A stretch of 64,000 nt of DNA from an uncultured Planctomycetales bacterium (GTDB lineage: Bacteria > Omnitrophota > Gorgyraeia > Zapsychrales > JAHFFX01), in NCBI GenBank assembly GCA_964612665.1, contig CAZTCI010000005.1, positions 175,549 through 239,548 on the forward strand, given 5' to 3'. The notes below the pieces were generated by a model. That model saw nothing but the letters and a program-made list of their open reading frames with translations, made no database searches and had not been told where the DNA came from. Below are positions 1-64,000 of this stretch, in pieces. Numbering within the stretch: the stretch's first letter is position 1; the number at the start of each line of letters is the position of its first letter. The translations under genes were made by a program, and so were the position numbers.

Positions 1-135
1 CAGGCGGCGGCTGTTGCCGAAATCGCCGACGGCGTTATTGTGGGCAGCGCGATTGTTAAAGAAATCGAGCGCCACGCGGGTAAGAAAGATTTAGTTCAAC
101 GGGTTAGTCTTTTCGTAAAGAAGTTGGCCAGTTAA
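1..135 (+). CDS. trpA: tryptophan synthase alpha subunit, C-terminal fragment (start lies upstream of window)
   Basis: Frame 1 reads ...AAAVAEIADGVIVGSAIVKEIERHAGKKDLVQRVSLFVKKLAS*. The ADGVIVGSAIVK block is the conserved TrpA C-terminus. TAA stop at 133-135. Confidence 0.5.
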   Translation, partial: QAAAVAEIADGVIVGSAIVKEIERHAGKKDLVQRVSLFVKKLAS

Positions 136-208
136 CCAGTTTTCCAGTTAAACTGCGTTAGTTCTAAAACTGCCGAAACTGGAGAACTCTTAAAAGGAAA
201 TAAAAAAT

Positions 209-1477
209 ATGTACCAAAAAACAATTCTCCCAAATCATATAGGCGTTGTTTCAAATACCATGAAAGAACGTGACAGCGTTTCCGTCGGGCTGGCGGTTGC
301 GACCGGCGGCCGTTATGAGCAGGACAAAAACAAAGGCGCGGCTCACTTTTTGGAACATATCCTTTTTAAGGGAAGTAAAAGTTATACCTGTGATCAAATC
401 AAGGAACTGATTGAAGGCGTTGGCGGAAGTTTAAACGCCTTTACCTCAGAAGAAATGACCTGTTATTTCGCCAAGATACCTGCTAAACATCTCGACCGGA
501 CGCTGGATATCCTTTCTGACATGGTCTTTTATCCGCTGATTGCTAACAAAGACGTTGAAAAGGAGCGCACGGTCATTTTAGAAGAAATTAAGATGTATCA
601 TGACCTGCCGCAATATTTTGTTCTGGAATTATTGGATGAACTTATCTGGCCAGACCATCCGCTGGGAAAAAATTTGGCCGGAACGGTTGAATCCATAAGC
701 GCGATGACCACTCAAGATTTAAAATCCTTCCACCGGCAAAATTATTTTCCAGCCAATATCGTCGTGGCCGGGTGCGGTCAGCTTCAGCATCAAAAGTTGA
801 TTGATCTCATTAAAAAGAAAGTCAATCAAGACAGCCGCCAAGGGCGTATGGGGTTTCTGAAGGTTGAACATGACCAGGCCAAACCCAAAGCCAGGCTTTT
901 TAAGAAAGAAATCGAGCAAATGCATTTGGCGTTGGGCATGTATGGTGTTTCCAACAATAATCCGGATCGTTATGCCGTTAGTTTGCTTAATATCATTTTG
1001 GGCGGCAATATGTCCAGCCGTTTGTTTGATGAGGTACGCGAAAAACGGGGGCTCGCGTATTCAATTTCTAGTTCACACAAATCATTGAACGATACAGGCA
1101 TGCTTTTGATCCGGGCCGGTGTGGACAACAAAAAGATCGTTCAAGCCACGGAAGTCATTTTAAAAGAACTTAAGAAAATAAAATCCGGCGTCACACAGGA
1201 TGAATTCACCCGCGCCAAAGATTATCTTTTGGGGCAGATTCTTTTAGGCTTGGAAGACACTTTGGAACACATGCTCTGGATCCAGGAGTCCATGATTACC
1301 TGGGACCGGGTGCGCACGCTTGGGGAAATTGTGCAGCAAGTGGAGAAGGTGACCATAGAGGATATCCGACGCGTGGCGCGTGATTTATTTCGGGAGGATC
1401 GTTATAATCTAGCCGTGGTTGGGCCGCTTGAAAAGAAACAGGAGAAAACCTTACAGAAACTTTTAAGTGTATCGTAA
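209..1477 (+). CDS. M16 family zinc peptidase (insulinase-like, inverted HxxEH motif HFLEH)
   Basis: 422-aa ORF. N-terminal GAAHFLEHILFKG matches the M16 inverzincin motif. Second inactive-half M16 fold downstream. Confidence 0.85.
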   Translation: MYQKTILPNHIGVVSNTMKERDSVSVGLAVATGGRYEQDKNKGAAHFLEHILFKGSKSYTCDQIKELIEGVGGSLNAFTSEEMTCYFAKIPAKHLDRTLDILSDMVFYPLIANKDVEKERTVILEEIKMYHDLPQYFVLELLDELIWPDHPLGKNLAGTVESISAMTTQDLKSFHRQNYFPANIVVAGCGQLQHQKLIDLIKKKVNQDSRQGRMGFLKVEHDQAKPKARLFKKEIEQMHLALGMYGVSNNNPDRYAVSLLNIILGGNMSSRLFDEVREKRGLAYSISSSHKSLNDTGMLLIRAGVDNKKIVQATEVILKELKKIKSGVTQDEFTRAKDYLLGQILLGLEDTLEHMLWIQESMITWDRVRTLGEIVQQVEKVTIEDIRRVARDLFREDRYNLAVVGPLEKKQEKTLQKLLSVS

Positions 1478-1513
1478 TCGTTTTTTGATTTGACAAACGA
1501 TTTTCCTTTCGCT
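1476..1513 (+). terminator. rho-independent terminator after the M16 peptidase gene
   Basis: aATCGTTT-12 nt loop-AAACGATt gives an 8-bp stem, followed by TTTTCCTTTC directly after the stop at 1477. Confidence 0.5.
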
Positions 1514-1518
1514 AGACT
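1490..1518 (+). promoter_or_regulatory. sigma70-like promoter candidate (TTGACA-17-TAGACT) embedded in the terminator, upstream of small ORF 1716
   Basis: TTGACA at 1490-1495, 17-nt spacer, TAGACT at 1513-1518. Two further hairpins (GCTCAAA..TTTGAGC at ~1587-1612) lie in the ~190-nt leader. Confidence 0.3.
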
Positions 1519-1715
1519 CTTTTCTGCTTCGCCTTAGAAAATAAATTGATGGTATATCTTCACACATTTTTTAAGAAAATTGCTGCGCTCAAACGAGAAA
1601 ACATTTGAGCGAAGAAGAAAGCCAAAGGAGGTGCCACAAAGATCACCATTCGTTTTTCTACAAACATCTCTAAATCTAAGCCAGTCATTATAAGTTAATC
1701 TTAAGGAGCCAAAAC

Positions 1716-1886
1716 ATGCCAGAACTCGAATTCTATGACGTGAAATCAAAATCAAAATTTAAAACATCCGATTTTACTATTAAAGAAAAAGCTGGCCGTT
1801 ATTTTGCCGTTGCCAAATCAAAATCAGGGACCCACGAGTGCTGGAGAGTCGTCTCGAAGGATGATGCAGCTAAATTCAAGAAGTGA
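1716..1886 (+). CDS. small basic protein (56 aa), hypothetical
   Basis: ATG at 1716 is preceded by AAGGAG (1703-1708) at 7-nt spacing. Translation MPELEFYDVKSKSKFKTSDFTIKEKAGRYFAVAKSKSGTHECWRVVSKDDAAKFKK*. Below the 60-aa cut-off of the ORF track. Confidence 0.5.
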   Translation: MPELEFYDVKSKSKFKTSDFTIKEKAGRYFAVAKSKSGTHECWRVVSKDDAAKFKK

Positions 1887-2084
1887 TTAAGCTCGAATTT
1901 CATTGAGCGTTATTGTCGTAGTTTTGATCTTCGCTTATCAATTGAACAGCCCTTAATACATCACTAGCGAAGGTTTGCTGGAAAGATACAACCTATCATA
2001 AGAAAAACAGCGTTAACATCTAAAAAGCTTTCAAAAATAATCGCAGAATTTGCTTCTGACAAAAAAGCCGAAGACATTGTAATC

Positions 2085-2357
2085 ATGGATATGCATAAGG
2101 CGGCTAATTTCTGCGATTATTTTGTTATCTGCACCGCAACATCCGGCCGGCAGGCCCAGGCGATTGCTGAAGGCGTTGAAGACGGATTAGCCAAAATCGG
2201 CGTTGATCTTCGGCATAAGCAAGGGCTCAAATCTTCTAACTGGATCCTGCTTGATATGGGAGATGTGGTTGTTCACATCTTTGAGAAAGAAGCCCGGGAG
2301 TTTTACGGGCTGGAATATCTCTGGCAAGACGCGCCCCGGCTGGATTGGAAAGATTAA
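2085..2357 (+). CDS. rsfS: ribosomal silencing factor RsfS (iojap family). The first ATG is at 2085 but the conserved N-terminus continues upstream to ~1995.
   Basis: DYFVICTATSGRQAQAIAEGV...GDVVVHIFEKEAREFYGLEYLW is the RsfS signature. The upstream in-frame codons encode ...LTSKKLSKIIAEFASDKKAEDIVIMD, which is the usual RsfS N-terminal helix. Confidence 0.8.
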   Translation: MDMHKAANFCDYFVICTATSGRQAQAIAEGVEDGLAKIGVDLRHKQGLKSSNWILLDMGDVVVHIFEKEAREFYGLEYLWQDAPRLDWKD

Positions 2358-2390
2358 TAAAACTATCGGCTTAATGCCATAGTTGCATTG

Positions 2391-2446
2391 TCAGTGTAGG
2401 GATTGCTTTTATAGAATTTTAAAAGCATCCCTACATTTTTTCATTT
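2391..2446 (+). terminator. rho-independent terminator after rsfS
   Basis: TGTAGGGATTGCTTTT-loop-AAAAGCATCCCTACA is an imperfect ~16-bp stem with one bulge, followed by TTTTTTCATTTTCC. Confidence 0.5.
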
Positions 2447-2524
2447 TCCTTATTTAAAGTTAGGTAAGGAACCGCCCGTTTAAAATCCCTGCGCCGTTTT
2501 TACTCACAAAAGGTTTAATCATTC

Positions 2525-4201
2525 ATGTTAGCTGATCTCAAAGATCAACTCAAAATTCTTACACAACAATCCATCAAAGATCTTTATCCGCAGATCGACG
2601 GAGCTTTAACAATAACTCTAGACATCCCGAGTGATAAAAAGTTCGGGGAATATTCGACTAATGTTGCCATGCGCATGGCGGGAATGCTCAAGAAAAATCC
2701 TCTGGAGCTTGCCGGAGCTTTAAGTGAAGCTTTAAGAAAAGACATTCAAGCGACGTCTTTAAACGATAAAATTTCAAAAATAGAAGCAGTTAAGCCTGGG
2801 TTTATAAATTTTTATTTATCAGCCCAGGCCTCTTTTTTGATTTTGGAGGAAGCGTTAAAGGAAGGTAAAGGATTTGGCCGCTTGAAGGCAGGGCAAGGAC
2901 AAAAAGTTCAGATTGAATTTGTGAGCGCTAACCCGACGGGACCTTTGAGTGTCGCTCACGCGAGGCAGGCGGCGGTTGGTGATGCGTTGGGTAATATTTT
3001 AAAATGTGTCGGATTTGAGGTCACCAAGGAATATTACATTAACGATGAAGGGAATCAGATTAATATTCTCGGGCGTTCAATTGAATTGCGGGCGCGGGAG
3101 ATCCTGGGCGAAGCGATTTCATTTCCAGAAGAAGGGTATCAAGGCGATTATATCCGGGATATGGCGCGGATTTTTATGGAACAAAATCACGTGAGCACAC
3201 TTGAAGATCTCAAACAAAAATCAACCGAGGCGTTTCGGCAATTTGGCGTTGATTATTTATTGAACGTGATCCGTCGGGAATTAACCGACTTTGGCGTCCA
3301 TTTTGATGTATGGTCGAGTCAAGCCAAAATCGCGACGAATGAGGCGATTGAAAATGTTTTAACCTTGTTGCGCCAGCGCGGGTTTATTTATGATCAGGAT
3401 GGCGCGGTGTGGTTTAAATCAACCGCGTTGGGGGATGATAAAGACCGCGTTGTTAAGAAAAGCGATGGAAGTTACACGTATTTAACGCCGGATATTGTTT
3501 ATCATCGCACTAAGTTTGAACGCGGTTTTAATAAAGTCATCAACATTTGGGGGCCGGATCATCATGGATATATTCCTCGCTTAAAAGCGGCGGCCGGGGC
3601 TTTAGGGTATGAACGGGATAATTTGGAAGTTCTAATTGTGCAGCTGGCGACGATCTTTCGCGACGGCCAGCCGCTTTCGATGTCAACCCGCCGAGGACAA
3701 TATATTAGTTTGCAGGAAGTGATGGATGAAGTGGGCGTGGATGCGGCACGGTTTTTCTTTTTGATGCGTCATATCAACGCGCATTTGGAATTTGATTTGG
3801 AATTAGCCAAAAAAGAAACGTCCGAAAATCCTGTATACTATGTTCAATACGCGCACGCGCGGATTTGTAGTATTCTGCGTTTAGCTGAAGAATCTCGATT
3901 AACGCCGCAGCTTAAGAATTTTTCCAGGCTCAAGGAAGAGGAAGAACTTAACTTAATCAAAAAGGTCAGTCATTTTCCTGAAATTTTGCTCGTGTGTTAT
4001 TACCAATTGGACCCGTTTGCTCTTGTCCTTTACCTTCAAGAATTGGCGACGGTCTTTCATAAATTCTACGACCATCACCGGGTGCTGGATGAGGCTGACC
4101 GCCATCTTTCCGCCGAGCGCTTGGGGCTGATTAAAGCCGCGCAAGTTGTTCTCCACAACGGCTTGACCCTCTTAGGTGTCAAGGCGCCTGAAAAAATGTA
4201 G
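2525..4201 (+). CDS. argS: arginine--tRNA ligase
   Basis: 558 aa. Class I HIGH region SANPTGPLSVAHAR. The C-terminal DALR anticodon-binding region ...YVQYAHARICSILR is typical of ArgS. Confidence 0.9.
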   Translation: MLADLKDQLKILTQQSIKDLYPQIDGALTITLDIPSDKKFGEYSTNVAMRMAGMLKKNPLELAGALSEALRKDIQATSLNDKISKIEAVKPGFINFYLSAQASFLILEEALKEGKGFGRLKAGQGQKVQIEFVSANPTGPLSVAHARQAAVGDALGNILKCVGFEVTKEYYINDEGNQINILGRSIELRAREILGEAISFPEEGYQGDYIRDMARIFMEQNHVSTLEDLKQKSTEAFRQFGVDYLLNVIRRELTDFGVHFDVWSSQAKIATNEAIENVLTLLRQRGFIYDQDGAVWFKSTALGDDKDRVVKKSDGSYTYLTPDIVYHRTKFERGFNKVINIWGPDHHGYIPRLKAAAGALGYERDNLEVLIVQLATIFRDGQPLSMSTRRGQYISLQEVMDEVGVDAARFFFLMRHINAHLEFDLELAKKETSENPVYYVQYAHARICSILRLAEESRLTPQLKNFSRLKEEEELNLIKKVSHFPEILLVCYYQLDPFALVLYLQELATVFHKFYDHHRVLDEADRHLSAERLGLIKAAQVVLHNGLTLLGVKAPEKM

Positions 4202-4249
4202 ACCTTCTTCCACCTCGTACGTGGAGAAGCGTGTGCTTCTATAAAGAAT

Positions 4250-5941
4250 ATGCAAAAACGCTGGTCCATTCCAATTCCAAACCCGCAATTGCAAGTTGAT
4301 TTAAGCAATGCCTTAAACATCCATCCCATTACCAGTCAACTGTTAGTTAATCGCGGTATTCAAACCGTTGACGAAGCCCGAAATTTCTTAAATGCAAATC
4401 TCTCCGCCTTACATGATCCCTTTTTATTAAAAGACATGGATCAAGCGGTCGCCAGAATCCGTCGGGCGAAAGAAAAGCAGGAACGCGTTTTAATCTACGG
4501 TGATTATGACGTAGACGGGGTTACTTCGTCGGTACTTTTAAGAAATATTTTTAAGAAATTAGGGATGGATGTTTTACATTACATTCCGCATCGGATGGCT
4601 GAAGGTTATGGGTTGAACCACAGTATTGTGGACTATACGCGTGAGCAAAAAGTGAATCTCCTGATCGCTGTTGACTGCGGTATTAGTGCTTTTAGTGTGG
4701 TATCGGCTTTAAGACAATCCGGAGTTGATGTCATTATTTTTGATCATCATGAGCCAGGAGAAACTTTACCTGAAGCGGTTGCGGTCGTTGATCCGAAAAG
4801 AGCTGATTGTGGTTATCCTTTTAAAGGCCTGGCATCCGTCGGGCTGGTGATGAAACTTTTCCAGGCGATCTTTGGTAAGATTGATGAAGATCTTTTAGAT
4901 TTAGTCGCGATTGGAACCGTTGCTGATGTGGCCGAACTTCGCGGAGAAAACCGTATTTTTGTGAAACATGGATTACCCAGAATTTCTAAAACTAATAATC
5001 ATGGCCTTAAAGCCCTTTTAGAAGTCGCGCGGATCAAAGATAAACCGATGAAGCCGTCGTATGTGGGATTTATTTTGGGGCCACGGATTAACGCGACGGG
5101 CCGGATGGATTCGGCGCTGCGTTCATTGGAGCTTTTAGTGAGTGAAAGCCGCGAAGAAGCTTTAAAGCTGGCTCAAATTCTTGAGGAGAATAATCAAATC
5201 CGCCAGAAAACTCAAAATGAGATTGTTCAAGAGGCCTTAAGTCTGGTTGAGCGCGAAATTAATTTTAACGAACATCAAGTGATCGTCGTGAATAAACCCG
5301 GATGGCATAAAGGTGTTTTAGGAATTGTCGCGTCCCGGATTATGGAAAAATATTACCGGCCGGCCATTGTGATCTCAACTGAAAATGGTGTCGGCACAGG
5401 TTCAGCGCGTTCGATTGAAGGTTTTCACCTTTACGAGGCGTTGACTTATTGTTCGAGCCATCTTGAGAATTACGGCGGCCACCGCCGCGCCGCTGGTTTG
5501 ACGGTTAAGGAAGAAAAAATTCAGCATCTGCGTGAGTTGATTAATGATTTTGCTAAGAAAAGTTTGTCGTTTGAAAGTTTTATTCCAACGCTGACCGTAG
5601 ATGCGCAGGTGCCGTTAAATTTGCTCGATATGAATTTAATGAAAACAATTGAACAGCTTGAACCTCACGGCGAAGGCAATCCAGCGCCCGTATTATGCAC
5701 CCGGCAGGTTACAGTTAAAAGTCCACCGCAGGTTTTGGGGAAAGATACTTTAAAATTTGGGGTGACAGATGGTGAGGTCATTTTATCCGCGGTTGGTTTT
5801 GGGATGGGTAAGATGCGGGATATGATTGCGATGGGACGGAAGATTGATATTGCGTATCAGCTGGAAGTGGATGATTGGAATAAAGAGCCGACGGTGTCGC
5901 TTAAGTTAAAAGATATTAAAGAAGCAGGGGATAGGGTTTAG
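4250..5941 (+). CDS. recJ: single-stranded-DNA-specific exonuclease RecJ
   Basis: 563 aa. DHH motifs (YGDYDVDGVTS, DHH at FDHHEP) and a DHHA1 region GGHRRAAG. Confidence 0.9.
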   Translation: MQKRWSIPIPNPQLQVDLSNALNIHPITSQLLVNRGIQTVDEARNFLNANLSALHDPFLLKDMDQAVARIRRAKEKQERVLIYGDYDVDGVTSSVLLRNIFKKLGMDVLHYIPHRMAEGYGLNHSIVDYTREQKVNLLIAVDCGISAFSVVSALRQSGVDVIIFDHHEPGETLPEAVAVVDPKRADCGYPFKGLASVGLVMKLFQAIFGKIDEDLLDLVAIGTVADVAELRGENRIFVKHGLPRISKTNNHGLKALLEVARIKDKPMKPSYVGFILGPRINATGRMDSALRSLELLVSESREEALKLAQILEENNQIRQKTQNEIVQEALSLVEREINFNEHQVIVVNKPGWHKGVLGIVASRIMEKYYRPAIVISTENGVGTGSARSIEGFHLYEALTYCSSHLENYGGHRRAAGLTVKEEKIQHLRELINDFAKKSLSFESFIPTLTVDAQVPLNLLDMNLMKTIEQLEPHGEGNPAPVLCTRQVTVKSPPQVLGKDTLKFGVTDGEVILSAVGFGMGKMRDMIAMGRKIDIAYQLEVDDWNKEPTVSLKLKDIKEAGDRV

Positions 5942-6111
5942 TTCTTCTTCTCTCTCTAAAACTTTCGTGTTAGAGCTTCGAAGGAACTATTGCTGCGAAG
6001 CCCAAACATGATTCTACTTCGCCTCAATGTTTTTACTTTGAGGCTTTGTAGGAGTCATATTTGGGCGTAACAGAATAGGGTAAAGGGTATAGGATACTCC
6101 TCTTGAGAAAA

Positions 6112-6147
6112 TAAAAAAAGCGTTTGTTTTTAACAAACGCTTTTTTA
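6112..6147. terminator. bidirectional intrinsic terminator between convergent recJ and rpmB
   Basis: AAAAAAAGCGTTTG-TTTTTAA-CAAACGCTTTTTT gives a perfect 9-bp stem with an A-run upstream and a T-run downstream. Confidence 0.6.
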
Positions 6148-6191
6148 AGATTAAAATCTAACCCCTAAACGCTACACCCTATCCCCGGACC

Positions 6192-6416
6192 TTATGCTTT
6201 TTGAATTTTTCCGGCTTGAATGCAGCTGGCGCAAACGAAGGTGCGCTGAACGGTTCCGTTTAAAGTAATTTTGACTCTTTGAAGATTAGGAAGGAAACGG
6301 CGAAGCGTTTTGCCGGTGATTTTGGAACCAGCACCGCCGTGAAGCTTACGGGCACCGCGTCTTTTATATTTATTGCCGGGAATGGAAGATTTACCGCAAA
6401 TGGCACAGGATTTCAT
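6192..6416 (-). CDS. rpmB: 50S ribosomal protein L28
   Basis: Internal ATG (6416..6414) gives 74 aa MKSCAICGKSS...RRFLPNLQRVKI...VCASCIQAGKIQKA, matching L28 (RRxxPNLQ and C-terminal Cys pair). AAGGA sits 8 nt upstream. The longer 108-aa track ORF is an N-terminal over-extension. Confidence 0.85.
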   Translation of the reverse strand: MKSCAICGKSSIPGNKYKRRGARKLHGGAGSKITGKTLRRFLPNLQRVKITLNGTVQRTFVCASCIQAGKIQKA

Positions 6417-6490
6417 GGAGCGTTTTCCTTTTAAAGTTAAATTTGAGACGAGAAGCCTCAAAAAATGAGGCGACTTAAAGATCGGGGTTA

Positions 6491-6518
6491 AGTATACTGA
6501 AAGCTTAATCTTTGTCAA
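6491..6518 (-). promoter_or_regulatory. candidate rpmB promoter (TTGACA-16-TATACT on minus strand), overlapping a divergent plus-strand TTGTCA-18-TAAAAT
   Basis: On the minus strand, TTGACA is at 6518..6513 and TATACT at 6496..6491. A GCCTCA-AAAAA-TGAGGC hairpin sits in the rpmB leader. The plus-strand hexamers would place a TSS 4-6 nt before the ATG at 6552. Confidence 0.3.
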
Positions 6519-6551
6519 GCTAAAATCCTTGGTTTTAAAATAGAACGCCCG

Positions 6552-8336
6552 ATGAACCCTGTCGTTCCATCCACTAAAAAGCCTCCCATTGCCATTTGGC
6601 TTGGCCTAATCGCCTTGTCGGTTTTTTTTGCGTTTGGGTTAACCTTAAAGGCTGGTTTTATTAATTGGGATGATGACACCCATTTGACCGATAATCCAAC
6701 CGTGCAGGTTCACCGCTTGGCCGATATTCAAAAGATTTTCACAAGCACTGTTAATCAAACTTATATCCCTCTAACGATTTTATCTTTTGCGGTTGAACAC
6801 CGTTTCTTTGGTTTTAATCCATTCGTTTTTCACTTCGATAATTTAATTTTGCATCTTAGCGTCGCGCTTCTGGCTTTTTGGCTGGGGCGGATTTTTGGTT
6901 TATTGGACCGGGCGGCGTTTATTGCGGCGATTGTTTTCGGCATTCATCCGATGCATGTTGAGTCCGTCGCTTGGGTGACCGAGCGCAAGGATGTTTTATA
7001 CGCTTTATTTTATATGCTGGCATTGATTGCCTACAGCTGTTATGTCCGGGAAAAAAAGAAAAGTGCCTTGACGCTATGTTTTATTTTTGGCATTTTGAGT
7101 CTTTTAGCTAAACCGATGGCCTTGAGTCTGCCGCTTGTCTTGTTCGTTTTAGATTGGTTTTTAAAAAGGAAGATAGACAAAAAAAGTTTATTAGAAAAAA
7201 TTCCATTAATATTAATATTTATTCCGCTGACATGGATTACTTATTCCATGAACGCCAGGGTTCCGGGGCATCATTTTTTTGAATCCATGTTGACCTGGAT
7301 TTGGACTTTCTCATTTTATTTTAGGAAATTTTTTCTACCACTCGCTTTAAGTCCGCTTTATATTTTTTCCAAACCAGTATCGCTTATGAATCCGGAATAT
7401 TGGATCGCACTTGCTGTGTTTTTAGTGTTTTGGTATTTGCTTATTTCCCGACGGCATGACCGGCTTGTTGTTTTTGCTGGACTTTTTTATCTGGCATCGA
7501 TTTTCTTTTTACTGCGGTTTGATGATACGCAGGACAATCATATGGTGGCGGACCGGTTTATGTATTTGCCGAGTTTGGGATTTTGTTTTTTAATCGGTGC
7601 AAAATTTGATGAAATTCTGGAATATTTTAAAAAAAGAAAATGGCCGCTCGCGTTTCGAACAGTAGGAATAAGTTTCATAATTTTGTTATGTGTTTTAGGG
7701 GGGCAGACGCGTGAGCAGACAAGGCATTGGAAAGACAGCATCACTTTTTGGGATTGGCTTATTAGTAAACGCAGTAATTTTGCGCAGGGTTATAATTACC
7801 GCGGGGTTGCTTATGTCGATCAACATCAATATGACCGAGCGGTTTTAGATTTTAATAGAGCCGTCCAACTTAAACCGGACTACGTGAAGGCGTATTACAA
7901 CCTGGGTCTTTGTTATCAACAGAAAGGTCAATATGATCTCGCTACTCGAGAACTGACCCGCGCGATTCAATTGGATCCAGAATGTCAGCGCTGTTATATT
8001 GAGCGTGCGCTGGTTTATAAAAATAAGGGAGACCGCGGGCATGCGATCGATGATCTTTCTCAAGCGATCCGCCTAACCCCTCAAAACTTAAAATTTTATT
8101 TGGAACGGGCCAGTCTTTTTTATGAATTGAAAAATTATGACGCGGCCTTGCAAGACTACGCATCCATTATTAAGCTGTATCCTGATGAAGGTGGGGCTTA
8201 CTATAATATGGGTGTTGTTTTATCGGCGAAGAATGAGGCCGCGCTGGCCCTGGCCAATTTATTGAAAGCGAAATCGCTGGGGTATCCGGTGAGTGATGAG
8301 TATATTGAGCGGGTGCGGGTTTCGGTTAGGCGGTAG
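6552..8336 (+). CDS. TMTC-like membrane protein: N-terminal multi-pass GT-C-type/DUF1736 domain plus C-terminal TPR repeats (paralog 1)
   Basis: 594 aa. About 9 TM helices, an NWDDD loop motif, the ESVAWVTERKDVLYALFY block (DUF1736-like) and a C-terminal run of ~7 TPR units (YNLGLCYQQKGQYDLA...). Confidence 0.75.
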   Translation: MNPVVPSTKKPPIAIWLGLIALSVFFAFGLTLKAGFINWDDDTHLTDNPTVQVHRLADIQKIFTSTVNQTYIPLTILSFAVEHRFFGFNPFVFHFDNLILHLSVALLAFWLGRIFGLLDRAAFIAAIVFGIHPMHVESVAWVTERKDVLYALFYMLALIAYSCYVREKKKSALTLCFIFGILSLLAKPMALSLPLVLFVLDWFLKRKIDKKSLLEKIPLILIFIPLTWITYSMNARVPGHHFFESMLTWIWTFSFYFRKFFLPLALSPLYIFSKPVSLMNPEYWIALAVFLVFWYLLISRRHDRLVVFAGLFYLASIFFLLRFDDTQDNHMVADRFMYLPSLGFCFLIGAKFDEILEYFKKRKWPLAFRTVGISFIILLCVLGGQTREQTRHWKDSITFWDWLISKRSNFAQGYNYRGVAYVDQHQYDRAVLDFNRAVQLKPDYVKAYYNLGLCYQQKGQYDLATRELTRAIQLDPECQRCYIERALVYKNKGDRGHAIDDLSQAIRLTPQNLKFYLERASLFYELKNYDAALQDYASIIKLYPDEGGAYYNMGVVLSAKNEAALALANLLKAKSLGYPVSDEYIERVRVSVRR

Positions 8337-8357
8337 TTTTAAAGAAGAAAAAACGCT

Positions 8358-8393
8358 GGGCGGCCCCCGCGCCGTACGTGACAGGGGCCGCCC
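8358..8393. terminator. GC-rich hairpin (GGGCGGCCCC / GGGGCCGCCC, 10-bp stem) between the two TMTC-like paralogs
   Basis: Perfect 10-bp stem with a 16-nt loop. Preceded by AAAGAAGAAAAAACG, so the U-tract is on the minus-strand reading. Very GC-rich in an AT-rich genome. Confidence 0.4.
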
Positions 8394-8413
8394 GCCGTGT
8401 CTTTCGGCCAATC

Positions 8414-10213
8414 ATGCCCTCTGAAAAACCATACCAACGAAAATTTTTTCCCTTCAATAGCCAATGGGCTTTGCTCAGCATTTTACTTATTGTTTTTTTA
8501 GTATATGTTCCGAGCCTGCGCGGCCAATTCCTGAATTGGGACGATGATCTGCATTTAACAAAGAATGATTCTATCCGCTCACTTAGCTTAAATAATTTAA
8601 AAGAAATTGCGTCATCAACGGTCAACAAAATTTACATTCCACTAACCGTTTTGTCCTTTGCCATTGAATATCATTTCGCCGGATTGAACCCTTTCATTTA
8701 TCATCTGGACAACCTTTTACTGTATTTAGCGGTCGTTGGGTTGATTGTTTTATTTGCCATACAGTGTGGATTAAACGAAAGCGCCGCGCTTTTGGGCGCG
8801 CTTTTTTTTGGCCTGCATCCTATTCATGTGGAATCGGTCGCCTGGGTGACCGAACGTAAAGATGTCTTGTATGCGCTTTTTTATCTACTGGCTTTAAATG
8901 CTTATCTTGTCTACATCCGTAAAAATAAAATTCGATTTCTTTGTTTAAGTTTGATCACCGGCGTTTTAAGTATTTTGTCGAAACCGATGGCGCTTAGTTT
9001 GCCGTTCATTTTGTTCTTGTGCGATTGGTTTCTTCAAAGAAGATGGACGCCTCAAGTTGTGTTTGAAAAAATTCCGTTTGTTTTGACGATGGCGCCCATC
9101 GCTTTTGCAACTTATGCCTTCAATGCCCGGATTCCCGGCGGGCACAATAATTCTGGGGAATCAATCTTGACGTGGTTTTGGACGTTTAGTTTTTATCTGC
9201 AAAAGTTTGTGTGGCCGTGGCAATTGATTCCACTGTATGATCTGCCGCAGCCAGTACGTTTAACCAATATAGAATATTTATGGGCGGTTATGGTCACGGC
9301 GATTTTTGTAGCTTTGATGATTTATGCCATGCGTAAACGCCTGATGATGGTTATTTTCGCCGGACTATTTTATTTTGGCTCGATATTTTTCTTGCTGCGC
9401 TTTGACAATTTAAAAGATACGAATATTGTGGCGGACCGATTCATGTATTTACCCAGTTTAGGATTTTGTTTGCTTGGCGGCTGGTTGGCTGATGAATGGC
9501 TTCAGAAAACAAAAGAAAGATTAGGCCCACGGGTTGTTTTGTGTCTCTTGATGATCCTTCTTGGCGGTAAAACGATAATGCAAACACAAATTTGGCATGA
9601 TAGTTTGAGTTTATGGAATTATGTGATTACGCTTAAACCCAAAATTGTGCTGGCTTATAATAGCCGCGGAACCGTTTTATTAGAGGAAGGCAAGGTCGCA
9701 TCCGCGCTTCAAGATTTTAATCACGCGATTGCCATTCGTCCCGATTATGCCAAGGCTTATTATAACCGTGCGACGTTATTTGGCCGTCAGGGCCAGGATG
9801 ATTTAGCTGTTGCTGATTTCACCAACGCAATCAAAATTGATAACACTTATGCCAGCGCTTATTCGGGACGCGGGTTGGTTTATTCAAAACACAATCAATA
9901 TGACTTGGCGCTTGCAGATTTGAATAAGACGCTATTGATCGATGCCAAACGCTATAAAGACTATAACAACCGCGCGATTGTCCACGAACTGCGCGGCGAA
10001 TATGACTTGTCGCTTAAAGATTACGGCAAGGCCCTGGAATTATTTCCAGGTTTTTCCGAAGCGTTGTTTAATCGCGCCCGCGTTTATCGCCTCACCGGAC
10101 AAAATGAACTCGCGCTTAAGGATTTGACCGACGCGCTAACCTTAAAACCTCATTGGACTGAAGCTTATCGTCAACGCGCTGAAATTCTTGGCCAGCAAAA
10201 ACAGAAGCAGTAA
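8414..10213 (+). CDS. TMTC-like membrane protein with C-terminal TPR repeats (paralog 2)
   Basis: Same architecture as 6552..8336 (NWDDD, ESVAWVTERKDVLYALFY, TPR array). Start moved to ATG 8414 (MPSEKPYQRK...) to match the paralog N-terminus. The track start at 8378 is a GTG inside the hairpin loop. Confidence 0.75.
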   Translation: MPSEKPYQRKFFPFNSQWALLSILLIVFLVYVPSLRGQFLNWDDDLHLTKNDSIRSLSLNNLKEIASSTVNKIYIPLTVLSFAIEYHFAGLNPFIYHLDNLLLYLAVVGLIVLFAIQCGLNESAALLGALFFGLHPIHVESVAWVTERKDVLYALFYLLALNAYLVYIRKNKIRFLCLSLITGVLSILSKPMALSLPFILFLCDWFLQRRWTPQVVFEKIPFVLTMAPIAFATYAFNARIPGGHNNSGESILTWFWTFSFYLQKFVWPWQLIPLYDLPQPVRLTNIEYLWAVMVTAIFVALMIYAMRKRLMMVIFAGLFYFGSIFFLLRFDNLKDTNIVADRFMYLPSLGFCLLGGWLADEWLQKTKERLGPRVVLCLLMILLGGKTIMQTQIWHDSLSLWNYVITLKPKIVLAYNSRGTVLLEEGKVASALQDFNHAIAIRPDYAKAYYNRATLFGRQGQDDLAVADFTNAIKIDNTYASAYSGRGLVYSKHNQYDLALADLNKTLLIDAKRYKDYNNRAIVHELRGEYDLSLKDYGKALELFPGFSEALFNRARVYRLTGQNELALKDLTDALTLKPHWTEAYRQRAEILGQQKQKQ

Positions 10214-10274
10214 TACTTGATATATAATTCGACGCGCTTTATGATGAGATTTCGTTATAAATAAAAATCAAGAC

Positions 10275-10311
10275 GGGCCGGGCCCGGTGATTCCAATTCA
10301 GGGCCCGGCCC
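10275..10311. terminator. GC-rich hairpin (GGGCCGGGCCC / GGGCCCGGCCC, 11-bp stem)
   Basis: Perfect 11-bp stem with a 15-nt loop. A-rich 5' flank (ATAAAAATCAAGAC), no 3' T-run. Confidence 0.4.
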
Positions 10312-10339
10312 ATTCGTCAACCTATTCAAAAAAAATCCT

Positions 10340-12103
10340 ATGAACCCAACGACTACCCCCGAAACCCCTGATTTAACCAAACCAGTTGAATTAGATGTAA
10401 GCAAATTTCCTCCGTATGCCCGACGAGAATTTGTACCAGCACAAGCCGATCTTACCGACAAAGACACAATCATCGGGCTTTACCAAAAACTTTTAGAATT
10501 TTCAATTAATTCACCCGTTGATTTAGAACAATGGATTAAAAACCGTTCGGAACTCGAAGCCGCCGGCGATCAGGCTGGGACACTACTTTACATCCGGATG
10601 ACCTGCCAGACTGATGATCCCACCCGCGCCGAAGCCTACCGGAATTTTATGGAAAATGTTGTCCCTGCAATCAAACCGCTCGATGATCAACTCAATCAGC
10701 GTTACCTTAAAGAATTAAAACGTTTTCCTTTGGATACGGACCGTTTTTTCGTTTACAACCGCACGATCCAAAGCGATATTGATCTTTTTCGTCAAGAAAA
10801 CGTGCCTCTTCAAACCTCAGTGAATTTGTTGTCCCAAGAATATCAAACGCTTTGCGGCGCCATGACCGTTTCATTTGAAGGTGAGGAGCTGACGTTGCCG
10901 CAGATGAACAAATTTTTGCTGGAAACTGACCGCGCGCTGCGTGAAAAAGCCTGGCGTGCCACAGCCGCCCGACGTTTACAGGACAAAGAAAAGCTTGAAG
11001 CAATCTTTGAAAAAATGTTGTCGCTGCGCGATCAAATGGCTAGAAATGCCGGTTTTCAAAACTTCACTGAATATCAGTTTAAAAGTTACCACCGTTTCGA
11101 TTATTTGCCTCGAGAATGCAAAGTTTTTCATGAAACAACCGAACGCCTCATCGTTCCTGTGTTGGAAGAGATTTTAAAAAAAAGAAAAACCCAAATGAAG
11201 CTGACACAGTTAAGGCCCTGGGATTTGGCGGTCGACCCGCGAGGTCTTGAGGCGTTAAAACCATTTCATAAAGTTGATGAATTGATTAAAGGCGTTAGTG
11301 AAATTTTTAAACGCACGGATCCGGCGTTAGGCGAGCAGTTCAAACAAATGGCGTCGATGGGACTTTTGGATTTAGCCAGCCGCAAAGGCAAAGCGCCCGG
11401 CGGTTATCAAAGCACCTTGGCGGAAATCCGCAAACCGTTTATTTTCATGAATGCCGTCGGGATTGATCAAGATGTTCGCACTCTTTTGCACGAAGGCGGT
11501 CACGCTTTTCATGCACTGGCCGCGGCCAATCAATTCTTGTATCCGTACCGCCACGCGCCCATGGAATTTTGTGAAGTCGCGTCCATGAGCATGGAATTAT
11601 TGGCCGACCGGCACATGACCGTTTTCTATAATGAGGAAGATGCGAAGCGTTCGACACTTGATCATCTGGAAGATGTGATCGGAACGCTCGCGTGGGTGGC
11701 CACAATCGATGCGTTTCAGTTTTGGATTTATGAACATCCCAAACATTCGGCTCAGGAACGTAAAGAAGCCTGGCGTCAAATTTACAACCGCTTCGCGCCA
11801 TCGGTTGTCGATTGGAGCGGATTAGAAGAGGAACAAACTTTTTTGTGGCACCGCCAGCTGCATGTCTTTGAAGTTCCGTTTTATTATATAGAATATGGCA
11901 TCGCCCAGTTAGGCGCGTTGCAGTTGTGGCTGAAATACCAGAAAAATCCGTCGGAAGCCATTCAATATTATAAAAAGGGCTTGGCGCTCGGCGGATCAAG
12001 GCCGCTGCCCGAAATTTTTAAAACCGCTGGGATTGAATTTGATTTTTCTGAAAAGAAAATCGCTCCACTTATTAAAGCGGTGGGGGAAAAATTAGAGAAA
12101 TAA
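10340..12103 (+). CDS. pepF: oligoendopeptidase F (M3 family metallopeptidase)
   Basis: 587 aa with the HEGGHAFH zinc motif and overall M3B/PepF layout. Confidence 0.85.
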   Translation: MNPTTTPETPDLTKPVELDVSKFPPYARREFVPAQADLTDKDTIIGLYQKLLEFSINSPVDLEQWIKNRSELEAAGDQAGTLLYIRMTCQTDDPTRAEAYRNFMENVVPAIKPLDDQLNQRYLKELKRFPLDTDRFFVYNRTIQSDIDLFRQENVPLQTSVNLLSQEYQTLCGAMTVSFEGEELTLPQMNKFLLETDRALREKAWRATAARRLQDKEKLEAIFEKMLSLRDQMARNAGFQNFTEYQFKSYHRFDYLPRECKVFHETTERLIVPVLEEILKKRKTQMKLTQLRPWDLAVDPRGLEALKPFHKVDELIKGVSEIFKRTDPALGEQFKQMASMGLLDLASRKGKAPGGYQSTLAEIRKPFIFMNAVGIDQDVRTLLHEGGHAFHALAAANQFLYPYRHAPMEFCEVASMSMELLADRHMTVFYNEEDAKRSTLDHLEDVIGTLAWVATIDAFQFWIYEHPKHSAQERKEAWRQIYNRFAPSVVDWSGLEEEQTFLWHRQLHVFEVPFYYIEYGIAQLGALQLWLKYQKNPSEAIQYYKKGLALGGSRPLPEIFKTAGIEFDFSEKKIAPLIKAVGEKLEK

Positions 12104-12138
12104 ATTTGCTTTATACCCTTAAAGTTTTCTAGCGCACA

Positions 12139-12936
12139 ATGTCCAATCCCCATAGGGATTTATTAAATCAACGGATTGCTCAACGCTCATCCGGCCTATT
12201 TCACGTCAAAACAGAATTAAGACATTTTATCCAAATTAACTATATTTTTCCTAAAGAGAGATTAACTGGAATTATTCCCACAAAACGATTCGATATATTA
12301 GAAATTTCTCTGAACGGTAGGAAGTATGCCCTATTGAGTGTCGTTCTTTTTGTTGACCACGATTTTTATTTTCAAATTTGTGCTCCGCTCAAATTTACAT
12401 TCCACCAGACAAATTACCGTATCTATATCCGTGATAAAAAAAGCGGACAGCATGCGGTTTGGTTTTTAGGGACGACTTTAGGTTCGCCAGCTGTTTATTT
12501 TGCTCGAAATTTCTGGAAGCTCCCGTGGCATTTTGCGAGCTATAAAATGATCTACAATTATTGCGAAAAGGAAAAACGCTATTTGAATTATTCTTCTTCA
12601 ATCGAATCAAATTGGGGGAAAGCCAATGTCGAAGTTGAAGACACCGGAATTGGCATTTCATCGTCGGAAGGTTTTAATCAAGAAGATGAGTGGCGGTTAG
12701 TGTTAACGCATCCAGTCCAGGGTTTTTTCAATCGGTTAGATGGTCAAATCGGTACTTACTCTATTTGGCATCCTCAGATGAATTTGAATGAAGGGTGTGG
12801 AAAACGGTTTTATTTTGAAGTGCTTGCTCGGCTAAAATTACTTTCTAGAGAAGAGATGAACACACCGCATTCCATTTTTATAACACCTCAAATTCCATTT
12901 GAAATCCATCTGCCGCCCCAAATTGTCTCTGATTAA
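12139..12936 (+). CDS. hypothetical protein, possibly DUF2071 (YqjF-like)
   Basis: 265 aa. N-terminal LRHFIQINYIFPKERL...GRKYALLSVVLF resembles the W..L.F.HW.V-type DUF2071 N-terminus. No catalytic motifs recognised. Confidence 0.45.
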   Translation: MSNPHRDLLNQRIAQRSSGLFHVKTELRHFIQINYIFPKERLTGIIPTKRFDILEISLNGRKYALLSVVLFVDHDFYFQICAPLKFTFHQTNYRIYIRDKKSGQHAVWFLGTTLGSPAVYFARNFWKLPWHFASYKMIYNYCEKEKRYLNYSSSIESNWGKANVEVEDTGIGISSSEGFNQEDEWRLVLTHPVQGFFNRLDGQIGTYSIWHPQMNLNEGCGKRFYFEVLARLKLLSREEMNTPHSIFITPQIPFEIHLPPQIVSD

Positions 12937-14159
12937 TCGATATGCCGCTGCACAATCACACTGCAAATCGCATCTCCCTGAACATTCACAACCGTGCGCA
13001 CGGTATCCAGAATCCGGTCAATCGGTAGAAGGATCGCAATCGCTTCCGTCGGTAAGCTGACGGATTGTAAGACCATGACCATCGTGACCATGCCGGCGCT
13101 GGGAATTCCCGGCGCGCCGATCGATGCTACAATGGCACTTAAGAAAACGACAATTTGAGCGCCTAGATTTAAATGCATGCCGGTTAAATTCGCCACAAAG
13201 ATCGCTGCGATCGCTTCGTAAAGCGCTGTCCCATCCATATTCAATGTTGCACCTAAAGGCGCCACAAACCCAACGATATTTTTATCTACGCCCAAATTTT
13301 TTTCAACGCATTGAAGTGTCACCGGCAGCGTCGCTGAACTTGAACTGGTTGAGAACGCGGTGAGTAAAGATTCTTTCATGCCATTAAAAAATTTAAGAGG
13401 GCTCATCCCGCCAAAAATATAGAGAAGGGTGGGAAGAACAATGATCCCATGAAATAACGTTGTCCCAATCACAACCGCCATAAATTTCCCAAGCGCGTTT
13501 AAAAGACCCAAATCTTGAGTCGCGATCAGTTTAATCAACAAAGCCGCGATCCCGACGGGTGCGACTTTAATGATCCATTCAATGATCCGCATAAAAACTT
13601 CGTACAATTCATTCAATAAACGTAAAACAGTTGCGGCGCGTTCGCGCAGTGTCACTAAAGCGATTCCCAAAAATACGGCGAACACAACAGTTGGAAAAAT
13701 TTTCCCTTCACTCATCGCCGTCACTGGATTGAGAAACAACTCCGCCAGAAACTTCTTTAAAAATTCCGCCAGCGTCATGTGTTCAGCGCTAAAATGAGTC
13801 ATGCTTTCTTGAAAGAGCGCTTGATTTAAACCCACGCCGGGTTTAAAAAGATTAACGGCGGTCAACCCGATCGCGGAAGCAATCGCGGGTGTCGCCAGAA
13901 AATAAATCAGCGTGTAACGCCAAACGCTTTTCATTTGATGATGGGCTTGAAGATTTGCAATGCCGGTTGCAATTGACGTGAAAATAAGCGGGAGCAAAAT
14001 CATTTTAAGAAGGTTAATGAAAATTCCACCGAGGAGATCGCAGATACCAAGAATAGTGATCCGTTGCGGCAAATCGGTGGGCAGTTGATGCACATAAATT
14101 CCAAAGACAATGCTTAAGCTAACAGCGATCAAAATTTGATTATTAACAGACAAGCGCAT
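12933..14159 (-). CDS. dicarboxylate/amino acid:cation symporter (DAACS, GltP/GltT family)
   Basis: 408 aa, ~8 TM plus reentrant loops, with the conserved AAIFVAN-like and NMDGTALYEA motifs of glutamate/aspartate symporters. Confidence 0.85.
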   Translation of the reverse strand: MRLSVNNQILIAVSLSIVFGIYVHQLPTDLPQRITILGICDLLGGIFINLLKMILLPLIFTSIATGIANLQAHHQMKSVWRYTLIYFLATPAIASAIGLTAVNLFKPGVGLNQALFQESMTHFSAEHMTLAEFLKKFLAELFLNPVTAMSEGKIFPTVVFAVFLGIALVTLRERAATVLRLLNELYEVFMRIIEWIIKVAPVGIAALLIKLIATQDLGLLNALGKFMAVVIGTTLFHGIIVLPTLLYIFGGMSPLKFFNGMKESLLTAFSTSSSSATLPVTLQCVEKNLGVDKNIVGFVAPLGATLNMDGTALYEAIAAIFVANLTGMHLNLGAQIVVFLSAIVASIGAPGIPSAGMVTMVMVLQSVSLPTEAIAILLPIDRILDTVRTVVNVQGDAICSVIVQRHID

Positions 14160-14439
14160 GTTAACGTCCCAGAAAATTGCAGAAATTCTTAAAACAAAAT
14201 TAAACGCAACCAGTGTTCAAGTGGTTGACCAATCCAGCGCCCATGCCGGCCACAAAGAAGCTAAACTTTCAGGCGGCGGGCATTATGACGTCATCGTTGT
14301 GTCTGAACAATTTCAAGGCCTCGAATCCATCGACCGCCATCGGAAGGTTTATGAAATTTTAAGTCATGAGTTGAAGAATGAAATCCACGCGTTGTCGATT
14401 AAAGCGTACACACCTCATGAATTAATGGGACAAGGTTAA
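14158..14439 (+). CDS. bolA: BolA family protein
   Basis: 93 aa with SAHAGHKEAK...GGHYDVIVVSEQFQG, the BolA class II KH-like signature. Its ATG overlaps the gltP-like ATG on the opposite strand (CATG). Confidence 0.75.
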   Translation: MLTSQKIAEILKTKLNATSVQVVDQSSAHAGHKEAKLSGGGHYDVIVVSEQFQGLESIDRHRKVYEILSHELKNEIHALSIKAYTPHELMGQG

Positions 14440-14614
14440 ATCAACAACGATATAAGAGAACAACCTAACTTTAGTGAGGAAATAATGGACTGATGGAGTG
14501 AGTCGCCACGCCTATACCACAATACTTTTCAGATAATGGCGGGGCCCGAACGGAATCAGTTCATTATTTCCTCAGTTAACCCATCTTGCTATTTTATATT
14601 TAGTTCGTTAATTT

Positions 14615-14968
14615 CTATTTTAAAGGAATAGCGGGCATGCGCTTTGGGCTTTGATTGGCAGGATCGACAAGGATGCCGACTGATTCCAAGACCGTCACGC
14701 CTAAAAGAGGTTCACTATTTTCAGGCCCAAAGATGATCCTTCCCGCGGTAATTTCTCCCATGAATTGAATTACTGCTAAACCAAATTCATATTCAACAAT
14801 TCGTCCATCAGCTAACTGGTAAACAGTGCTGCCAACCGGTTTAATTCCAGCTTTTTTTAAACTGGCCGCAGGAGCCATCGAGTCAGTTGCACCTGTATCG
14901 ACGAGAAATTCAGCGCTATATTTCTTTTTAAAAAAACGATCTGCACTAAGAGTTGTAGTAACAAGCAT
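14615..14968 (-). CDS. retropepsin-like (clan AA) aspartic protease, single domain
   Basis: FLVDTGATDSMAPAA contains the DTGA catalytic motif in a ~117-aa fold. ATG at 14968 lies 1 nt after the TAA of the upstream molybdoenzyme gene. The track's longer version starts inside that gene. Confidence 0.6.
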   Translation of the reverse strand: MLVTTTLSADRFFKKKYSAEFLVDTGATDSMAPAASLKKAGIKPVGSTVYQLADGRIVEYEFGLAVIQFMGEITAGRIIFGPENSEPLLGVTVLESVGILVDPANQSPKRMPAIPLK

Positions 14969-14969
14969 T

Positions 14970-15674
14970 TTATGAAGTCTGATACGGCGTCGCGTACCGG
15001 TCATCGTCCCACGGTTCGGCGGTGTTGGAATAGCCGCGCAATTCCCAGAAGCCTAATTTATCTTTTTCCAAAAAAATAATTTCTTTAATCCACTTGCTGC
15101 CTTTCCAGGCGTATTTTCGGGGTGTAATCATGCGCACGGGACCGCCGTGTTCCCGCGGCAGCGGCTGGTCATTCCAGTGATGAACGAGAAGGACATCGTC
15201 ATCCATGGCTTCTGCAAGCTTGAGATTGGTTGAATAACCGTCGTAGCCGGTCATGAAAACATAATGCGCGGTGGGTTTGAGTTTGGCTTTCTCGGCGAGG
15301 ACTTTAAACTGAACGCCTTTCCATTTGTTATCCATCCGGCTCCAGGTGGTTACACAGTGGAAGTCAGAATAATCAACGACCTGCGGAAGTGCGAGAAAGT
15401 CTTTCCATTTTAAAGTGTAAGGATTTTCAACTTCGCCTTTCACTTCAATTTGCCATTGTTCCAGGGAAATATTCGGGTGAACACCTAAGTCGAGAACCGG
15501 CCAGTTGGGCACCGCGTGCTGGCCTGGCGGAAGTTTGGGCATCCCATGACGGTTGGCTGGACCGCTTCCTTGAAGTTCGCCTTTAGGCGTTTTTCCGCCG
15601 GATAAAAGTACACGTTGCGATTTTTGAATCTTGGCTTTAATTAAATTTTTATTAAATTCTTCGGAAGGATTCAT
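14970..15674 (-). CDS. sulfite-oxidase-like molybdopterin oxidoreductase (cytoplasmic YuiH/SOUF-type, Oxidored_molyb domain)
   Basis: 234 aa with HCVTTWSRMDNKWKGV (the Moco-binding Cys context) and GYDGYSTNL...HGGPVRMITP. No signal or TAT peptide. Confidence 0.7.
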   Translation of the reverse strand: MNPSEEFNKNLIKAKIQKSQRVLLSGGKTPKGELQGSGPANRHGMPKLPPGQHAVPNWPVLDLGVHPNISLEQWQIEVKGEVENPYTLKWKDFLALPQVVDYSDFHCVTTWSRMDNKWKGVQFKVLAEKAKLKPTAHYVFMTGYDGYSTNLKLAEAMDDDVLLVHHWNDQPLPREHGGPVRMITPRKYAWKGSKWIKEIIFLEKDKLGFWELRGYSNTAEPWDDDRYATPYQTS

Positions 15675-16471
15675 GTTCGCAGTTTATAGCCGATTTTAAA
15701 AAGATAAACCGTCCACAAAAAAATCGTGAGGGCCATTAGGAAAGTGAAAATCATACAAATGAGAAGCGGAATATCGGTTGTGCCGATAACACTGTAGCGG
15801 ATACCATTGACCAGATAATACATGGGATTAAATTTGGTAATGGTTTGCAAAGGCGCCGGCAGCATCGCAATGGGATGAAAAACTCCGCCGAGAAACACCA
15901 TTGGCACAATCACGTATACATTCCATAAACTCAGCATCCCAAAATCTTCCGCCCATAAAGCACTGATCATCCCAGCGCAGGAAAAAATAACCGATATCAA
16001 AACAATAAAATAAAGAAGCAAGAGTGGATGCTGGATCATGTTCGGCGCGAAAAAAAACGAAACCAGATAAACGCTTAAAGATACAATCGACCCGCGCATG
16101 ACACCGCCGGCGAGCAAGCCCAACACCATTTCAAAATAAGACAGTGGTGATAACAAAATTTCCTGTACATGATTGTGCCAGCGCGCGATAAAAAGTGAGG
16201 AGCTGGTATTTTCGTAAGAGCTGGAAATAAGGTGAAGCGTCATTAATCCGGGAATAATAAAGTTAAGATAAGTTAACCCTCCATCGGGAAGATTAATCCG
16301 GCTGCCAATCGCAACGCCGAAGATATACATAAAAAGCGTTGAGGAAACCAGCGGTGGAAAAATTGTTTGACTGGAAAGCGAAAAAAAACGCAGAATTTCC
16401 CGTTTGGAAAGAGAAGCTACTCCGATGGGATTACTGATTAAATTAATGACATTAAACAGTCGGGAAATCAT
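15671..16471 (-). CDS. ABC-2 type transporter permease
   Basis: 266 aa, 6 TM. Overlaps the ATPase gene by 4 nt and the molybdoenzyme gene by 4 nt. Confidence 0.8.
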   Translation of the reverse strand: MISRLFNVINLISNPIGVASLSKREILRFFSLSSQTIFPPLVSSTLFMYIFGVAIGSRINLPDGGLTYLNFIIPGLMTLHLISSSYENTSSSLFIARWHNHVQEILLSPLSYFEMVLGLLAGGVMRGSIVSLSVYLVSFFFAPNMIQHPLLLLYFIVLISVIFSCAGMISALWAEDFGMLSLWNVYVIVPMVFLGGVFHPIAMLPAPLQTITKFNPMYYLVNGIRYSVIGTTDIPLLICMIFTFLMALTIFLWTVYLFKIGYKLRT

Positions 16472-17196
16472 TCGAGCCCTGTGACCTCGAGGAAGACTGC
16501 TTCGAGCGATTTGTCTTGGAGGACTTCTTTTTTCTCGCCGATCCGCACAATGCGTCCGTGATTGATGATACCGATCGTGCGGCAGAGTTTTTCAGCTTCT
16601 TCCATATAATGGGTGGTTAGAAAAATGGTTTTGCCTTCTTTGTTCAGTTGAATCAAATAATCCCAGATAAGAAATTTTAATTCCAAATCACAGCCAGAGG
16701 TGGGTTCATCCAAAATGATAATTTCTGGATCATGAATAAGCGCACGGCACATCAAAAGACGTTTTTTCATCCCACCGGATAAGGCGCGATGCTTGACGTT
16801 GCGTTTGTCGCTTAATTGAAAACGTTCTAAAAGCGCATCGGCGCGTTTGGAAGCTTCTTCCGGTAGAATTCCAAAGTATCCAGCTTGATAAACAAGCAGT
16901 TGATGAATGGTTAAGAATGGATCGAAGTTTGATTCTTGGGCGCAAAGCCCTATTAACCGTCGGGAATTAAGATATTCCGCGGTCGTGTCGTAGCCAAAGA
17001 CTTTAACGGAACCGGATTGATAGTTGGAAAGGCCGGTTATGATGTTGATCGTTGTGGTTTTGCCGGCGCCGTTTGGTCCCAGAAAAGCAAAGAAATCGCC
17101 GCGCTTGACTTCAAATGAAATATTATCCAGCGCCTGGAATTTTTTGTAGAACTTCGTCAAGTTTTTAATTGATATCGCAACATCGGAATGACGCAT
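16468..17196 (-). CDS. ABC transporter ATP-binding protein
   Basis: Walker A GPNGAGKTT, signature LSGGMKKR, Walker B IIILDEPT. Confidence 0.9.
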   Translation of the reverse strand: MRHSDVAISIKNLTKFYKKFQALDNISFEVKRGDFFAFLGPNGAGKTTTINIITGLSNYQSGSVKVFGYDTTAEYLNSRRLIGLCAQESNFDPFLTIHQLLVYQAGYFGILPEEASKRADALLERFQLSDKRNVKHRALSGGMKKRLLMCRALIHDPEIIILDEPTSGCDLELKFLIWDYLIQLNKEGKTIFLTTHYMEEAEKLCRTIGIINHGRIVRIGEKKEVLQDKSLEAVFLEVTGLE

Positions 17197-17285
17197 GGAT
17201 TTTATTATACGCGGCCAGGAGGCGTTGTCAAAACAGCATTTGTGTTTCAGTGTTCCTATATAGCGGGAAGTTAGTGAAGAAGCGC

Positions 17286-18707
17286 TTAACTACTAACCTC
17301 TGTCCTCTGTCCGCTGAGTTTTTCAAATTCAGCCTGTGCCTTGCGGGCGGCGTTGCGGACAATTTCGGGCAACGCGGGATGGATATAAATCATATTGAGA
17401 AGATCATCTAATGTGCCGTCTTTATTCATGAAGGCAATCAGCATGTGGATCATATTGGAAGCTTCGGCCCCGACGATGTGGGCGCCTAAAATTTTTCGAT
17501 CGTGACGGCCGATAAAAATTTTAACAAAGCCATGGTCGGCTAAAAGGGCCATGCCCATGGCGCTTTGTGCATAGTTGTTTAGTCCTACAACATAATCAAC
17601 ACCGTCTGTTTTTAATTCTTCTTCAGTTTTACCAACCGAAGCTACTTGCGGATCCGTAAAAACTGCATGCGGCATCGGCGGATATCGTAAGGGTTTGGGC
17701 ACTTCAAAGCCATCATTAAAAACCGTACGCATTAAATAATCGCCCTCGAAATTAACGCTATGCCGGTAAAGATACCTGCCGAGGCAATCACCTAACGCGT
17801 AAACGTCTTTAACTGTCGTTTCCAAATAATCGTTTACCTTGATAAAACCTTTGTTGTCGGTTTGAATCGATGTGTGTTCCAATCCTAAAAGATCCGTGTT
17901 TGGAACAACACCGGCGGCGATCAAAAGACTATCCGCGCTTAAACGGTTTTCCACAACGCAATTTTGGGCGTTCGCGTAAAAAATTGTAAAGCGATTGTTG
18001 GCGTATTCAATACGCGTGGCCATGACACCACAGTGAACCGTGTGGCGTTTGGAAAAAACGCGGGTGAATTCTTCAGCGACTTGAGCGTCTTCGGCGCGCA
18101 ACAATCCTCGTCGGACTAAAAAGTGAACATCGCATCCTAACGCGCCATAGGCGTGGCCGATTTCAACTGCAATGTAGCCGCCGCCGATAATAATTAATTT
18201 TGAAGGAAGCGTTTCGCGGCGTAAAGCTTCAGTACTCGTCATAAAAGGTGTGCCGATAAGGCCTGAAATATTTGGAATATACGGTCGGGCGCCGACACCA
18301 ATGAAGATTTTATCAGCAGTGATTTCATCTTCACCTACACGGATAATTTTATCAGCAATAAACCTTCCGTGGTCATGATAGAAGGTGATATTGGGATTTT
18401 TATTATAGCCGTTAACGATTTTTTGAGAATCGGCGTCAACGGTGTTAGAAATGCGGTTAATTAATTTGGCGTAATTGATGGAGAAATTAGTTTCGACGGA
18501 AATATCGAAACGGGAGGCTTCTTGGATCTGCCGGGCGACATCCGCTGGATGGATCAGCATTTTAGAAGGGATGCAACCGCGGTTAAGGCATGTCCCGCCC
18601 AGTGCGTCTTTTTCAATGACCGCGACTTTTAAACCCATTTTGGCGCAGGGACTGACGATTTTGGCCCCGCCGCCGGAGCCGATGACGATGACGTCGAATT
18701 TTTTCAT
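17286..18707 (-). CDS. class I pyridine nucleotide-disulfide oxidoreductase, dihydrolipoyl dehydrogenase-like
   Basis: 473 aa. GxGxxG FAD site, redox disulfide GGTCLNRGCIPSK, C-terminal dimerisation HPALPE. Confidence 0.8.
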   Translation of the reverse strand: MKKFDVIVIGSGGGAKIVSPCAKMGLKVAVIEKDALGGTCLNRGCIPSKMLIHPADVARQIQEASRFDISVETNFSINYAKLINRISNTVDADSQKIVNGYNKNPNITFYHDHGRFIADKIIRVGEDEITADKIFIGVGARPYIPNISGLIGTPFMTSTEALRRETLPSKLIIIGGGYIAVEIGHAYGALGCDVHFLVRRGLLRAEDAQVAEEFTRVFSKRHTVHCGVMATRIEYANNRFTIFYANAQNCVVENRLSADSLLIAAGVVPNTDLLGLEHTSIQTDNKGFIKVNDYLETTVKDVYALGDCLGRYLYRHSVNFEGDYLMRTVFNDGFEVPKPLRYPPMPHAVFTDPQVASVGKTEEELKTDGVDYVVGLNNYAQSAMGMALLADHGFVKIFIGRHDRKILGAHIVGAEASNMIHMLIAFMNKDGTLDDLLNMIYIHPALPEIVRNAARKAQAEFEKLSGQRTEVSS

Positions 18708-18797
18708 GCGATTAGAATAAAACAGTTATCGTTGGGGTTCATTGTAGCAAGAAGGGGAGGAAAAACAATTGGGAAATAAAAAACGTACGGAAAGCGC

Positions 18798-18848
18798 CGG
18801 GCGGCCCTGCATTAACGCAGCGTCGCAGGGCCGCCCGCGGTTTTTTTT
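18798..18848. terminator. strong intrinsic terminator (13-bp GC stem CGGGCGGCCCTGC / GCAGGGCCGCCCG plus T8) just downstream of dus
   Basis: Perfect 13-bp stem with a 15-nt loop. TTTTTTTT at 18841-18848 on the plus strand. On the minus strand there is an A-run before and a U-rich tract after, so it can act bidirectionally. Confidence 0.6.
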
Positions 18849-18852
18849 CGTC

Positions 18853-19899
18853 TTAACTTTCAACCGCCGAAAACTGCGCCGCCTGATCCAAAAACTGATG
18901 CAACCGCTCAATCACCTGGTCCAATTCCACCAGCTGCATCAAATCGGAGCGCAGTTTCGCCACATTCGGCAAACCGCGTAAATATCCGGCGTAATGTTTT
19001 CGAAACGACACAACCCCTTCCCAAGGGCCTTTGTACTCGACGGAAAGTTTCAGATGTTCAATGCACAGTTCAATTTTCTGACGCGCACTCGCGCTCACTG
19101 GGAGTTGGTCAGTTTTTAAATAATGTTTGCTTTGTTCAAAGATCCAAGGATTCGCAATTGCGCCCCGGCCGATCATAACGCCGTCACAACCGGTTTCAAA
19201 CATCCGTTTGACATCTTCAGGCGTATTTAAATCCCCGTTACCGATAAGAGGAATCGAAATTACCTTTTTGATTTTTTCAAGCCACGACCAATCCGCGAGC
19301 CCGCGGTGCGCTTGGCTGCGCGTTCGGCAATGAACGGTCAGCGCTTTTGCGCCGGCCTGCTCGACCATCCGCGCGACATCCAAAATCACAATTGATTTTT
19401 CATCCCAGCCCAGACGGGTTTTAACCGTGACGGGAAGTTTGGTTGCGTTCACGGTTGATTTCACAATCGCTTCAAAATGCGGGAGATCTTTAAGAAGTGC
19501 CGCGCCCTCACCACGCGCGACGTGGTTTTTGACCCAGCAGCCGCAGTTAATATCAATGAAATCCGGTTTAAACTGTTCAACCACTTTGGTCGCGCCTTCC
19601 ATGCTGGTTTCAACCCCGCCGAATAATTGGATCGCAATCGGACGTTCCGCTTCGGTGAATTCAATTTTTTTAAGCAGCCGTGGAATTCCGCGGACCAATC
19701 CTTCGCTGCTCGTAAATTCCGTGTAAAGCAAATCCGCGCCCAGGCGCTTGCAGATCAAACGAAATGGGATGTCGCTGACATCTTCCATCGGCGCAAGCGC
19801 AATGGGGTTTTCGATATTGATGGGACCGATTTTCATAAAAAGGGGATAGGGTTTAGCGTTTAGGTGGTTTAGAGTGCATTTAGTTTTATAAGTGGGCAA
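18853..19899 (-). CDS. dus: tRNA-dihydrouridine synthase (DusB-like)
   Basis: 348 aa. N-terminal IALAPMEDVSDIPFR and the FMN-binding TIM-barrel pattern of the Dus family. Confidence 0.85.
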   Translation of the reverse strand: MPTYKTKCTLNHLNAKPYPLFMKIGPINIENPIALAPMEDVSDIPFRLICKRLGADLLYTEFTSSEGLVRGIPRLLKKIEFTEAERPIAIQLFGGVETSMEGATKVVEQFKPDFIDINCGCWVKNHVARGEGAALLKDLPHFEAIVKSTVNATKLPVTVKTRLGWDEKSIVILDVARMVEQAGAKALTVHCRTRSQAHRGLADWSWLEKIKKVISIPLIGNGDLNTPEDVKRMFETGCDGVMIGRGAIANPWIFEQSKHYLKTDQLPVSASARQKIELCIEHLKLSVEYKGPWEGVVSFRKHYAGYLRGLPNVAKLRSDLMQLVELDQVIERLHQFLDQAAQFSAVES

Positions 19900-19959
19900 A
19901 TTATACCTTATTTTTTAAACAAGGCAATATGCATCATTTGAAAAGACCCAATAATAAAA

Positions 19960-19987
19960 TTGACAGCTCCTCGAGGAAAGATATACT
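19960..19987 (+). promoter_or_regulatory. sigma70-like promoter TTGACA-16-TATACT for the gene at 20032
   Basis: TTGACA at 19960-19965 and TATACT at 19982-19987, lying in the divergent dus/20032 intergenic region. Confidence 0.4.
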
Positions 19988-20031
19988 TTGAGGTGTATCC
20001 TTAGATATATAAGCAAAGATTTTATTAATCC

Positions 20032-21336
20032 ATGACCAAATTAATCTGCCAACCTACTGAACCTGCGATTAGCCGCGGCATCAAAACCGTCGGCATCGGA
20101 AAAAAAGGAAGCCAGCCGCTTGATCTTCCTTTAATTCAGGGGCTTATCCAGGATTTGAAAGCAGGGAAAGCTTCCAAAGCGGCGGTGGGCGCATTTTTTG
20201 CCGCATTAGTTTTGAAAGGCATAACCGACGAGGAAAAAGCGTTGGCCGCTGTTTTTTCAAAACCTGAAACTTTAAGCAATCCAATTCTTCTCGTTGAAGC
20301 TTTGACACGGCAAGCGCCGGATTTTGTGAAAGTGATTTGCGTGTGTCTATTAAAAGGAGAAACGCTGGATAAACAAACCGCCTATGCGCTCGGAAAATTT
20401 TTAATGTCAGATCAACCCGGCGACGGCGCCCGCGGCATCGCGGCCAGCGCGCTTCGGGTCCGTTATGAAACCGACGACGAATATCAAGGATTGTTATTAA
20501 GTTTACAAGAAACAATCGAACCTCCGTTTCGCGAATCGGTTCCCTTGGGCCGGGCGGTTATTCAATTGAGTGAACCTTTCGACGGCGTTGATCATTCCTA
20601 TATGATTACCCCACTCATCGCCGATTACCTTCAAAAACAAAATTACCGCGTCGTTAATCTTGTGGGCCGCAACAGCGGTCCCAAATTTGTTTTCAACCTT
20701 TTAGATCTCGCCCAGAATTTAGAAGCGCGTTTTTTAAAAAGAAACCAAGAGCTCGATGCCACTCAGCCTTTAAGCGGATGGTTTATAAATCAAGCTGACC
20801 TTTCCCAGTCGATGGACCGTTGGGTTGATATTCGTCGTCAGACAATTAAACGTCCGTTCTTAGCGACCCTCGAGAAATTTTTAAATCCCGTCAAAGCCGA
20901 TATTCTTATCACCTCAGCTTTCCATCCACCTTACACCGAAAAAATGCTCACCATTGCTGAACGCGCTGGATTTCCTGGAATTGTTATTGTGCGTAACGGC
21001 ATAGAAGGTTCAATGGCGTTTGCTTTAAAACGTCCGGTCAAAATTTCTTGTTCAGCTCGTCAAGAAAACGGCAGTTATATCCGTCATGAATTCGAATTTA
21101 ATGCGGAACAGTATTTGCAGCAGACTATTCCGCTCGAAGAGAAATTAGACAATCCTTTCTTGGAAGAAAACGTGAGGCTCATTCAAACTTTTCAACAACA
21201 AGGCCGCACCGATAATCAACTGTTTGACTGGCGCGTTAAGGCGAGCTGCGCGGGATTGCTTAAAGCGATTATGTGGATTCAACAAACCGCAACCGATCCA
21301 TCGATGCGGACAACGGAGGTTGGATGCTCTGGATAA
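20032..21336 (+). CDS. hypothetical protein with a divergent TrpD/glycosyltransferase-family-3-like fold
   Basis: 434 aa. The N-terminal helical bundle (KAAVGAFFAALVLKGITDEE) and the central region resemble anthranilate phosphoribosyltransferase-like proteins, but the GTGGD motif is absent. Confidence 0.4.
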   Translation: MTKLICQPTEPAISRGIKTVGIGKKGSQPLDLPLIQGLIQDLKAGKASKAAVGAFFAALVLKGITDEEKALAAVFSKPETLSNPILLVEALTRQAPDFVKVICVCLLKGETLDKQTAYALGKFLMSDQPGDGARGIAASALRVRYETDDEYQGLLLSLQETIEPPFRESVPLGRAVIQLSEPFDGVDHSYMITPLIADYLQKQNYRVVNLVGRNSGPKFVFNLLDLAQNLEARFLKRNQELDATQPLSGWFINQADLSQSMDRWVDIRRQTIKRPFLATLEKFLNPVKADILITSAFHPPYTEKMLTIAERAGFPGIVIVRNGIEGSMAFALKRPVKISCSARQENGSYIRHEFEFNAEQYLQQTIPLEEKLDNPFLEENVRLIQTFQQQGRTDNQLFDWRVKASCAGLLKAIMWIQQTATDPSMRTTEVGCSG

Positions 21337-21683
21337 GAATCGGTAGTTTAATGATGTTTTTGGCGATTGCGTTAGGCGCTTTCGGCGCGCACGCTTTAAA
21401 AGCGCGTTTGACTGAATCCGCTCAAGAGATTTATAAAACCGCGGTGCTTTATCATTTCATGGCGGCGATCGGCGTTTTCGTCGTTGCTGGTTTAACGCAG
21501 ATGAGTCAGGACCCAAAAGTTTCGGTTGCCGGAATTTTATTTGTGATTGGCGCTGTGCTTTTTTCGGGAAGTCTTTATTTGCTGGCTATAACCGGTCTCC
21601 GCTGGCTCGGTGCGATTACACCCTTAGGCGGATTGTCATTTCTCGCCGGATGGTTTATGCTTTTGATCAGCCGGTATTATTGA
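21324..21683 (+). CDS. DUF423 family membrane protein
   Basis: ATG 21324 follows GGAGGT. 4 TM protein with LGAFGAHAL and the C-terminal GG..FL.GW motif typical of DUF423 (YgdD-like). Confidence 0.65.
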   Translation: MLWIRIGSLMMFLAIALGAFGAHALKARLTESAQEIYKTAVLYHFMAAIGVFVVAGLTQMSQDPKVSVAGILFVIGAVLFSGSLYLLAITGLRWLGAITPLGGLSFLAGWFMLLISRYY

Positions 21684-21781
21684 TTCATGAGTTTTAATGT
21701 GAAGCATTGGACTGAAACATACTTGCCTAGTAATTAAAAATTCAAATTTAAACCGTATTAACGCAAACAAAGCGAGGGTGT

Positions 21782-22507
21782 ATGAAGCTTAAACAGGGAT
21801 CTGTTGGAACAATTATTATCGGTATTATTTTTATTTTAACAGGCGTCACGTATTTAGATAATATTGTCAACAGCGCGGCACCCATTGATTGGACAAAAAT
21901 CGTCCGGCAACAACTTCACGATTATGATTTAAAGACCCAAACAATTCAGGCGAAAAAAGAAACCGAATGGATTACCGCCGGCGTTTCCGAAAAAGAGAGC
22001 GCGGCGATGGAAGCTGTTTTACAAAAGAAGATTGAGTCGGGAAGAGACATAACTTTTCAAGCGGTTAAAGATGCCCATAATCTTAACAGTCAGTTTTTGC
22101 TTTTGACGCATCCAATACGTCTTTTTGTATTTTTATTTGTAACGATGTGGCTTATGGTCGTGGGCATAGGTTTTTTGATTATCTTTCCCTGGGCACGCTG
22201 GTTTGCTTTTTTAAGCATCATGTTGAATTATGCTTGGGTCACTTACATTTTTTTATATGAACGTAATGTCGAAGCCCTCTTTGCCAAAGCAGGAGCAGAT
22301 GTCAATAAAATATTTGATATCCCGCCTGTCCCGTCACTCGATTGGTATGAAGACCCTCATTTCCTCATGCAGGCCCTGCAGACCTTCATTTTTATAGGTA
22401 TGGTCATGTATTTTATGTCTCCGGCGGGTAAGGAAATCTTTAAAGAAAAACGAGTTTTTGATTTTAATCAAATTATTAAAAACATCGAAGTCAAGCCGGA
22501 ACAATGA
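21782..22507 (+). CDS. hypothetical integral membrane protein
   Basis: 241 aa, 4-5 TM. Stop overlaps the start of the MtaB-like gene (ATGA). Confidence 0.55.
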   Translation: MKLKQGSVGTIIIGIIFILTGVTYLDNIVNSAAPIDWTKIVRQQLHDYDLKTQTIQAKKETEWITAGVSEKESAAMEAVLQKKIESGRDITFQAVKDAHNLNSQFLLLTHPIRLFVFLFVTMWLMVVGIGFLIIFPWARWFAFLSIMLNYAWVTYIFLYERNVEALFAKAGADVNKIFDIPPVPSLDWYEDPHFLMQALQTFIFIGMVMYFMSPAGKEIFKEKRVFDFNQIIKNIEVKPEQ

Positions 22508-23856
22508 AAGAACATTCCAGTTTAAATACAAATTCGGGTAACGGAATACAATCTGATCGCCGCCGTATTTCTTTTTACACGCTCGGTTGCCGACTGAATC
22601 AAAGTGAGACCGCGGTCATTAAACAAACTTTTCAGGCGCGCGGGTACCGGATTGTTGATTTTGATAAACCAGCGGATATCGTCGTGATTAACACTTGTAC
22701 GGTGACTGAAAACGGAGATGCGGACACGCGCCGACTGGTCAATAAAATTAACCGGCTTAACCCTAAAGTGAAAATCGCGCTGGTCGGCTGTCAGGCGCAG
22801 ATTCAAAAAGAAAAATTAACTGAGCTTAATAACGTGCGTTGGGTCGTCGGCAACGCGAAAAAAATGGACTTGGCTGACATTTTGCACGAAAGTTCAATCA
22901 GCCAAAATGAATCTGAATCTCCGCAAATCATTGCTCCGCCGATTCCGCGAACACATTTCACCATGCCTTTGGCCGCCATTGACCGCGACCATACGCGAGC
23001 TAATTTAAAAATTCAAGACGGATGTGATTTCTTTTGTTCGTTTTGTGAAATTCCTTACGCCCGCGGTCGGGCGCGCAGCCGTGAATTTGAAGATATGATT
23101 AAGGAAGCTAAGATCTTGGTTGAAGCGGGACATAAGGAAATAGTTTTAACTGGAATCAATATTGGCACATATGACTTGGCTCAAAAAAAATTACTTGAAG
23201 TTCTCGATGCGCTCGAAAATATCGACGGAATTTTACGTATCCGGATTTCTTCAATCGAACCCACAACTATTCCATCCGAACTATTTAACCGCATGACCGC
23301 AGGTTCAAAGTTGTGCCGGTACCTTCACATTCCATTGCAAAGCGGCGATGACACGATTTTAGAATTGATGAAACGCCGCTACCGCTTTCAAGAATTTAGT
23401 GATTTCGTGAATCGTGTGGCGGCCGAGGTGCCTGAAATTTGCATCGGCACAGATGTCATCGTTGGTTTTCCCGGCGAGACTGATGCGCGGTTCGAAACGA
23501 CTTACAAACGTCTACACGATTTGCCGCTCGCTTATTTTCATGTTTTTAGTTATTCCGAACGCCATTTCGCGCGCAGCCAGCATTTTTCTGATCCTATTAA
23601 ATCAGAAATTATCCAGCGACGCAGCCAAATGTTACGCGACCTAAGCGCCCGCAAACGTCTTTTATTTTTTAACAGCATGTTAGAAAGTGTTCAATCGGTT
23701 CTCTTTGAACAAAAAAAAGACGGTTTATGGAGCGGACTAACGGACAACTACATTCGCGTAGCCGTTGAAAGTTCTGAAAATATGCATAATCAAATAAGAC
23801 CTGTCCGATTAACCGGCATTCATGGTCAATGTATGAAAGGGATTCTCATTAACTGA
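22504..23856 (+). CDS. MiaB-like tRNA methylthiotransferase (MtaB/RimO family, radical SAM)
   Basis: N-terminal MTTase Cys triad (C..C..C around YTLGCRLNQSE...NTCTV) and the radical-SAM motif CDFFCSFC. Confidence 0.85.
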   Translation: MKEHSSLNTNSGNGIQSDRRRISFYTLGCRLNQSETAVIKQTFQARGYRIVDFDKPADIVVINTCTVTENGDADTRRLVNKINRLNPKVKIALVGCQAQIQKEKLTELNNVRWVVGNAKKMDLADILHESSISQNESESPQIIAPPIPRTHFTMPLAAIDRDHTRANLKIQDGCDFFCSFCEIPYARGRARSREFEDMIKEAKILVEAGHKEIVLTGINIGTYDLAQKKLLEVLDALENIDGILRIRISSIEPTTIPSELFNRMTAGSKLCRYLHIPLQSGDDTILELMKRRYRFQEFSDFVNRVAAEVPEICIGTDVIVGFPGETDARFETTYKRLHDLPLAYFHVFSYSERHFARSQHFSDPIKSEIIQRRSQMLRDLSARKRLLFFNSMLESVQSVLFEQKKDGLWSGLTDNYIRVAVESSENMHNQIRPVRLTGIHGQCMKGILIN

Positions 23857-23944
23857 GCCATCGAAAAGGTGTTTTTGTTAGATGGCTCACCCTGAGCGAG
23901 CCCGTTAAGGCGAGTCGAAGGGTTAAAGACGTTTGTTTCTTCGC

Positions 23945-25225
23945 ATGACCAACGCTTCAAAACTCGAAGTCATTCAAAAATTAATTCAAGCCTTAGGTGA
24001 GATTCCTTTTAAAGATATTGAGAAGCTCGAGGCGTTTAAGAGTGAAGCCGACGCTGTTCTAAAAAATTTTGAAGGAGACACTGAGGAATACCGTTATCGT
24101 TTAGGCGCCGCCCGTTTCGCGCCATGGTCAGCGGATGTCAAAGAAACGGAATATGAACGTAATTGGGAATCCGGTGTGGCGGCAATTCTCAGCATTCTGC
24201 GTGAAGTCGCGGCCAACTCGACAATTGTCAGTAAATCTTCTGCAGCTCATCCGACGGATTCTTCCGATAAAGAAGAAAATCTGGACGCTCCTTTAAACGT
24301 TTCTTCCCCGGAGCCAATTCAATCGGCCCCACTTGTAGAAGAACAAAACATAGAACATGATCAAATAGAATCCTCTGTTGAAAAATCTCAAGACTCTTCC
24401 TCGTTAGAAGAATCCGCAACGATTCCTAATCCTGCGGAATCAACCGACAAAACAGTTACGCCGGTTGAAAAGTCAGAGTCTTCCCAGGCAGAACTCTCAG
24501 AACAATCACCACCGCAATCTGCAGGTCTATTTTCAAAACTTAAATCCATTTTTCAAAAAAAAGAACCGGCCACTGTTCAAAAATTTGAGTCGCCTAAACT
24601 TCCTCAAGCAAATCCGCCCGTTGATTCAAACAATAAAGCCTCCGAAGAATTAAATACGCCTTCACCGGAATCATTGGATCCAAAACCGCCTGAATCCGAA
24701 ACCGTAAATGAAACATCGAAAGAAGCGTCTAAGACAGATTTAATGATGGAGGAGGCGCCCGAAACAAAGCTGCCATTACGCAAACAAATTTTAGTTATTC
24801 ATGGTTCCGACGAAGATATGAAAGATAAAGTGGTTGAATTTCTTTCCCAGAATAAATTGGAGGCTGTCTTAGCTCATGACAAAACAAATTACCTCAAACC
24901 TTTGAATCAACTTTTAAGTGAGTATAATGGTATTAGCTACGTGGTGGTATTGTTGTCATTTGATGCATTCAGTTATTTGAAAGACCAGAAAGTCAAAGAT
25001 GCCAAACTTGTGGCTTTGCAAAATGTTGTTTTCGATTTGGGATATATGCTTGGAAAATTTGGCCGCCACAAAGTGTTCGTTCTTTATCAAGAAAAGAAAA
25101 ATTTTGAACTGCCTTCACAATTCTTTGAAGCTCTCTTTATCGTGTATGACAAAAAAGATAAATACCACACTTGGCAAAAAGAATTGTTAAAAACGCTTAC
25201 TGGTCTTTTCTCTTCTCAAGAATAA
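23945..25225 (+). CDS. protein with N-terminal ~90-aa helical domain, ~190-aa S/E/P/K-rich disordered linker and C-terminal TIR-like nucleotide-binding domain (PF10137/COG4271-type), paralog 1
   Basis: C-terminus ILVIHGSDED...YVVVLLSFDAF...ALQNVVFDLGYMLGKFGRHKVFVLY matches my recollection of the TIR-like family core (HG.D...VLLT.DD...RARQNVIFELGYF.GKLGR.RV). First ATG at 23945. The track's TTG at 23933 is an alternative start. Confidence 0.55.
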   Translation: MTNASKLEVIQKLIQALGEIPFKDIEKLEAFKSEADAVLKNFEGDTEEYRYRLGAARFAPWSADVKETEYERNWESGVAAILSILREVAANSTIVSKSSAAHPTDSSDKEENLDAPLNVSSPEPIQSAPLVEEQNIEHDQIESSVEKSQDSSSLEESATIPNPAESTDKTVTPVEKSESSQAELSEQSPPQSAGLFSKLKSIFQKKEPATVQKFESPKLPQANPPVDSNNKASEELNTPSPESLDPKPPESETVNETSKEASKTDLMMEEAPETKLPLRKQILVIHGSDEDMKDKVVEFLSQNKLEAVLAHDKTNYLKPLNQLLSEYNGISYVVVLLSFDAFSYLKDQKVKDAKLVALQNVVFDLGYMLGKFGRHKVFVLYQEKKNFELPSQFFEALFIVYDKKDKYHTWQKELLKTLTGLFSSQE

Positions 25226-25332
25226 GGTTGTTTTAACATTATCAAGGAGAAAAGACCTAGTACTAGACTTTTGCAATGTAAAAGTCAGTAAAGAGCAAGG
25301 ATGTCTTTAACCTTACATAAGGAGCGCTGCTT

Positions 25333-25851
25333 ATGGATAAAGCTGTGACACCGTCGATTACCGTTAGTTTTGACTATAATTTTTGGGAATATATGGATGC
25401 GTGCCGCGTGCACTTTGCTAATAAAGGCGGAAATAAAAAATATGTTTTAGCCGCCGGCGGCGTTTTACTGCTAGGCGTAATTTTATGTGTGGCCTTCGGA
25501 TATTCTTGGTATCGAGCGATATTTATTTACGCTGGCATTCTGATGGAAATTTCCCTCCTGCTTAAATTTTTCCTGAGCGCCAAACGTTATTTTGAAAGCA
25601 ATCCGCGTGCTAAAGAAACACATACGCTCACTTTTTTTGATGAACGGATTCTTTTTAAACTGCAAACCATGACAATTGAACTGAAGTGGACGCAGTATTC
25701 GAGTTTTAGAGAAGATCCTAAATTTTATTTATTGTACTATGGGCCGGAAAGTTTTTTGATTATCCCAAAGCGCGCGTTTAATGCCCAAGACCTTCCACGG
25801 TTTGACCAGCTTTTAAAAAGTAAAATAATTGAAAAGCAGGAAGACGATTGA
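25333..25851 (+). CDS. YcxB-like small membrane protein (2 TM plus C-terminal PH-like domain)
   Basis: 172 aa with two TM helices then ...FYLLYYGPESFLIIPKRAF..., the characteristic YcxB-like tail. TAAGGAG lies before the ATG. Confidence 0.55.
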   Translation: MDKAVTPSITVSFDYNFWEYMDACRVHFANKGGNKKYVLAAGGVLLLGVILCVAFGYSWYRAIFIYAGILMEISLLLKFFLSAKRYFESNPRAKETHTLTFFDERILFKLQTMTIELKWTQYSSFREDPKFYLLYYGPESFLIIPKRAFNAQDLPRFDQLLKSKIIEKQEDD

Positions 25852-27050
25852 TGGCGCCCAAAACGGACACCGAAAAATTCGAAGCGATCCAAAAATTGAT
25901 CGACGCTGCCACTGGTCTGCCTTACCGTGATAAAAAGCAGTTGGATATTTTTCAGAACCATGCGGACGTTGTGTTAACTGAACTTTTTGGGGAAAAAAGC
26001 CATTACCGCCGTGAGTTGGCATCGATTCGTTTTGTGCCGCGTTCGTTTTATTCCAATGAAGAAGATTACCGCGAAAGCTGGCAGACAGGGATTTCAGCGG
26101 TCTTAAAATTTCTTGAAGACCTTAAAAAATCCGAAGGGATCGCTTGGCCGCCTGCTCAATCTATGGTTAATCCTGTTTCATTGCCGCATGATTTAGATTT
26201 ATCTGATGTCCCGCCCAATCCATTTCATACCGATTCGAATCCACCGCCGGAATTGTTTCCAGAAACAAAAAAAAATACTTCGTCTGCAAAAAAAGAACCG
26301 GTTGACTATATCCTGGAAGTCGATTTCGCCCCAGACGGCGATGCTATTAATATCGATGATATGACGCCGGCAAACAGTAAATCTGTTCAAACAGAATCTA
26401 ATGCTTTTATGCCGCCGCCAATGGAAAAAAAACTTCCGGAATTACCGCCCTTAAACGAAGATTCTAAGATCGACAAACTGGAATCAGTCGTTGAGAAAAT
26501 GAAAAACAAAAGGCTGCCTGTAAAAGACCTTGCTGGCGATAGTATGCCTTCGCCGTCAAGGATTTCTGAAAAAGATTTTGCAGATGCGGAATCAACTTAC
26601 CAATCTGTCTATGTCGTTAGCAGCCATGATGAATTATTGGAACAGGAAGTGGTTTCCGTGGGCGAGCGGTTAGGGCTGGATTTGATTGTGGTTAATTTCC
26701 GCAAGGAACCTGAGGCGTCGCTTGATAAACGTTTTGCGTTGTATCCGGCGGTAGGCTTTGCGATCGTAATTATGGGCGCGGATGACCTGGCGCATGCCAA
26801 AGATCAAGGGATGCACGAACCGCGTCTGCGCTGTGCGCAGCACCTTGTTTTCGAATTGGGTTTTCTTTTGGGCAAATTAGGGCGGGAAAGGCTTTTTGTT
26901 TTGTATCCAGACTTTAAAGATTTTGAACTGCCGACGAGTTTCTTTGAACTCATGTATACGCCGTACAAACAAAATGGAAGCTGGCAGTGGGATTTGTTAC
27001 GGCAATTAAAAAAAGCCGGTTACACTGTGGATGCGAATAGGTTATTATAA
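25851..27050 (+). CDS. TIR-like (PF10137-type) domain protein, paralog 2, same tripartite layout
   Basis: The N-terminus is homologous to paralog 1 (EAIQKLIDA...YRRELASIRF). C-terminus VYVVSSHDEL...FAIVIMGADD...CAQHLVFELGFLLGKLGRERLFVLY. Its ATG overlaps the YcxB-like TGA (TGATG). Confidence 0.55.
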   Translation: MAPKTDTEKFEAIQKLIDAATGLPYRDKKQLDIFQNHADVVLTELFGEKSHYRRELASIRFVPRSFYSNEEDYRESWQTGISAVLKFLEDLKKSEGIAWPPAQSMVNPVSLPHDLDLSDVPPNPFHTDSNPPPELFPETKKNTSSAKKEPVDYILEVDFAPDGDAINIDDMTPANSKSVQTESNAFMPPPMEKKLPELPPLNEDSKIDKLESVVEKMKNKRLPVKDLAGDSMPSPSRISEKDFADAESTYQSVYVVSSHDELLEQEVVSVGERLGLDLIVVNFRKEPEASLDKRFALYPAVGFAIVIMGADDLAHAKDQGMHEPRLRCAQHLVFELGFLLGKLGRERLFVLYPDFKDFELPTSFFELMYTPYKQNGSWQWDLLRQLKKAGYTVDANRLL

Positions 27051-27074
27051 ACAAAGTAGCGAGTAGCTACTTTA

Positions 27075-27617
27075 ATGGAGGTGTTGATGCATCAAAGTTT
27101 TTTCAAAAGAATTTTACTTTATGAATTTATTTTGGGTTTTCTGATACAAGCTACCGTTGTAAAAGCTGAACCACCGGCAGAAAAAACAGTTCAGCTTAAT
27201 CTCTGCTCCGACCAAAAATTAGGGTTCAAAATGAAGTGCAATCCGGATTGGAAACTGCAAGCTCAGAATGACAACATGTTTATTATTTTAAGTGAAAGTC
27301 CTAACGAGGTTGTCACAGCCACGATTTCAAAATCGAAAAATGAGGTGAAGAATATTTCAGAATTGACACGTTCTGTCTTGCAGGAGATTGGTCAGTACGA
27401 GAATTTCTTTACAATCACTAAAACAACTGTCGGCACTCAACCCGCGCTCAAAGTCGAAGCCAAATCAAAAGAATTCCCTGAAATCCAACTGTATGATTTT
27501 TACGTCGTGCGCAACAATCATCTTTATTCGATTCTTTTTTCCTGTAAACCTGAAAGCCGTTTTACAGCCTACAAACCGCTTTTCATAAAAATCATTGAAA
27601 GTTTTGAGTTTATTTAA
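27075..27617 (+). CDS. secreted hypothetical protein (Sec signal peptide)
   Basis: 180 aa. N-terminal h-region ILLYEFILGFLIQATVVKA followed by a mature ~150-aa domain. Separated from TIR-like 2 by 24 nt. Confidence 0.55.
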   Translation: MEVLMHQSFFKRILLYEFILGFLIQATVVKAEPPAEKTVQLNLCSDQKLGFKMKCNPDWKLQAQNDNMFIILSESPNEVVTATISKSKNEVKNISELTRSVLQEIGQYENFFTITKTTVGTQPALKVEAKSKEFPEIQLYDFYVVRNNHLYSILFSCKPESRFTAYKPLFIKIIESFEFI

Positions 27618-28369
27618 TGAAACGATTTTTATATTTCAGTATAGTGATCACAGCCGTTTTTAGCATGCAATCACCGCTGTTTGCTGAAACATCTATGGGA
27701 AACAAAGGCTTTGCGTTAGTTGAACTTTTTACCTCTGAAGGCTGTTCCAATTGTCCTCCGGCGGATGAAATTTTATTAAGCTTAACCGATATGGTGCGTG
27801 TTAGGAGTTTGCCAGTTTATACCTTATCGTTTCATGTTGATTACTGGAACAAGTTAGGATGGACCGATCCTTTCAGCCAACCGCTTTTTACGCAACGGCA
27901 AATTGCCTACGCCGACCGTTTTCATTTACAAAGTATTTTTACGCCGCAAATGATTATTAATGGAAAAGAGAATTTTGTCGGTTCCCGCGCTGATTTGGCC
28001 CAAGATGCAATTAGTGACGCCTTGCAAAAAAATTCTACGGTTAAAATTAATGTTCATTCTTTAAAGCGCTCAGAAAACGAAGCCGTCTTTGAATATACGC
28101 TGGAGAACGCTCGATTAAACTGGCTATTGGAGGCCGCTTTGGTTGAAGGTCACGCCGTGAGTGAAGTCAATCGCGGCGAAAATGAGGGAAGAACTTTACA
28201 GCACGCTCATGTGGTTAGAGAGTTAAAGAGTGTGAAGCTTCAAGAGTTGCAAGGTCAAATAACTTTTTCATTGTCGAAGCTTTCAAACGCAAAGGACAGT
28301 GCCGTTATCTTTTTTCTCCAAGATCCTGTAAGTCTAGAGGTTGTGGCGGCTGCACAAGTTAATTTGTGA
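27617..28369 (+). CDS. DUF1223 domain protein (secreted, CxxC-containing)
   Basis: VELFTSEGCSNCPPADE is the DUF1223 hallmark. Signal peptide present. Start overlaps the previous stop (TAATG). Confidence 0.7.
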   Translation: MKRFLYFSIVITAVFSMQSPLFAETSMGNKGFALVELFTSEGCSNCPPADEILLSLTDMVRVRSLPVYTLSFHVDYWNKLGWTDPFSQPLFTQRQIAYADRFHLQSIFTPQMIINGKENFVGSRADLAQDAISDALQKNSTVKINVHSLKRSENEAVFEYTLENARLNWLLEAALVEGHAVSEVNRGENEGRTLQHAHVVRELKSVKLQELQGQITFSLSKLSNAKDSAVIFFLQDPVSLEVVAAAQVNL

Positions 28370-28444
28370 TATACTTGTAGCGGGTTTTGTATAGAGAGAT
28401 AGGAAACGTTATTTTTAAAAAATTTTTCTGTTAGGATAAAGGCC

Positions 28445-28834
28445 ATGCGGTTTGATCAAAAAGCGTTTACTCTTGTGGAAATGATGGTCGTGGTCGGCAT
28501 TATTGCTATCTTAGCGGCCATTGCATTGCCAAATCTTTTAAAATCGAAAATCTCTGCCAATGACGCTTCAGCCAAGGCCACGCTCAAATCTGTTGCTAAC
28601 GCGCTTGAAACGTATTACGCCAGCAATAATTCTTACCCGCCTGATCCTACTTCACTGACGGGCGCCGCGCCACCTTATTTGAATAAAAACTATTTCACAG
28701 GTAACTACAACGGCTTTAGTTTTACGTTTTCCACGACGGATTCCACATACACGGTAACCGCGACCCCGGTTGCTGTGGGCCAAACCGGTTCAACGACTTT
28801 TACTATAAGCACGGGAGGCGTTTTAGCGCCTTAA
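28445..28834 (+). CDS. type IV pilin / pseudopilin (prepilin-type N-terminal methylation domain)
   Basis: KAFTLVEMMVVVGIIAILAAIALP gives the class III signal with Glu+5. T/S-rich C-terminal domain. Confidence 0.8.
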   Translation: MRFDQKAFTLVEMMVVVGIIAILAAIALPNLLKSKISANDASAKATLKSVANALETYYASNNSYPPDPTSLTGAAPPYLNKNYFTGNYNGFSFTFSTTDSTYTVTATPVAVGQTGSTTFTISTGGVLAP

Positions 28835-28856
28835 TCATTTTAGGAAAGGAGAAGTC

Positions 28857-29027
28857 ATGGGCGGCTTACTGAGTTTGGTTATTTTTGCCTTGGATATATG
28901 GGTAATTGTGGATTGTATCAAGAGTTCAAGGGATTCAAATAATAAAATTTTGTGGGTCCTGTTGATTATTTTCCTGCCTTTAGTTGGGTTAATCCTATAT
29001 CTTACCCTCGGAAAGAATAAAGCCTGA
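28857..29027 (+). CDS. PLD-nuclease N-terminal-domain (PLDc_N, PF13396-like) mini membrane protein, 56 aa
   Basis: AAGGAGAAG lies before the ATG. MGGLLSLVIFALDIWVIVDCIKS...ILWVLLIIFLPLVGLILYLTLGKNKA has the typical two-helix PLDc_N pattern. Below the track cut-off. Confidence 0.55.
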   Translation: MGGLLSLVIFALDIWVIVDCIKSSRDSNNKILWVLLIIFLPLVGLILYLTLGKNKA

Positions 29028-29113
29028 AAATTTTTGCTTTTTTACAAGTGCATAGGCTATACTTCTTACCGTATTGCAAATTTTAGCAAAATTAATATTC
29101 TTGAGGTGTTAGA

Positions 29114-30820
29114 GTGAGCCGATACCGATTTTTACCAGGCATTTTAATGCTGTCTACAGCATTTTGTTTTTGTCCTTTCTTATGGGCTGAAGTTAATTCT
29201 ACCGTGGCCCAGCCTAATGCCGTTATCAAAGCAAAATCCGCTCAAGCGTGTAATTCTTTTACCTTTGACGCGACCGATTCTTATGATCCTCAACATCAAG
29301 ATATTTCTTTCCTTTGGGATTTCGGCGATGGAACAACCAGTACTCAGTCCGTCGCTGAGCATACCTATCAAAAAATAGGGACGTATAAAGTTCAACTGAC
29401 CGTAAAAGATACTTCCAATAGTAATTGTGGGGTCGCGACTAAAACACAATTGGTCACCGCCAATCTTCCTCCCGAAGCGGTTATTAAAAGTCCGGATAAA
29501 GTTTGTTTTAATCAATCCGTTGATTTAGATGGTTCACAAAGTCACAATCCGGCTAATGGACCGTTGTCTTATCATTGGGAATTAGGCGATGGAAGCGCTC
29601 AAGAAGGCGCAAAAGTAATAAAGCTCTATAATCATCCTGGAACTTATAACGCCGCATTAACAGTTGACGACAACGCTGGAACATCGTGTAGTCAAAGCAC
29701 GGCGCAAAAAAAAATCCGGGTCAATGAAGCTCCGGTGGCGGATGCCGGCGGGAACATTAATGCGGAATGTTTAGCATCGGCGGATTCTTTGAGCATCACT
29801 TTTGATGGTTCAAAATCATATGACAGTACCAATGATCCTTTAACCTATTCTTGGAATTTTGGCGACGGGACAACAGCGCAGGGTGAGAAAGTGACGCACC
29901 ATTTTAGTGAAGGCGGGAAATATAATGTGACGCTCACGGTGACCGATGACTCTGGATTAAAATGCAATGCAAGCACGGATACAATTGAAGTCACACTCAG
30001 CCAGGCGCCGAAAGCAGATGCGGGCAAAGATATATCGGTATGCGTGGGCGAAGTCGTTAATTTTGATGGGACCAATTCTTTTGTTGATAAAAGAGAGGCG
30101 TTGTTTTCGTTATGGACTTTTGGCGACGGGGCTAATGAACGCGGATTGAAGGTTCAGCATTATTATAATAAACCTGGCGTTTATAAAGCAGTTCTTTCCG
30201 TTGAAAATGCCCATAGTCTTAATTGTCCTAAATCGACGGATTCCCGGATGGTTTATGTCAGCGCAGCGCCCAAAATTACTCTTAACGCCTCAGAAAAGGT
30301 AGGCTGTGTTGGAAAAGAGATTCTTTTTGATGTGACATCAAATGCGGTTAATAAAAAGGATTTGACTTATTTTTGGAGTTTTGGTGATGGAACGATTTTA
30401 AAAGCAGGACCGCGCGTAACACATCCGTACAAAAAAGGCGGCACATATAAAGTGACGGTTATTTTGGACATGGAAGGTGCTTCTCCATGCGCAACGCAAT
30501 TCGCAATGATGAATTTAAAAATAAATACGCCGCCCAAAGCCGATGCCGGCCCGAATTTAGTTTGCTGTGCTAATGAACAAGCAGATTTTGATGGATCGAA
30601 GTCTGCCGACGCCGACGGCGATCCGTTAACTTATCAATGGGATTTTGGCGACGGCGAAATGGCGACAGGCGCCAAAGCGGTTCATCAATATTTAAAAGGT
30701 GGTTCTTATCAGGTGAAATTAACTGTTGATGATAATTCTGGATCATCTTGCTCTGAGGATGAAGCTGCTTTTACGGCCGAAGTGAATGAAAAGCCGGTGC
30801 CGGTTATTAAAGTTCGGTAA
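29114..30820 (+). CDS. secreted protein with seven tandem PKD domains
   Basis: GTG start. Signal peptide. The (F/Y)DGSxSxD...PLxYxWxFGDGT...HxY block recurs 7 times. Confidence 0.85.
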   Translation: MSRYRFLPGILMLSTAFCFCPFLWAEVNSTVAQPNAVIKAKSAQACNSFTFDATDSYDPQHQDISFLWDFGDGTTSTQSVAEHTYQKIGTYKVQLTVKDTSNSNCGVATKTQLVTANLPPEAVIKSPDKVCFNQSVDLDGSQSHNPANGPLSYHWELGDGSAQEGAKVIKLYNHPGTYNAALTVDDNAGTSCSQSTAQKKIRVNEAPVADAGGNINAECLASADSLSITFDGSKSYDSTNDPLTYSWNFGDGTTAQGEKVTHHFSEGGKYNVTLTVTDDSGLKCNASTDTIEVTLSQAPKADAGKDISVCVGEVVNFDGTNSFVDKREALFSLWTFGDGANERGLKVQHYYNKPGVYKAVLSVENAHSLNCPKSTDSRMVYVSAAPKITLNASEKVGCVGKEILFDVTSNAVNKKDLTYFWSFGDGTILKAGPRVTHPYKKGGTYKVTVILDMEGASPCATQFAMMNLKINTPPKADAGPNLVCCANEQADFDGSKSADADGDPLTYQWDFGDGEMATGAKAVHQYLKGGSYQVKLTVDDNSGSSCSEDEAAFTAEVNEKPVPVIKVR

Positions 30821-31257
30821 TTAATAAGTTCAATCTATATTATGAATGTAAATTGACAGGGCCCATTGTTTTTATTCTTTAAAACCCCCCGGGATTTACA
30901 AAACTATAATATATCCTCTCGATTAAAATCCCAAGCATCACAAATTTAAAGTCATATACCGGAACTCAGCCGCTGCGGTCCAAAGGCGTAGACAGCGCCT
31001 GATTAACGCCTGGATCAAAATTCTAACCAAAAAATAACCGTCTGTTGATTATTATGAAGGTGAAGATGGGGATAAATGAAAAGAGAGTGTGTGCTAATTT
31101 CAAAAAAATTTTTTAGAAGCCCAGCAAAAGCAGTATCAGAAATATCTTGATAGTTTGGAAAGAAAATAGTAATGTGAACGCAAATCTAAGCGCTCATTTT
31201 TTTTTCTAAAACCATCCCATACAAATTCCCCTCAATCTCCCTCATTAAGAGGTGACG

Positions 31258-33417
31258 ATGATTCAAAATGAATTGAAACGTTTGCTTAAACTCCATTTTG
31301 GCTTTGATCAGTTCCGTCCGATGCAGGAAGCTATCATTCATCATGTTTTAAACCGCCAGGACACGCTTGTTTTAATGCCGACCGGCGGCGGAAAATCGTT
31401 GTGTTATCAATTGCCGGCGTTAGTTTTCAACGGGCTGACTTTGGTGATTTCGCCATTGATTGCACTCATGAAAGATCAAGTTGATGGATTGAAAGAAAAC
31501 GGAATTCCCGCCGAATTCATTAACAGCAGTTTCTCTTTTTCGGAAATCATGCAGGTCCAGGAAAAAATTAAAGAAGGCCAGGTCAAAATTTTATATCTGG
31601 CGCCGGAACGTTTGGTCTTACCCGGATTTCAAGAATTTTTGCGCAGTATTCCAGTCAGTTTGGTTGCGGTTGATGAAGCGCATTGTATTTCGCAGTGGGG
31701 ACATGATTTTCGTCCGGATTATTTGAATTTAAAAATGCTGCGCGAATTATTTCCTTCCGCGGTCATCATGGCCTTGACCGCGACCGCAACACTTAAAGTC
31801 CGCCACGACATCACAGCACATTTAAATTTATGTCAGCCAAAGACGTTCCTTTCAAGTTTTAACCGCCCGAATCTTCAATATGAAATCCGCTCTAAATCCA
31901 ATGCCTTTGGTGAACTCCTTGAACTTTTACGCCAGCATCAAGACCAACCGACGATCATTTACTGTTTTTCCCGCAACGATACCGAAGTCTTGGCGTCGCG
32001 GTTAAATGCGAACCAGTTTAAGGCGGCGGCGTATCACGCCGGTCTCGATGCCGAAACGCGCACCCGCATTCAGGAGCAGTTTATTCGTGACGAAATTCCA
32101 ATCATGACGGCGACAATCGCGTTCGGCATGGGTATTGATAAGCCGGACATTCGATTGATCGTGCATTATGATCTTCCTAAATCCATTGAAGGTTACTATC
32201 AAGAAACCGGCCGCGCCGGGCGGGATGATTTGCCGGCGGATTGCGTTTTGTTTTATTCCTTTGGCGATAAATTTAAGCAGGAATATTTTATCGAACGCGT
32301 TGAAAATCCAGAAGAACGGGCGCGCGCTCAGAAAAAATTAAATGATGTGATTGCTTTTTGCGAAGGCCAAGCCTGCCGTCGGAAATTTCTTTTAAGCTAT
32401 TTTGGCGAACGTTTCGAAACCGCAAATTGCGGCCGCTGCGATATTTGTACGCGCCCGATGGAAGAATTTGATGCGACCGACATCACGCACAAAGTTTTGG
32501 AATGTGTGCGCGGCGTTGGAGAACGGTTTGGCATTCAGTATGTCATCGATGTCTTACGCGGATCGCAAAATCAGCGCATTATGAATTTCAAACATGACAG
32601 CCTGCCTGTTTTCGGCGCGGGCGCTTTGTTAAGCGTCATGGAACTTAAAGAGATTATAAAGTCATTGATTGAAAAAAATTTTCTCATTAAAACCGCTGAC
32701 GAATATCCAACCTTGGGATTAACTAAACAAGGGCGTTCGTTTTTAGAAACAAATGAAACCGTGACGCTCCTTAAACCCCGCCGGGAAATTAAAGAAAAAC
32801 CGGTTAAAAAATCACCGCGCCTGTTGGGACAACCGTATGACCCAAATCTTTTTGAAGTCTTAAGAACATTACGAAAACATCTGGCCCAGGAACGCGGTGT
32901 TCCGCCGTTTGTGATTTTTCCTGACACCGCGCTTTATCAAATGGCCCATGATCTGCCTCAAACTCCTCAAAGTTTTTTACAAATTACCGGCGTCGGAGAA
33001 AAAAAACTCGAGCAGTTTGGGCAGGCCTTTATCGATGCGATAACGGCTTATGTGAAAGAACATAATATATCGCCTGTTTCTCTGCCACCGATTCTTTCTC
33101 CAGGCTTAACACGAAATTCAACTTATGAAACAACCAAACAGCTGCTTCATGAGAAGTTGTCGCTAGAAGCTATGGCGGCCAAACGCGAATTGTCCGTCGG
33201 AACGATAATCAGTCATCTGGAAAAAATATCAGAGACACACCCAATTGTTGATTTTGAACATCTGAAACCAGAGCTGTCGAGATTTAAGAAAATAGAAATA
33301 GCTTTCGCGCAATCAGGCGGATTGATGTTGAGTCCTGTGAAGTCGAGATTGCCGGAAGATTTTTCGTTTGAAGAACTGCGTCTGGCGCGGATTTTTCTCA
33401 AACCAATTAAAATTTAA
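31258..33417 (+). CDS. recQ: ATP-dependent DNA helicase RecQ (helicase + RQC + HRDC + C-terminal extension)
   Basis: FGFDQFRPMQ, MPTGGGKSLCYQLPA, DEAHCISQWGHDFRPDY and the Zn-binding CGRCDIC cluster. ATG 31258 sits after AAGAGGTGA. An alternative GTG lies at 31252. Confidence 0.9.
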   Translation: MIQNELKRLLKLHFGFDQFRPMQEAIIHHVLNRQDTLVLMPTGGGKSLCYQLPALVFNGLTLVISPLIALMKDQVDGLKENGIPAEFINSSFSFSEIMQVQEKIKEGQVKILYLAPERLVLPGFQEFLRSIPVSLVAVDEAHCISQWGHDFRPDYLNLKMLRELFPSAVIMALTATATLKVRHDITAHLNLCQPKTFLSSFNRPNLQYEIRSKSNAFGELLELLRQHQDQPTIIYCFSRNDTEVLASRLNANQFKAAAYHAGLDAETRTRIQEQFIRDEIPIMTATIAFGMGIDKPDIRLIVHYDLPKSIEGYYQETGRAGRDDLPADCVLFYSFGDKFKQEYFIERVENPEERARAQKKLNDVIAFCEGQACRRKFLLSYFGERFETANCGRCDICTRPMEEFDATDITHKVLECVRGVGERFGIQYVIDVLRGSQNQRIMNFKHDSLPVFGAGALLSVMELKEIIKSLIEKNFLIKTADEYPTLGLTKQGRSFLETNETVTLLKPRREIKEKPVKKSPRLLGQPYDPNLFEVLRTLRKHLAQERGVPPFVIFPDTALYQMAHDLPQTPQSFLQITGVGEKKLEQFGQAFIDAITAYVKEHNISPVSLPPILSPGLTRNSTYETTKQLLHEKLSLEAMAAKRELSVGTIISHLEKISETHPIVDFEHLKPELSRFKKIEIAFAQSGGLMLSPVKSRLPEDFSFEELRLARIFLKPIKI

Positions 33418-33536
33418 ATAGCAATAAGCTTTCAAAATTCTTACAATAATTTGTTCTGTTGCAACATCTGTTCAGCCTGATCCATTCCCAGAAGAAAGAA
33501 TTTTTTTTCAACATATCTTAAAAAGGAGAAATACTG

Positions 33537-34589
33537 ATGAATATCGACGAACAAAAGCTTAATGAGTTTATGGGGAAAGTCGTTGGCGATATTGGTGCCG
33601 CCGCGAGTGCGGTGATGGCGCTGGTCGGCGACCAGCTTGGGCTTTATAAAGCGTTGGACAAAAAGCCGATGACCGCCGAGGAATTGGCCAAAGCGACGAA
33701 AACAAGCGAACGCTATATCCGCGAATGGCTCGGCAACCAAGCGGCCGGCGGTTATGTTCATTACGATAAGAAAACTAAAAAATATTCTCTGACACCTGAA
33801 CAAAGTTTTGCATTAGCGAATGAAGATAGTCCGGTTTTTGTTCAAGGCGCTTTTCAAGTGATCTCGGCGATGTTTAAAGCCCAGCCCAAGCTCGCGCAAA
33901 ATTTTAGAACCGGCAAAGGCATGGCCTGGGGTGAACATGACGAAGCTTTGTTTCATGGTACGGAACGTTTTTTCCGTCCTAATTATAAAGGAAATTTGAT
34001 CGCCTCGTGGATTCCGGCACTGAATGATGTTGAAGCTAAACTCAAAAAAGGCGCGGTCGTGGCGGATGTTGGCTGCGGTTTTGGCTCATCGACGATTTTG
34101 ATGGCTGAAGCTTTTCCTAAATCGAAATTCATTGGATTTGATTTTCATCCCGGTTCAATTGAAAACGCCCGCAAGCGCGCTAAGGATAAAGGGCTCACCA
34201 AGAATATTTCTTTTGAAGTCGCCCGCTCGACGGACTTTCCGGGAAAAGATTATGATCTCGTGACGTATTTCGATTGCCTTCATGACATGGGCGATCCGAA
34301 AGGCGCCGCGCGGCATGTTTTACAGTCGCTCGCCAAAGACGGCACGTGGATGATTGTTGAACCGTTCGCCGGAGATTCGTTTGAAGAAAATCTAAATCCC
34401 GTCGGCCGGGTCTTTTACGCGGCTTCAACGTGTATTTGCGTGCCGGCATCACTCGCCGATAACGGACCGGCGTTAGGCGCGCAAGCCGGAGAAGCGGTCT
34501 TGCGTGATTTGGTTATGGGCGGCGGGTTTACACGTTTCCGTCGGGCAGCGCAGACACCGTTTAATTTGGTGTTGGAAGCAAGACCTTAA
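33537..34589 (+). CDS. class I SAM-dependent methyltransferase with N-terminal winged-helix domain
   Basis: DVGCGFGSSTILMAE (motif I) and an N-terminal wHTH (TAEELAKATKTSERYIREWL), giving an Rv2258c-like architecture. Confidence 0.75.
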   Translation: MNIDEQKLNEFMGKVVGDIGAAASAVMALVGDQLGLYKALDKKPMTAEELAKATKTSERYIREWLGNQAAGGYVHYDKKTKKYSLTPEQSFALANEDSPVFVQGAFQVISAMFKAQPKLAQNFRTGKGMAWGEHDEALFHGTERFFRPNYKGNLIASWIPALNDVEAKLKKGAVVADVGCGFGSSTILMAEAFPKSKFIGFDFHPGSIENARKRAKDKGLTKNISFEVARSTDFPGKDYDLVTYFDCLHDMGDPKGAARHVLQSLAKDGTWMIVEPFAGDSFEENLNPVGRVFYAASTCICVPASLADNGPALGAQAGEAVLRDLVMGGGFTRFRRAAQTPFNLVLEARP

Positions 34590-34676
34590 ATGAATAACCA
34601 ATAACCAAGATAGCAATAACCAAACAATATTCGAGTTCCAATATCCAATCTATTGTTTTAGTCAAGTTGCTCGTTG

Positions 34677-34773
34677 ATCGGTTGCGTAGCTGGAATCGTT
34701 AAACGTCCATGTTTGTCGTCTAAAAAAGGACGAACATCGACCAACAAAAAATGATTCGAGCTACACAACCGAT
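34677..34773 (+). promoter_or_regulatory. imperfect 22-bp inverted repeat (19/22) with 53-nt spacer in the 250-nt lhr leader, preceded by three AATAACCA direct repeats
   Basis: ATCGGTTGCGTAGCTGGAATCG (34677-34698) pairs with TGATTCGAGCTACACAACCGAT (34752-34773). AATAACCA occurs at 34593, 34600 and 34615. Confidence 0.3.
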
Positions 34774-34839
34774 TAACGCTTAACGAAAACGGTAAGCACT
34801 TTTTTTAAAGAATACACGCCATTCTTTCCGGACAAACCC

Positions 34840-37800
34840 ATGTCCCTATCCACCTTTCACCTCATTACTCGAAAATGGTTCGAACAAACCTTTGGTCAAC
34901 CGACCGAAGCTCAAAGCCTTGCCTGGCCGGCGATTAAAAATCAGAAACACACTTTAATCGCTGCTCCGACGGGCAGCGGGAAAACGCTCGCGGCTTTTTA
35001 TGCGGCGATTGATGATTTAGTCGTGAAAGGTCTTAACGGTCACTTGCCTGACCAAACGCAAATCGTTTATGTGTCACCGCTCAAAGCTTTAAGCAACGAC
35101 ATTCAGCGCAATCTGCAGTTTCCTTTGAAAGGCATTGAAGCCGAACTGCAAGCGCAAGGTTATCCAGACGTTCATATTTCCGTTGCTGTGCGCACCGGCG
35201 ATACCACACCTGCTGAACGCCAGAAAATGTTAAAACATCCGCCGCACATATTAGTAACCACACCGGAATCCTTGTATCTTTTATTGACGAGTCATGGCGG
35301 CCGAGAGATGTTGCGCGGCGTGCGTACGGTTATTATCGATGAAATCCATGCCATGATCGATGACAAACGCGGATCGTATTTAGCATTATCCATTGAACGA
35401 CTAGAACATCTAAGCGATTGTCGGTTGCAGCGGATTGGACTTTCCGCGACGCAAAAGCCAATCGATTTAGTCGCCCGTTTTTTGGTTGGTAACAAAAATA
35501 TCAAAGATGGCCAGGCCGATTGCGTTATTGTTGATACAGGACTTCGACGGAAATTGAATATTTCTTTAGAAGTTCCCCAATCACCGCTCAGCGCCATTAT
35601 GAGTAACGAAGTTTGGACCGAAATTTATGAGCGTTTGATTGAACTGATTAATCAGCATCGCACCACACTGATTTTTGTAAACACCCGTCGGCTCGCTGAA
35701 CGTTTGGCCATGGCCTTGGGAGAACGAATGGGCGAAGAACATGTGACCTCGCATCACGGCAGCATGAGTAAAGAACACCGTCACAGTGCGGAACAACGAT
35801 TAAAAGCCGGACACTTGAAAGTTTTGGTTGCAACGGCATCCATGGAGTTAGGCATTGATATTGGTTCAGTTGAATTAGTTGTGCAGTTTTCTTCACCCAA
35901 AAGTATTGCCGCTTTTATTCAGCGCGTCGGGCGAAGCGGGCATTACGTCGGTGGAACGCCCAAAGGCATTTTATTCCCGCTTTCCCGTGATGAACTGGTT
36001 GAATGTGCGGCCATTTTAGACAGTGTCCGGCGCGGCGAACTTGATCACATCACCATGCCCGAAAGTCCAATCGACATTTTAAGTCAACAGATCGTCGCGG
36101 AAGTTGCGGCCGCTGGTGAGTGGGGCGTTGATGATTTGTACACACTTTTTTCAAATGCGTATCCTTATCGTAATTTTTCAAAAGAAAACTTTTTAGAAAT
36201 CATCCACATGGTCAGTGAAGGATTTACAACGCGCCGCGGCCGGCGGGGGACTTATTTGCATTTCGATGCGGTCAACGGACGTTTGCGCGCCCGTCGGGGA
36301 GCGCAGTTAGCGGCGTTGACAAACGGCGGGTCGATTCCAGATATGTTTGATTATGAAGTTGTTTTACAGCCGGAAGGAATTACGGTTGGATCTCTCAACG
36401 AAGACTTTGCTTTAGAATCCATGGCGGGCGATATTTTTACGCTAGGAACGCATTCCTGGCAGTTAATCGGCGTTCAAGGTTTAAAAGTCATGGTCCAAGA
36501 TGCCGCCGGAAAACCGCCCACGGTTCCTTTTTGGTTAGGCGAAGGGCCTGGGCGCAGTGATGAGTTAAGTATTTCGGTCGGTCGGCTGCGCGAAACACTC
36601 AACACGTTGCTAGATCAAGAGCCTCTCCCACAAAATACCGCGGATAAAAACGAATTTTCAATTCACGATAAACAGGCCGTGCGATGGTTGGTTGACGAAG
36701 TTGGATTGGCCCAAGGCGCTGCTGAACAATTAGTGATCTATTTATGGATGGGTAAAATTGGATTAGGCGTCATGCCGACGCAGAAAAATATTATCATGGA
36801 ACGTTTCTTTGATGAAGCCGGTGACATGCATTTGGTCATTCATTCTTTATACGGCAGCCGAATTAACCGCGGCTGGGGTTTGGCGTTACGCAAAAAATTT
36901 TGTCGGAATTTCAATTTTGAATTACAAGCCGCGGCCAATGAAAACAGTATCATTCTGTCCTTGAGTTCTTCTCATAGTTTTCCTCTCGACGATGTTTTTC
37001 GTTATCTGAATTCCAAAATTCTGCGCGAAACGCTGATTCAAGCGATGCTGGATGCGCCGTTATTTGAAATCCGCTGGCGGTGGAACGCCACAAGAGCGCT
37101 CGCCATTTTACGCAACCGAAACGGAAAGCGCGTGCCGCCGTATTTGCAACGCATGCAGGCGGAAGATTTAGTCGCGCAAGTTTTTCCGGACCAAATCGCT
37201 TGTTTTGAAAATATCGAAGGTGAAAGAAAAATCCCAGATCATCCGCTCGTCAACCAAGTGATTCACGATTGTTTGACCGAGGCGATGGATATTGATGGAC
37301 TAGAAAAATTGATCAGTCAGATTGAACGTAAAGAATTGACGTTGATTGCGAAAGATTTACGCGAACCGTCTGTCTTCGCGCAGGAAATCATTAACGCCCG
37401 GCCGTATGCTTTTCTCGATGACACTGAATTCGCCGAGTGGCGGGTGAATGCGGTCCGCAATCGCAGCTGGCTTGATCCTGGTGAAGCCAAGGATTTAAGT
37501 AAACTCGATCCGCAAGCAATTCAAACCGTCAAAGAAGAAGCCTGGCCGCAGTCGCAAAACGCTGATGAACTGCATGACACGTTAATGATTCATGGTTTTA
37601 TAACCGAAGAAGAGGGACGCCTTAATAAGTGGGAGAATTTTTTTGAAGATTTAATCCGGCAAGGCCGGGCGGCGCGATTGCACATCGCTGAAAATCATAT
37701 TTTGTGGATTACGGCTGAACACACGCTGTTATTTGAGTTGATTTATGAAAATAAAGAAATTGTCCCGGCCGTTCACCTTCCTAAATCGATTCAACAAAAA

Positions 37801-39243
37801 ACAAATTCTGCTGAGGACGCGCTGCGCGAAATTATTCGCGGACGTTTGGAAGCGTTGGGACCCGTGACGATTCAAGAACTGGCCATTGCCTCTGGCTTAC
37901 CTGAGGACAAAATTCAATTTGCTCTGCTTACCCTTGAAACCGAAGGTTTTGTTTTTCGCGGTCATTTTACCTCCCCAACCCCCGGGGTTGGGGAGGTGGA
38001 ATGGTGTGAACGGCGTTTACTTCAGCGGATCCACAAATACACAATCGAATCGCTGCGCCAAAGTATTCAGCCCGTCTCCGTGCAGGATTTCATGCGCTTT
38101 CTTTTTCGTTTTCACAAAATGCACGACGACAACGAACAAACCGGCCCGGAGATTTTAAAAAATGTGCTCGAACAATTAGAAGGTTACGAAGCGCCAGCGG
38201 CGGCGTGGGAAACGGATTTGATTCCCGGACGCATGGCTGGCTATGATCCATCGTGGCTTGATGTTTTATGCATGAGCGGCAAGATTGTTTGGGGACGCTT
38301 TAATCTGCCGAAACGTATTTTAGAAAATGGAAAAAAAACCGGTCCGGTTAAAAGCACGCCGATCAGTCTTGTCCCGCGCAGTCATGTAAATTTGTGGCGG
38401 CAGCTGGCGGATCAAAATGGGGAAGAGAGAGAACTAATTTCCGGCGCGCAAAAAATTTTGGAACACCTTAAAATGAACGGCGCGAGTTTTTTCGATGACA
38501 TTGCCGTTCAAACGAAACTTTTAAAAACCCAAGTTGAAGAAGGAATTGCTGAGCTTGTGGCGAACGGTTTGGTTGTCAGCGACAGTTATTCCGGATTGCG
38601 CGCCTTGTTAACTCCGCAGCATAATAAACCTTCAAGCTATCGTTTGCCTAACGACCGCCGACGAGGCAGAGCGCTTTTTGGCATAGATCACGCCGGCCGC
38701 TGGTCGCTTATGCCGCGTTTGCCTGAGAGTGAAAAGGAAGAATTGGCTTATGAACTTTTGGAAGAGCTTGTTTTTGTTTATTTGCGGCGGTGGGGCGTTT
38801 TGTTTAGGTCGATCATGGAAAAAGAATCGTTCGCGCCGCCGTGGCGTGTTTTGGTCAGGGTTTTACGTCGGATGGAATTGCGCGGTGAATTGCGCGGCGG
38901 CCGTTTCGTCGCCCAAGTCAGCGGCGAACAATTCGCACTGCCCGAGACGGTCGATTATTTACGTGACATCCGGCAAAAAACCAAGACCCAAGAACTGATT
39001 TCGATTTCCGCCGTGGACCCTTTGAATCTGCTTGGCATTATTTTGCCCGGTAAACGCGTGGCGAATTTAACATCGAACCGAATTGTCTTTCAAGACGGCG
39101 TTGCGCTGGCAGTTTTGGAAGGGAAAGAAGTTAAATTCTTGAAAGAACTTCCCCCCGCCGAACAATGGCCGGTTGAGAAGGCGCTTATTCGTCGGAAATT
39201 TCCGACGAAGTTGAAGTATTACTTAGGTAAAAATTACATTTAG
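34840..39243 (+). CDS. lhr: Lhr-family large ATP-dependent helicase (DEAD/DEAH core + Lhr C-terminal extension)
   Basis: 1467 aa. AAPTGSGKT (Walker A), DEIH, helicase C motifs VATASMELGID and QRVGRSGH. The long C-terminal region is typical of Lhr-extended proteins. Confidence 0.9.
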   Translation: MSLSTFHLITRKWFEQTFGQPTEAQSLAWPAIKNQKHTLIAAPTGSGKTLAAFYAAIDDLVVKGLNGHLPDQTQIVYVSPLKALSNDIQRNLQFPLKGIEAELQAQGYPDVHISVAVRTGDTTPAERQKMLKHPPHILVTTPESLYLLLTSHGGREMLRGVRTVIIDEIHAMIDDKRGSYLALSIERLEHLSDCRLQRIGLSATQKPIDLVARFLVGNKNIKDGQADCVIVDTGLRRKLNISLEVPQSPLSAIMSNEVWTEIYERLIELINQHRTTLIFVNTRRLAERLAMALGERMGEEHVTSHHGSMSKEHRHSAEQRLKAGHLKVLVATASMELGIDIGSVELVVQFSSPKSIAAFIQRVGRSGHYVGGTPKGILFPLSRDELVECAAILDSVRRGELDHITMPESPIDILSQQIVAEVAAAGEWGVDDLYTLFSNAYPYRNFSKENFLEIIHMVSEGFTTRRGRRGTYLHFDAVNGRLRARRGAQLAALTNGGSIPDMFDYEVVLQPEGITVGSLNEDFALESMAGDIFTLGTHSWQLIGVQGLKVMVQDAAGKPPTVPFWLGEGPGRSDELSISVGRLRETLNTLLDQEPLPQNTADKNEFSIHDKQAVRWLVDEVGLAQGAAEQLVIYLWMGKIGLGVMPTQKNIIMERFFDEAGDMHLVIHSLYGSRINRGWGLALRKKFCRNFNFELQAAANENSIILSLSSSHSFPLDDVFRYLNSKILRETLIQAMLDAPLFEIRWRWNATRALAILRNRNGKRVPPYLQRMQAEDLVAQVFPDQIACFENIEGERKIPDHPLVNQVIHDCLTEAMDIDGLEKLISQIERKELTLIAKDLREPSVFAQEIINARPYAFLDDTEFAEWRVNAVRNRSWLDPGEAKDLSKLDPQAIQTVKEEAWPQSQNADELHDTLMIHGFITEEEGRLNKWENFFEDLIRQGRAARLHIAENHILWITAEHTLLFELIYENKEIVPAVHLPKSIQQKTNSAEDALREIIRGRLEALGPVTIQELAIASGLPEDKIQFALLTLETEGFVFRGHFTSPTPGVGEVEWCERRLLQRIHKYTIESLRQSIQPVSVQDFMRFLFRFHKMHDDNEQTGPEILKNVLEQLEGYEAPAAAWETDLIPGRMAGYDPSWLDVLCMSGKIVWGRFNLPKRILENGKKTGPVKSTPISLVPRSHVNLWRQLADQNGEERELISGAQKILEHLKMNGASFFDDIAVQTKLLKTQVEEGIAELVANGLVVSDSYSGLRALLTPQHNKPSSYRLPNDRRRGRALFGIDHAGRWSLMPRLPESEKEELAYELLEELVFVYLRRWGVLFRSIMEKESFAPPWRVLVRVLRRMELRGELRGGRFVAQVSGEQFALPETVDYLRDIRQKTKTQELISISAVDPLNLLGIILPGKRVANLTSNRIVFQDGVALAVLEGKEVKFLKELPPAEQWPVEKALIRRKFPTKLKYYLGKNYI
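37969..37997. repeat. 29-bp perfect palindrome ACCTCCCCAACC-CCCGG-GGTTGGGGAGGT lying in-frame inside lhr (encodes TSPTPGVGEV)
   Basis: 12-bp arms are exact reverse complements. Member of the same family as 43351-43393 and 45310-45340. Confidence 0.6.
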
Positions 39244-39378
39244 GAGAGAGTAGCGAGTCGAGAGCAGAGAGTCAGCGAAATTTCTAAATTCGCATTACTC
39301 TCTATTCTAAAATATATTTCCCTTATCCAATAATCACGGTATAATCCGAACCTATCAAGAATTCCAATAATTAAAGAA

Positions 39379-39810
39379 ATGAAAATGACGAATGACTGGC
39401 GAATATATGCGTTAGCGTCGGCGTTTTTTGCCGGATTGGTCGTTATTTTTGCCAAAGCGGGCATGATGAATATTCCTTCCAATCTCGCGACTCTGATTCG
39501 AACAGTCGTGATTATGGGTTTTCTTATTCTGCTTATTTTCATCCGAAAAGAATGGACTTCCACCTTATCTTTTACTTCGCGCGATTTAATTTTTTTAATT
39601 TTGTCGGCGGTAGCGACGGGGCTTTCATGGGTTTGTTATTTTCAAGCCTTGCAAACGGGACCAGCCGCGGGTGTTGCCGCGGTTGATAAGTTAAGTTTAA
39701 TTTTCGCGGTTGTGTTTTCGATTTTATTTTTAGGAGAACACTTAAGCTGGCTGCAATGGAGTGGTGTTGTGTTAATGGCCGGCGGGGCGTTGTTGGTTAC
39801 GATCAAGTAA
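39379..39810 (+). CDS. EamA-like (DMT superfamily) small membrane transporter
   Basis: 143 aa, 4 TM, with the single-EamA-domain pattern. Confidence 0.65.
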   Translation: MKMTNDWRIYALASAFFAGLVVIFAKAGMMNIPSNLATLIRTVVIMGFLILLIFIRKEWTSTLSFTSRDLIFLILSAVATGLSWVCYFQALQTGPAAGVAAVDKLSLIFAVVFSILFLGEHLSWLQWSGVVLMAGGALLVTIK

Positions 39811-39845
39811 AGATTGCGTTAAGCGCAATAAAAACAGGAGGAAAA

Positions 39846-40412
39846 ATGTTTAAAGGAATTATTCTTGCCGTTGTCAATCTTACCTTAATAACCGCGATCA
39901 CCTTGGGCAGCCGTCAGGGTTATTGTGAAGAGACCAAGAAAAATACCATAGTTGTTTTTGAAACCAATCGGGGGACAATCGAACTGAAACTCTATGATAA
40001 TATCGCGCCTAAAACGGTTGAGAATTTCAAAGGCCTGGTTGAGAAGGGATATTATAATGGCACAATTTTTCACCGGGTCATCAAGCAATTCATGATTCAA
40101 GGCGGCGATCCGACGGGAACAGGCCGCGGCGGCGAAAGCATTTGGGGCGGGACGTTTGGCGATGAATTTAATTCAAGCGTTGAGTTCAATCGCAAAGGTA
40201 TTTTAGCTATGGCGAACGCAGGACCGAATACTAATGGAAGCCAATTTTTTATTACAACCGCCGCAACACCGTGGCTTAACGGGCATCATACGATTTTTGG
40301 AGAAGTTGTTTCTGGATATGAAGCCGTGGAGGCGATTGAAAATTCTCCAACTCAGCCTGGTGATCGGCCCATCGAGGACCAGAAAATTACCAAGGCTTAT
40401 TTGAAAAAATAA
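39846..40412 (+). CDS. peptidyl-prolyl cis-trans isomerase, cyclophilin type, with signal peptide
   Basis: ATG 39846 follows AGGAGG. FHRVIKQFMIQGGDPTGTGRGGESIWG and GILAMANAGPNTNGSQFFIT are cyclophilin signatures. Confidence 0.9.
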   Translation: MFKGIILAVVNLTLITAITLGSRQGYCEETKKNTIVVFETNRGTIELKLYDNIAPKTVENFKGLVEKGYYNGTIFHRVIKQFMIQGGDPTGTGRGGESIWGGTFGDEFNSSVEFNRKGILAMANAGPNTNGSQFFITTAATPWLNGHHTIFGEVVSGYEAVEAIENSPTQPGDRPIEDQKITKAYLKK

Positions 40413-40458
40413 ATTTGAGAACGTTGAAGAATTTTTAGAAACAAAAGGAGAAGAGAAA

Positions 40459-41493
40459 ATGCCATCAACCGCTACTTGTGTTGAACCCAACCGAATTTTG
40501 GAAGTTGGATTTAATTTTTGGAGTTCAAAAGTTTTAATAACCGCTGTTGAACTGGGAGTCTTTACAGTTTTAGGCGACAAAGCGATGACTGGAGTCGAGC
40601 TTGGGAAAAAATTAGGATTACATCCCCGTGGGATTTATGATTTCTTTGATACGCTGGTGTCGATGAATTTTCTGGAGCGCGACGGCAACGGCCCGTCGGC
40701 AAAATACCACAACACCGAAGAAACGGCTTTTTATTTGGATAAGAATAAGCCGGCCTATATCGGCGGGATTCTGGAAATGGCGAGTCAGCGGCTTTATAAA
40801 TTCTGGCACGATCTTCCTGTTGCGCTTAAAACCGGACAGCCGCAAAACGAAATCAAACACAGCCAGAAACCGATGTTTGAAGAGCTTTACAACGATTTGC
40901 CCAGGCTGGAGCAGTTCATGGCGGCCATGACGGGTATTTCCCGCAGAAATTTCCAAGCGCTGGCGGAAAAGTTTGATTTTACAAAATACCAGACGCTTTT
41001 GGATGTCGGCGGCGCAACTGGAATTCTCTCCATTATTATGGCCAAAAAATTTTCGCATCTGCGTTGTCAATCCTTCGACCTTCCTAAAGTCGAACCGATC
41101 GCGCAAAAAGCAATCGCCCGTGAAAATTTGACCAGCCGCATTAAGGTTGTTTCCGGCGATTTTTTTAAAGATCCATTGCCTAATGCCGATGTGATTACAA
41201 TGGGGATGATTCTTCATGATTGGAATTTAGAAAACAAAAAACATCTGATCAAAGCGGCCTATAACGCGCTGGCTAAAGGCGGGGCCTTGATTGCCGTTGA
41301 GAATATTATCGATGATGAGCGCCGAAAAAACACCTTTGGACTGCTTATGTCTTTAAACATGTTAATTGAGTTTGGCGATGCGTTTGATTTTACGTTTGCT
41401 GATTTTAAAGGATGGGCGAAAGAAGCAGGCTTTCAAGAATTTGAACTGCTCCCGCTGGCTGGCCCCTGCAGCGCCGCGATTGCGTATAAATAA
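40459..41493 (+). CDS. class I SAM-dependent O-methyltransferase (PF00891-type, with N-terminal dimerisation domain)
   Basis: LLDVGGATGILS (motif I), ADVITMGMILHDW and the catalytic His context. COMT/ASMT-like. Confidence 0.8.
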   Translation: MPSTATCVEPNRILEVGFNFWSSKVLITAVELGVFTVLGDKAMTGVELGKKLGLHPRGIYDFFDTLVSMNFLERDGNGPSAKYHNTEETAFYLDKNKPAYIGGILEMASQRLYKFWHDLPVALKTGQPQNEIKHSQKPMFEELYNDLPRLEQFMAAMTGISRRNFQALAEKFDFTKYQTLLDVGGATGILSIIMAKKFSHLRCQSFDLPKVEPIAQKAIARENLTSRIKVVSGDFFKDPLPNADVITMGMILHDWNLENKKHLIKAAYNALAKGGALIAVENIIDDERRKNTFGLLMSLNMLIEFGDAFDFTFADFKGWAKEAGFQEFELLPLAGPCSAAIAYK

Positions 41494-41702
41494 ATCTTTC
41501 ACCTAAAGGGAAGTCTTTTTCCAACGCTTGAGGGTTTCCTTTTTAAAATCTTCCCAACGTACACCCTTCGTATCATGAGCTGTTGACTTTTGTTGACTCC
41601 ACGTTAAAAAATTTTCATCTCATTTTAATCCTGCCTTCATGACCTAAATGTTAAAAGATTAGTCTCAACCGGGAAAAATTCCTTGAATTGGAGAGACTAG
41701 TC

Positions 41703-42436
41703 ATGAGTCATCTGTTTGTCGGCACTAGCGCATGGAATTACAAGCATTGGAAAAGTGTCTTCTATCCGCCAGAAATCGCTTCTTCAAACTGGCTGAATTA
41801 TTATGTGAAATACTTTAACAGTGTCGAATTGAACATCACGTTTTACCGGCTGGTGCGCAAAACGACTTTCCAAAATTGGTACAAAAACACACCCAAGAAT
41901 TTTTATTTTGTCGCCAAAGGTTCGCGCTACATCACGCACATTAAAAGATTAAACGCCGTCGGCGCGCCGCTGGATTTGTATTTAAAAAACGCTGCCGGGC
42001 TTAAAGATAAACTTGCCGCTATCTTATGCAGTTCGCGCCTGGTTTCAAAAAAGATGTTAAGCGTCTGAAAAATTTTTTAAGAATGCTTGAGCGCAAAACC
42101 AGGATTCGCCAGGTTTTTGAATTCCGAAATGAAACGTGGTTCGGCGATGAAATTTATACCCTTCTTAAAGAATACAACGCCTGTCTTTGCATCGCTCATT
42201 CCGATCGGCACCCTTGCGTGAAGATTTCAACCGCTGATTTTATTTATTTGCGTTTTCACGGTGGAAATCTTTACAGTTCTAATTATTCAGATGAACAACT
42301 CAAACTCTGGGTGGATGTTGCCAAGGAATTTTCGAAAAAGGATGTATTCGCTTATTTTAATAACGATGCCGAAGGGTTCACGGTTAAGAACGCCTTAAAA
42401 TTTAAAGCACTTTATCTCAACGGAAATTTATCTTAA
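41703..42436 (+). pseudogene. DUF72 (UPF0759) family gene interrupted by a -1 frameshift near 42026
   Basis: The N-terminal half (MSHLFVGTSAWNYKHWK...DKLAAIL) and the C-terminal half (MQFAPGFKKDVKRLKNFL...VFAYFNNDAEG) are both DUF72. They sit in frames 0 and 2 with a 43-nt overlap. The junction ...AAIL/MQFAPGF reproduces the conserved ILFQLPPSF block. Confidence 0.6.
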
Positions 42437-42639
42437 ACAAAGTCTTTAAGACTTAAATTGTCATTACGAGTTAATACGGAGAAATCTTCGAAAAGATAAT
42501 CTTTGTACCCGCTTCTGATATTCCAACTAACAATATGAGAAGCGGGATCTCGTAATGGCAATTTTTTTTATTCTTAAATATCTATCATGCTTCTGGTGTA
42601 TAATTTTTTCCCGGAACTGATTCTAAAAGTGAGGTAACC

Positions 42640-43350
42640 ATGAAGCACATTTATTTTGTTGAAGGTCTGTACTGCGCCGCTTGCCGAGAGAAAGTAGAAA
42701 AGGCTTTGAAACTGCATCATGATATTGTGTCCGCCCAAGTTGATTTAAAGAAAAATCAGCTCACGCTTGAGATGAGAAACAACATCGCACTGGCGGAACT
42801 GAACGCCATTCTAAAACCCGTTGGCGATTACAAAATCATCGAACAGCCGCCTCAGCCCATAGTTGCACCGACGAAGATTCAAAACTTCCTGCCGCTCATT
42901 ATTATCTTTACCTTAATTTTAATGTATACCGGGTTTCAACAAGGACGACACGGCTTTAATCTTTTTGAGGCGATGAATGATTTTATGGGCGCGTTTTTTT
43001 TAGTTTTTGGGGCGTTTAAGATCATTAATTGGCGAGGTTTTGTTGAAAGTTATCAGACTTACGACATTCTCGCTAAACGCAGTTTGGTTTACGCCTATCT
43101 TTATCCCTTAATTGAAATGACATTAGGGGCCGCGTATATTTTTCGATTCAATCTTCCCGTCACAAACGCGGTTACTATTTTCATCATGGGCATCGGTAGT
43201 ATTGGCGTCAGTCAGGCGCTTTTATCAAAACGCCGAATTATCTGCGCCTGTTTAGGCGCTGTTTTTAAAATCCCAATGACAACCGTAACCTTGCTTGAAG
43301 ATGTTCTCATGTTCGTTATGGCTTTGGCTATGCTAGTTTTTTATAAATAA
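42640..43350 (+). CDS. fusion of heavy-metal-associated (HMA, CxxC) domain and MauE/DoxX-like 4-TM membrane domain
   Basis: N-terminal MKHIYFVEGLYCAACREKVEKAL is an HMA fold with CAAC. The C-terminal 160 aa has 4 TM helices. Confidence 0.65.
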   Translation: MKHIYFVEGLYCAACREKVEKALKLHHDIVSAQVDLKKNQLTLEMRNNIALAELNAILKPVGDYKIIEQPPQPIVAPTKIQNFLPLIIIFTLILMYTGFQQGRHGFNLFEAMNDFMGAFFLVFGAFKIINWRGFVESYQTYDILAKRSLVYAYLYPLIEMTLGAAYIFRFNLPVTNAVTIFIMGIGSIGVSQALLSKRRIICACLGAVFKIPMTTVTLLEDVLMFVMALAMLVFYK

Positions 43351-43393
43351 ACCTTCCCAACTAACCTCCCCAACCCCGGAGGTTGGGGAGGTT
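43351..43393. repeat. palindromic element: half-site ACCTTCCCAAC + perfect hairpin AACCTCCCCAACC-CCGGA-GGTTGGGGAGGTT, directly after a TAA stop
   Basis: 13-bp arms are exact reverse complements. Same family as the copies at 37969 and 45310. Confidence 0.6.
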
Positions 43394-43545
43394 ACATTAA
43401 ATTCTTTTAATTTTAATCTCATCTTCCTTTAATCCAGCCTTCCTTATACTTTACTTGATGCTCTCTGCTGAAATAAGTTTTAATTTATCTTATTGAAATG
43501 GGTAGGAGCTATAATTTTTTGGGGTATCATTGGATTGGAGAGGAC

Positions 43546-44508
43546 ATGCACAAACACGATATTATCGTCATAGGTGCTTCTTCCGGCGGTGTGGAAGCCC
43601 TTATAAAATTGGTACAACAGTTGCCGAGAGACTTTCCGGCGGCCATATTTATCGTGATGCATGTTTCATCGGAAGGCAGTATGCTTCCGCAAATACTGGG
43701 CCACTCTACTTCCTTACCTGTGGCTCATGTCAAAGACAAAGAAATTATTAAATTTGGTAAAATTTATATTGCGCCTCCGGATAATCATTTATTGATTAGG
43801 AAAAATCACGTGCGTTTAACCCAAGGTTCTAGTGAAAATGGTTTTCGTCCTGCTGTCGACCCGTTGTTCCGTTCTGCGGCGCGTTTCTATCGAGAGCGGG
43901 TGATTGGAATAATTTTGAGTGGATCGCTCGATGACGGAACGCAAGGGTTGATGGCTGTTAAAAGTTGCGGAGGCATAACGATTGTGGAAGATCCCAAGGA
44001 AGCGATCTTTCCCCAAATGCCGGAAAGTGCGCTGAGATATGTCGAAGTAGATTATTGTTTACCCTTATTAAAAATTGGCCCGCTTTTAGTTGAGCTGTCG
44101 CAAAAGAAAGCAGAGGAAAAAATGTCAAAAAAACAACTTCCACAAATTATGGAACCTTTGAATGTAAAAGATAAATCACCGACGGCATTTACGTGTCCTG
44201 ACTGTGGAGGGAGCCTTTGGCAATTAGAGGAGGGAAAATTAATTCGTTTTAAATGCCGCGTAGGCCACGCCTATTCTGTAAAAAGTGTTGTACAAAAACA
44301 TTCTGATACCTTAGACCACGCTCTTTGGGTTGCTTTTCGTACGCTCCAAGAACACGCTCATCTTCTTTCGCGTATTGCAAAGAATAACCGTAACCGTAAT
44401 GAAAAAGAATTAGCGCAGAATTTCGAAAAACGCGCGCAGGAAAAACAAAAATACGCTGACATTATTCGAAAATTTCTCACCAAACCAAAAACCCCTCCAG
44501 CTGCCTAA
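43546..44508 (+). CDS. stand-alone CheB-type methylesterase domain protein (no REC domain) with C-terminal zinc-ribbon/coiled-coil tail
   Basis: GGAGAGG lies before the ATG. IIVIGASSGGVEAL...IFIVMHVS..., the HLLIRKNH and GSLDDGTQG blocks match CheB_methylest. The tail carries CPDCGG...CRVGH. Confidence 0.8.
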   Translation: MHKHDIIVIGASSGGVEALIKLVQQLPRDFPAAIFIVMHVSSEGSMLPQILGHSTSLPVAHVKDKEIIKFGKIYIAPPDNHLLIRKNHVRLTQGSSENGFRPAVDPLFRSAARFYRERVIGIILSGSLDDGTQGLMAVKSCGGITIVEDPKEAIFPQMPESALRYVEVDYCLPLLKIGPLLVELSQKKAEEKMSKKQLPQIMEPLNVKDKSPTAFTCPDCGGSLWQLEEGKLIRFKCRVGHAYSVKSVVQKHSDTLDHALWVAFRTLQEHAHLLSRIAKNNRNRNEKELAQNFEKRAQEKQKYADIIRKFLTKPKTPPAA

Positions 44509-44692
44509 TTTGAAGGCCTACTATTTGCTTTCTTAAAAGTGTGCTGTTATCATACTCCCGATGAAAATTTATTGTTTAGCGATAAATTGGTCATACATGC
44601 GCCCAACATAACCGTAAATAAGGGCGCTGGATTAAGGCATTGGAAAAAATCAGCCTAAGAACAACACTTACTAACGAAAAGGAGAATGCAGT

Positions 44693-45310
44693 ATGAGAAT
44701 GAAAGTCATTGCGTTTAGCGCTCTAATTTTTCTCACCTTCAACAAACATGCCAGCGCCGGGTTCTTAGACAAAATTAACGCGGCGACACAACGATTACAA
44801 CAAGCTTCCCAACAAATGGAACAAACCTCCCAACAAATGCAAAACAGATCTCAAACTTCCCAACCCTCCCAAAATGCCGCTTCGCATGAACTGACCAAAA
44901 CATCTAACCCGATTAAAGGAACCTGGGGCAATCAAATAACCTGCGCTGGCGCCAATAGCGCCACTTGTGCAAACGGCTTGGATGATTATGCCAACTGCAT
45001 GAACCAAACCAAAGGTTATTATTACAGACTTGTCGCCGATAATCTTGAAACCAAACTGAAATCCGGAAATTTTTCAGAACAAGAACAAAAAGACCTTGAA
45101 GTGGATATTGCTTCTGTTAAAGATGCGGTTGACACCGGCCGCGTCAATGATCCGGACCCTCAAAATCCTCAACGCTGGTTCAAACATCTGAGCAAAGAAG
45201 ATCAAATGCAAATCAACGGCACGAACAGCAAATATATGAATGAAGTGCACACTGATTGTGAGTCTCGGTTTGGCGGCATGTCGCGTTACAGTGGCACGGG
45301 CGGAAGATAA
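44693..45310 (+). CDS. secreted Q/S-rich hypothetical protein
   Basis: Signal peptide MRMKVIAFSALIFLTFNKHASA. Low-complexity Q-rich segment, then a Cys-containing globular part. Confidence 0.55.
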   Translation: MRMKVIAFSALIFLTFNKHASAGFLDKINAATQRLQQASQQMEQTSQQMQNRSQTSQPSQNAASHELTKTSNPIKGTWGNQITCAGANSATCANGLDDYANCMNQTKGYYYRLVADNLETKLKSGNFSEQEQKDLEVDIASVKDAVDTGRVNDPDPQNPQRWFKHLSKEDQMQINGTNSKYMNEVHTDCESRFGGMSRYSGTGGR

Positions 45311-45340
45311 ACCTTCCCAACCTCCGGGGTTGGGAAGGTT
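45310..45340. repeat. palindromic element AACCTTCCCAACC-TCCGG-GGTTGGGAAGGTT directly after a TAA stop
   Basis: Perfect 13-bp arms. The TAAACCTTCCCAAC junction is the same as at 43348. Confidence 0.6.
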
Positions 45341-45362
45341 AACCATTAATCAGGAGATGTGT

Positions 45363-45710
45363 ATGAAAAAGATTCAAAGGTACAAAATATTATTATTTAT
45401 ACTTTGTGTTTTAGGAATTTTAACTCTTCGCGTTAATTCGACCACCGCGCAGACAACGCCTACCATGGATGATCTTCTCCGCCGTATTCAAATTTTAGAA
45501 GCCCGCGTCTCGGCGTTGGAACAACGCAATGCCATCGCTTCAACACAAAATTCCGGCCAGCAGACGACGGTATGGACGTGTAAAATCATCGGACGCAAAG
45601 ATACTTTTTACGGCCACGGAGAGACGCAAGGGCTAGCTGAAAGTGATGCCATGGAACAATGCAAGCTAGTCTCGGATGTCTGTAAGATGAAAGAATGCAG
45701 TAAACAATAA
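45363..45710 (+). CDS. small secreted cysteine-containing protein (115 aa), hypothetical
   Basis: AGGAG lies before ATG 45363. Signal peptide ILLFILCVLGILTL, a coiled segment, then four Cys (CKIIG...C..C..C). The track ORF 45240 is an upstream over-extension. Confidence 0.5.
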   Translation: MKKIQRYKILLFILCVLGILTLRVNSTTAQTTPTMDDLLRRIQILEARVSALEQRNAIASTQNSGQQTTVWTCKIIGRKDTFYGHGETQGLAESDAMEQCKLVSDVCKMKECSKQ

Positions 45711-45722
45711 CCGATAGCGTTT

Positions 45723-46676
45723 ATGCCTAAAATCCTTTTTATTGGCGGGACTATCCGCGGTTTGAAATTAATTGAATTCTTAGTGAAACGTAAATACCGT
45801 ATTGTGTTTGCGGTGATTATGCCGCAAGAAGAACATGAACCGATTAATGTTTCCACCGCAATCATTGATTTATGCCAGCGCCATAAAATTTCGTTTAAAA
45901 TTGCCCGGCGTATCAAAAAAGAAGAGGTTAGTGAACTTTTAGAATTTATGCCCGATGTCGCGTTTGTCTGCGGCTGGCGAACTTTGATTCCATCGGAATT
46001 ATATGGAAGTTTACGATGGGGATGTTTGGCCGCCCATGACTCCCTTTTACCCAAGTATCGGGGATTTGCACCGACAGCCTGGGCCATTATTAATGGTGAA
46101 AAGAAATTGGGTGTTACGCTTTTTAAGATTGCCGACGGCGATGTGGATTCTGGATTGATTCTTGCGCGCCAAACTGTTTTAATTTCCCGCCGCCAAACTG
46201 CAACTCAAATTTATCCGCAAATTATCAAAGCCACCGTCGATTTATACGCTAAATTTTTAAAAGCCGCCTTAAAAGGCCAAGTCAAATGGCAAAAACAAAA
46301 TGAAGCCCAAGCAACCTACGGCTGCCGCCGCCGGCCCGAAGACGGTCAAATCCCTTGGAACCAGAGTGCCCAGCAAATCTTTAATCTCTATCGAGCTTTA
46401 ACTCCACCGAATCCATGGTCATGGACAACTTACAAAAACAAGAAAATTTATATTCTTAAAGCAACGTTACCTAAAAAACATTTTAAATATGATGGAGCCA
46501 TTCCTGGACAAATTGTCCGGAAAGATAAGCAAGGCGTTTGGGCTCTTTGTGGTCAAGGACAAATTATTCTGGAAGAAATTATGGAAGACAATAAGAAGAC
46601 ACAACTGGCAAAAGATTATTTTGCTAAAAGCTCAGCGACATTAGGAAAGGTTTTCAACCAGCAAACTGGAACATAA
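45723..46676 (+). CDS. Fmt-like formyltransferase (formyl_trans_N + C-terminal domain)
   Basis: HDSLLPKYRGFAP (SLLP motif) and the catalytic N/H/D arrangement. The N-terminus differs from canonical Fmt. Confidence 0.75.
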   Translation: MPKILFIGGTIRGLKLIEFLVKRKYRIVFAVIMPQEEHEPINVSTAIIDLCQRHKISFKIARRIKKEEVSELLEFMPDVAFVCGWRTLIPSELYGSLRWGCLAAHDSLLPKYRGFAPTAWAIINGEKKLGVTLFKIADGDVDSGLILARQTVLISRRQTATQIYPQIIKATVDLYAKFLKAALKGQVKWQKQNEAQATYGCRRRPEDGQIPWNQSAQQIFNLYRALTPPNPWSWTTYKNKKIYILKATLPKKHFKYDGAIPGQIVRKDKQGVWALCGQGQIILEEIMEDNKKTQLAKDYFAKSSATLGKVFNQQTGT

Positions 46677-46788
46677 TGTTTTTCAGACATTGCCTTCGTT
46701 TTTTTAGAATTTGGTATAATGAAATAAACTTTTATAAAATTTTAATTAAGAAATTTGCTTTTGTCGGTTGCCAGAAAAGAGGTGAAAC

Positions 46789-47205
46789 GTGAAAATTCTT
46801 AGCGTTGAAGATAACGAAGGAGATCAATCGCTCTTGAAAGAAGCATTTGACCGGGTCAATCCAGCTGTAGAAGTGGTTTTTGCCGACAATGCTGATAAAG
46901 CTAGTGCCATTTTAAAAGAAGATAATAAAGCCAAAGATAAAGCAGGATCAATTAAATTGATTATGCTTGACCTTAATCTGCCGAGAAAAAAAGGTACGGA
47001 TTTTTTAAAGGAAGTTAAAGCAGATCCTATGTTGAAACGGATCCCAGTCGTTGTCTTGACGAGTTCAAGGGCTGCGCGGGACATTGCAGAATGTTATGAC
47101 TCTGGCGCCAGCTGTTACTTAACAAAGCCAATGAATTTTGATGAGTTTGAAAGTTTGATCCGCGCGTTTTGTCAGTTTTGGTTAAAGGAAGTTTGGTTCG
47201 TTTAA
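46789..47205 (+). CDS. stand-alone response regulator receiver (REC) domain protein
   Basis: GTG start. Acidic pocket DN...LIMLDLNLP (phospho-Asp), conserved T/S and K positions. Confidence 0.85.
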   Translation: MKILSVEDNEGDQSLLKEAFDRVNPAVEVVFADNADKASAILKEDNKAKDKAGSIKLIMLDLNLPRKKGTDFLKEVKADPMLKRIPVVVLTSSRAARDIAECYDSGASCYLTKPMNFDEFESLIRAFCQFWLKEVWFV

Positions 47206-47208
47206 TTT

Positions 47209-47242
47209 AGCCCTTTCAATCTTTGGTTGAAAGGGTTTTTGT
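47209..47242 (+). terminator. rho-independent terminator after the REC gene
   Basis: CCCTTTCAA-TCTTTGG-TTGAAAGGG gives a 9-bp perfect stem plus TTTTTGTT. Confidence 0.65.
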
Positions 47243-47243
47243 T

Positions 47244-47624
47244 ATGAATAGTTATCTAGACCTTTATCGCCAATTTGAGCTGCCAATTGAATCCTTTACT
47301 CCTGCCGTTTTAGGCACGGAATTTCGACAGGAACTAAACGCCGCCAGCAAAATATGGTTTCGCTGTGGTTATGGACAGGGAATAGTTTCCTATCTTAATT
47401 TTTTTCTTTTAAAAAATTTTATTACAACACATGACAACGCTTACCCGCCGCGTTTCCAATCATTTCGCTCGATGGCAACGTCCTTTTATCATACCGATCT
47501 TTTTATCCGCGACGTGACAGACTCAGGATTGAAACCCACTGGGGGCATTTCAGGACGGGCGGTTCGTCAGATGCTTAGTTCATTATGCATCGGCACCAGC
47601 GTATTAATATTCCTCAATGGATGA
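47244..47624 (+). CDS. hypothetical protein (possibly the N-terminal part of a frameshifted gene together with 47585..48052)
   Basis: ATG 47244 lies immediately after the terminator. The track's TTG 47223 sits inside the hairpin. No recognisable motifs. Confidence 0.35.
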   Translation: MNSYLDLYRQFELPIESFTPAVLGTEFRQELNAASKIWFRCGYGQGIVSYLNFFLLKNFITTHDNAYPPRFQSFRSMATSFYHTDLFIRDVTDSGLKPTGGISGRAVRQMLSSLCIGTSVLIFLNG

Positions 47625-48052
47625 TGAGTTATTTCGGATTTGGTCTGATTGAAATGGTTGAAAAAGTTTCGGCGCCGGTTAGCGAAGAAGAGAGCCGGCT
47701 GCATTATAATTACATGGTTAAAGTTTATCGCCTGATGGGATTGGCTTTTTCTTCCAAACGCCAGTTGATGGAAACGTTTGGCCGGCAGATTGAACAAGTT
47801 CATGCCGGCACTTCACCTGATCTTGAAAAACATGCGCGTAACATTCTTCTGTTAGGCGAAATGGTCAATGTTACTTCCGATTATGAAAATATTGCCGCGA
47901 AATTACCGGAGCACACACGTGTTGTTTTTAAAACCATATACACGCGCGTCCGGCCTTCATTGTTTAAGCGCACAGCGGCCCGGCTTTTCGGGCCGTATAT
48001 CGTTCCCAAAGCCGTCGGACAGCCCCGCGAAGCAGTCCCGGTTCAGGAATAA
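47585..48052 (+). CDS. hypothetical protein, overlaps the previous ORF by 40 nt in the -1 frame
   Basis: 155 aa, no recognisable motifs. The frame-2 ORF is closed by TAG at 47576-47578, so the overlap is limited to 47579-47624. Confidence 0.35.
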   Translation: MHRHQRINIPQWMMSYFGFGLIEMVEKVSAPVSEEESRLHYNYMVKVYRLMGLAFSSKRQLMETFGRQIEQVHAGTSPDLEKHARNILLLGEMVNVTSDYENIAAKLPEHTRVVFKTIYTRVRPSLFKRTAARLFGPYIVPKAVGQPREAVPVQE

Positions 48053-48078
48053 AGATTTTTGAAATTAAAACTTCATCC

Positions 48079-48306
48079 ATGACGAACGACAAACCGAAAA
48101 TAGAATACCGCTGCCCGCAATGCCACCGCTTTTTAATTGACCGGCGAAGAAAAAAATGCATGTGGTGCGGAGCGGCATTACCGCCTGAATTGTTGTTTAC
48201 CAACGAAGAGCTCGAAAAAATCAAGAACGAATTGGCCGAGATCCAAGAAGAACGCCGTCAAAGAGAACTCAGGGACAAAAAGATAAAAAACAAGAGAGGA
48301 GATTAG
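48079..48306 (+). CDS. zinc-ribbon protein (CPQC...CMWC) with charged C-terminal helix
   Basis: 75 aa with two CxxC pairs at the N-terminus. Confidence 0.45.
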   Translation: MTNDKPKIEYRCPQCHRFLIDRRRKKCMWCGAALPPELLFTNEELEKIKNELAEIQEERRQRELRDKKIKNKRGD

Positions 48307-48326
48307 CCGACTAGGCATTAACAGCA

Positions 48327-48995
48327 ATGAAAAAGATATTTTTATGCGTTATTGGAATAATCACTATTGCTATTGTCGTTTTTTATCATCATAAGGAACC
48401 ACAGATACCAGCGTACACCCAAGCCCGAAGTGCTTTTCTGATTCTTGATTTTCAAAACGATTTTACAAAACTTTCTGGCAAAATGCCTGTTGATCACCAT
48501 GAAGCCGAAGAGACGATCACTGCCACTAATGCGATTATTGATCATGCTCCGGCCATGAATTGGGAAGTTGTTTACATTGCCAATGCATTCTCTCCGTCGG
48601 ATTTGTTGAATTTTACACGTAAAAATGCGGCAATCAAAGGAACGGACGGCGCTAATTGGGATGAACGATTAAGAATTATTAATGCAAATTATTTCTCCAA
48701 AGACCAGCCGGATGCTTTTTCAAACCCAAAGTTGTTTGAATTTTTGGATAAACATCAGGTGAATCATTTGTATTTTTCCGGTTTGTATGCCGAGGCCTGT
48801 GTTCTGTGGACAGTCAAACATGCTTTAGCCAAAGGGTATAAAGTCACAATTATTCAAGATGCTATCGCTTCATCAACCGATCTTAAAAGACAGGCCATGA
48901 TTGAAAAGTACAAGAAAATGGGCGTTGAGGTCTTGTCACATAAAGAATTGATTTCAACAATTACGCCGGGAATTTCACTTAACCGGAAAATTTAG
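48327..48995 (+). CDS. isochorismatase-family cysteine hydrolase with N-terminal membrane anchor
   Basis: FSGLYAEACVLWTVKHALAKGYKVTIIQDA carries the catalytic Cys context of the isochorismatase/PncA family. Confidence 0.75.
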   Translation: MKKIFLCVIGIITIAIVVFYHHKEPQIPAYTQARSAFLILDFQNDFTKLSGKMPVDHHEAEETITATNAIIDHAPAMNWEVVYIANAFSPSDLLNFTRKNAAIKGTDGANWDERLRIINANYFSKDQPDAFSNPKLFEFLDKHQVNHLYFSGLYAEACVLWTVKHALAKGYKVTIIQDAIASSTDLKRQAMIEKYKKMGVEVLSHKELISTITPGISLNRKI

Positions 48996-49012
48996 TAAGC
49001 GAAAGGAAACTT

Positions 49013-49441
49013 ATGCCAGACATTCTTCACCGTGTTGGAATTAAAGTCAGCCCCAAAGAAGTTTATAAAGCGCTTAGCACAATCGATGGGCTTTCGCATT
49101 GGTGGATTTCAACGACGAAAGGAAATCCTAAAGAAAACGGCACGATCGACTTTGGATTTTCCAAAATGAAAGTGGTCGTCCTAAAACCCGACCAGTTGGT
49201 GAAATGGGAATGTGTTGAAGGACCTAAAGAATGGCTAGGGACAACCATAACCTTTAAGCTCACGCCTAAAGGTGAACAAACGTTTGTCCTTTTCACTCAC
49301 GCCAAATGGAAAGAGCCCATCGAGTTCATGCATCATTGCAGTACGAAGTGGGCGGTTTTTCTTTTGAGTTTGAAAAATTGGCTGGAAAGAAACGAAGGCC
49401 GTCCGGCGCCTTATGACGTTAAGATCCACCTGGGAGACTAA
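49013..49441 (+). CDS. SRPBCC-superfamily protein (AHSA1/Activator-of-Hsp90-ATPase-like)
   Basis: 142 aa with the beta-grip pattern and a WW-containing helix (LSHWWIST). Confidence 0.6.
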   Translation: MPDILHRVGIKVSPKEVYKALSTIDGLSHWWISTTKGNPKENGTIDFGFSKMKVVVLKPDQLVKWECVEGPKEWLGTTITFKLTPKGEQTFVLFTHAKWKEPIEFMHHCSTKWAVFLLSLKNWLERNEGRPAPYDVKIHLGD

Positions 49442-49522
49442 ACGGGTTAGTTCATGAGAGTGTTCCGCGGGGTGAGGAATTCTAAGTCTCATGATTGGAA
49501 GTTCTGCATGCAAGGAGGAATT

Positions 49523-50266
49523 ATGAAAAGGATATTCTTTTCGATCACGAGTTTAACTTTAATGACACAATTATTTCTCTTTTGGCCAACCTACAAAGCC
49601 AATGCGTCTCCTCTTGATTGGATTAATAATAAAATAAACACAGCCACAACAACTAAACTGAGCGACACGCAGGTCGGCGCAGGATTAAAAGAGGCGCTTC
49701 GCGTTGGGATTGAAAATACAATTAAACTTCTTGGCAAACAAGACGGTTATTTGGGAAATCAAACCGTTAAGATTTTGCTGCCTAAAAATATCCAAAATAT
49801 TGAGCCTGCTTTGCGAAAGTTAGGATTTGGTTCTCAAATCGATCAATTTATCTTAAGCATGAACCGTGCCGCCGAGAAATCAGCCCCCTTGGCCGCTGAT
49901 CTTTTTGCCTCGGCGATCAGTGACATGACAATCGATGATGCCAATAAGATTTTAAACGGCAGCAATACCGCCGCCACCGAGTACCTCAAAAATAAAACCT
50001 ATTCAAAACTTCTAGAAAAGTTTCTGCCTTCCATCCATCAGGCGATGGATAATTATGCGGTTACAAAACAATACCAACAAATCGCTGATAAAATCGTAAC
50101 AATTCCTTTCTTAAATAAAATGGCCACTAATGTTGATATTAACAATTACGTGGCTTCGACAGCGCTGGATGGATTATTTAAAGTCTTGGGCGAGCAGGAA
50201 GCCACAATCCGCACCAACCCTTCGGCGCGTGTGACGGATTTATTAAAACAAATTTTTAAAAAATAG
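49523..50266 (+). CDS. DUF4197 family secreted protein
   Basis: AGGAGG lies before ATG 49523. Signal peptide. QVGAGLKEALRVGIEN is the DUF4197 signature. Confidence 0.6.
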   Translation: MKRIFFSITSLTLMTQLFLFWPTYKANASPLDWINNKINTATTTKLSDTQVGAGLKEALRVGIENTIKLLGKQDGYLGNQTVKILLPKNIQNIEPALRKLGFGSQIDQFILSMNRAAEKSAPLAADLFASAISDMTIDDANKILNGSNTAATEYLKNKTYSKLLEKFLPSIHQAMDNYAVTKQYQQIADKIVTIPFLNKMATNVDINNYVASTALDGLFKVLGEQEATIRTNPSARVTDLLKQIFKK

Positions 50267-50319
50267 AAAGCGACATAAAAAAATTAAAAGAGGCGTACGA
50301 ACAAGAATAGGAGCGAACT

Positions 50320-50742
50320 ATGAAAAATCTGAATACATATTTAATCTTTAACGGCGACTGCCGTCGGGCCATGGAATTTTATAAAAAATGTTTGGGCGGT
50401 GAACTGCAGATGATGACTTATGCTGACGCACCGGGTGCTTGTTCAGCGCCGGATTTTCCAAAAGAAGCCAAATATTGGATCATCCATGCACGGCTTTCAA
50501 CTGGTTCTGGCGTTCTTATGGCCTCTGACACGCGGCCCGGAATGCCTGTTCAACAAGGAAACAACTTTTTTATATCCATTGATTGCGAAAATCAGAAGGA
50601 AGCGGAAAAATTCTTTAACGCCTTGGGTGAAAAAGGAAATATTGATTTGCCGCTGCAGGAAACTTTTTTCGCGATCCGCTTTGGGATGCTGACGGACCAG
50701 TTTGGCATTAAGTGGATGGTGAACTTAGGGAAAACGAAGTAA
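50320..50742 (+). CDS. VOC/glyoxalase-fold protein (PhnB-like)
   Basis: 140 aa. YLIFNGDCRRAMEFYKKCLGGEL...IKWMVN matches the PhnB-like family. Confidence 0.7.
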   Translation: MKNLNTYLIFNGDCRRAMEFYKKCLGGELQMMTYADAPGACSAPDFPKEAKYWIIHARLSTGSGVLMASDTRPGMPVQQGNNFFISIDCENQKEAEKFFNALGEKGNIDLPLQETFFAIRFGMLTDQFGIKWMVNLGKTK

Positions 50743-50762
50743 GGTATTAATAGATTAATAAA

Positions 50763-51908
50763 TTAATAACGCGGGACAGCTGGATCAATTTCTTCAGACC
50801 ATGCGTCGATGCCTCCCGTTACATTGATGAGCTTTGAATAGCCTTGCGATTTTAAAAATTCGATCGCCCTTGCGCTGCGTCCGCCGACTTTACAATAGCA
50901 ATAGACTGTTTTGTCTTTAGGAATGTCGCGGTAATTTTCGGCCAATGTGCTTAACGGTTTAAGGTGAGCGCCTTTGATGCGGGCGATGTTCCATTCAATC
51001 TGTTCGCGCACGTCGAGTAAATAAAGGTTTGGTTCTTTGTCACGTAATTTTTTTAATTCCCGCACGCTAATTTCGGTAAGAGCGTTTTCCGTCTGAGTTT
51101 GAAGGGAGCACTGTTGTCTGTATTCTTCTAATGAGCGGATTGTGGGATGGGTTCCGCAAAGCGGGCATTCTGGGTCTTTTTTAATTTTAATTTCGCGCCA
51201 CCGGGCGCTGAGTGCGTCAAAAATGAGAAGCCGTCCCAAAAGCGGTTCGCCAATTTTGCAAATCAATTTAACGGCTTCATTCGCCTGCATGAGTCCGATG
51301 ATTCCAGGTACAACGCCGATCACACCGGCTTCCGCACAAGACGGCATCGCCTCCGGTGGTGGAGGTTCGCGAAAGATGCAACGGTAACAAGGGCCGCCTA
51401 CGCCAAACACACTTAATTGCCCTTCAAATTGATGAACACCGCCAAAGATAAAGTTTTTCTTTAAAAAGAAACACGCGTCATTAATCAAGTAGCGCGACGG
51501 AAGATTGTCAGTCCCATCGATAATCAAATCATAATCGTTAAAAATGGTTTGAACATTTCCAGCATTAAGTCTTTTTTGGTAAGTGATGATATTGACTTCA
51601 GGATTGATTTGTTTAAGTTTTTCCTGGGCCGAAATAACTTTGGGTTTGTCGATATCGGATGTGTAGTGAAGAATCTGGCGGTGAAGATTGGATAAGGAAA
51701 CCGCATCAGCATCAATGAGGCCGAGTGTTCCAACACCCGCAGCAGCCAGATAAATCGATGGTGATGAGCCAAGACCGCCGACACCGACGATGAGCAGTCG
51801 CGCTTTTTTTAGCCGCAGCTGGCCTTCCTGTCCAATCATCGGCAAGATAGTTTGACGCGCATAACGGATTTGTTCTTCAGGAGAAAAATGATCGTCTGCT
51901 TTTTTCAT
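50763..51908 (-). CDS. moeB: MoeB/ThiF-type E1 adenylyltransferase fused to C-terminal rhodanese domain (MoeZ/MOCS3-like)
   Basis: GVGGLGS nucleotide-binding loop, CxxC pair (CYRC...CPLC) and a rhodanese active-site Cys (CYCKVGGRS). Confidence 0.85.
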   Translation of the reverse strand: MKKADDHFSPEEQIRYARQTILPMIGQEGQLRLKKARLLIVGVGGLGSSPSIYLAAAGVGTLGLIDADAVSLSNLHRQILHYTSDIDKPKVISAQEKLKQINPEVNIITYQKRLNAGNVQTIFNDYDLIIDGTDNLPSRYLINDACFFLKKNFIFGGVHQFEGQLSVFGVGGPCYRCIFREPPPPEAMPSCAEAGVIGVVPGIIGLMQANEAVKLICKIGEPLLGRLLIFDALSARWREIKIKKDPECPLCGTHPTIRSLEEYRQQCSLQTQTENALTEISVRELKKLRDKEPNLYLLDVREQIEWNIARIKGAHLKPLSTLAENYRDIPKDKTVYCYCKVGGRSARAIEFLKSQGYSKLINVTGGIDAWSEEIDPAVPRY

Positions 51909-52052
51909 AGATGAATTAGTATAAACATCACAAAGACAAATTCAAAGTTAAAATTTACCGTAGATTAACAAGAAATGAAATTGTATAATCCAATTAATCC
52001 TGAAAATTTTATTTTAAGGTGACAGTGATAATTAAGAAAAACGGAGGTCCTA

Positions 52053-53237
52053 ATGAATAAAGTAAGAGTTTTAGTGGGTACTCGTAAGGGTGGATTTATT
52101 TTGACATCCGACGGAAAACGCAAGAAATGGAACGTTGCCGGTCCGTATTTCGGCGGATGGGAAATTTATCATATGAAAGGTTCAAGCGTTGATCCCAATC
52201 GGATTTACGCTTCGCAATCAAGCGGATGGTTCGGACAAATTATTCAGCGTTCCGATGATGGCGGAAAAACTTGGCACCAACCCGGCACGCCGCCCGGTGA
52301 GTCCACTACAACGCCGGAAGGATTTCCAAAAGGTGAAAGCAACAAATTTGTTTATGATAGTTCAGCTAAAACGGGTAAACCCTTAACAACTCATCAATGG
52401 TACGACGGCACGCAGCATCCGTGGGAATTTAAACGCGTCTGGCATTTGGAACCATCATTGACTGACCCGAATATGGTTTATGCCGGCGTTGAAGACGCGG
52501 CGTTGTTCTATACAAAAGACGGCGGTAAGTCCTGGCATGAACTCGCTGGTTTGCGCGGCCATGGCACGGGACCGAAATGGGCGCCGGGCGCGGGTGGTAT
52601 GTGTTTGCATACAATTCTTTTAGATCCTAAAAATCCTGGACGGATTTATATCGCGATTTCGTCGGCGGGGGCTTTCCGTTCAGATGACAGCGGTAAAACT
52701 TGGCAGCCCATCAACCGTGGATTAAAATCAAATTACATTCCTGATCCCAACGCTGAGGTCGGTCATTGCGTCCATCGGATCGCCATGCATCCAGACCGTC
52801 CCGATGTTTTATACATGCAAAAGCATTGGGATGTTATGCGCAGCGATAAGAAAGGTGACTCGTGGCATGAAGTGAGCGGTAATTTACCGACGGACTTCGG
52901 ATTTCCCATTGAAGTCCATGCCCACGAACCAGAAACAATTTATGTCGTCCCAATCAAAAGTGACGGCGAACATTATCCCCTTGAAGGAAAATTGCGCGTC
53001 TACCGCAGCCGTACCGGCGGCAACGAATGGGAAGCGTTGACCAAAGGTTTGCCGCAGCGTGATTGTTACGTGAATATTTTGCGCGACGCGATGACGGTTG
53101 ATCAACTTGATTCCTGCGGCGTTTATTTTGGAACAACCGGCGGGCAGGTTTACTTTTCACCGGATAGTGGGGATAACTGGGAAGCGATCGTTCACGATCT
53201 TCCTGCGGTTTTGTCAGTTGAAGTACAGACTTATTAA
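52053..53237 (+). CDS. BNR/Asp-box repeat beta-propeller protein (Ycf48-like/sialidase-like fold)
   Basis: Four Asp-boxes [32 protein letters not shown]. Confidence 0.7.
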
Positions 53238-53271
53238 CTTAAGAACAATTTTATTTGCAAAGGAAACTTAA

Positions 53272-53568
53272 ATGATCCGGGTCGTTTTCCCACCACATTT
53301 ACGCACGCTGGCTGCCATTGATGGTGAAGTGACGCTTGAAGTCAAAGGCAAGCCAACGCAGCGCTCGATTCTTGACGCGCTTGAGTTTCGTTATCCGATG
53401 CTTTGTGGAACAATCCGTGATCATGCCACCCAAAAGCGCCGGCCGTTTTTGCGCTTTTTTGCTTGCGGCGAAGATATCTCCCTCGAACCGCCTGACGCTC
53501 CGGTGCCTGAGGCCGTGGCGTCGGGACGAGAGCCATTTCTGATTGTTGGTGCGGTCGCTGGCGGATAG
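53272..53568 (+). CDS. MoaD/ThiS-family ubiquitin-like sulfur carrier protein (C-terminal Gly-Gly)
   Basis: 98 aa ending ...[11 protein letters not shown]. The beta-grasp pattern [24 protein letters not shown] resembles MoaD (MIKVLFFAQ...EVAFFPPVTGG). Confidence 0.6.
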
Positions 53569-53837
53569 TTTTATTGGCCTTTTCCTTTCCAAGGAGAGTT
53601 TTTCATTCTTATCATCCAATGGAAAAGGCCTAATACATGGCTTCCCTAATAAAGTTTTGAGGAAGCCAGTACTGTTTTCCTCCAGCTCTCTTAAGAAAAA
53701 ACTAGTATTGACTTTTGTTTCTTCCTTTCGATTCACAAAAGTCAAGAGAAAAAATATTGGATTATTCTTAATATCAAGTAAAAATTTTACAATTGTGCCT
53801 CAGGGAAGCCGTATAATTCATCAAAACTTTACCAGTT

Positions 53838-56800
53838 ATGTTCAAAATTCAGAATAAACCACCTTTACATATTGAAGAGAAAGACTTAAACAAGATTTTT
53901 ACACTGATTTTAAAATCGACCGGTCTTGATCTTCGCTATTATAAACCGCCCACCATCAGACGTCGCATTACAAGGCAGATTGTCTCCCATAAATTTAAAT
54001 CTGTGCAGCAGTATATCGTTTACCTTAAAAAACATCCCTCCGAGATTAATTTACTTTCCCAAGATGTCCTTATCAAAGTGACAAGTTTTTTTCGTGATCC
54101 CGATGTCTTTAAAACGCTTTGCGCGGATGTTTTCACAAAACTGCTGACAAGTGTCCCGAGCGACAAACCCATTCGTATTTGGGTTCCGGGTTGCTGCACA
54201 GGTGAAGAAGTGTATTCGATCACCATCAGTGTGATGGAATGTTTGGAAGCTAAAAAAGCGACCCATAAGCCTATTCAAATATTCGGGACTGATGTCAGCG
54301 AAGCCGCGCTTGAAAAGGCAAGGATAGGTCTTTATTCGGACGCTATCAGCAAAACAGTTTCTAAAGAACGCTTGACTAGATTCTTTAACAAGGTTGAAGG
54401 CGGTTACCAAATCCACAAAAATATAAGGGCCATGTGCACGTTTGCCAAACAGAACATCGCCCAAGACCCGCCGTTTTCAAAACTTGATTTAATCAGCTGC
54501 CGCAATGTGCTTATTTATTTAAGCATGGATTTGCAAAATAAAATTTTTCCAATTTTTCATTACGCGTTAAATCCGTCGGGATTTTTACTTTTAGGAAAGT
54601 CTGAAACCATCGGAAGCTTTTTCCCTGAACTTTTTGCGCCCTATCAAAGACATTACAATATCTACACAAAGAAAACGGCGCCCCTCAGACCCGCATTCAG
54701 TTTTCGTCAAAGTCTTCAAGATTTAAAAAATAATTTATCCGGCGTAACAGTCAAGCCTAGCCTTGAGACAAAAGAGACAGATATTCAAAAAGAAATGGAC
54801 AGGATTCTTTTAAATCGAATGAGTCCTGCGGCTGTTTTGGTCAATGAATCCATGGAAATCGTCCAGGCGAGGGGCGATCTAACGCCTTATATAAAGGTAG
54901 CCCCGGGCAAGATGAGTATCAATGTTCTTAAGATGGCGAGAGAAGGTCTGATGATTGAACTGCGTCTTGCGATAGAACAGGCCAAGAAAAAAAAGCGGTT
55001 GGTTAGAAAGAATGATATCGAAATCAAAGAAGGAAAAAAATCAATACGCATCAATATCGAAGTTATGCCTGTGGTCAATCCGATCTTAAGGGAGCAATAC
55101 CTTTTAATTCTTTTTGAAAAACAAAGGCCTTATGAAGTGAAAATGGATGATAACAAAAGAGTCTCTCTCGCAAAAAGATCCAATGTGATTCAAGACACTT
55201 CTCGCATTAAACAAGAGCTCACCGCAACTCGGGCTTACCTTGAAACCATATTGGAAGATCATGAAGTGGCCAATCAAGAGCTGCGTTCAGCCAATGAGGA
55301 AATCCTTTCAAGCAATGAAGAATTGCAAAGCACGAACGAAGAATTAGAAACCGCCAAAGAAGAACTCGAATCCACCAATGAAGAAATCACAACCATCAAT
55401 GAAGAACTAGCAAGCCGTAATGAAGAATTAAAGAAAGCGCATGAAGAGCTTGAAGGGCGTGTGAAAGAAAGGACCGCTGAGCTGGCTTCGGCGTATCAAG
55501 CTTTAAAAGAGAATGAACAACTATTAAGTCTCGTCGCTAATTCCGTTCCAGCCCTCATTGCTTACGTGGATAAGAATGGCCGTTATCTATTTACCAATAA
55601 AACTTATGAGGATTGGTTCAATATTAGTACGAAGAACATCAAGGGTAAACATATGAGGGAGATCATTGGTGAAAAAGCATTTAAAGCCATTCGCCCTTAC
55701 GTTGACCGCGCGCTTCTCGGCGAGACGGTCTCTTTTACAGATAAAGTTATCTACAAAAAAAGAGGTGAACGGTACGTTCAGGCTACCTACATTCCTGGAA
55801 AAGATGATAAGGGAAATGTTATAAGCTTTTTTGTATTACTGAATGACGTGACTGAAATCAAGACGATTGAAGAGGCCTTGCGCGAAAGCCAAGGGCAGTT
55901 GAAGATTGAAGTTTCGGCGTTAGCGCGTTTGCATCAGTTAAGCATCCGGCTTTGGCAGACATCAGATTTGCAGGCAGGGTTGGAAGAAATGTTGGGCGCA
56001 TCCATTGCCTTGCTTGGCGCTGATATGGGGAATATTCAATTGTTGAATATAGAAAAATCGGTGTTGAAAATTGCGGTGCAGCGGGGATTCAAAAAAGATT
56101 TTCTCGATTTCTTTCAAGAAGTTTCTACGGCCGATGATTCAGCTTGCGGCCGCAGTTTGCGCACGCAAAAGAGAACAGTTATTGAAGATGTTCAAGCTGA
56201 CCCTGATTATAAGCCATATCAACATATAGCCGCGATGGCTGGTTACCGTGCGGTTCAATCGACACCACTGATCGGCAAGGACGGCACGCCTTTGGGCATG
56301 TTGTCGACGCACTTTCGCCATCCGCACCGGCCTTCGGAGCAGGAATTGCGCCGGATGGATCTTTACGCGCGTCAGGCAGCAGACTTCATTGAACGTCAAA
56401 ACGCTGAAAAAGCAACGGCTTATCTGGCGTCCATTGTAGCTTCTTCTTCAGATGCCATCATCAGTAAAACGTTGGAAGGTATTGTCACGAGCTGGAACAA
56501 TGCAGCTCAGGAAATGTATGGTTACACGGCTGATGAAATGATTGGCAAATCGATTCTGAAATTAATTCCCCAAGAACGGCATTCAGAAGAAGAAAAAATT
56601 CTAAAAAAAATCCGAAAAGGTGAGCGCATTGAACATTATGAAACAGTGCGGAAAAGAAAAAATGGAAGTTTTATTGAAGTGTCACTGACCGTATCACCGA
56701 TTAAAAATAACTCTGGCCAAATTATCGGGGCCTCCAAAATCGCACGTGACATCACTGAACGCAAGCGCGCCGAAAGCGCTTTGCGTGAGTCTGAAGAACG

Positions 56801-58271
56801 CTTCCGTCACATGGCCGATAACGCGCCGGTTTTTGTTTGGATAAGTGGAACAGACAAATTATGCACCTGGTTTAACAAGCCATGGTTAGATTTTGTGGGA
56901 CGCCCGATGGAAAAAGAAATCGGTAATGGCTGGGCGGACAATGTTCATCCCGATGATTTCGACCGTTGTCTTCAGACCTATGTCAGTTCTTTCGATGCCC
57001 GTAAACCATTTACTATGGAATACCGTTTAAAACGCCACGACGGAGAATACCGCTGGATTTTGGATAACGGCATTCCACTTTTTAAAATGAATAACGAATT
57101 TACCGGTTATATTGGATCTTGTCTTGATATCACAGAACGCAAAAAAGTAGAACAGGCGCTCCATCGCGTCGCGAGATTTGATGAAGCAGTCATGAATAAT
57201 ATGGGTGAAGGCCTATACACCGTTGATAAACAGGGTTTAGTCACCTTTGTGAATCCGGCGGCACGAAAACTTTTAGGCTGGACGCTTGAAGAATTACGCG
57301 GCCGGAAAATGCACGATGTGACTCATTACAAACACCGCGACGGCACGCCTTTTCCTGCCGAAGAATGTATGGGATACAAGGTTCTTAAGACTGGTAAAGC
57401 GGTCACCGGTTTTGAAGACTCTTTTATCCGCAAGGATGGGACATTTTTTGACGTGGTTTATACAGTTTCACCGATTCGGGAAGGTAAAGAGATTGTTGGA
57501 CTGGTCGTTGTGTTTAGTGATATCAGCGAACGCAAGCTGATCGAAAGCAATCTTAAAAAAACGGCTGAAGATTTAAAACGCTCAAATCAAGAACTCGAGC
57601 AGTTTGCGTATGTGGCGTCCCACGATCTGCAGGAACCTTTGCGTATGGTTATCAGCTACACACAATTGCTAGCGGACCGTTATGCAAAGACGCTTAATGA
57701 AGAGGCGCTTAAATATCTTGGTTTTGCTGGAGAAGGTGCTACCCGTTCACAACAACTTATTAATGACCTTCTCAATTATTCCCGCCTTGGAACAGCTTTA
57801 AACATTAGCCGAATTAATTGTGAAAAATTGTTAGAAAAGTCGCTTAACCATTTAAAAGTTACGATGCAAGAAAACGGTGTTAAAGTCACCCACGATACTC
57901 TGTCCACAATCACCGGCGATGAAACGCGTTTGATGCAAGTTTTTCAAAATCTGATCAGCAATGCCATTAAATTCAGAAGAAACGGCCAGATGCCCAAGAT
58001 CCATATTTCCGTCAAAGAAAAGCCAGATGAATGGATCTTTTCTATTCGGGATAACGGTATTGGTATAAATTCAGAATATAAAGAAAAAATTTTTGTAATT
58101 TTTCAGCGCTTGCATTCCCGCTCAGAATATCCGGGCACCGGAATCGGGCTTTCCATTTGTAAGAAAATCATTGAACAGCATCATGGCCGGATTTGGGTTG
58201 AGTCGGAATTGAATAAGGGGTCGACGTTTTTCTTTACGATAGCCAAAGGGTTATCGTTTGATAATACATAA
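53838..58271 (+). CDS. multidomain signalling protein: CheR-type methyltransferase + NEEL heptad coiled-coil + PAS/GAF/PAS array + HisKA/HATPase_c histidine kinase
   Basis: 1477 aa. N-terminal CheR_N/CheR (VWVPGCCTGEEVYS SAM-binding). Nine NEEL heptads. PAS, a GAF (phytochrome-like) region, two further PAS. H-box SHDLQEPLR and the N/G1/G2 boxes (DNGIGI, GTGIGLSIC). Confidence 0.85.
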   Translation: MFKIQNKPPLHIEEKDLNKIFTLILKSTGLDLRYYKPPTIRRRITRQIVSHKFKSVQQYIVYLKKHPSEINLLSQDVLIKVTSFFRDPDVFKTLCADVFTKLLTSVPSDKPIRIWVPGCCTGEEVYSITISVMECLEAKKATHKPIQIFGTDVSEAALEKARIGLYSDAISKTVSKERLTRFFNKVEGGYQIHKNIRAMCTFAKQNIAQDPPFSKLDLISCRNVLIYLSMDLQNKIFPIFHYALNPSGFLLLGKSETIGSFFPELFAPYQRHYNIYTKKTAPLRPAFSFRQSLQDLKNNLSGVTVKPSLETKETDIQKEMDRILLNRMSPAAVLVNESMEIVQARGDLTPYIKVAPGKMSINVLKMAREGLMIELRLAIEQAKKKKRLVRKNDIEIKEGKKSIRINIEVMPVVNPILREQYLLILFEKQRPYEVKMDDNKRVSLAKRSNVIQDTSRIKQELTATRAYLETILEDHEVANQELRSANEEILSSNEELQSTNEELETAKEELESTNEEITTINEELASRNEELKKAHEELEGRVKERTAELASAYQALKENEQLLSLVANSVPALIAYVDKNGRYLFTNKTYEDWFNISTKNIKGKHMREIIGEKAFKAIRPYVDRALLGETVSFTDKVIYKKRGERYVQATYIPGKDDKGNVISFFVLLNDVTEIKTIEEALRESQGQLKIEVSALARLHQLSIRLWQTSDLQAGLEEMLGASIALLGADMGNIQLLNIEKSVLKIAVQRGFKKDFLDFFQEVSTADDSACGRSLRTQKRTVIEDVQADPDYKPYQHIAAMAGYRAVQSTPLIGKDGTPLGMLSTHFRHPHRPSEQELRRMDLYARQAADFIERQNAEKATAYLASIVASSSDAIISKTLEGIVTSWNNAAQEMYGYTADEMIGKSILKLIPQERHSEEEKILKKIRKGERIEHYETVRKRKNGSFIEVSLTVSPIKNNSGQIIGASKIARDITERKRAESALRESEERFRHMADNAPVFVWISGTDKLCTWFNKPWLDFVGRPMEKEIGNGWADNVHPDDFDRCLQTYVSSFDARKPFTMEYRLKRHDGEYRWILDNGIPLFKMNNEFTGYIGSCLDITERKKVEQALHRVARFDEAVMNNMGEGLYTVDKQGLVTFVNPAARKLLGWTLEELRGRKMHDVTHYKHRDGTPFPAEECMGYKVLKTGKAVTGFEDSFIRKDGTFFDVVYTVSPIREGKEIVGLVVVFSDISERKLIESNLKKTAEDLKRSNQELEQFAYVASHDLQEPLRMVISYTQLLADRYAKTLNEEALKYLGFAGEGATRSQQLINDLLNYSRLGTALNISRINCEKLLEKSLNHLKVTMQENGVKVTHDTLSTITGDETRLMQVFQNLISNAIKFRRNGQMPKIHISVKEKPDEWIFSIRDNGIGINSEYKEKIFVIFQRLHSRSEYPGTGIGLSICKKIIEQHHGRIWVESELNKGSTFFFTIAKGLSFDNT
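55269..55457 (+). repeat. 9 x 21-bp imperfect tandem repeat encoding (A/S/T)NEEL..(S/T) heptads
   Basis: gccaatcaagagctgcgttca / gccaatgaggaaatcctttca / agcaatgaagaattgcaaagc ... Characteristic of CheB/CheR-associated signalling proteins. Confidence 0.7.
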
Positions 58272-58302
58272 ACAGCAAAGAGATCTGGTGCAAGAATAGT
58301 AT

Positions 58303-59979
58303 TTGAAAATGCGATGGAGCAGTTGGGCAATTGCATTATTGTTTGTTGGGATGGCTGTTGCCGTCTGGATCTTTAAACCGAATCCATTATTTGTTTCTCC
58401 ATTGATTATCATATTTATTCTTTTTAGCCAAATATCAAAGCTAGGTAAAATAAGGAGGTGCGCTATTTATCACAAAAATTCTTTAGTAGTGTTAATCGTT
58501 TTTTTGATAACTTTTCTGAATGGTGCTTCCGCACACGCGGCGGTCCCACAACCGGTGACGGGACCAGATGTTATTGAAAATTTTACAACGCCCAGGACTT
58601 TTACCGACGGGATGCAGTTTGGTACTTGTAACGCTCTCACCTTAGAAACAGAAGGCTCGCCAACCCTTGCGATTGTGAACAACAGTTATTTACAAGCCAC
58701 CAGTAATGTCAAAAGCGATGGTTTTATTATCCGCTCAACCAATCCGCTTCCCGCGACTTACAAAGTGACGGTTGATATGGGAGACATTGATTTTGATCTC
58801 ATAAACCAAGCTGACCAGGAAAATGGAGTTTACCTGCCAACGATTTCAGTCGCGCCAGGGTTTCCAAATGTTAATCAGTGGTGGCATTTATATAGGAAAG
58901 TGCACATGGACATTGACAACAATGTCTGGGGAAGTGGAGGACAACACCCAATATTCTTTGGTTATTATAATCCTGATTCTGTCACGGCATCTGATCCTGC
59001 CGATGGACAATTGGTTTATGATAGCTCAACGAATTCCTGGGTCCTCATTAACACGAAATGGGCTTCGGCTTTTAATTATCAAAAGAATACCTGGTATACC
59101 TTTGAACTTGAGAAAACGACGACCAACTATTTTTTTCGTATCTACGATGCGATTTCTCACACGCTTTTGAAAGAAGCTTCTATTCCGATTGTAAACGTCA
59201 GAAGCGGGCCAGATTATTTGGCGATCGGCGATCCGCACATTAATTACTATAATGGCAGTGTGAAAATCGCAAACCTGCGTATTACCAACATCACCTGTTC
59301 GCCTCTGCCTGTTATTTCTTCCTTTACCGCTAATCCTTCGACGGCCCCAAGCGGCGGCGGAGCCGTAGTTTTGTCCTGGACTACGACAGGCGCTGCGACT
59401 GTAAGTCTTACGGGAATGGCTACGAACACAGCAATCGCGGTCAATCCGACGACAACAACGACTTACAATTTGACAGCGACGAATAGCACCGGATCCGTAA
59501 CGGCACCAGTCACTGTCACTGTACCGACAACGACACCACCGGGGCCAGAAATTATTTTAATTGAAGCGGAGAACGCGCAAAGCATTGTTTTGCCTTTTCG
59601 GATAGGCTCTGATGCTTTAGCTTCCAATGGAAAATATATTTACACACCCAATTTCTCAGGGAACGCTCACACACCAGGTAATGCCGGCGCAACTTATACA
59701 GTCAACCTCACGCAGGGCGGCACATACGTTCTTTCCGGACGGGCGCTTGCCTCTGACACAAGCAACGATTCGTTCTTTGTCCAAATCGACAACGGTCCAG
59801 ACAATCTATGGGATCTTCCTGAAGGCCCGTCATGGCAATGGAGCAATGTCAACGATCAAACAACTCATCAATATCCTGTAAAATTCAATCTGACGCCAGG
59901 GTCGCATACAATTAAAATTAAATTAAGAGAAGATGGAACAAAGCTTGATGAGCTTTACTTGACTAATGATGTGAAGTAA
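58303..59979 (+). CDS. secreted protein with Ig-like/T-rich repeats and C-terminal carbohydrate-binding-like domain. The probable real start is ATT 58465 behind a perfect SD.
   Basis: AAGGAGG (58452-58458) plus a 6-nt spacer precede ATT 58465. This gives (M)YHKNSLVVLIVFLITFLNGASAHA|AVPQ, a textbook Sec signal with AxA site. The upstream ATG 58309 has no SD and would add two extra TM helices. Confidence 0.65.
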   Translation: MKMRWSSWAIALLFVGMAVAVWIFKPNPLFVSPLIIIFILFSQISKLGKIRRCAIYHKNSLVVLIVFLITFLNGASAHAAVPQPVTGPDVIENFTTPRTFTDGMQFGTCNALTLETEGSPTLAIVNNSYLQATSNVKSDGFIIRSTNPLPATYKVTVDMGDIDFDLINQADQENGVYLPTISVAPGFPNVNQWWHLYRKVHMDIDNNVWGSGGQHPIFFGYYNPDSVTASDPADGQLVYDSSTNSWVLINTKWASAFNYQKNTWYTFELEKTTTNYFFRIYDAISHTLLKEASIPIVNVRSGPDYLAIGDPHINYYNGSVKIANLRITNITCSPLPVISSFTANPSTAPSGGGAVVLSWTTTGAATVSLTGMATNTAIAVNPTTTTTYNLTATNSTGSVTAPVTVTVPTTTPPGPEIILIEAENAQSIVLPFRIGSDALASNGKYIYTPNFSGNAHTPGNAGATYTVNLTQGGTYVLSGRALASDTSNDSFFVQIDNGPDNLWDLPEGPSWQWSNVNDQTTHQYPVKFNLTPGSHTIKIKLREDGTKLDELYLTNDVK

Positions 59980-60018
59980 TTTATCGCAATTCGATTAGAG
60001 AAGATGAAAAGGAGTTCA

Positions 60019-61164
60019 ATGAAAAAACTGCGCGTGGTTGTCCTTGGGGCAGGATTTGGTGGAATGGAGATGAGTACGATGCTTTCTGAAGCGCTCGGCG
60101 AGGACCGTTTGGATCTTACGCTGATTGATAAAAGCGATGCTTTTTATTTTGGTTTTTCAAAACTGGATGTGATGTTCGGTCATCAGAAACCGGAAAATGT
60201 CCGCCTAGCTTACCGGCACTTCGTCAAACCCGGTGTCAAATTTCGGCAGGAACAGGTGACCGCAATTGACCCGCAAGCGAAACGTGTTAAAACCAACAAG
60301 GCCACTTACGAATCTGATGCGCTGGTCATTGCGCTCGGCGCTGATTATGATTTTAACGCGACCCCGGGACTCCTCGAAGCTGGTCACGAATTTTATTCAT
60401 TAGAAGGCGCCACTCGTTTAAGAGAAGCGCTGTCAAATTTTAAAAAAGGCAAAGTGGTCATCGGTGTCAGTGGCACACCTTTTAAATGTCCGCCGGCGCC
60501 AAGCGAAGCGGCGCTCATGCTTCATGATTATCTTACACAACGCGGCGTGCGCAAAGATTGCGCAATTACGCTGGTCATGCCTTTCGCGGTCCCAATTCCT
60601 CCATCACCCGAAACATCCAAAGCGCTTTTAGCCGCCTTTGCCGAACGGGGCATCACTTTTGTTCCCAAAAAATGCGTGTGCTCACTCGACCGCGCTAAGC
60701 GGATTGTTGTTTTCGACGATGAAAGCACGATGCCTTACGATTTATACTTAGGCGTTCCAAAACACTGTGTTCCCAAGGTTGTTGCTGCTGCCAGCGATTT
60801 AACTGAAGAAGGCTGGATTGTGCCGAGCACTAAAAATCTCAAAACAAAATTTCCAGGTGTCTACGCAATCGGCGATGTAACGCGCATTGGTCCGCCGAAA
60901 GCCGGATTTTTCGCCGAAGCTGCCGGCCGTGTGGCTGCCTTATCGATCCTGGCAGATTTTCAAGGTGGTCCTCAACCTCCCGATTATGATGGCGCCGGAA
61001 CTTGTTACATTGAATTTGGCGAAGGGAAGGTCGGGCGTGTCGATGTAAACTTTCTTTCTGGTCCATCACCGACGGGACGCTATCATGAACCTTCCGCCGA
61101 CCTTGTTGCTGAAAAAAAATATTTCGGCTCGAGCCGCCGGGCGAGGTGGTTTGGATTAAAATGA
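60019..61164 (+). CDS. FAD-dependent pyridine nucleotide-disulfide oxidoreductase, sulfide:quinone oxidoreductase/NDH-2-like
   Basis: AAAAGGAG lies before ATG 60019. VVVLGAGFGG dinucleotide-binding motif. Second GxG (YAIGDVT), giving an SQR-like layout. Confidence 0.7.
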   Translation: MKKLRVVVLGAGFGGMEMSTMLSEALGEDRLDLTLIDKSDAFYFGFSKLDVMFGHQKPENVRLAYRHFVKPGVKFRQEQVTAIDPQAKRVKTNKATYESDALVIALGADYDFNATPGLLEAGHEFYSLEGATRLREALSNFKKGKVVIGVSGTPFKCPPAPSEAALMLHDYLTQRGVRKDCAITLVMPFAVPIPPSPETSKALLAAFAERGITFVPKKCVCSLDRAKRIVVFDDESTMPYDLYLGVPKHCVPKVVAAASDLTEEGWIVPSTKNLKTKFPGVYAIGDVTRIGPPKAGFFAEAAGRVAALSILADFQGGPQPPDYDGAGTCYIEFGEGKVGRVDVNFLSGPSPTGRYHEPSADLVAEKKYFGSSRRARWFGLK

Positions 61165-61182
61165 GAGAATGTAAGAGATTTT

Positions 61183-61204
61183 GTTTTTCGTTAACGAATT
61201 TTTT
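61183..61204 (+). terminator. compact terminator: perfect 12-bp palindrome TTCGTTAACGAA followed by TTTTTT
   Basis: Lies 20 nt after the oxidoreductase stop. Confidence 0.45.
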
Positions 61205-61430
61205 GAACACGCAATAAATATTCCCAATCCTTTTTGATCTCATATTCCAATCATTCTGTTCACCGCTTTTGATATTGCTCATTGCGCCGCCATCTGTTTA
61301 TTCCCTATTATCTTCTGCACTTTGAAAATCTGTTTTCCAACCAGCGTTTCAAGAATCTTGATAAAGACTAAGAAAATCGCTAAACTTGAGTTGAACTTCA
61401 ACATCTTTGCCGATTCAAAGGAGAATTGTT

Positions 61431-63116
61431 ATGAACTATAAAAAATTTAGTATCTTTATTTTTGTTTTTCTAACCGCAGGCTGTTCAAGCCTGCATCACA
61501 ACCCTCAACCAAAACCTTTAACACTCGATCCTTCCCAATATAAAGCCTATTCAGAAAATCTCGGCGACCATCATTTCAAAATTACAACCTCAAAACCCGA
61601 AGCGCAAAAAGCATTTGACCGCGGACTGACGTTGGCCTATTCGTTCAGTCATGAACGTGCCCAAGTGGAATTCCTGAAAGCTGCTATGCTTGATCCTCAA
61701 TGTGCCATGGCCTGGTGGGGCGTTGCGCTCGTTAATGGACCGCATATTAATTTCCCAATCGTCACTCCTGAACATGCTCTCAAGGCATTAGAGGCGTTAT
61801 CCAAAGCGATCGCCTTAGTTGATCATGTTAGTCCCATCGAGAAAGAACTTATCCATGCGTTAGAAAAACGTTACGCGAATCCGCAGCCCCAAGACCGCTC
61901 ACCGCTTGACCGCACATACGCTGATGCGATGCGGGAGGTGTTTAACCATTTCCCTAATGATCCAGATGTTGGCGCTCTTTTTGCGGAGGCAATGATGGAT
62001 TTAAGGCCTTGGGATCTGTGGACGGCTGATTTCAAACCTCAACCTGGCACCGAAGAGATTGTTGCAACGCTGCAAAAAGTATTAGAGCTTGATCCCAATC
62101 ATCCCGGCGCAAACCATTTTTACATCCATGTTATGGAAAATTCTCCAGAACCTAAAGAAGCGTTGGCATCCGCTGACCGTTTAAACACACTTGTTCCAGC
62201 AGCAAGTCATATGGTCCACATGCCGGCCCATATCTATGCCCGCATTGGCCGGTGGGAAGATGCGGCACAAGCGGATTTGAACGCGATGGAAGTCGACAAA
62301 ATGTATAACGCCCTAAATCCTCGTCCTGGTTTTTACGCGATGTATATGGCGCATAACAAACATTTTTATGCTTACACGGCGATGATGGAAGGTAAAAGCG
62401 CTCAAGCTATTCAATACGCCAGGGAAATGGTTAAGGGGATTCCGGATGAATTCTTATCCGAATACACGCCGCTTGCCGACGGTTTTATGATTTTTGTCTC
62501 AGAAGTTCTGATGCGTTTCGGCCGGTGGGAGGAACTTCTTAACGAACCTGAGCCGCGCAGCGATTTGGTGCTTTCTCGAGCATTATGGCATTTCACCCGC
62601 GCGACGGCTTACACAGCTTTGGAAAAATTCGATGAGGCTGAAAAAGAGAGGCAGTCCTTTTTTCAGGCGACAGCCAAAGTTCCGAAGGAATGGACATTCG
62701 GAAACAATCCGGCTGCTGAAATTTTGGCTGTCGCGGCGCACTCATTAAACGGCGAAATCGCCGCGAAACATTCACGCTGGGACGACGCTGTGAATGAATT
62801 AAGAGCCGCCGTTAAAATAGAGGACAGTTTAAAATATGATGAACCGCCGGATTGGATTCTTCCGGTCCGTCATTCGCTGGGAGCCGTATTAATGAAAGCT
62901 GGCCGCTTTGAACAAGCGGAAGAAATTTACAGGGAAGACCTCAAACGTTACGCTGAGAATGGCTGGTCATTGCTGGGGCTTTACAACGCGTTAACAGCTC
63001 AAGGAAAAAAGAAAGAAGCTAAAAAAACGAAATTACGTTTCCAAAAAGCTTGGCAATATTCTGATGTCGCGCCATCAACTACGTGTTATTGTCAGATCGA
63101 AGAAACGACGAAGTAG
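61431..63116 (+). CDS. lipoprotein with TPR-like helical repeats, hypothetical
   Basis: AAGGAG lies before ATG 61431. Lipobox LTAGC (signal peptidase II). An all-helical 540-aa body with TPR-like periodicity. Confidence 0.65.
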   Translation: MNYKKFSIFIFVFLTAGCSSLHHNPQPKPLTLDPSQYKAYSENLGDHHFKITTSKPEAQKAFDRGLTLAYSFSHERAQVEFLKAAMLDPQCAMAWWGVALVNGPHINFPIVTPEHALKALEALSKAIALVDHVSPIEKELIHALEKRYANPQPQDRSPLDRTYADAMREVFNHFPNDPDVGALFAEAMMDLRPWDLWTADFKPQPGTEEIVATLQKVLELDPNHPGANHFYIHVMENSPEPKEALASADRLNTLVPAASHMVHMPAHIYARIGRWEDAAQADLNAMEVDKMYNALNPRPGFYAMYMAHNKHFYAYTAMMEGKSAQAIQYAREMVKGIPDEFLSEYTPLADGFMIFVSEVLMRFGRWEELLNEPEPRSDLVLSRALWHFTRATAYTALEKFDEAEKERQSFFQATAKVPKEWTFGNNPAAEILAVAAHSLNGEIAAKHSRWDDAVNELRAAVKIEDSLKYDEPPDWILPVRHSLGAVLMKAGRFEQAEEIYREDLKRYAENGWSLLGLYNALTAQGKKKEAKKTKLRFQKAWQYSDVAPSTTCYCQIEETTK

Positions 63117-63327
63117 AAAAGTACTATTAACAGATTTAAGACTGAGAGATAAATATTCGTCGGAAAAACGCAAAATTCAAAACCATGTGCTATACTTTGG
63201 CTAGAGAAGTAGTATTTTGAATTCTTTCAAATCCTTGACGCTTTGAAATTCGGAATTCATCGCATGCAGTTCTAAGAAGCTGCAGCCACACCCAAGCAGT
63301 TTCTTAGGGAAGGTGGTGATCTGCGCG

Positions 63328-64000
63328 ATGAACAGATTGTTTTTCTTCGTGGTTTTAGGCTTACTTCTTCCGATTCCGACTTTGATCTGCAAGGCCGAGA
63401 TGACGGGCCTTATTGAAATATCCAGCCAGCATATCCCTCCCCATCTTTTAAATAAACAAAATTTACCAAACCAGCCGACTCCAGATATAACGGCCATCCA
63501 TTATGCCTTTTCTAACTTAACTTTTGATAACGGCCCAGTGCGAGAGGTTAAACTTGACCATCGACGGGAAAAAACAGGGAAGTCATTATCCTTAATGAAG
63601 ACGGCTGAAGCTGATATGCCGCCCAATGAAATTCTTTTTAAAGATTTTGAGAAAATTTCGAACACAATTAACGATGCCAGCCGGCTCAGCGATCTTTCGC
63701 CAGTTTTATCTGAAAATAATTTCCAGCTCTTGAAGGCAAAAGTCAAAACAGGCGTCTCACAATATGTTGTTCTGGCGTTTATCCAGTCCATGCGTCCTCA
63801 AAATATTTATGTTATTGATGTCGCCATTGAACAAGACCACGCCACACTCGCCGTGGCCGGCCGGTCTTATTTTGGCCGAATGCAGGGGTTGATCCATCTC
63901 GTCAAGATCAAGGAGGCCTGTAAAATAGAACAAGAGGATTGGTTTGCCGCCGCTAAAAATAACAAAGATCACATTGTCATTTTAGCTACAGATAATAAGA
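63328..64000 (+). CDS. secreted hypothetical protein, 5' partial (runs off the window end). Absent from the ORF track.
   Basis: AAGGTGGTGA lies 8 nt before ATG 63328. The frame stays open for 224 codons to the window edge. The N-terminus MNRLFFFVVLGLLLPIPTLICKA is a signal peptide. Confidence 0.5.
   Translation, partial: MNRLFFFVVLGLLLPIPTLICKAEMTGLIEISSQHIPPHLLNKQNLPNQPTPDITAIHYAFSNLTFDNGPVREVKLDHRREKTGKSLSLMKTAEADMPPNEILFKDFEKISNTINDASRLSDLSPVLSENNFQLLKAKVKTGVSQYVVLAFIQSMRPQNIYVIDVAIEQDHATLAVAGRSYFGRMQGLIHLVKIKEACKIEQEDWFAAAKNNKDHIVILATDNK

Follow-up and report, generated by a model that had tools for sequence, protein, structure and literature searches.

Two neighbouring TIR-like genes of a Candidatus Omnitrophota bacterium, here named TIR-1 and TIR-2, are tentatively regarded as an old, vertically fixed and remodelled A/B pair from the PDC-S35-type family, for which a nucleotide-cleaving hetero-oligomer is proposed as a possibility that we favour but do not hold firmly. 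An altered NAD pocket, long linkers and stable inheritance as a pair suggest that the two proteins probably no longer work like their relatives in defence islands.

Both genes and the three that accompany them lie on the plus strand of the window (the whole 64,000-nucleotide stretch analysed), and all five open reading frames were recovered as a preceding sequence-only reading had described them. TIR-1, the A-lineage paralogue of 426 aa (23945..25225; Pfam, PADLOC and alignment), most likely starts with the ATG at 23945 and not with the TTG at 23933 of the mechanically called ORF; the database protein P0010, which is the TIR-1 version, begins with MTNASK. It is composed of an N-domain (aa 1-94, 23945-24226), an acidic disordered linker (aa 95-275, 24227-24769) and a PF10137 TIR-like domain (aa 276-426, 24770-25222). 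TIR-2, the B-lineage paralogue of 399 aa (25851..27050, ATG at 25851), reveals an N-domain (aa 1-97, 25851-26141), a disordered linker (aa 98-246, 26142-26588) and again a PF10137 TIR-like domain (aa 247-399, 26589-27047). The paralogues align end to end with 27% identity (E 3e-41). With 63.1 bits in TIR-1 (aa 285-397) and 47.6 bits in TIR-2 (aa 254-372), both exceed the curated Pfam gathering threshold of PF10137 (CAP12-PCTIR_TIR), 24.7 bits, and this HMM check bears out the earlier assignment of both C-termini to TIR-like proteins. Sequence prediction gave no transmembrane (TM) segment or signal peptide in either protein.

The AF2 model of the TIR-2 C-domain reaches a pLDDT of ~95. Its top Foldseek matches are the TIR-STING structures 9lmq and 7un8 (E 5e-6 to 1e-4), and MyD88 TIR domains rank next after Cap12. 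The relative placement of the TIR-2 domains is modelled without confidence (pTM 0.48), which we count against our preferred reading. CBASS Cap12 (TIR-STING; SfSTING, PDB 7UN8) and Pycsar PycTIR belong to the same PF10137 subfamily, and no solved structures are closer in either sequence or fold; of the two window proteins, TIR-2 has their alpha-C motif with the catalytic Glu. However, the sensor fused to the TIR in these systems (STING, SAVED or cNMP-binding) is missing in TIR-1 and TIR-2, and the NCBIfam Cap12 equivalog, with a cut-off of 450 bits, gives scores of 23-27 bits. No Pfam or PADLOC match to a CD-NTase or pyrimidine cyclase occurs among the genes scanned, a part of all ORFs, between positions 209 and 33417 of the window or in the syntenic loci. 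Among these genes, cyclase and SAVED are absent nearby, as had been remarked before, and STING was likewise not found. As to Thoeris, neither protein matches a ThsB or ThsA PADLOC model, and no ThsA-type neighbour (SIR2/Macro/TM) was found.

The N-domain of ~95 aa common to TIR-1 and TIR-2 is a helical bundle with an AF2 pLDDT of 94, so that this shared domain, too, had been recognized correctly. No Pfam model matched it even at E<=10; the N-domain of TIR-2 alone matches positions 5-93 of the PADLOC model PDLC05005 (E 1.4e-6). A profile search returned 321 cluster representatives, and a fusion to PF10137 was found in 61 of 150. Other fusion partners are Hypoth_Ymh, TIR_2, the DpnII-MboI restriction endonuclease domain, EAD7 and AbiTii. 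Homologous four-helix-bundle N-domains are carried by other conflict-system proteins, combined with effectors of the types HEPN/Hypoth_Ymh (PD-Lambda-3_B-like), SpbK/ThsB-like TIR_2, DpnII-MboI, PDC-S05-like, AbiTii and EAD7. These proteins differ from the window pair in their effector domains, their short linkers and, where sampled, their mobile or defence-island setting.

For both proteins the best PADLOC match is PDC-S35 (PDLC05005, E 2.7e-31 for TIR-1 and 2.8e-39 for TIR-2), and four further PDC-S35 models match. PDC-S35 is one of 145 candidate phage-defence systems that came out of a guilt-by-embedding screen by Payne et al. (bioRxiv 10.1101/2024.01.29.577857); the anti-phage role of the family itself has candidate status only, which we also count against our reading. 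PDLC05005 has both folded domains of the window proteins, the N-domain first and PF10137 second; the tripartite layout, which the sequence-only reading did not know from CBASS, Pycsar or Thoeris, thus has a known counterpart, and the long linker alone is new. Short-linker proteins match this model over their full length, whereas its match to the window proteins is split into two stretches. PDC-S35 proteins are compact (~245-280 aa) with a linker of 10-29 aa, are encoded by a single gene, and their relatives reside within R-M systems or in islands of defence genes carried by mobile elements. In contrast, the window proteins possess disordered linkers of 181 aa (TIR-1) and 149 aa (TIR-2), form a tandem A/B pair and are vertically inherited on the core chromosome. 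Short-linker relatives were located in a type I R-M operon adjoining GmrSD or beside Shedu, with loci L050 and L051 as the defence-context contrast to the window. This, together with the PDC-S35 match, is in good agreement with the earlier placement of the wider family in the anti-phage world.

Across the family, linker length is bimodal, with 10-29 aa in the short-linker class (about 45 representatives) and 60-274 aa in the long-linker class. The long linkers are disordered, as stated before: AF2 assigns a pLDDT <50 to aa 98-245 of TIR-2 except for one short helix, and composition is S/E/P/K- or P/D/S/K-rich with net charges of -20 and -11. Between orthologues, identity amounts to 43-68% in the N-domain, 46-65% in the TIR domain and 22-41% in the linker. 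By alignment, the otherwise acidic TIR-1 linker contains a basic hydrophobic island, GLFSKLKSIFQKK (24524..24562, plus strand), and similar motifs reappear in A-lineage orthologues. Islands of this type have a hydrophobic moment of 0.28-0.65 compared to a linker median of ~0.2, and their charge is mostly +2 to +5 (-1 in P0015); from their sequence they may, as a weak suggestion, constitute an amphipathic binding helix. The B lineage has two other linker motifs on the plus strand. The first, DYILEVDFAPDGDAINIDDM (26304..26363; alignment), was found conserved in each of the five B copies compared, also in those devoid of the N-domain. The second, KIDKLESVVEKMKNKR (26466..26513; alignment and AF2), coincides with the sole AF2-predicted helix within the TIR-2 linker (aa 207-218). 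B-lineage linker motifs survive even where the N-domain has gone.

Upstream of the pair lies a gene for a MiaB/MtaB-like radical-SAM methylthiotransferase (UPF0004 and Radical_SAM by Pfam; 22504..23856, plus strand), the conserved anchor of the slot in which the TIR-like genes reside; its orthologues are 52-64% identical in 32 Omnitrophota species. A TIR-like gene follows it directly in L008, L012, L014, L015, L017, L022, L027, L044, L047, L049 and L053, and within one subclade the TIR-like genes invariably come after it in a housekeeping backbone; the synteny Dus, GT3N, DUF423, mem241, radical-SAM, TIR-like, pilin, PKD is common to L008, L014, L015, L017, L044 and L053. Seven species harbour a tandem pair of a TIR-1-like A and a TIR-2-like B copy, every pair combining an A copy with a B or B' copy. 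In the radical-SAM tree, the carriers of the A/B lineages all belong to one clade, in which each sampled member retains at least one copy (trees are neighbour-joining, without support values). The flanking genes are all housekeeping genes, no mobile or defence genes occur within 24 kb upstream, and PADLOC matched no neighbour but for one generic RecQ/DpdF helicase match. The locus is a core-chromosome slot, vertically inherited in one Omnitrophota subclade, and not a defence island. Such a location and such stable inheritance are unusual for defence genes, a further point against our preferred reading. Few genes of the block evolve as fast as the TIR-like ones (34-35% identity versus 58-64% for neighbours), the A copy or the N-domain has disappeared from sister lineages, and truncated copies without N-domain or without TIR domain were found in L019, L022, L027, L037 and L049.

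In SfSTING the NAD pocket is formed by R78, N80, E84 and D110 (PMC9402430), where E84 is the catalytic Glu with which alpha-C begins and D110 is provided by the partner. The alpha-C motif of TIR-1 is VFDLG (25028..25042, plus strand), with an Asp (D364) at the position of the catalytic Glu, while TIR-2 keeps the Glu (E336) in VFELG (26847..26861, plus strand). The complete R/N/E/D set reads L-N-D-Q in TIR-1 and A-H-E-S in TIR-2, and beta-1 of TIR-2 is VVSSHD instead of VHGHD. The full set is present in 30 of 38 short-linker proteins compared to 0 of 16 A/B-clade proteins. Short-linker proteins almost always have R and N (~33/42) and D (37/38), whereas the equivalents of the Cap12 residues R78, N80 and D110 are not conserved in the clade of the window pair. 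As the set is incomplete in all 16 A/B-clade proteins, NADase activity may be lost, which again counts against our preferred reading. The HG motif of beta-1 occurs in 10 of 20 long-linker proteins versus 46 of 53 others. The catalytic column itself is acidic in 15 of the 16, and its commonest change is E-to-D, which together suggest constraint on a carboxylate. Both columns can be read in five pairs (window, L015, L017, L044, L053), and each of these has at least one Glu; in L013 and L014 the first copy alone was scorable and also carries Glu. Asp in the single-copy species L008 and L022, and Q, G or H in outlying copies, are counted against the preferred reading. The dimer-interface motif of alpha-C, LG.L.GKLGR..VFVL, is conserved in the A/B clade.

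The sequence-only reading had noted HG as kept in paralogue 1 and lost in paralogue 2. This motif reading is correct; it overlooks the catalytic-Glu column, where paralogue 1 has D and paralogue 2 has E. The proposed pair of an active paralogue 1 and a regulatory paralogue 2 does not fit these residues, and neither protein holds the full pocket.

An incomplete pocket beside a conserved alpha-C interface could also mark a domesticated, non-catalytic TIR scaffold, an adaptor or oligomerisation module like animal MyD88-type TIRs that acts in a housekeeping process of this Omnitrophota subclade and recruits partners by its bundle and tether motifs. The stable vertical inheritance in a fixed core locus with housekeeping flanks, the lack of mobile or defence genes up to 24 kb upstream, the conserved short linear motifs and the rank of MyD88 in the fold search all speak for it. 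The MyD88 adaptor TIR resembles the window pair in its non-conserved pocket and maintained oligomerisation surfaces; the relationship is one of fold only, not of sequence, and a bacterial adaptor role is hypothetical. We nevertheless consider the scaffold rather unlikely, given the acid in 15 of 16 catalytic columns with E-to-D as the commonest change, an evolutionary rate more in keeping with a conflict role than with housekeeping, and the loss of the A copy or the N-domain in sister lineages.

Another explanation is that the genes are an ordinary duplicated abortive-infection NADase of the PDC-S35 type, with tolerated substitutions and each protein alone depleting NAD+ once its N-domain senses phage. 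Family-level homology to PDC-S35 and to the Cap12/PycTIR effector models, relatives that occupy defence islands or mobile elements, and the catalytic Glu in TIR-2 and most clade members are in line with this explanation. It is unlikely, however, in view of the R, N and D residues, near-invariant in the short-linker class and not conserved in the clade, the reduced frequency of the HG motif, and a locus with neither defence-island context nor defence-type turnover; the consistent A+B pairing speaks against copies acting singly.

The remaining three genes had been joined with the pair into one membrane-associated nucleotide-signalling or defence module. The YcxB-like protein (172 aa; 25333..25851, plus strand) has two TM helices, with hydrophobic segments at about aa 35-85, and matches PF14317 with 52.2 bits (gathering threshold 23.3); its gene is preceded by an AAGGAG Shine-Dalgarno sequence. 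The exported SP protein (176 aa; 27087..27617, plus strand) carries a signal peptide, two invariant Cys and a sub-threshold PsbP-like similarity. The DUF1223 protein (27617..28369, plus strand), also exported by a signal peptide and with a CxxC motif, matches PF06764 over the full model length (190.4 bits; threshold 30.7). The identities given before are thereby confirmed. Of the spacing, the 107 nt between TIR-1 and YcxB and the stop/start overlaps TGATG (YcxB/TIR-2) and TAATG (SP/DUF1223) hold, while the gap between TIR-2 and SP is 36 nt rather than 24, the SP gene most likely starting with the ATG at 27087 behind GGAGG. This gap comprises an 8-bp hairpin, AAAGTAGC-GAGTA-GCTACTTT (27053..27073, plus strand; -14.1 kcal/mol, z -2.6), which lacks a U-tract and is ruled out as a classic terminator.

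Conserved synteny was found in part. The pair recurs in the seven species, SP accompanies all five pairs with readable downstream sequence and none of 32 other species loci, and a YcxB orthologue lies between A and B copies once more, in the single species of L015/L016/L038. There the full gene order is repeated with proteins 34-47% identical to those of the window, which together with the codon overlaps and the association of SP argues for a unit. The co-occurrence of SP is confounded by phylogeny, because its absence in single-copy species equals one loss in two sister taxa. The five genes are not one conserved unit: DUF1223 occurs in 15 species loci, in 10 of which it follows the radical-SAM gene without any TIR-like gene, and is missing from the pair-bearing L044 and L053; YcxB is missing from five of seven pair-bearing species; and tight spacing is general along the backbone operon. 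SP and DUF1223 are exported, unlike the TIR-like proteins, and YcxB, SP and DUF1223 have no PADLOC match. The five-gene module is hence improbable; DUF1223 is an independent occupant of the slot and YcxB a facultative neighbour.

Least probable are decaying remnants that drift without function after an ancient defence-gene insertion, an idea to which degenerate pocket residues, the truncated copies and highly variable linker lengths lend some support, but both window ORFs are intact, folded domains are predicted (pLDDT ~95), domain sequences as well as the short linker motifs are preserved between species that share only ~60% identity in their housekeeping proteins, and the pair is kept in seven species.

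For the remodelled A/B pair, the reading we prefer, the ancestor would have joined a ~95-aa four-helix bundle to a Cap12/PycTIR-type (PF10137) TIR. Within the subclade, the gene would have become a fixed part of the core chromosome, immediately behind the MiaB/MtaB-like radical-SAM gene, and would have been duplicated; its linker would have grown from 10-29 aa to an acidic disordered tether of 60-274 aa with lineage-specific short motifs, with loss of the SfSTING-type NAD-holding residues at the R, N and D positions. The alpha-C helix, which forms the TIR-TIR dimer interface, and the acid at the catalytic position would have been retained. Cytoplasmic TIR-1 and TIR-2 may associate via their alpha-C surfaces, via linker motifs docking on the helical bundle, or both, to yield an A/B hetero-oligomer, whose N-terminal bundles would provide sensing or assembly, as in the relatives from defence islands. 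The carboxylate still present (Glu in TIR-2) would cleave a nucleotide, either NAD+ bound in an altered way or a related N-glycoside, as part of a triggered response to stress or infection. Both YcxB and DUF1223 would be facultative neighbours in a variable slot, and the exported SP would accompany the pair yet act in another compartment. The two-domain order is that known from the PDC-S35 type; what the Omnitrophota pair adds to the family is the expanded disordered linker, the tandem A/B pairing and the remodelled pocket.

All five plus-strand open reading frames described in the sequence-only reading are present, and HMM comparison bears out the TIR-like nature of the two largest products: the C-termini of the 430-aa and 400-aa ORFs match PF10137 (CAP12-PCTIR_TIR) with 63.1 and 47.6 bits, respectively, at a cut-off of 24.7. 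Pfam further assigns the 172-aa ORF (25333-25851) to PF14317 (YcxB) and the 250-aa ORF (27617-28369) to DUF1223; the 180-aa ORF gives a match to PsbP below threshold. The two TIR-like proteins, TIR-1 (A-lineage) and TIR-2 (B-lineage), are full-length paralogues (27% identity, E 3e-41). Start codons were inferred from the DNA and from comparison with database versions. TIR-1 (23945-25225) likely starts at ATG 23945 (426 aa), TIR-2 (25851-27050) at ATG 25851 (399 aa), overlapping the YcxB stop as TGATG, and the exported protein SP (27087-27617) at ATG 27087 (176 aa) with GGAGG ahead, all on the plus strand. A simple hydropathy scan revealed two transmembrane segments in YcxB, none in TIR-1 and TIR-2, and N-terminal signal peptides in SP and the DUF1223 protein.

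No Rfam family was found within the window. Counts of promoter-like sites (27 versus a shuffled expectation of 19.2 ± 3.8, approximately 2 sd) and terminator-like sites (12 versus 12.0) are near the shuffled expectation and were left unused. Intergenic folds are unremarkable, with the exception of a hairpin at 27053-27073 (AAAGTAGC-GAGTA-GCTACTTT, 8-bp stem, -14.1 kcal/mol, z -2.6), located past the TIR-2 stop and ahead of the SP Shine-Dalgarno sequence. As it lacks a U-tract on the plus strand, it is no classic terminator; a role in processing or stability is possible.

The proposed tripartite layout of N-domain, disordered linker and TIR-like domain is real, as follows from the domain limits of AF2 models, structure matches and linker composition. 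Modelled from a 60-sequence alignment, the N-domain forms a compact bundle (pLDDT 94.3, pTM 0.84) with helices at residues 6-21, 28-46, 51-57 and 70-94. The full-length model of TIR-2 comprises this bundle (residues 1-95, pLDDT ~96), a linker (residues 98-245) in which only one short helix (207-218) rises above a pLDDT of 50, and an alpha/beta domain (residues 250-399, pLDDT ~95), whose closest solved structures are the TIR domains of Cap12 TIR-STING proteins (9lmq, 7un8; E 5e-6 to 1e-4), followed by the MyD88 TIR. Both linkers are compositionally biased and acidic, with net charges of -20 (TIR-1) and -11 (TIR-2), and a search for tandem repeats in them found none. Two B-lineage linker motifs, DY.LE.(E/D)F.PE..(I/V)N and KI(D/E)QLE..IEK.K, are kept in all five B copies, three of which have no N-domain. 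A-lineage linkers hold a basic, hydrophobic island, GLFSKLKSIFQKK, which may be amphipathic; that it is a membrane-targeting helix is no more than a weak idea, as hydrophobic moments are only moderate and the maximum in the TIR-1 linker lies elsewhere. Several TIR-like copies, second or single in their loci, begin inside the linker and thus lack the N-domain: the B-lineage copies at L013 (1130-1627), L015 (10086-10958) and L022 (11313-12188) in other Omnitrophota genomes, which retain both linker motifs and the TIR domain, and the A-lineage copy at L044 (12724-13527).

The N-domain had appeared unplaceable in any family. For Pfam this holds, with no match even at E<=10, but not for PADLOC, where model PDLC05005 ('PDC-S35') joins this N-domain to a PF10137 domain behind it. 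On its own, the N-domain of TIR-2 matches model positions 5-93, and PDC-S35 models are the best PADLOC matches for both TIR-1 and TIR-2, which are homologous to this PDC-S35/Cap12-type TIR family. PDC systems are 145 candidates predicted through 'guilt-by-embedding' (10.1101/2024.01.29.577857). Our literature search returned nothing about PDC-S35, the function of YcxB, or COG4271-type proteins bearing this N-domain. A word-indexed search of protein sequences, started from the long-linker alignment, yielded few family members; far richer was an exhaustive search of 1.84 billion cluster representatives with a profile built from three N-domains, which matched 321 proteins at E<=1e-3 and 90 at E<=1e-10. 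Among the best 150 of the 321, fusion partners are PF10137 (61), Hypoth_Ymh (5), TIR_2 (4), the DpnII-MboI restriction endonuclease (3), EAD7 (2), AbiTii (1) and GNAT (1). The N-domain is thus a widespread unnamed module of conflict systems, occurring in at least 321 sequence clusters and with several effector types. Some matches (P0025, P0039, P0069) carry two or three tandem N-domains before one PF10137, which suggests that the four-helix bundle can be used repeatedly, as a unit of sensing or assembly.

The distance between N-domain and TIR domain is bimodal, with about 45 representatives at 10-29 aa and about 20, including TIR-1 and TIR-2, at 60-274 aa. Proteins with short linkers match PDLC05005 over its full length (E 1e-72 to 1e-78). 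On a neighbour-joining tree built from TIR domains, proteins with long linkers stand apart from the short-linker class, with two exceptions that group with the latter. The genomic context of the short-linker class was judged from two relatives, both in plainly defence-related surroundings: P0176 lies inside a type I restriction-modification operon (HsdM, HsdS, TIR, unknown gene, HsdR) that adjoins GmrSD on a mobile element, and P0160 adjoins a Shedu SduA_C gene, an AAA_15/21 ATPase and an HNH nuclease. Plasmid records matched by the TIR domain of this class number 1154.

In SfSTING, R78 and N80 contact NAD+, E84 is catalytic and D110 is contributed by the partner protomer (PMC9402430). We mapped these residues by phmmer alignment to 7un8, where they fall on the family motifs R.QNVVFELG and ELP(S/T)D. 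The complete set is intact in 30 of 38 short-linker proteins, as against none of 16 in the A/B clade. Short-linker proteins have Glu at the catalytic column in 41 of 42 cases and the D110 equivalent in 37 of 38; the set reads L-N-D-Q in TIR-1 and A-H-E-S in TIR-2. An acidic residue (E or D) nevertheless occupies the catalytic column in 15 of 16 A/B proteins, so that the pocket has been remodelled and its carboxylate retained. At least one Glu is found in each of the five pairs in which both columns are readable (window, L015, L017, L044, L053); at L013 and L014, where the sequence ends within the second gene, the first copy has Glu. The suggestion of an active paralogue 1 and a paralogue 2 made regulatory by loss of its HG motif is unsupported, because the SfSTING counterpart of the glycine is itself a serine (S10) and paralogue 1 lacks Glu; loss of HG was rejected as a stand-alone argument for a regulatory role. 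The alpha-C motif LG.L.GKLGR..VFVL remains strongly conserved; the alpha-C helix of SfSTING makes up the core of the TIR dimer.

From these features we tentatively derive a reading in which A and B would act together as a hetero-oligomer via the conserved alpha-C surface and the linker motifs, the N-domain would serve as a sensing or assembly module, and the retained carboxylate would cleave a nucleotide, be it NAD+ in an altered binding mode or a different N-glycoside; that all three apply jointly is quite possible, though short of probable. The main rival is a non-catalytic, domesticated scaffold role, which we consider rather unlikely: the absence of a complete pocket set from all 16 proteins is consistent with it, the near-invariant carboxylate less so.

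As a genome scan with TIR-2 found nothing, its source species being absent from the species-representative genomes, the flanking radical-SAM protein (MiaB/MtaB-like, 22504-23856) was used as query instead. It revealed 32 loci, all in Candidatus Omnitrophota, at 52-64% identity. Annotation of the sequence 3' of this gene in all loci shows that the region is a variable slot. It is empty, holds DUF1223 alone (10 species), an N-domain-only gene (219-239 aa, no TIR) followed by DUF1223 (two species; L019 11294-11953, L037 11297-12016), a single TIR-like gene, often without N-domain, or a tandem TIR-like pair (window, L013, L014, L015, L017, L044, L053). Pairs are always composed of one A-lineage copy, with RF.PW in its N-domain, and one B or B' copy, with RF.PSSFYS; A precedes B in three species and B' precedes A in four. 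The database relative P0012, a TIR-2 orthologue (44% identity), is the single TIR-like gene of a locus ordered as in the window: Dus, Glycos_trans_3N, membrane protein, radical-SAM, TIR-like, pilin, PKD. At L020, the intact radical-SAM gene is closely preceded by a partial duplication (3842-4626), in which a 139-aa chimeric ORF of radical-SAM N-terminal and Glycos_trans_3N fragments occurs together with a second DUF423 copy; this suggests local rearrangement.

In a tree of radical-SAM proteins, those A/B carriers whose gene is near-complete, six in number, fall into one subclade (L013, L017 and L053 were not placeable), every sampled member of which retains at least one copy. Therefore, the A/B genes are vertically inherited and stably kept there rather than dispersed by transfer. 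Upstream of the block, 24 kb of sequence are of housekeeping nature (ArgRS, RecJ, peptidases, transporters, Dus), and PADLOC gave no match among the neighbours except a generic RecQ/DpdF helicase. Identity between the window and L015 is 55-64% for housekeeping neighbours, 42-47% for SP, DUF1223 and YcxB, and 34-35% for the TIR-like proteins. Divergence of the latter resides mainly in the linkers (22-41% identity, 90-229 aa); orthologous N-domains and TIR domains share 43-68% and 46-65%, respectively. Along this lineage the disordered linker has been expanded, the A/B duplication retained and the location fixed in the core genome.

Three further observations concern the surroundings. Between DUF423 and the radical-SAM gene lies a 241-aa multi-TM protein (21782-22507) of no Pfam family, with homologues detected only in the A/B-carrying subclade (window, L008, L014, L015, L044); in L053, a 243-aa gene occupies this position. 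The RecQ helicase (31252-33417) scores very strongly with the DpdF and PsyrT helicase models of PADLOC (E 4e-231); since its architecture is complete (RQC, HRDC, HTH_40) and the neighbours scanned include no Dpd partner, the match most probably reflects helicases in general rather than a defence system. Upstream, two adjacent TPR-repeat proteins of 594 and 611 aa are encoded in tandem (6552-10213).

The sequence-only reading had joined TIR-1, YcxB, TIR-2, SP and DUF1223 in one module, and their complete order indeed recurs at L015/L016/L038. However, DUF1223 is independent of the TIR-like genes, standing alone in the slot of 10 species, and YcxB is rare beside them. SP accompanies every complete pair (5/5; window 27087-27617, L015 11028-11552, L017 3275-3805, L044 13467-14096, L053 9566-10706) versus 0/32 elsewhere, but this link is suggestive only, because the absence of SP from single-copy species amounts to one loss event in two sister taxa and SP belongs to a different compartment. 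A five-gene module is very unlikely. SP has two invariant cysteines (LCSDQKLGFKMKCNPDW), sub-threshold similarity to PsbP/PsbP_2 and a tandem duplicate in L053; a profile search against PDB sequences gave no match. SP and the neighbouring CxxC-bearing DUF1223 protein could act as redox partners in the periplasm, with no relation to the TIR-like proteins of the cytoplasm.

In kind, the system is already known: it is a lineage-specific variant of the candidate PDC-S35 family, with well-defined distinguishing traits, namely long linker, A/B pairing, remodelled pocket and vertical fixation. A far-reaching, and doubtful, interpretation is that a defence-derived TIR became, by domestication within one subclade of Omnitrophota, an obligate A/B heteromer, its NADase pocket abandoned or re-specified, functioning via TIR-TIR assembly, the four-helix bundle and the linker motifs; a link to the exported PsbP-like SP, the constant companion of the pair, is possible. 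If true, prokaryotes would have a counterpart of the non-enzymatic adaptor TIRs, or else a TIR-fold enzyme acting on a new substrate.

Bacterial TIR domains have been studied mostly as NAD+-consuming immune enzymes on mobile defence islands. Here, the same TIR subfamily is found in another state: fixed in the core genome as a conserved A/B pair, with long, motif-bearing disordered linkers and most NAD-pocket residues gone. The unnamed N-domain, a four-helix bundle of ~95 aa, merits a family description of its own, with which candidate defence genes could be annotated better. If catalysis persists, the pair extends the sequence space known for Cap12-type TIRs and possibly their substrate range; if it has been lost, a bacterial TIR would here have become an adaptor.

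Follow-up and report, generated by a model that had tools for sequence, protein, structure and literature searches.

How a perfect palindrome comes to stand in the middle of a helicase gene, and what it does there, is the question raised by a locus in a 64-kb stretch of DNA (the window) whose source is an uncultured bacterium that probably belongs to Candidatus Omnitrophota. The gene is lhr, and a sequence-only reading had taken its palindrome for one of three copies of a small mobile or REP-like element, tolerated by the protein as a 10-residue insertion. The features on which our answer depends are as follows.

34840..39243, + strand: lhr, encoding a 1467-aa large helicase-related protein; intact and full-length, orthologues align over 100%
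37951..38009, + strand: predicted beta-wing of a winged-helix module (strand FVFR, loop, strand EWCE), with the palindrome at the loop tip
37969..37997, no strand assigned: genic palindrome (copy 3); C-variant arms, loop CCCGG; Lhr residues 1044-1053
43351..43362, + strand: solo left half-arm, T-variant, ACCTTCCCAACT; directly 3' of the TAA of ORF 42640..43350
43363..43393, no strand assigned: intergenic copy 1, AACCTCCCCAACC CCGGA GGTTGGGGAGGTT; C-variant arms, loop CCGGA
45310..45340, no strand assigned: intergenic copy 2, AACCTTCCCAACC TCCGG GGTTGGGAAGGTT; T-variant arms, loop TCCGG

A palindrome family in and between genes

The lhr palindrome, ACCTCCCCAACCCC-C-GGGGTTGGGGAGGT, is 29 nt long and consists of two perfect 14-nt arms around a single central base (14+1+14), which the flanking sequence extends to a 20-nt arm pair with 90% complementarity. 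It begins at codon position 1 of the open reading frame, (37969-34840)/3 being 1043, and is read in frame as the ten codons of TSPTPGVGEV in a gene that is otherwise unbroken, exactly as first described; the coordinates, the sequences of the three copies and their grouping as one family had been read correctly as well. That the palindrome is real is confirmed by the Logan contigs of SRR12313477, SRR12313478 and SRR12313479, which are 100% identical to the window and two of which (L002 and L014) carry it, and an assembly artefact is excluded, as the sequence recurs in three or four independent read sets.

Compared with the reverse complement of the core of copy 1, the genic copy is identical at 28 of 29 positions, and it is closely related to copy 2 too, in which both arms have T:A in place of the C:G of copies 1 and 3, a compensatory change. 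Together, the three copies have a unit of 29-33 bp with arms of 13-14 bp and a loop of 1-5 nt. The 12-mer GGTTGGGRAGGT with at most one mismatch has eight matches against 0.29 expected, and CCCAAC-N1-12-GTTGGG has three against 0.04, while a scan of the 64 kb for perfect inverted repeats (arms ≥12 nt, spacer ≤8 nt) returned four loci, three of which are the family copies, compared with a mean of 0.14 in shuffled sequence. These comparisons support the view that the three sequences belong to one repeat family. All the full copies directly seen, three in number, lie inside 7.4 kb, with copies 3 and 1 about 5.4 kb apart. Five Logan contigs from the three runs break at copy 1, two left-hand ones ending at 43391 and three right-hand ones starting at 43364; their far ends differ and the assemblies (k=31) are independent, which implies that the 32-nt core at 43362-43393 is present elsewhere with different flanks, in at least one further identical copy.

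The other copies show what the normal habitat of the family is, namely the stretch just past stop codons, between genes that run in the same direction, since both intergenic copies start 0-13 nt past a TAA and have co-directional reading frames on either side. The palindrome of copy 1, which extends to 43362-43394, lies between ORFs 42640..43350 and 43498..44508 and has a predicted RNA fold of -26.1 kcal/mol; copy 2 (-23.6 kcal/mol) takes as its first A the last base of the TAA (45308-10) of ORF 44693..45310 and sits 22 nt upstream of ORF 45363..45710. The claim that both abut a TAA thus stands for copy 2, which overlaps the stop, but not for copy 1, whose complete palindrome lies 13 nt past the stop, the TAA at 43348-50 being adjoined there by the solo half-arm. 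This half-arm and the junction of copy 2 have the 14-mer TAAACCTTCCCAAC in common. Truncation of ORF 42640..43350 by the element was ruled out, since the MauE domain of that ORF is nearly complete: by residue 233 of 236 the match has come to position 127 of the 128 in the profile.

Similarity among the copies ends at the borders of the 29-33 nt core, and so they are not parts of a larger unit or miniature transposon. The flanking bases are TA and TA at copy 1, AA and TA at copy 2, and TT and GG at copy 3; a TA target-site duplication, present at copy 1 only, was likewise ruled out, and no consistent target-site duplication was found across the three. Nor did a Pfam scan of the 41 ORFs of at least 115 aa in the 64-kb window detect a transposase, including a RAYT, the REP-associated tyrosine transposase of the IS200/IS605-like Y1 type. 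Among the orthologues, of which the nearest is 75% identical, there is no empty-site allele that would prove insertion. The proposal of a small mobile element accordingly finds no support where mobility is concerned.

The exact pattern CCTYCCCAACC-N5-GGTTGGGRAGG was searched in 185,579 species genomes, JGI metagenomes and IMG/VR, collections from which the source genome is absent, and no related family was found in them; the pattern matched three hairpins only (one in an Actinomycetota MAG, two in JGI contigs), which were judged unrelated for their different flanks. A protein search for further intragenic copies, with a synthetic query built from the peptides that the element and its variants encode in every frame, gave nothing at E <=10, none of the family copies matched Rfam at the gathering threshold or at E <=1, and the element was absent from the lhr neighbourhoods of relatives (four loci of 20-24 kb). 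Look-ups of the proteins at the edges, by which the window might have been extended, yielded short Logan contigs only and no noteworthy new sequence.

The wing loop of Lhr

The protein has all that is expected of an Lhr, with an SF2 helicase core, WH_Lhr, DEAD_assoc (domain 4), a winged-helix C-terminal domain and an AlkZ-like end; its Pfam domains are DEAD, Helicase_C, WH_Lhr, DEAD_assoc, WH3_Lhr and WH4_Lhr. Its C-terminal domain matches that of Mycobacterium smegmatis Lhr (7LHL) in sequence (E = 5e-31) and in fold (E = 1e-24), and AlkZ/YcaQ are among its fold matches. In an AlphaFold model of residues 861-1467 (mean pLDDT 89.4), the palindrome-encoded peptide (residues 184-193 of the fragment) is bordered by strands E178-181 and E194-197, following three helices that form the winged-helix core, and local pLDDT drops to about 80 at the loop from 93-97 nearby. 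The model therefore supports the earlier guess of a surface loop, which it places at the tip of the beta-wing of the Lhr C-terminal domain.

The idea of a 10-residue insertion did not survive comparison with orthologues. A 7-residue loop (TPDLGIE-like) occupies the site in all four relatives fetched and in 36 of the 39 closest orthologues among the matches listed, or in 47 of the 120 matches listed when the window's own protein is counted in, and M. smegmatis Lhr has seven residues here as well (AADLSGE). The DNA of the four relatives reads TTT ACA CCG GAT TTG GGA ATT GAA GAA TGG and similar. Since a loop of 7 aa is thus present in orthologues anyway, the change in lhr is a replacement of that loop, with a net gain of 3 aa (+9 nt). 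The sequence-only reading had named an equivalent conserved peptide in orthologues as the observation that would count against it; the equivalent is there, in the form of the 7-aa loop, but its peptide is poorly conserved.

The replacement seems to have come as a block and not by slow evolution within the gene, judging from two properties of the sequence: the palindrome is written in minor codons (CCC 18%, GGG 15%, TCC 17% and GAG 19% of their synonymous sets), and a nearly identical sequence lies only 5.4 kb from it, while lhr as a whole is at most 75% identical to its orthologues (the nearest among the matches listed). It had further been pointed out that the element is read without a stop, which is true but uninformative, as all six of its frames are open. 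Comparison with orthologues shows that elements of this sort are able to write over a variable loop that is already there instead of only adding residues, and this affects how the "in-frame insertions" of repeats are scored.

Relation to known palindromic repeats

Classic Rickettsia palindromic elements (RPE-1) measure about 100-150 bp and add 30-50 aa. The class, reportedly described by Ogata and colleagues in 2000, resembles the lhr palindrome in being a palindromic repeat that lies in frame in essential or repair genes and adds a surface-exposed peptide without breaking the protein. The comparison with it is nevertheless a loose analogy, given that here a 29-bp unit replaces a loop for a net 3 aa, that there is no sequence relationship and that the host is not a Rickettsia. 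The small dispersed repeats of cyanobacteria, which Elhai and colleagues are said to have described in Genome Research in 2008, are likewise palindromic units of about 20-30 nt, which turn up within genes and within other repeats and for which no transposase is known, although they belong to another phylum and differ in sequence.

In unit size and position, the closest known kind is the short REP-type stem-loop repeat, which a unit of 29-33 bp placed after stops fits better than it does the Rickettsia elements. REPs are palindromic units of 20-40 bp with a loop of 4-5 nt that lie mostly outside genes, no more than 20 bp past the 3' end of an ORF and between unidirectional or convergent genes, and the present family agrees with them in unit size and location as well as in element ends that coincide with a stop codon, compensatory stem changes, lineage specificity and the occasional in-frame copy within genes, many of these being genes of replication and repair. 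It differs in its stem, which is perfect and, at 13-14 bp, longer than the 5-13 bp of REPs, and in having no head-to-head or tail-to-tail dimers and no RAYT in the 64-kb window. REPs run to tens to thousands of copies per genome; the full copies seen here are three in 64 kb. Omnitrophota are usually placed in or near the Planctomycetes-Verrucomicrobia-Chlamydiae (PVC) superphylum. For REPs, positions next to stop codons have been described, and intragenic copies are already published in replication and repair genes, helicases included, with the highest intragenic count in Opitutus terrae of the PVC superphylum (Di Nocera, De Gregorio and Rocco 2013, PMC3733652). The described superfamilies, with whose CGTC members RPE-4/6 have been equated, carry a GTAG or CGTC tetranucleotide at one stem end (PMC3733652), and systems that couple such repeats to a transposase are known as REPIN/RAYT (Bertels and Rainey 2011, PMC3116915). 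The copies of the present family end in (T)AACC...GGTT(A), and GTAG/CTAC and CGTC/GACG are absent both from them and from the bases next to them.

The lhr palindrome is thus real and ordinary in kind. It provides a clean, independently reproduced REP-type palindrome in a DNA-repair helicase of a candidate phylum for which our literature search found no such repeats described; what is known of REPs and of Lhr is unchanged by it, and it opens no long-standing question.

Origin of the lhr copy

We consider the lhr palindrome to be a genic copy of a short, lineage-specific, REP-like stem-loop family that was written as a block over a loop and is likely functionless, a reading to which we give a probability of roughly 0.6. 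The intergenic copies are probably co-transcribed with the upstream gene and would fold into an RNA hairpin of 13-14 bp, which could block 3'-exonucleases and so stabilise the mRNA; alternatively, the repeats may merely persist as selfish DNA. One copy would then have been written over the 21 nt of the 7-residue wing tip to give 30 nt and 10 residues, and either hairpin-dependent single-strand transposition (RAYT-like) or short-tract gene conversion may have been the means of spread. The copy would be tolerated since the loop is naturally hypervariable (6 to 26 aa across orthologues), since the element, open in every frame, encodes a turn-friendly peptide rich in Pro, Gly and Thr in each of them, and since the event that survived changed the length, as it happens, by a multiple of three. 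Most likely, the genic copy has no function of its own.

It is possible, though unlikely, that a loop which already looked like the element was captured under guidance of homology, by conversion or template switching, or that the palindrome was born in situ by fold-back and later seeded the intergenic copies. An ancestral loop TPG(L/V)G (ACC CCG GGA TTG GGA) would look like the middle and the right arm of the element, the last seven residues of the peptide, TPGVGEV, align with the family consensus TP[GD]xxxE and with TPGLGKQ (P0010) and TPGVEKE (P0034), the net change is exactly 9 nt, and the orthologous site in the relative L012, CCGGGATTGGGAA, agrees with the element at 11 of 13 positions and ranks in the top three in 24 kb. 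In the three other relatives, L005, L006 and L013, however, the site is unremarkable, hundreds to thousands of windows having higher scores, and the TPG match is partly compositional in an element so rich in these residues. The ancestral loop is a presumed one, the nearest orthologue being 75% identical, and the variants, the solo half-arm and the inferred extra copy argue that the family pre-exists independently of lhr.

A broader form of the same idea, improbable in our estimate, is that an untagged, transposase-independent Omnitrophota family spreads by short-tract conversion into sequences that already look like one half of it, the lhr loop being a captured proto-site. If true, this would be a concrete example of REP-like repeats born or recruited within coding DNA. 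The wing loop TPGLG, taken as ancestral in such a scheme, is spelled by the five codons given above.

Very little probability attaches to a selected cis-element in place of a neutral passenger, that is, a hairpin in lhr acting as a translational pause, RNase target, internal attenuator or protein site shared with the intergenic copies. The predicted RNA structure with flanks is very stable (-39.9 kcal/mol, z = -6.0), the palindrome is perfect, the one base at which it departs from the other copies makes the stem longer, and its right arm holds a perfect Shine-Dalgarno GGAGGT paired with the anti-Shine-Dalgarno-like ACCTCC of the left arm. Yet neither structure nor palindrome occurs at this site in any orthologue, cutting or terminating at such a mid-domain position would leave a non-stop mRNA, and recency explains the perfection equally well.

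The integron attC core is RYYYAAC/GTTRRRY. We can hardly credit that the family consists of ordinary functional sites, intrinsic terminators or attC-like, with the lhr copy due to chance or artefact, for although two copies lie right after stops as such sites do and CCCAAC/GTTGGG loosely recalls that core, the T-run that directly follows the GC-rich hairpin of a terminator is missing from the tails of all three (TTACATTAAA, TAACCATTAA and GGAATGGTG), none of which was called in a terminator scan, the 31-bp unit compares with 57-141 bp for attC, the core consensus fails at its outer positions, the window has no integrase, the read sets agree, and the repeat counts given above exclude chance.

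The lhr copy and the loop it occupies

The sequence-only reading placed a perfect palindrome in frame within the helicase gene lhr and two further copies in intergenic DNA, and these positions were confirmed:

37969-37997, inside lhr: copy 3, ACCTCCCCAACCCC-C-GGGGTTGGGGAGGT
43363-43393, intergenic: copy 1, AACCTCCCCAACC CCGGA GGTTGGGGAGGTT
45310-45340, intergenic: copy 2, AACCTTCCCAACC TCCGG GGTTGGGAAGGTT

The genic copy has 14-nt arms, fully complementary about one central base, and begins at codon position 1 of ORF 34840..39243(+) (1467 codons), in which it codes for residues 1044-1053, TSPTPGVGEV. This ORF is a complete Lhr (Pfam DEAD, Helicase_C, WH_Lhr, DEAD_assoc, WH3_Lhr and WH4_Lhr), covered by orthologues over 100% of its length, and its C-terminal 607 residues match the C-terminal domain of M. 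smegmatis Lhr (7LHL; sequence E = 5e-31, fold E = 1e-24), the next fold matches being AlkZ/YcaQ glycosylases. In an AlphaFold model of residues 861-1467 (mean pLDDT 89.4), the ten residues (fragment 184-193) lie between strands 178-181 (FVFR) and 194-197 (EWCE), with three helices directly before them; as modelled, the element peptide is the tip of the beta-wing in a winged-helix module, with a local pLDDT of ~80 vs 93-97 nearby. The gene stands in a same-strand row (31252-39243) with RecQ (31252..33417; RQC, HRDC, HTH_40) and a winged-helix methyltransferase (33537..34589), RecQ and Lhr being two DNA-repair helicases and close neighbours.

The element had been proposed to be a ten-residue insertion, which the loop comparison does not bear out. 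Among the 120 matches listed (the window's own protein and 119 orthologues), the stretch from G-x-F to EWCERR is hypervariable, at 6 to 26 aa; a loop of seven residues (TPDLGIE, TPDLSMT, TPGLGKQ etc.) occurs in 47 of the 120, including 36 of the 39 closest, and one of ten in the window protein only. The M. smegmatis loop also has seven residues, AADLSGE. The DNA of the closest relative, to which that of three other relatives is similar, compares as follows:

Window: TTT ACC TCC CCA ACC CCC GGG GTT GGG GAG GTG GAA TGG
Closest relative: TTT ACA CCG GAT TTG GGA ATT GAA GAA TGG

Thus 21 nt became 30 nt, a net gain of 9 nt or 3 aa, and the seven-residue loop of the relatives together with this DNA comparison indicates that the element overwrote an existing loop. 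Two observations favour copying of the block into lhr over its evolution at the site. The palindrome uses minor codons (share within each synonymous family: CCC 18%, GGG 15%, TCC 17%, GAG 19%), and its sequence is almost the same as that of a locus 5.4 kb away, whereas no orthologue among the matches listed shares more than 75% identity with lhr.

It could also be that the element was captured, guided by homology, at a site already resembling it, to which we assign a low probability. The last seven encoded residues, TPGVGEV, do fit the family consensus TP[GD]xxxE, and in the orthologue P0010 (loop TPGLGKQ) the DNA CCGGGATTGGGAA shares 11 of 13 positions with the element, the site ranking among the three best element matches of 24 kb. 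In the other three relatives, however, the orthologous site is unremarkable as an element match, and a Pro/Gly/Thr-rich peptide comes from every frame of the element (TSPTPGVGEV, PPQPPGLGRL, NLPNPRGWGG). That the lhr copy reads without a stop is true but uninformative, since all six frames of the element lack stop codons, which makes stop-free reading automatic. Our preferred reading of the lhr copy is that a REP-like repeat would recently have overwritten the hypervariable wing loop of Lhr, an event that was tolerated and probably neutral.

Reality and anatomy of the repeat

The palindromic feature is real and reproducible. Within the window, the arm 12-mer occurs eight times with at most one mismatch (0.29 expected) and CCCAAC-N1-12-GTTGGG three times (0.04 expected). 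Only four loci in the 64 kb have a perfect inverted repeat whose arms reach 12 nt or more around a short spacer; three of them are the present copies, and shuffled sequence gives a mean of 0.14. These counts exclude a chance origin. An assembly artefact is ruled out by Logan contigs assembled separately from SRR12313477, SRR12313478 and SRR12313479, which are identical to the window, two of them including the lhr palindrome.

When the three copies and their 40-nt flanks were aligned in both orientations, no similarity was found beyond a core of 29-33 nt. This makes the unit a bare stem-loop; a larger element ending in the palindrome is rejected. Copy 3 is the reverse complement of the copy-1 core at 28 of 29 positions, the single loop-base difference lengthening its stem. 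What sets copy 2 apart from both is a T for C in the left arm and a matching A for G in the right, a compensatory pair that leaves the palindrome perfect. Both intergenic copies were said to abut a TAA stop, which fails for copy 1: its full palindrome lies 13 nt after the stop, and what adjoins the stop is a solo half-arm of T type, ACCTTCCCAACT (43351-62), starting on the base directly after TAA. The 14-mer TAAACCTTCCCAAC is common to both stop-codon junctions.

Predicted RNA folds reach -26.1 and -23.6 kcal/mol for the intergenic copies and -39.9 kcal/mol (z = -6.0) for the genic copy with its flanks. None of the three is followed by a T-run or called by a terminator-like scan, and the element has no Rfam match. 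The C-variant arms (copy 3, in the stretch 37969-38009, and copy 1, 43363-43393) carry ACCTCC, which is also the 16S rRNA anti-Shine-Dalgarno core, and GGAGGT, a Shine-Dalgarno motif without mismatch; as these lie in opposite arms, each element's stem would sequester a strong ribosome-binding sequence. The motif is broken in the T-variant (copy 2). In lhr, an out-of-frame mini-ORF, ATG-GTG-TGA (38001-38009), starts 3 nt past GGAGGT.

Kinship and distribution

The analogy drawn with Rickettsia palindromic elements (RPEs) holds in that a palindromic repeat lies in frame within a gene, but the likeness is loose, since a classic RPE is far longer and brings in tens of residues. REPs are stem-loops of 20-40 bp found between genes in unidirectional or convergent arrangement, in most cases under 20 bp past the end of an ORF, and the stop codon is often provided by the repeat's own end (Di Nocera et al. 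2013, PMC3733652). Intragenic REPs occur in several species, many in replication or repair genes (uvrABCD, recBCD, helicases), and reach their highest numbers in Opitutus terrae (PVC superphylum) and in R. conorii, where they correspond to RPE-4/6 (PMC3733652). The present family behaves alike in its stem-loop form, its siting after ORFs and its intragenic copy in a repair gene; however, it lacks the GTAG/CGTC tag that defines REPs, its stem is longer and perfect, and it has neither dimers nor, in the window, a REP-associated tyrosine transposase (RAYT). It works like a REP and is placed in neither tagged superfamily. Among the 41 window ORFs scanned there was no transposase, RAYT or integrase.

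The three full copies in the 64-kb window span 7.4 kb, for which three uniformly placed points have a probability of ~0.04 by our own calculation, and the clustering is thus mild. No copy was found in the lhr neighbourhoods of four relatives (20-24 kb each), and when the exact pattern was scanned for in 185,579 species genomes, in JGI metagenomes and in IMG/VR, collections that do not include the source genome, the result was three hairpins with other flanks that look unrelated. Logan assemblies use k = 31. Two left-hand contigs stop at 43391 and three right-hand ones begin at 43364, their opposite ends varying, which is the pattern that a repeat core at 43362-43393 gives in a de Bruijn graph; this interval coincides exactly with the palindrome. 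On this indirect evidence, the samples contain at least one more identical copy, differently flanked. Contigs run unbroken through copies 2 and 3, so the exact 31-mers of both are unique. The window's arginyl-tRNA synthetase (2525..4201) has its best named matches, at 59-63% identity, in Candidatus Omnitrophota MAGs.

Other features of the window and its relatives

None of the four relatives preserves the gene order that surrounds lhr in the window; the closest Lhr relatives (L005; L006 = GCA_016307145.1, contig JADMIO011019993.1) come from highly fragmented assemblies, and in L005 a small CBU_0592-family (Coxiella-named) ORF (9640-9885) lies directly upstream of lhr.

ORF 44693..45310, whose stop copy 2 abuts, encodes a hypothetical, possibly secreted protein whose N-terminus is hydrophobic. 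Its Ser/Gln-rich N-terminal region (44780-44880, QQASQQMEQTSQQMQNRSQTSQPSQ) holds several words like the element's left arm, 450-500 nt upstream of copy 2, among them AACTTCCCAACC (44854, one mismatch) and AGCTTCCCAACA (44803). These words may be what is left of half-elements, or may arise by coincidence from Ser-Gln codons (TCC-CAA).

Another group of GC-rich hairpins in intergenic DNA lies at 8348-8403, 18791-18844 and 10275-10311 (GGGCCGGGCCC...GGGCCCGGCCC). The first two share GGGCGGCCC...GGGCCGCCC; 18791-18844 stands between an A-run and a T-run, and 8348-8403 has an upstream A-run only. These hairpins resemble (bidirectional) terminators, or else a separate small repeat family with no relation to the ACCTCCCCAACC element.

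A DUF72-family gene (41688-42436) is split into two ORFs that overlap, 41688..42068 and 42026..42436; the Logan gene calls assign PF01904 to both, and the first was also matched here. The same split in two separately assembled Logan contigs (L002 and L014) indicates a real frameshift or pseudogene rather than a sequencing error. Paralogous proteins 23933..25225 and 25848..27050, each with a C-terminal TIR domain of CAP12/Pycsar-effector type, flank a YcxB-like ORF (25333..25851), and the region 23933-27050 may be a small anti-phage defence cluster.
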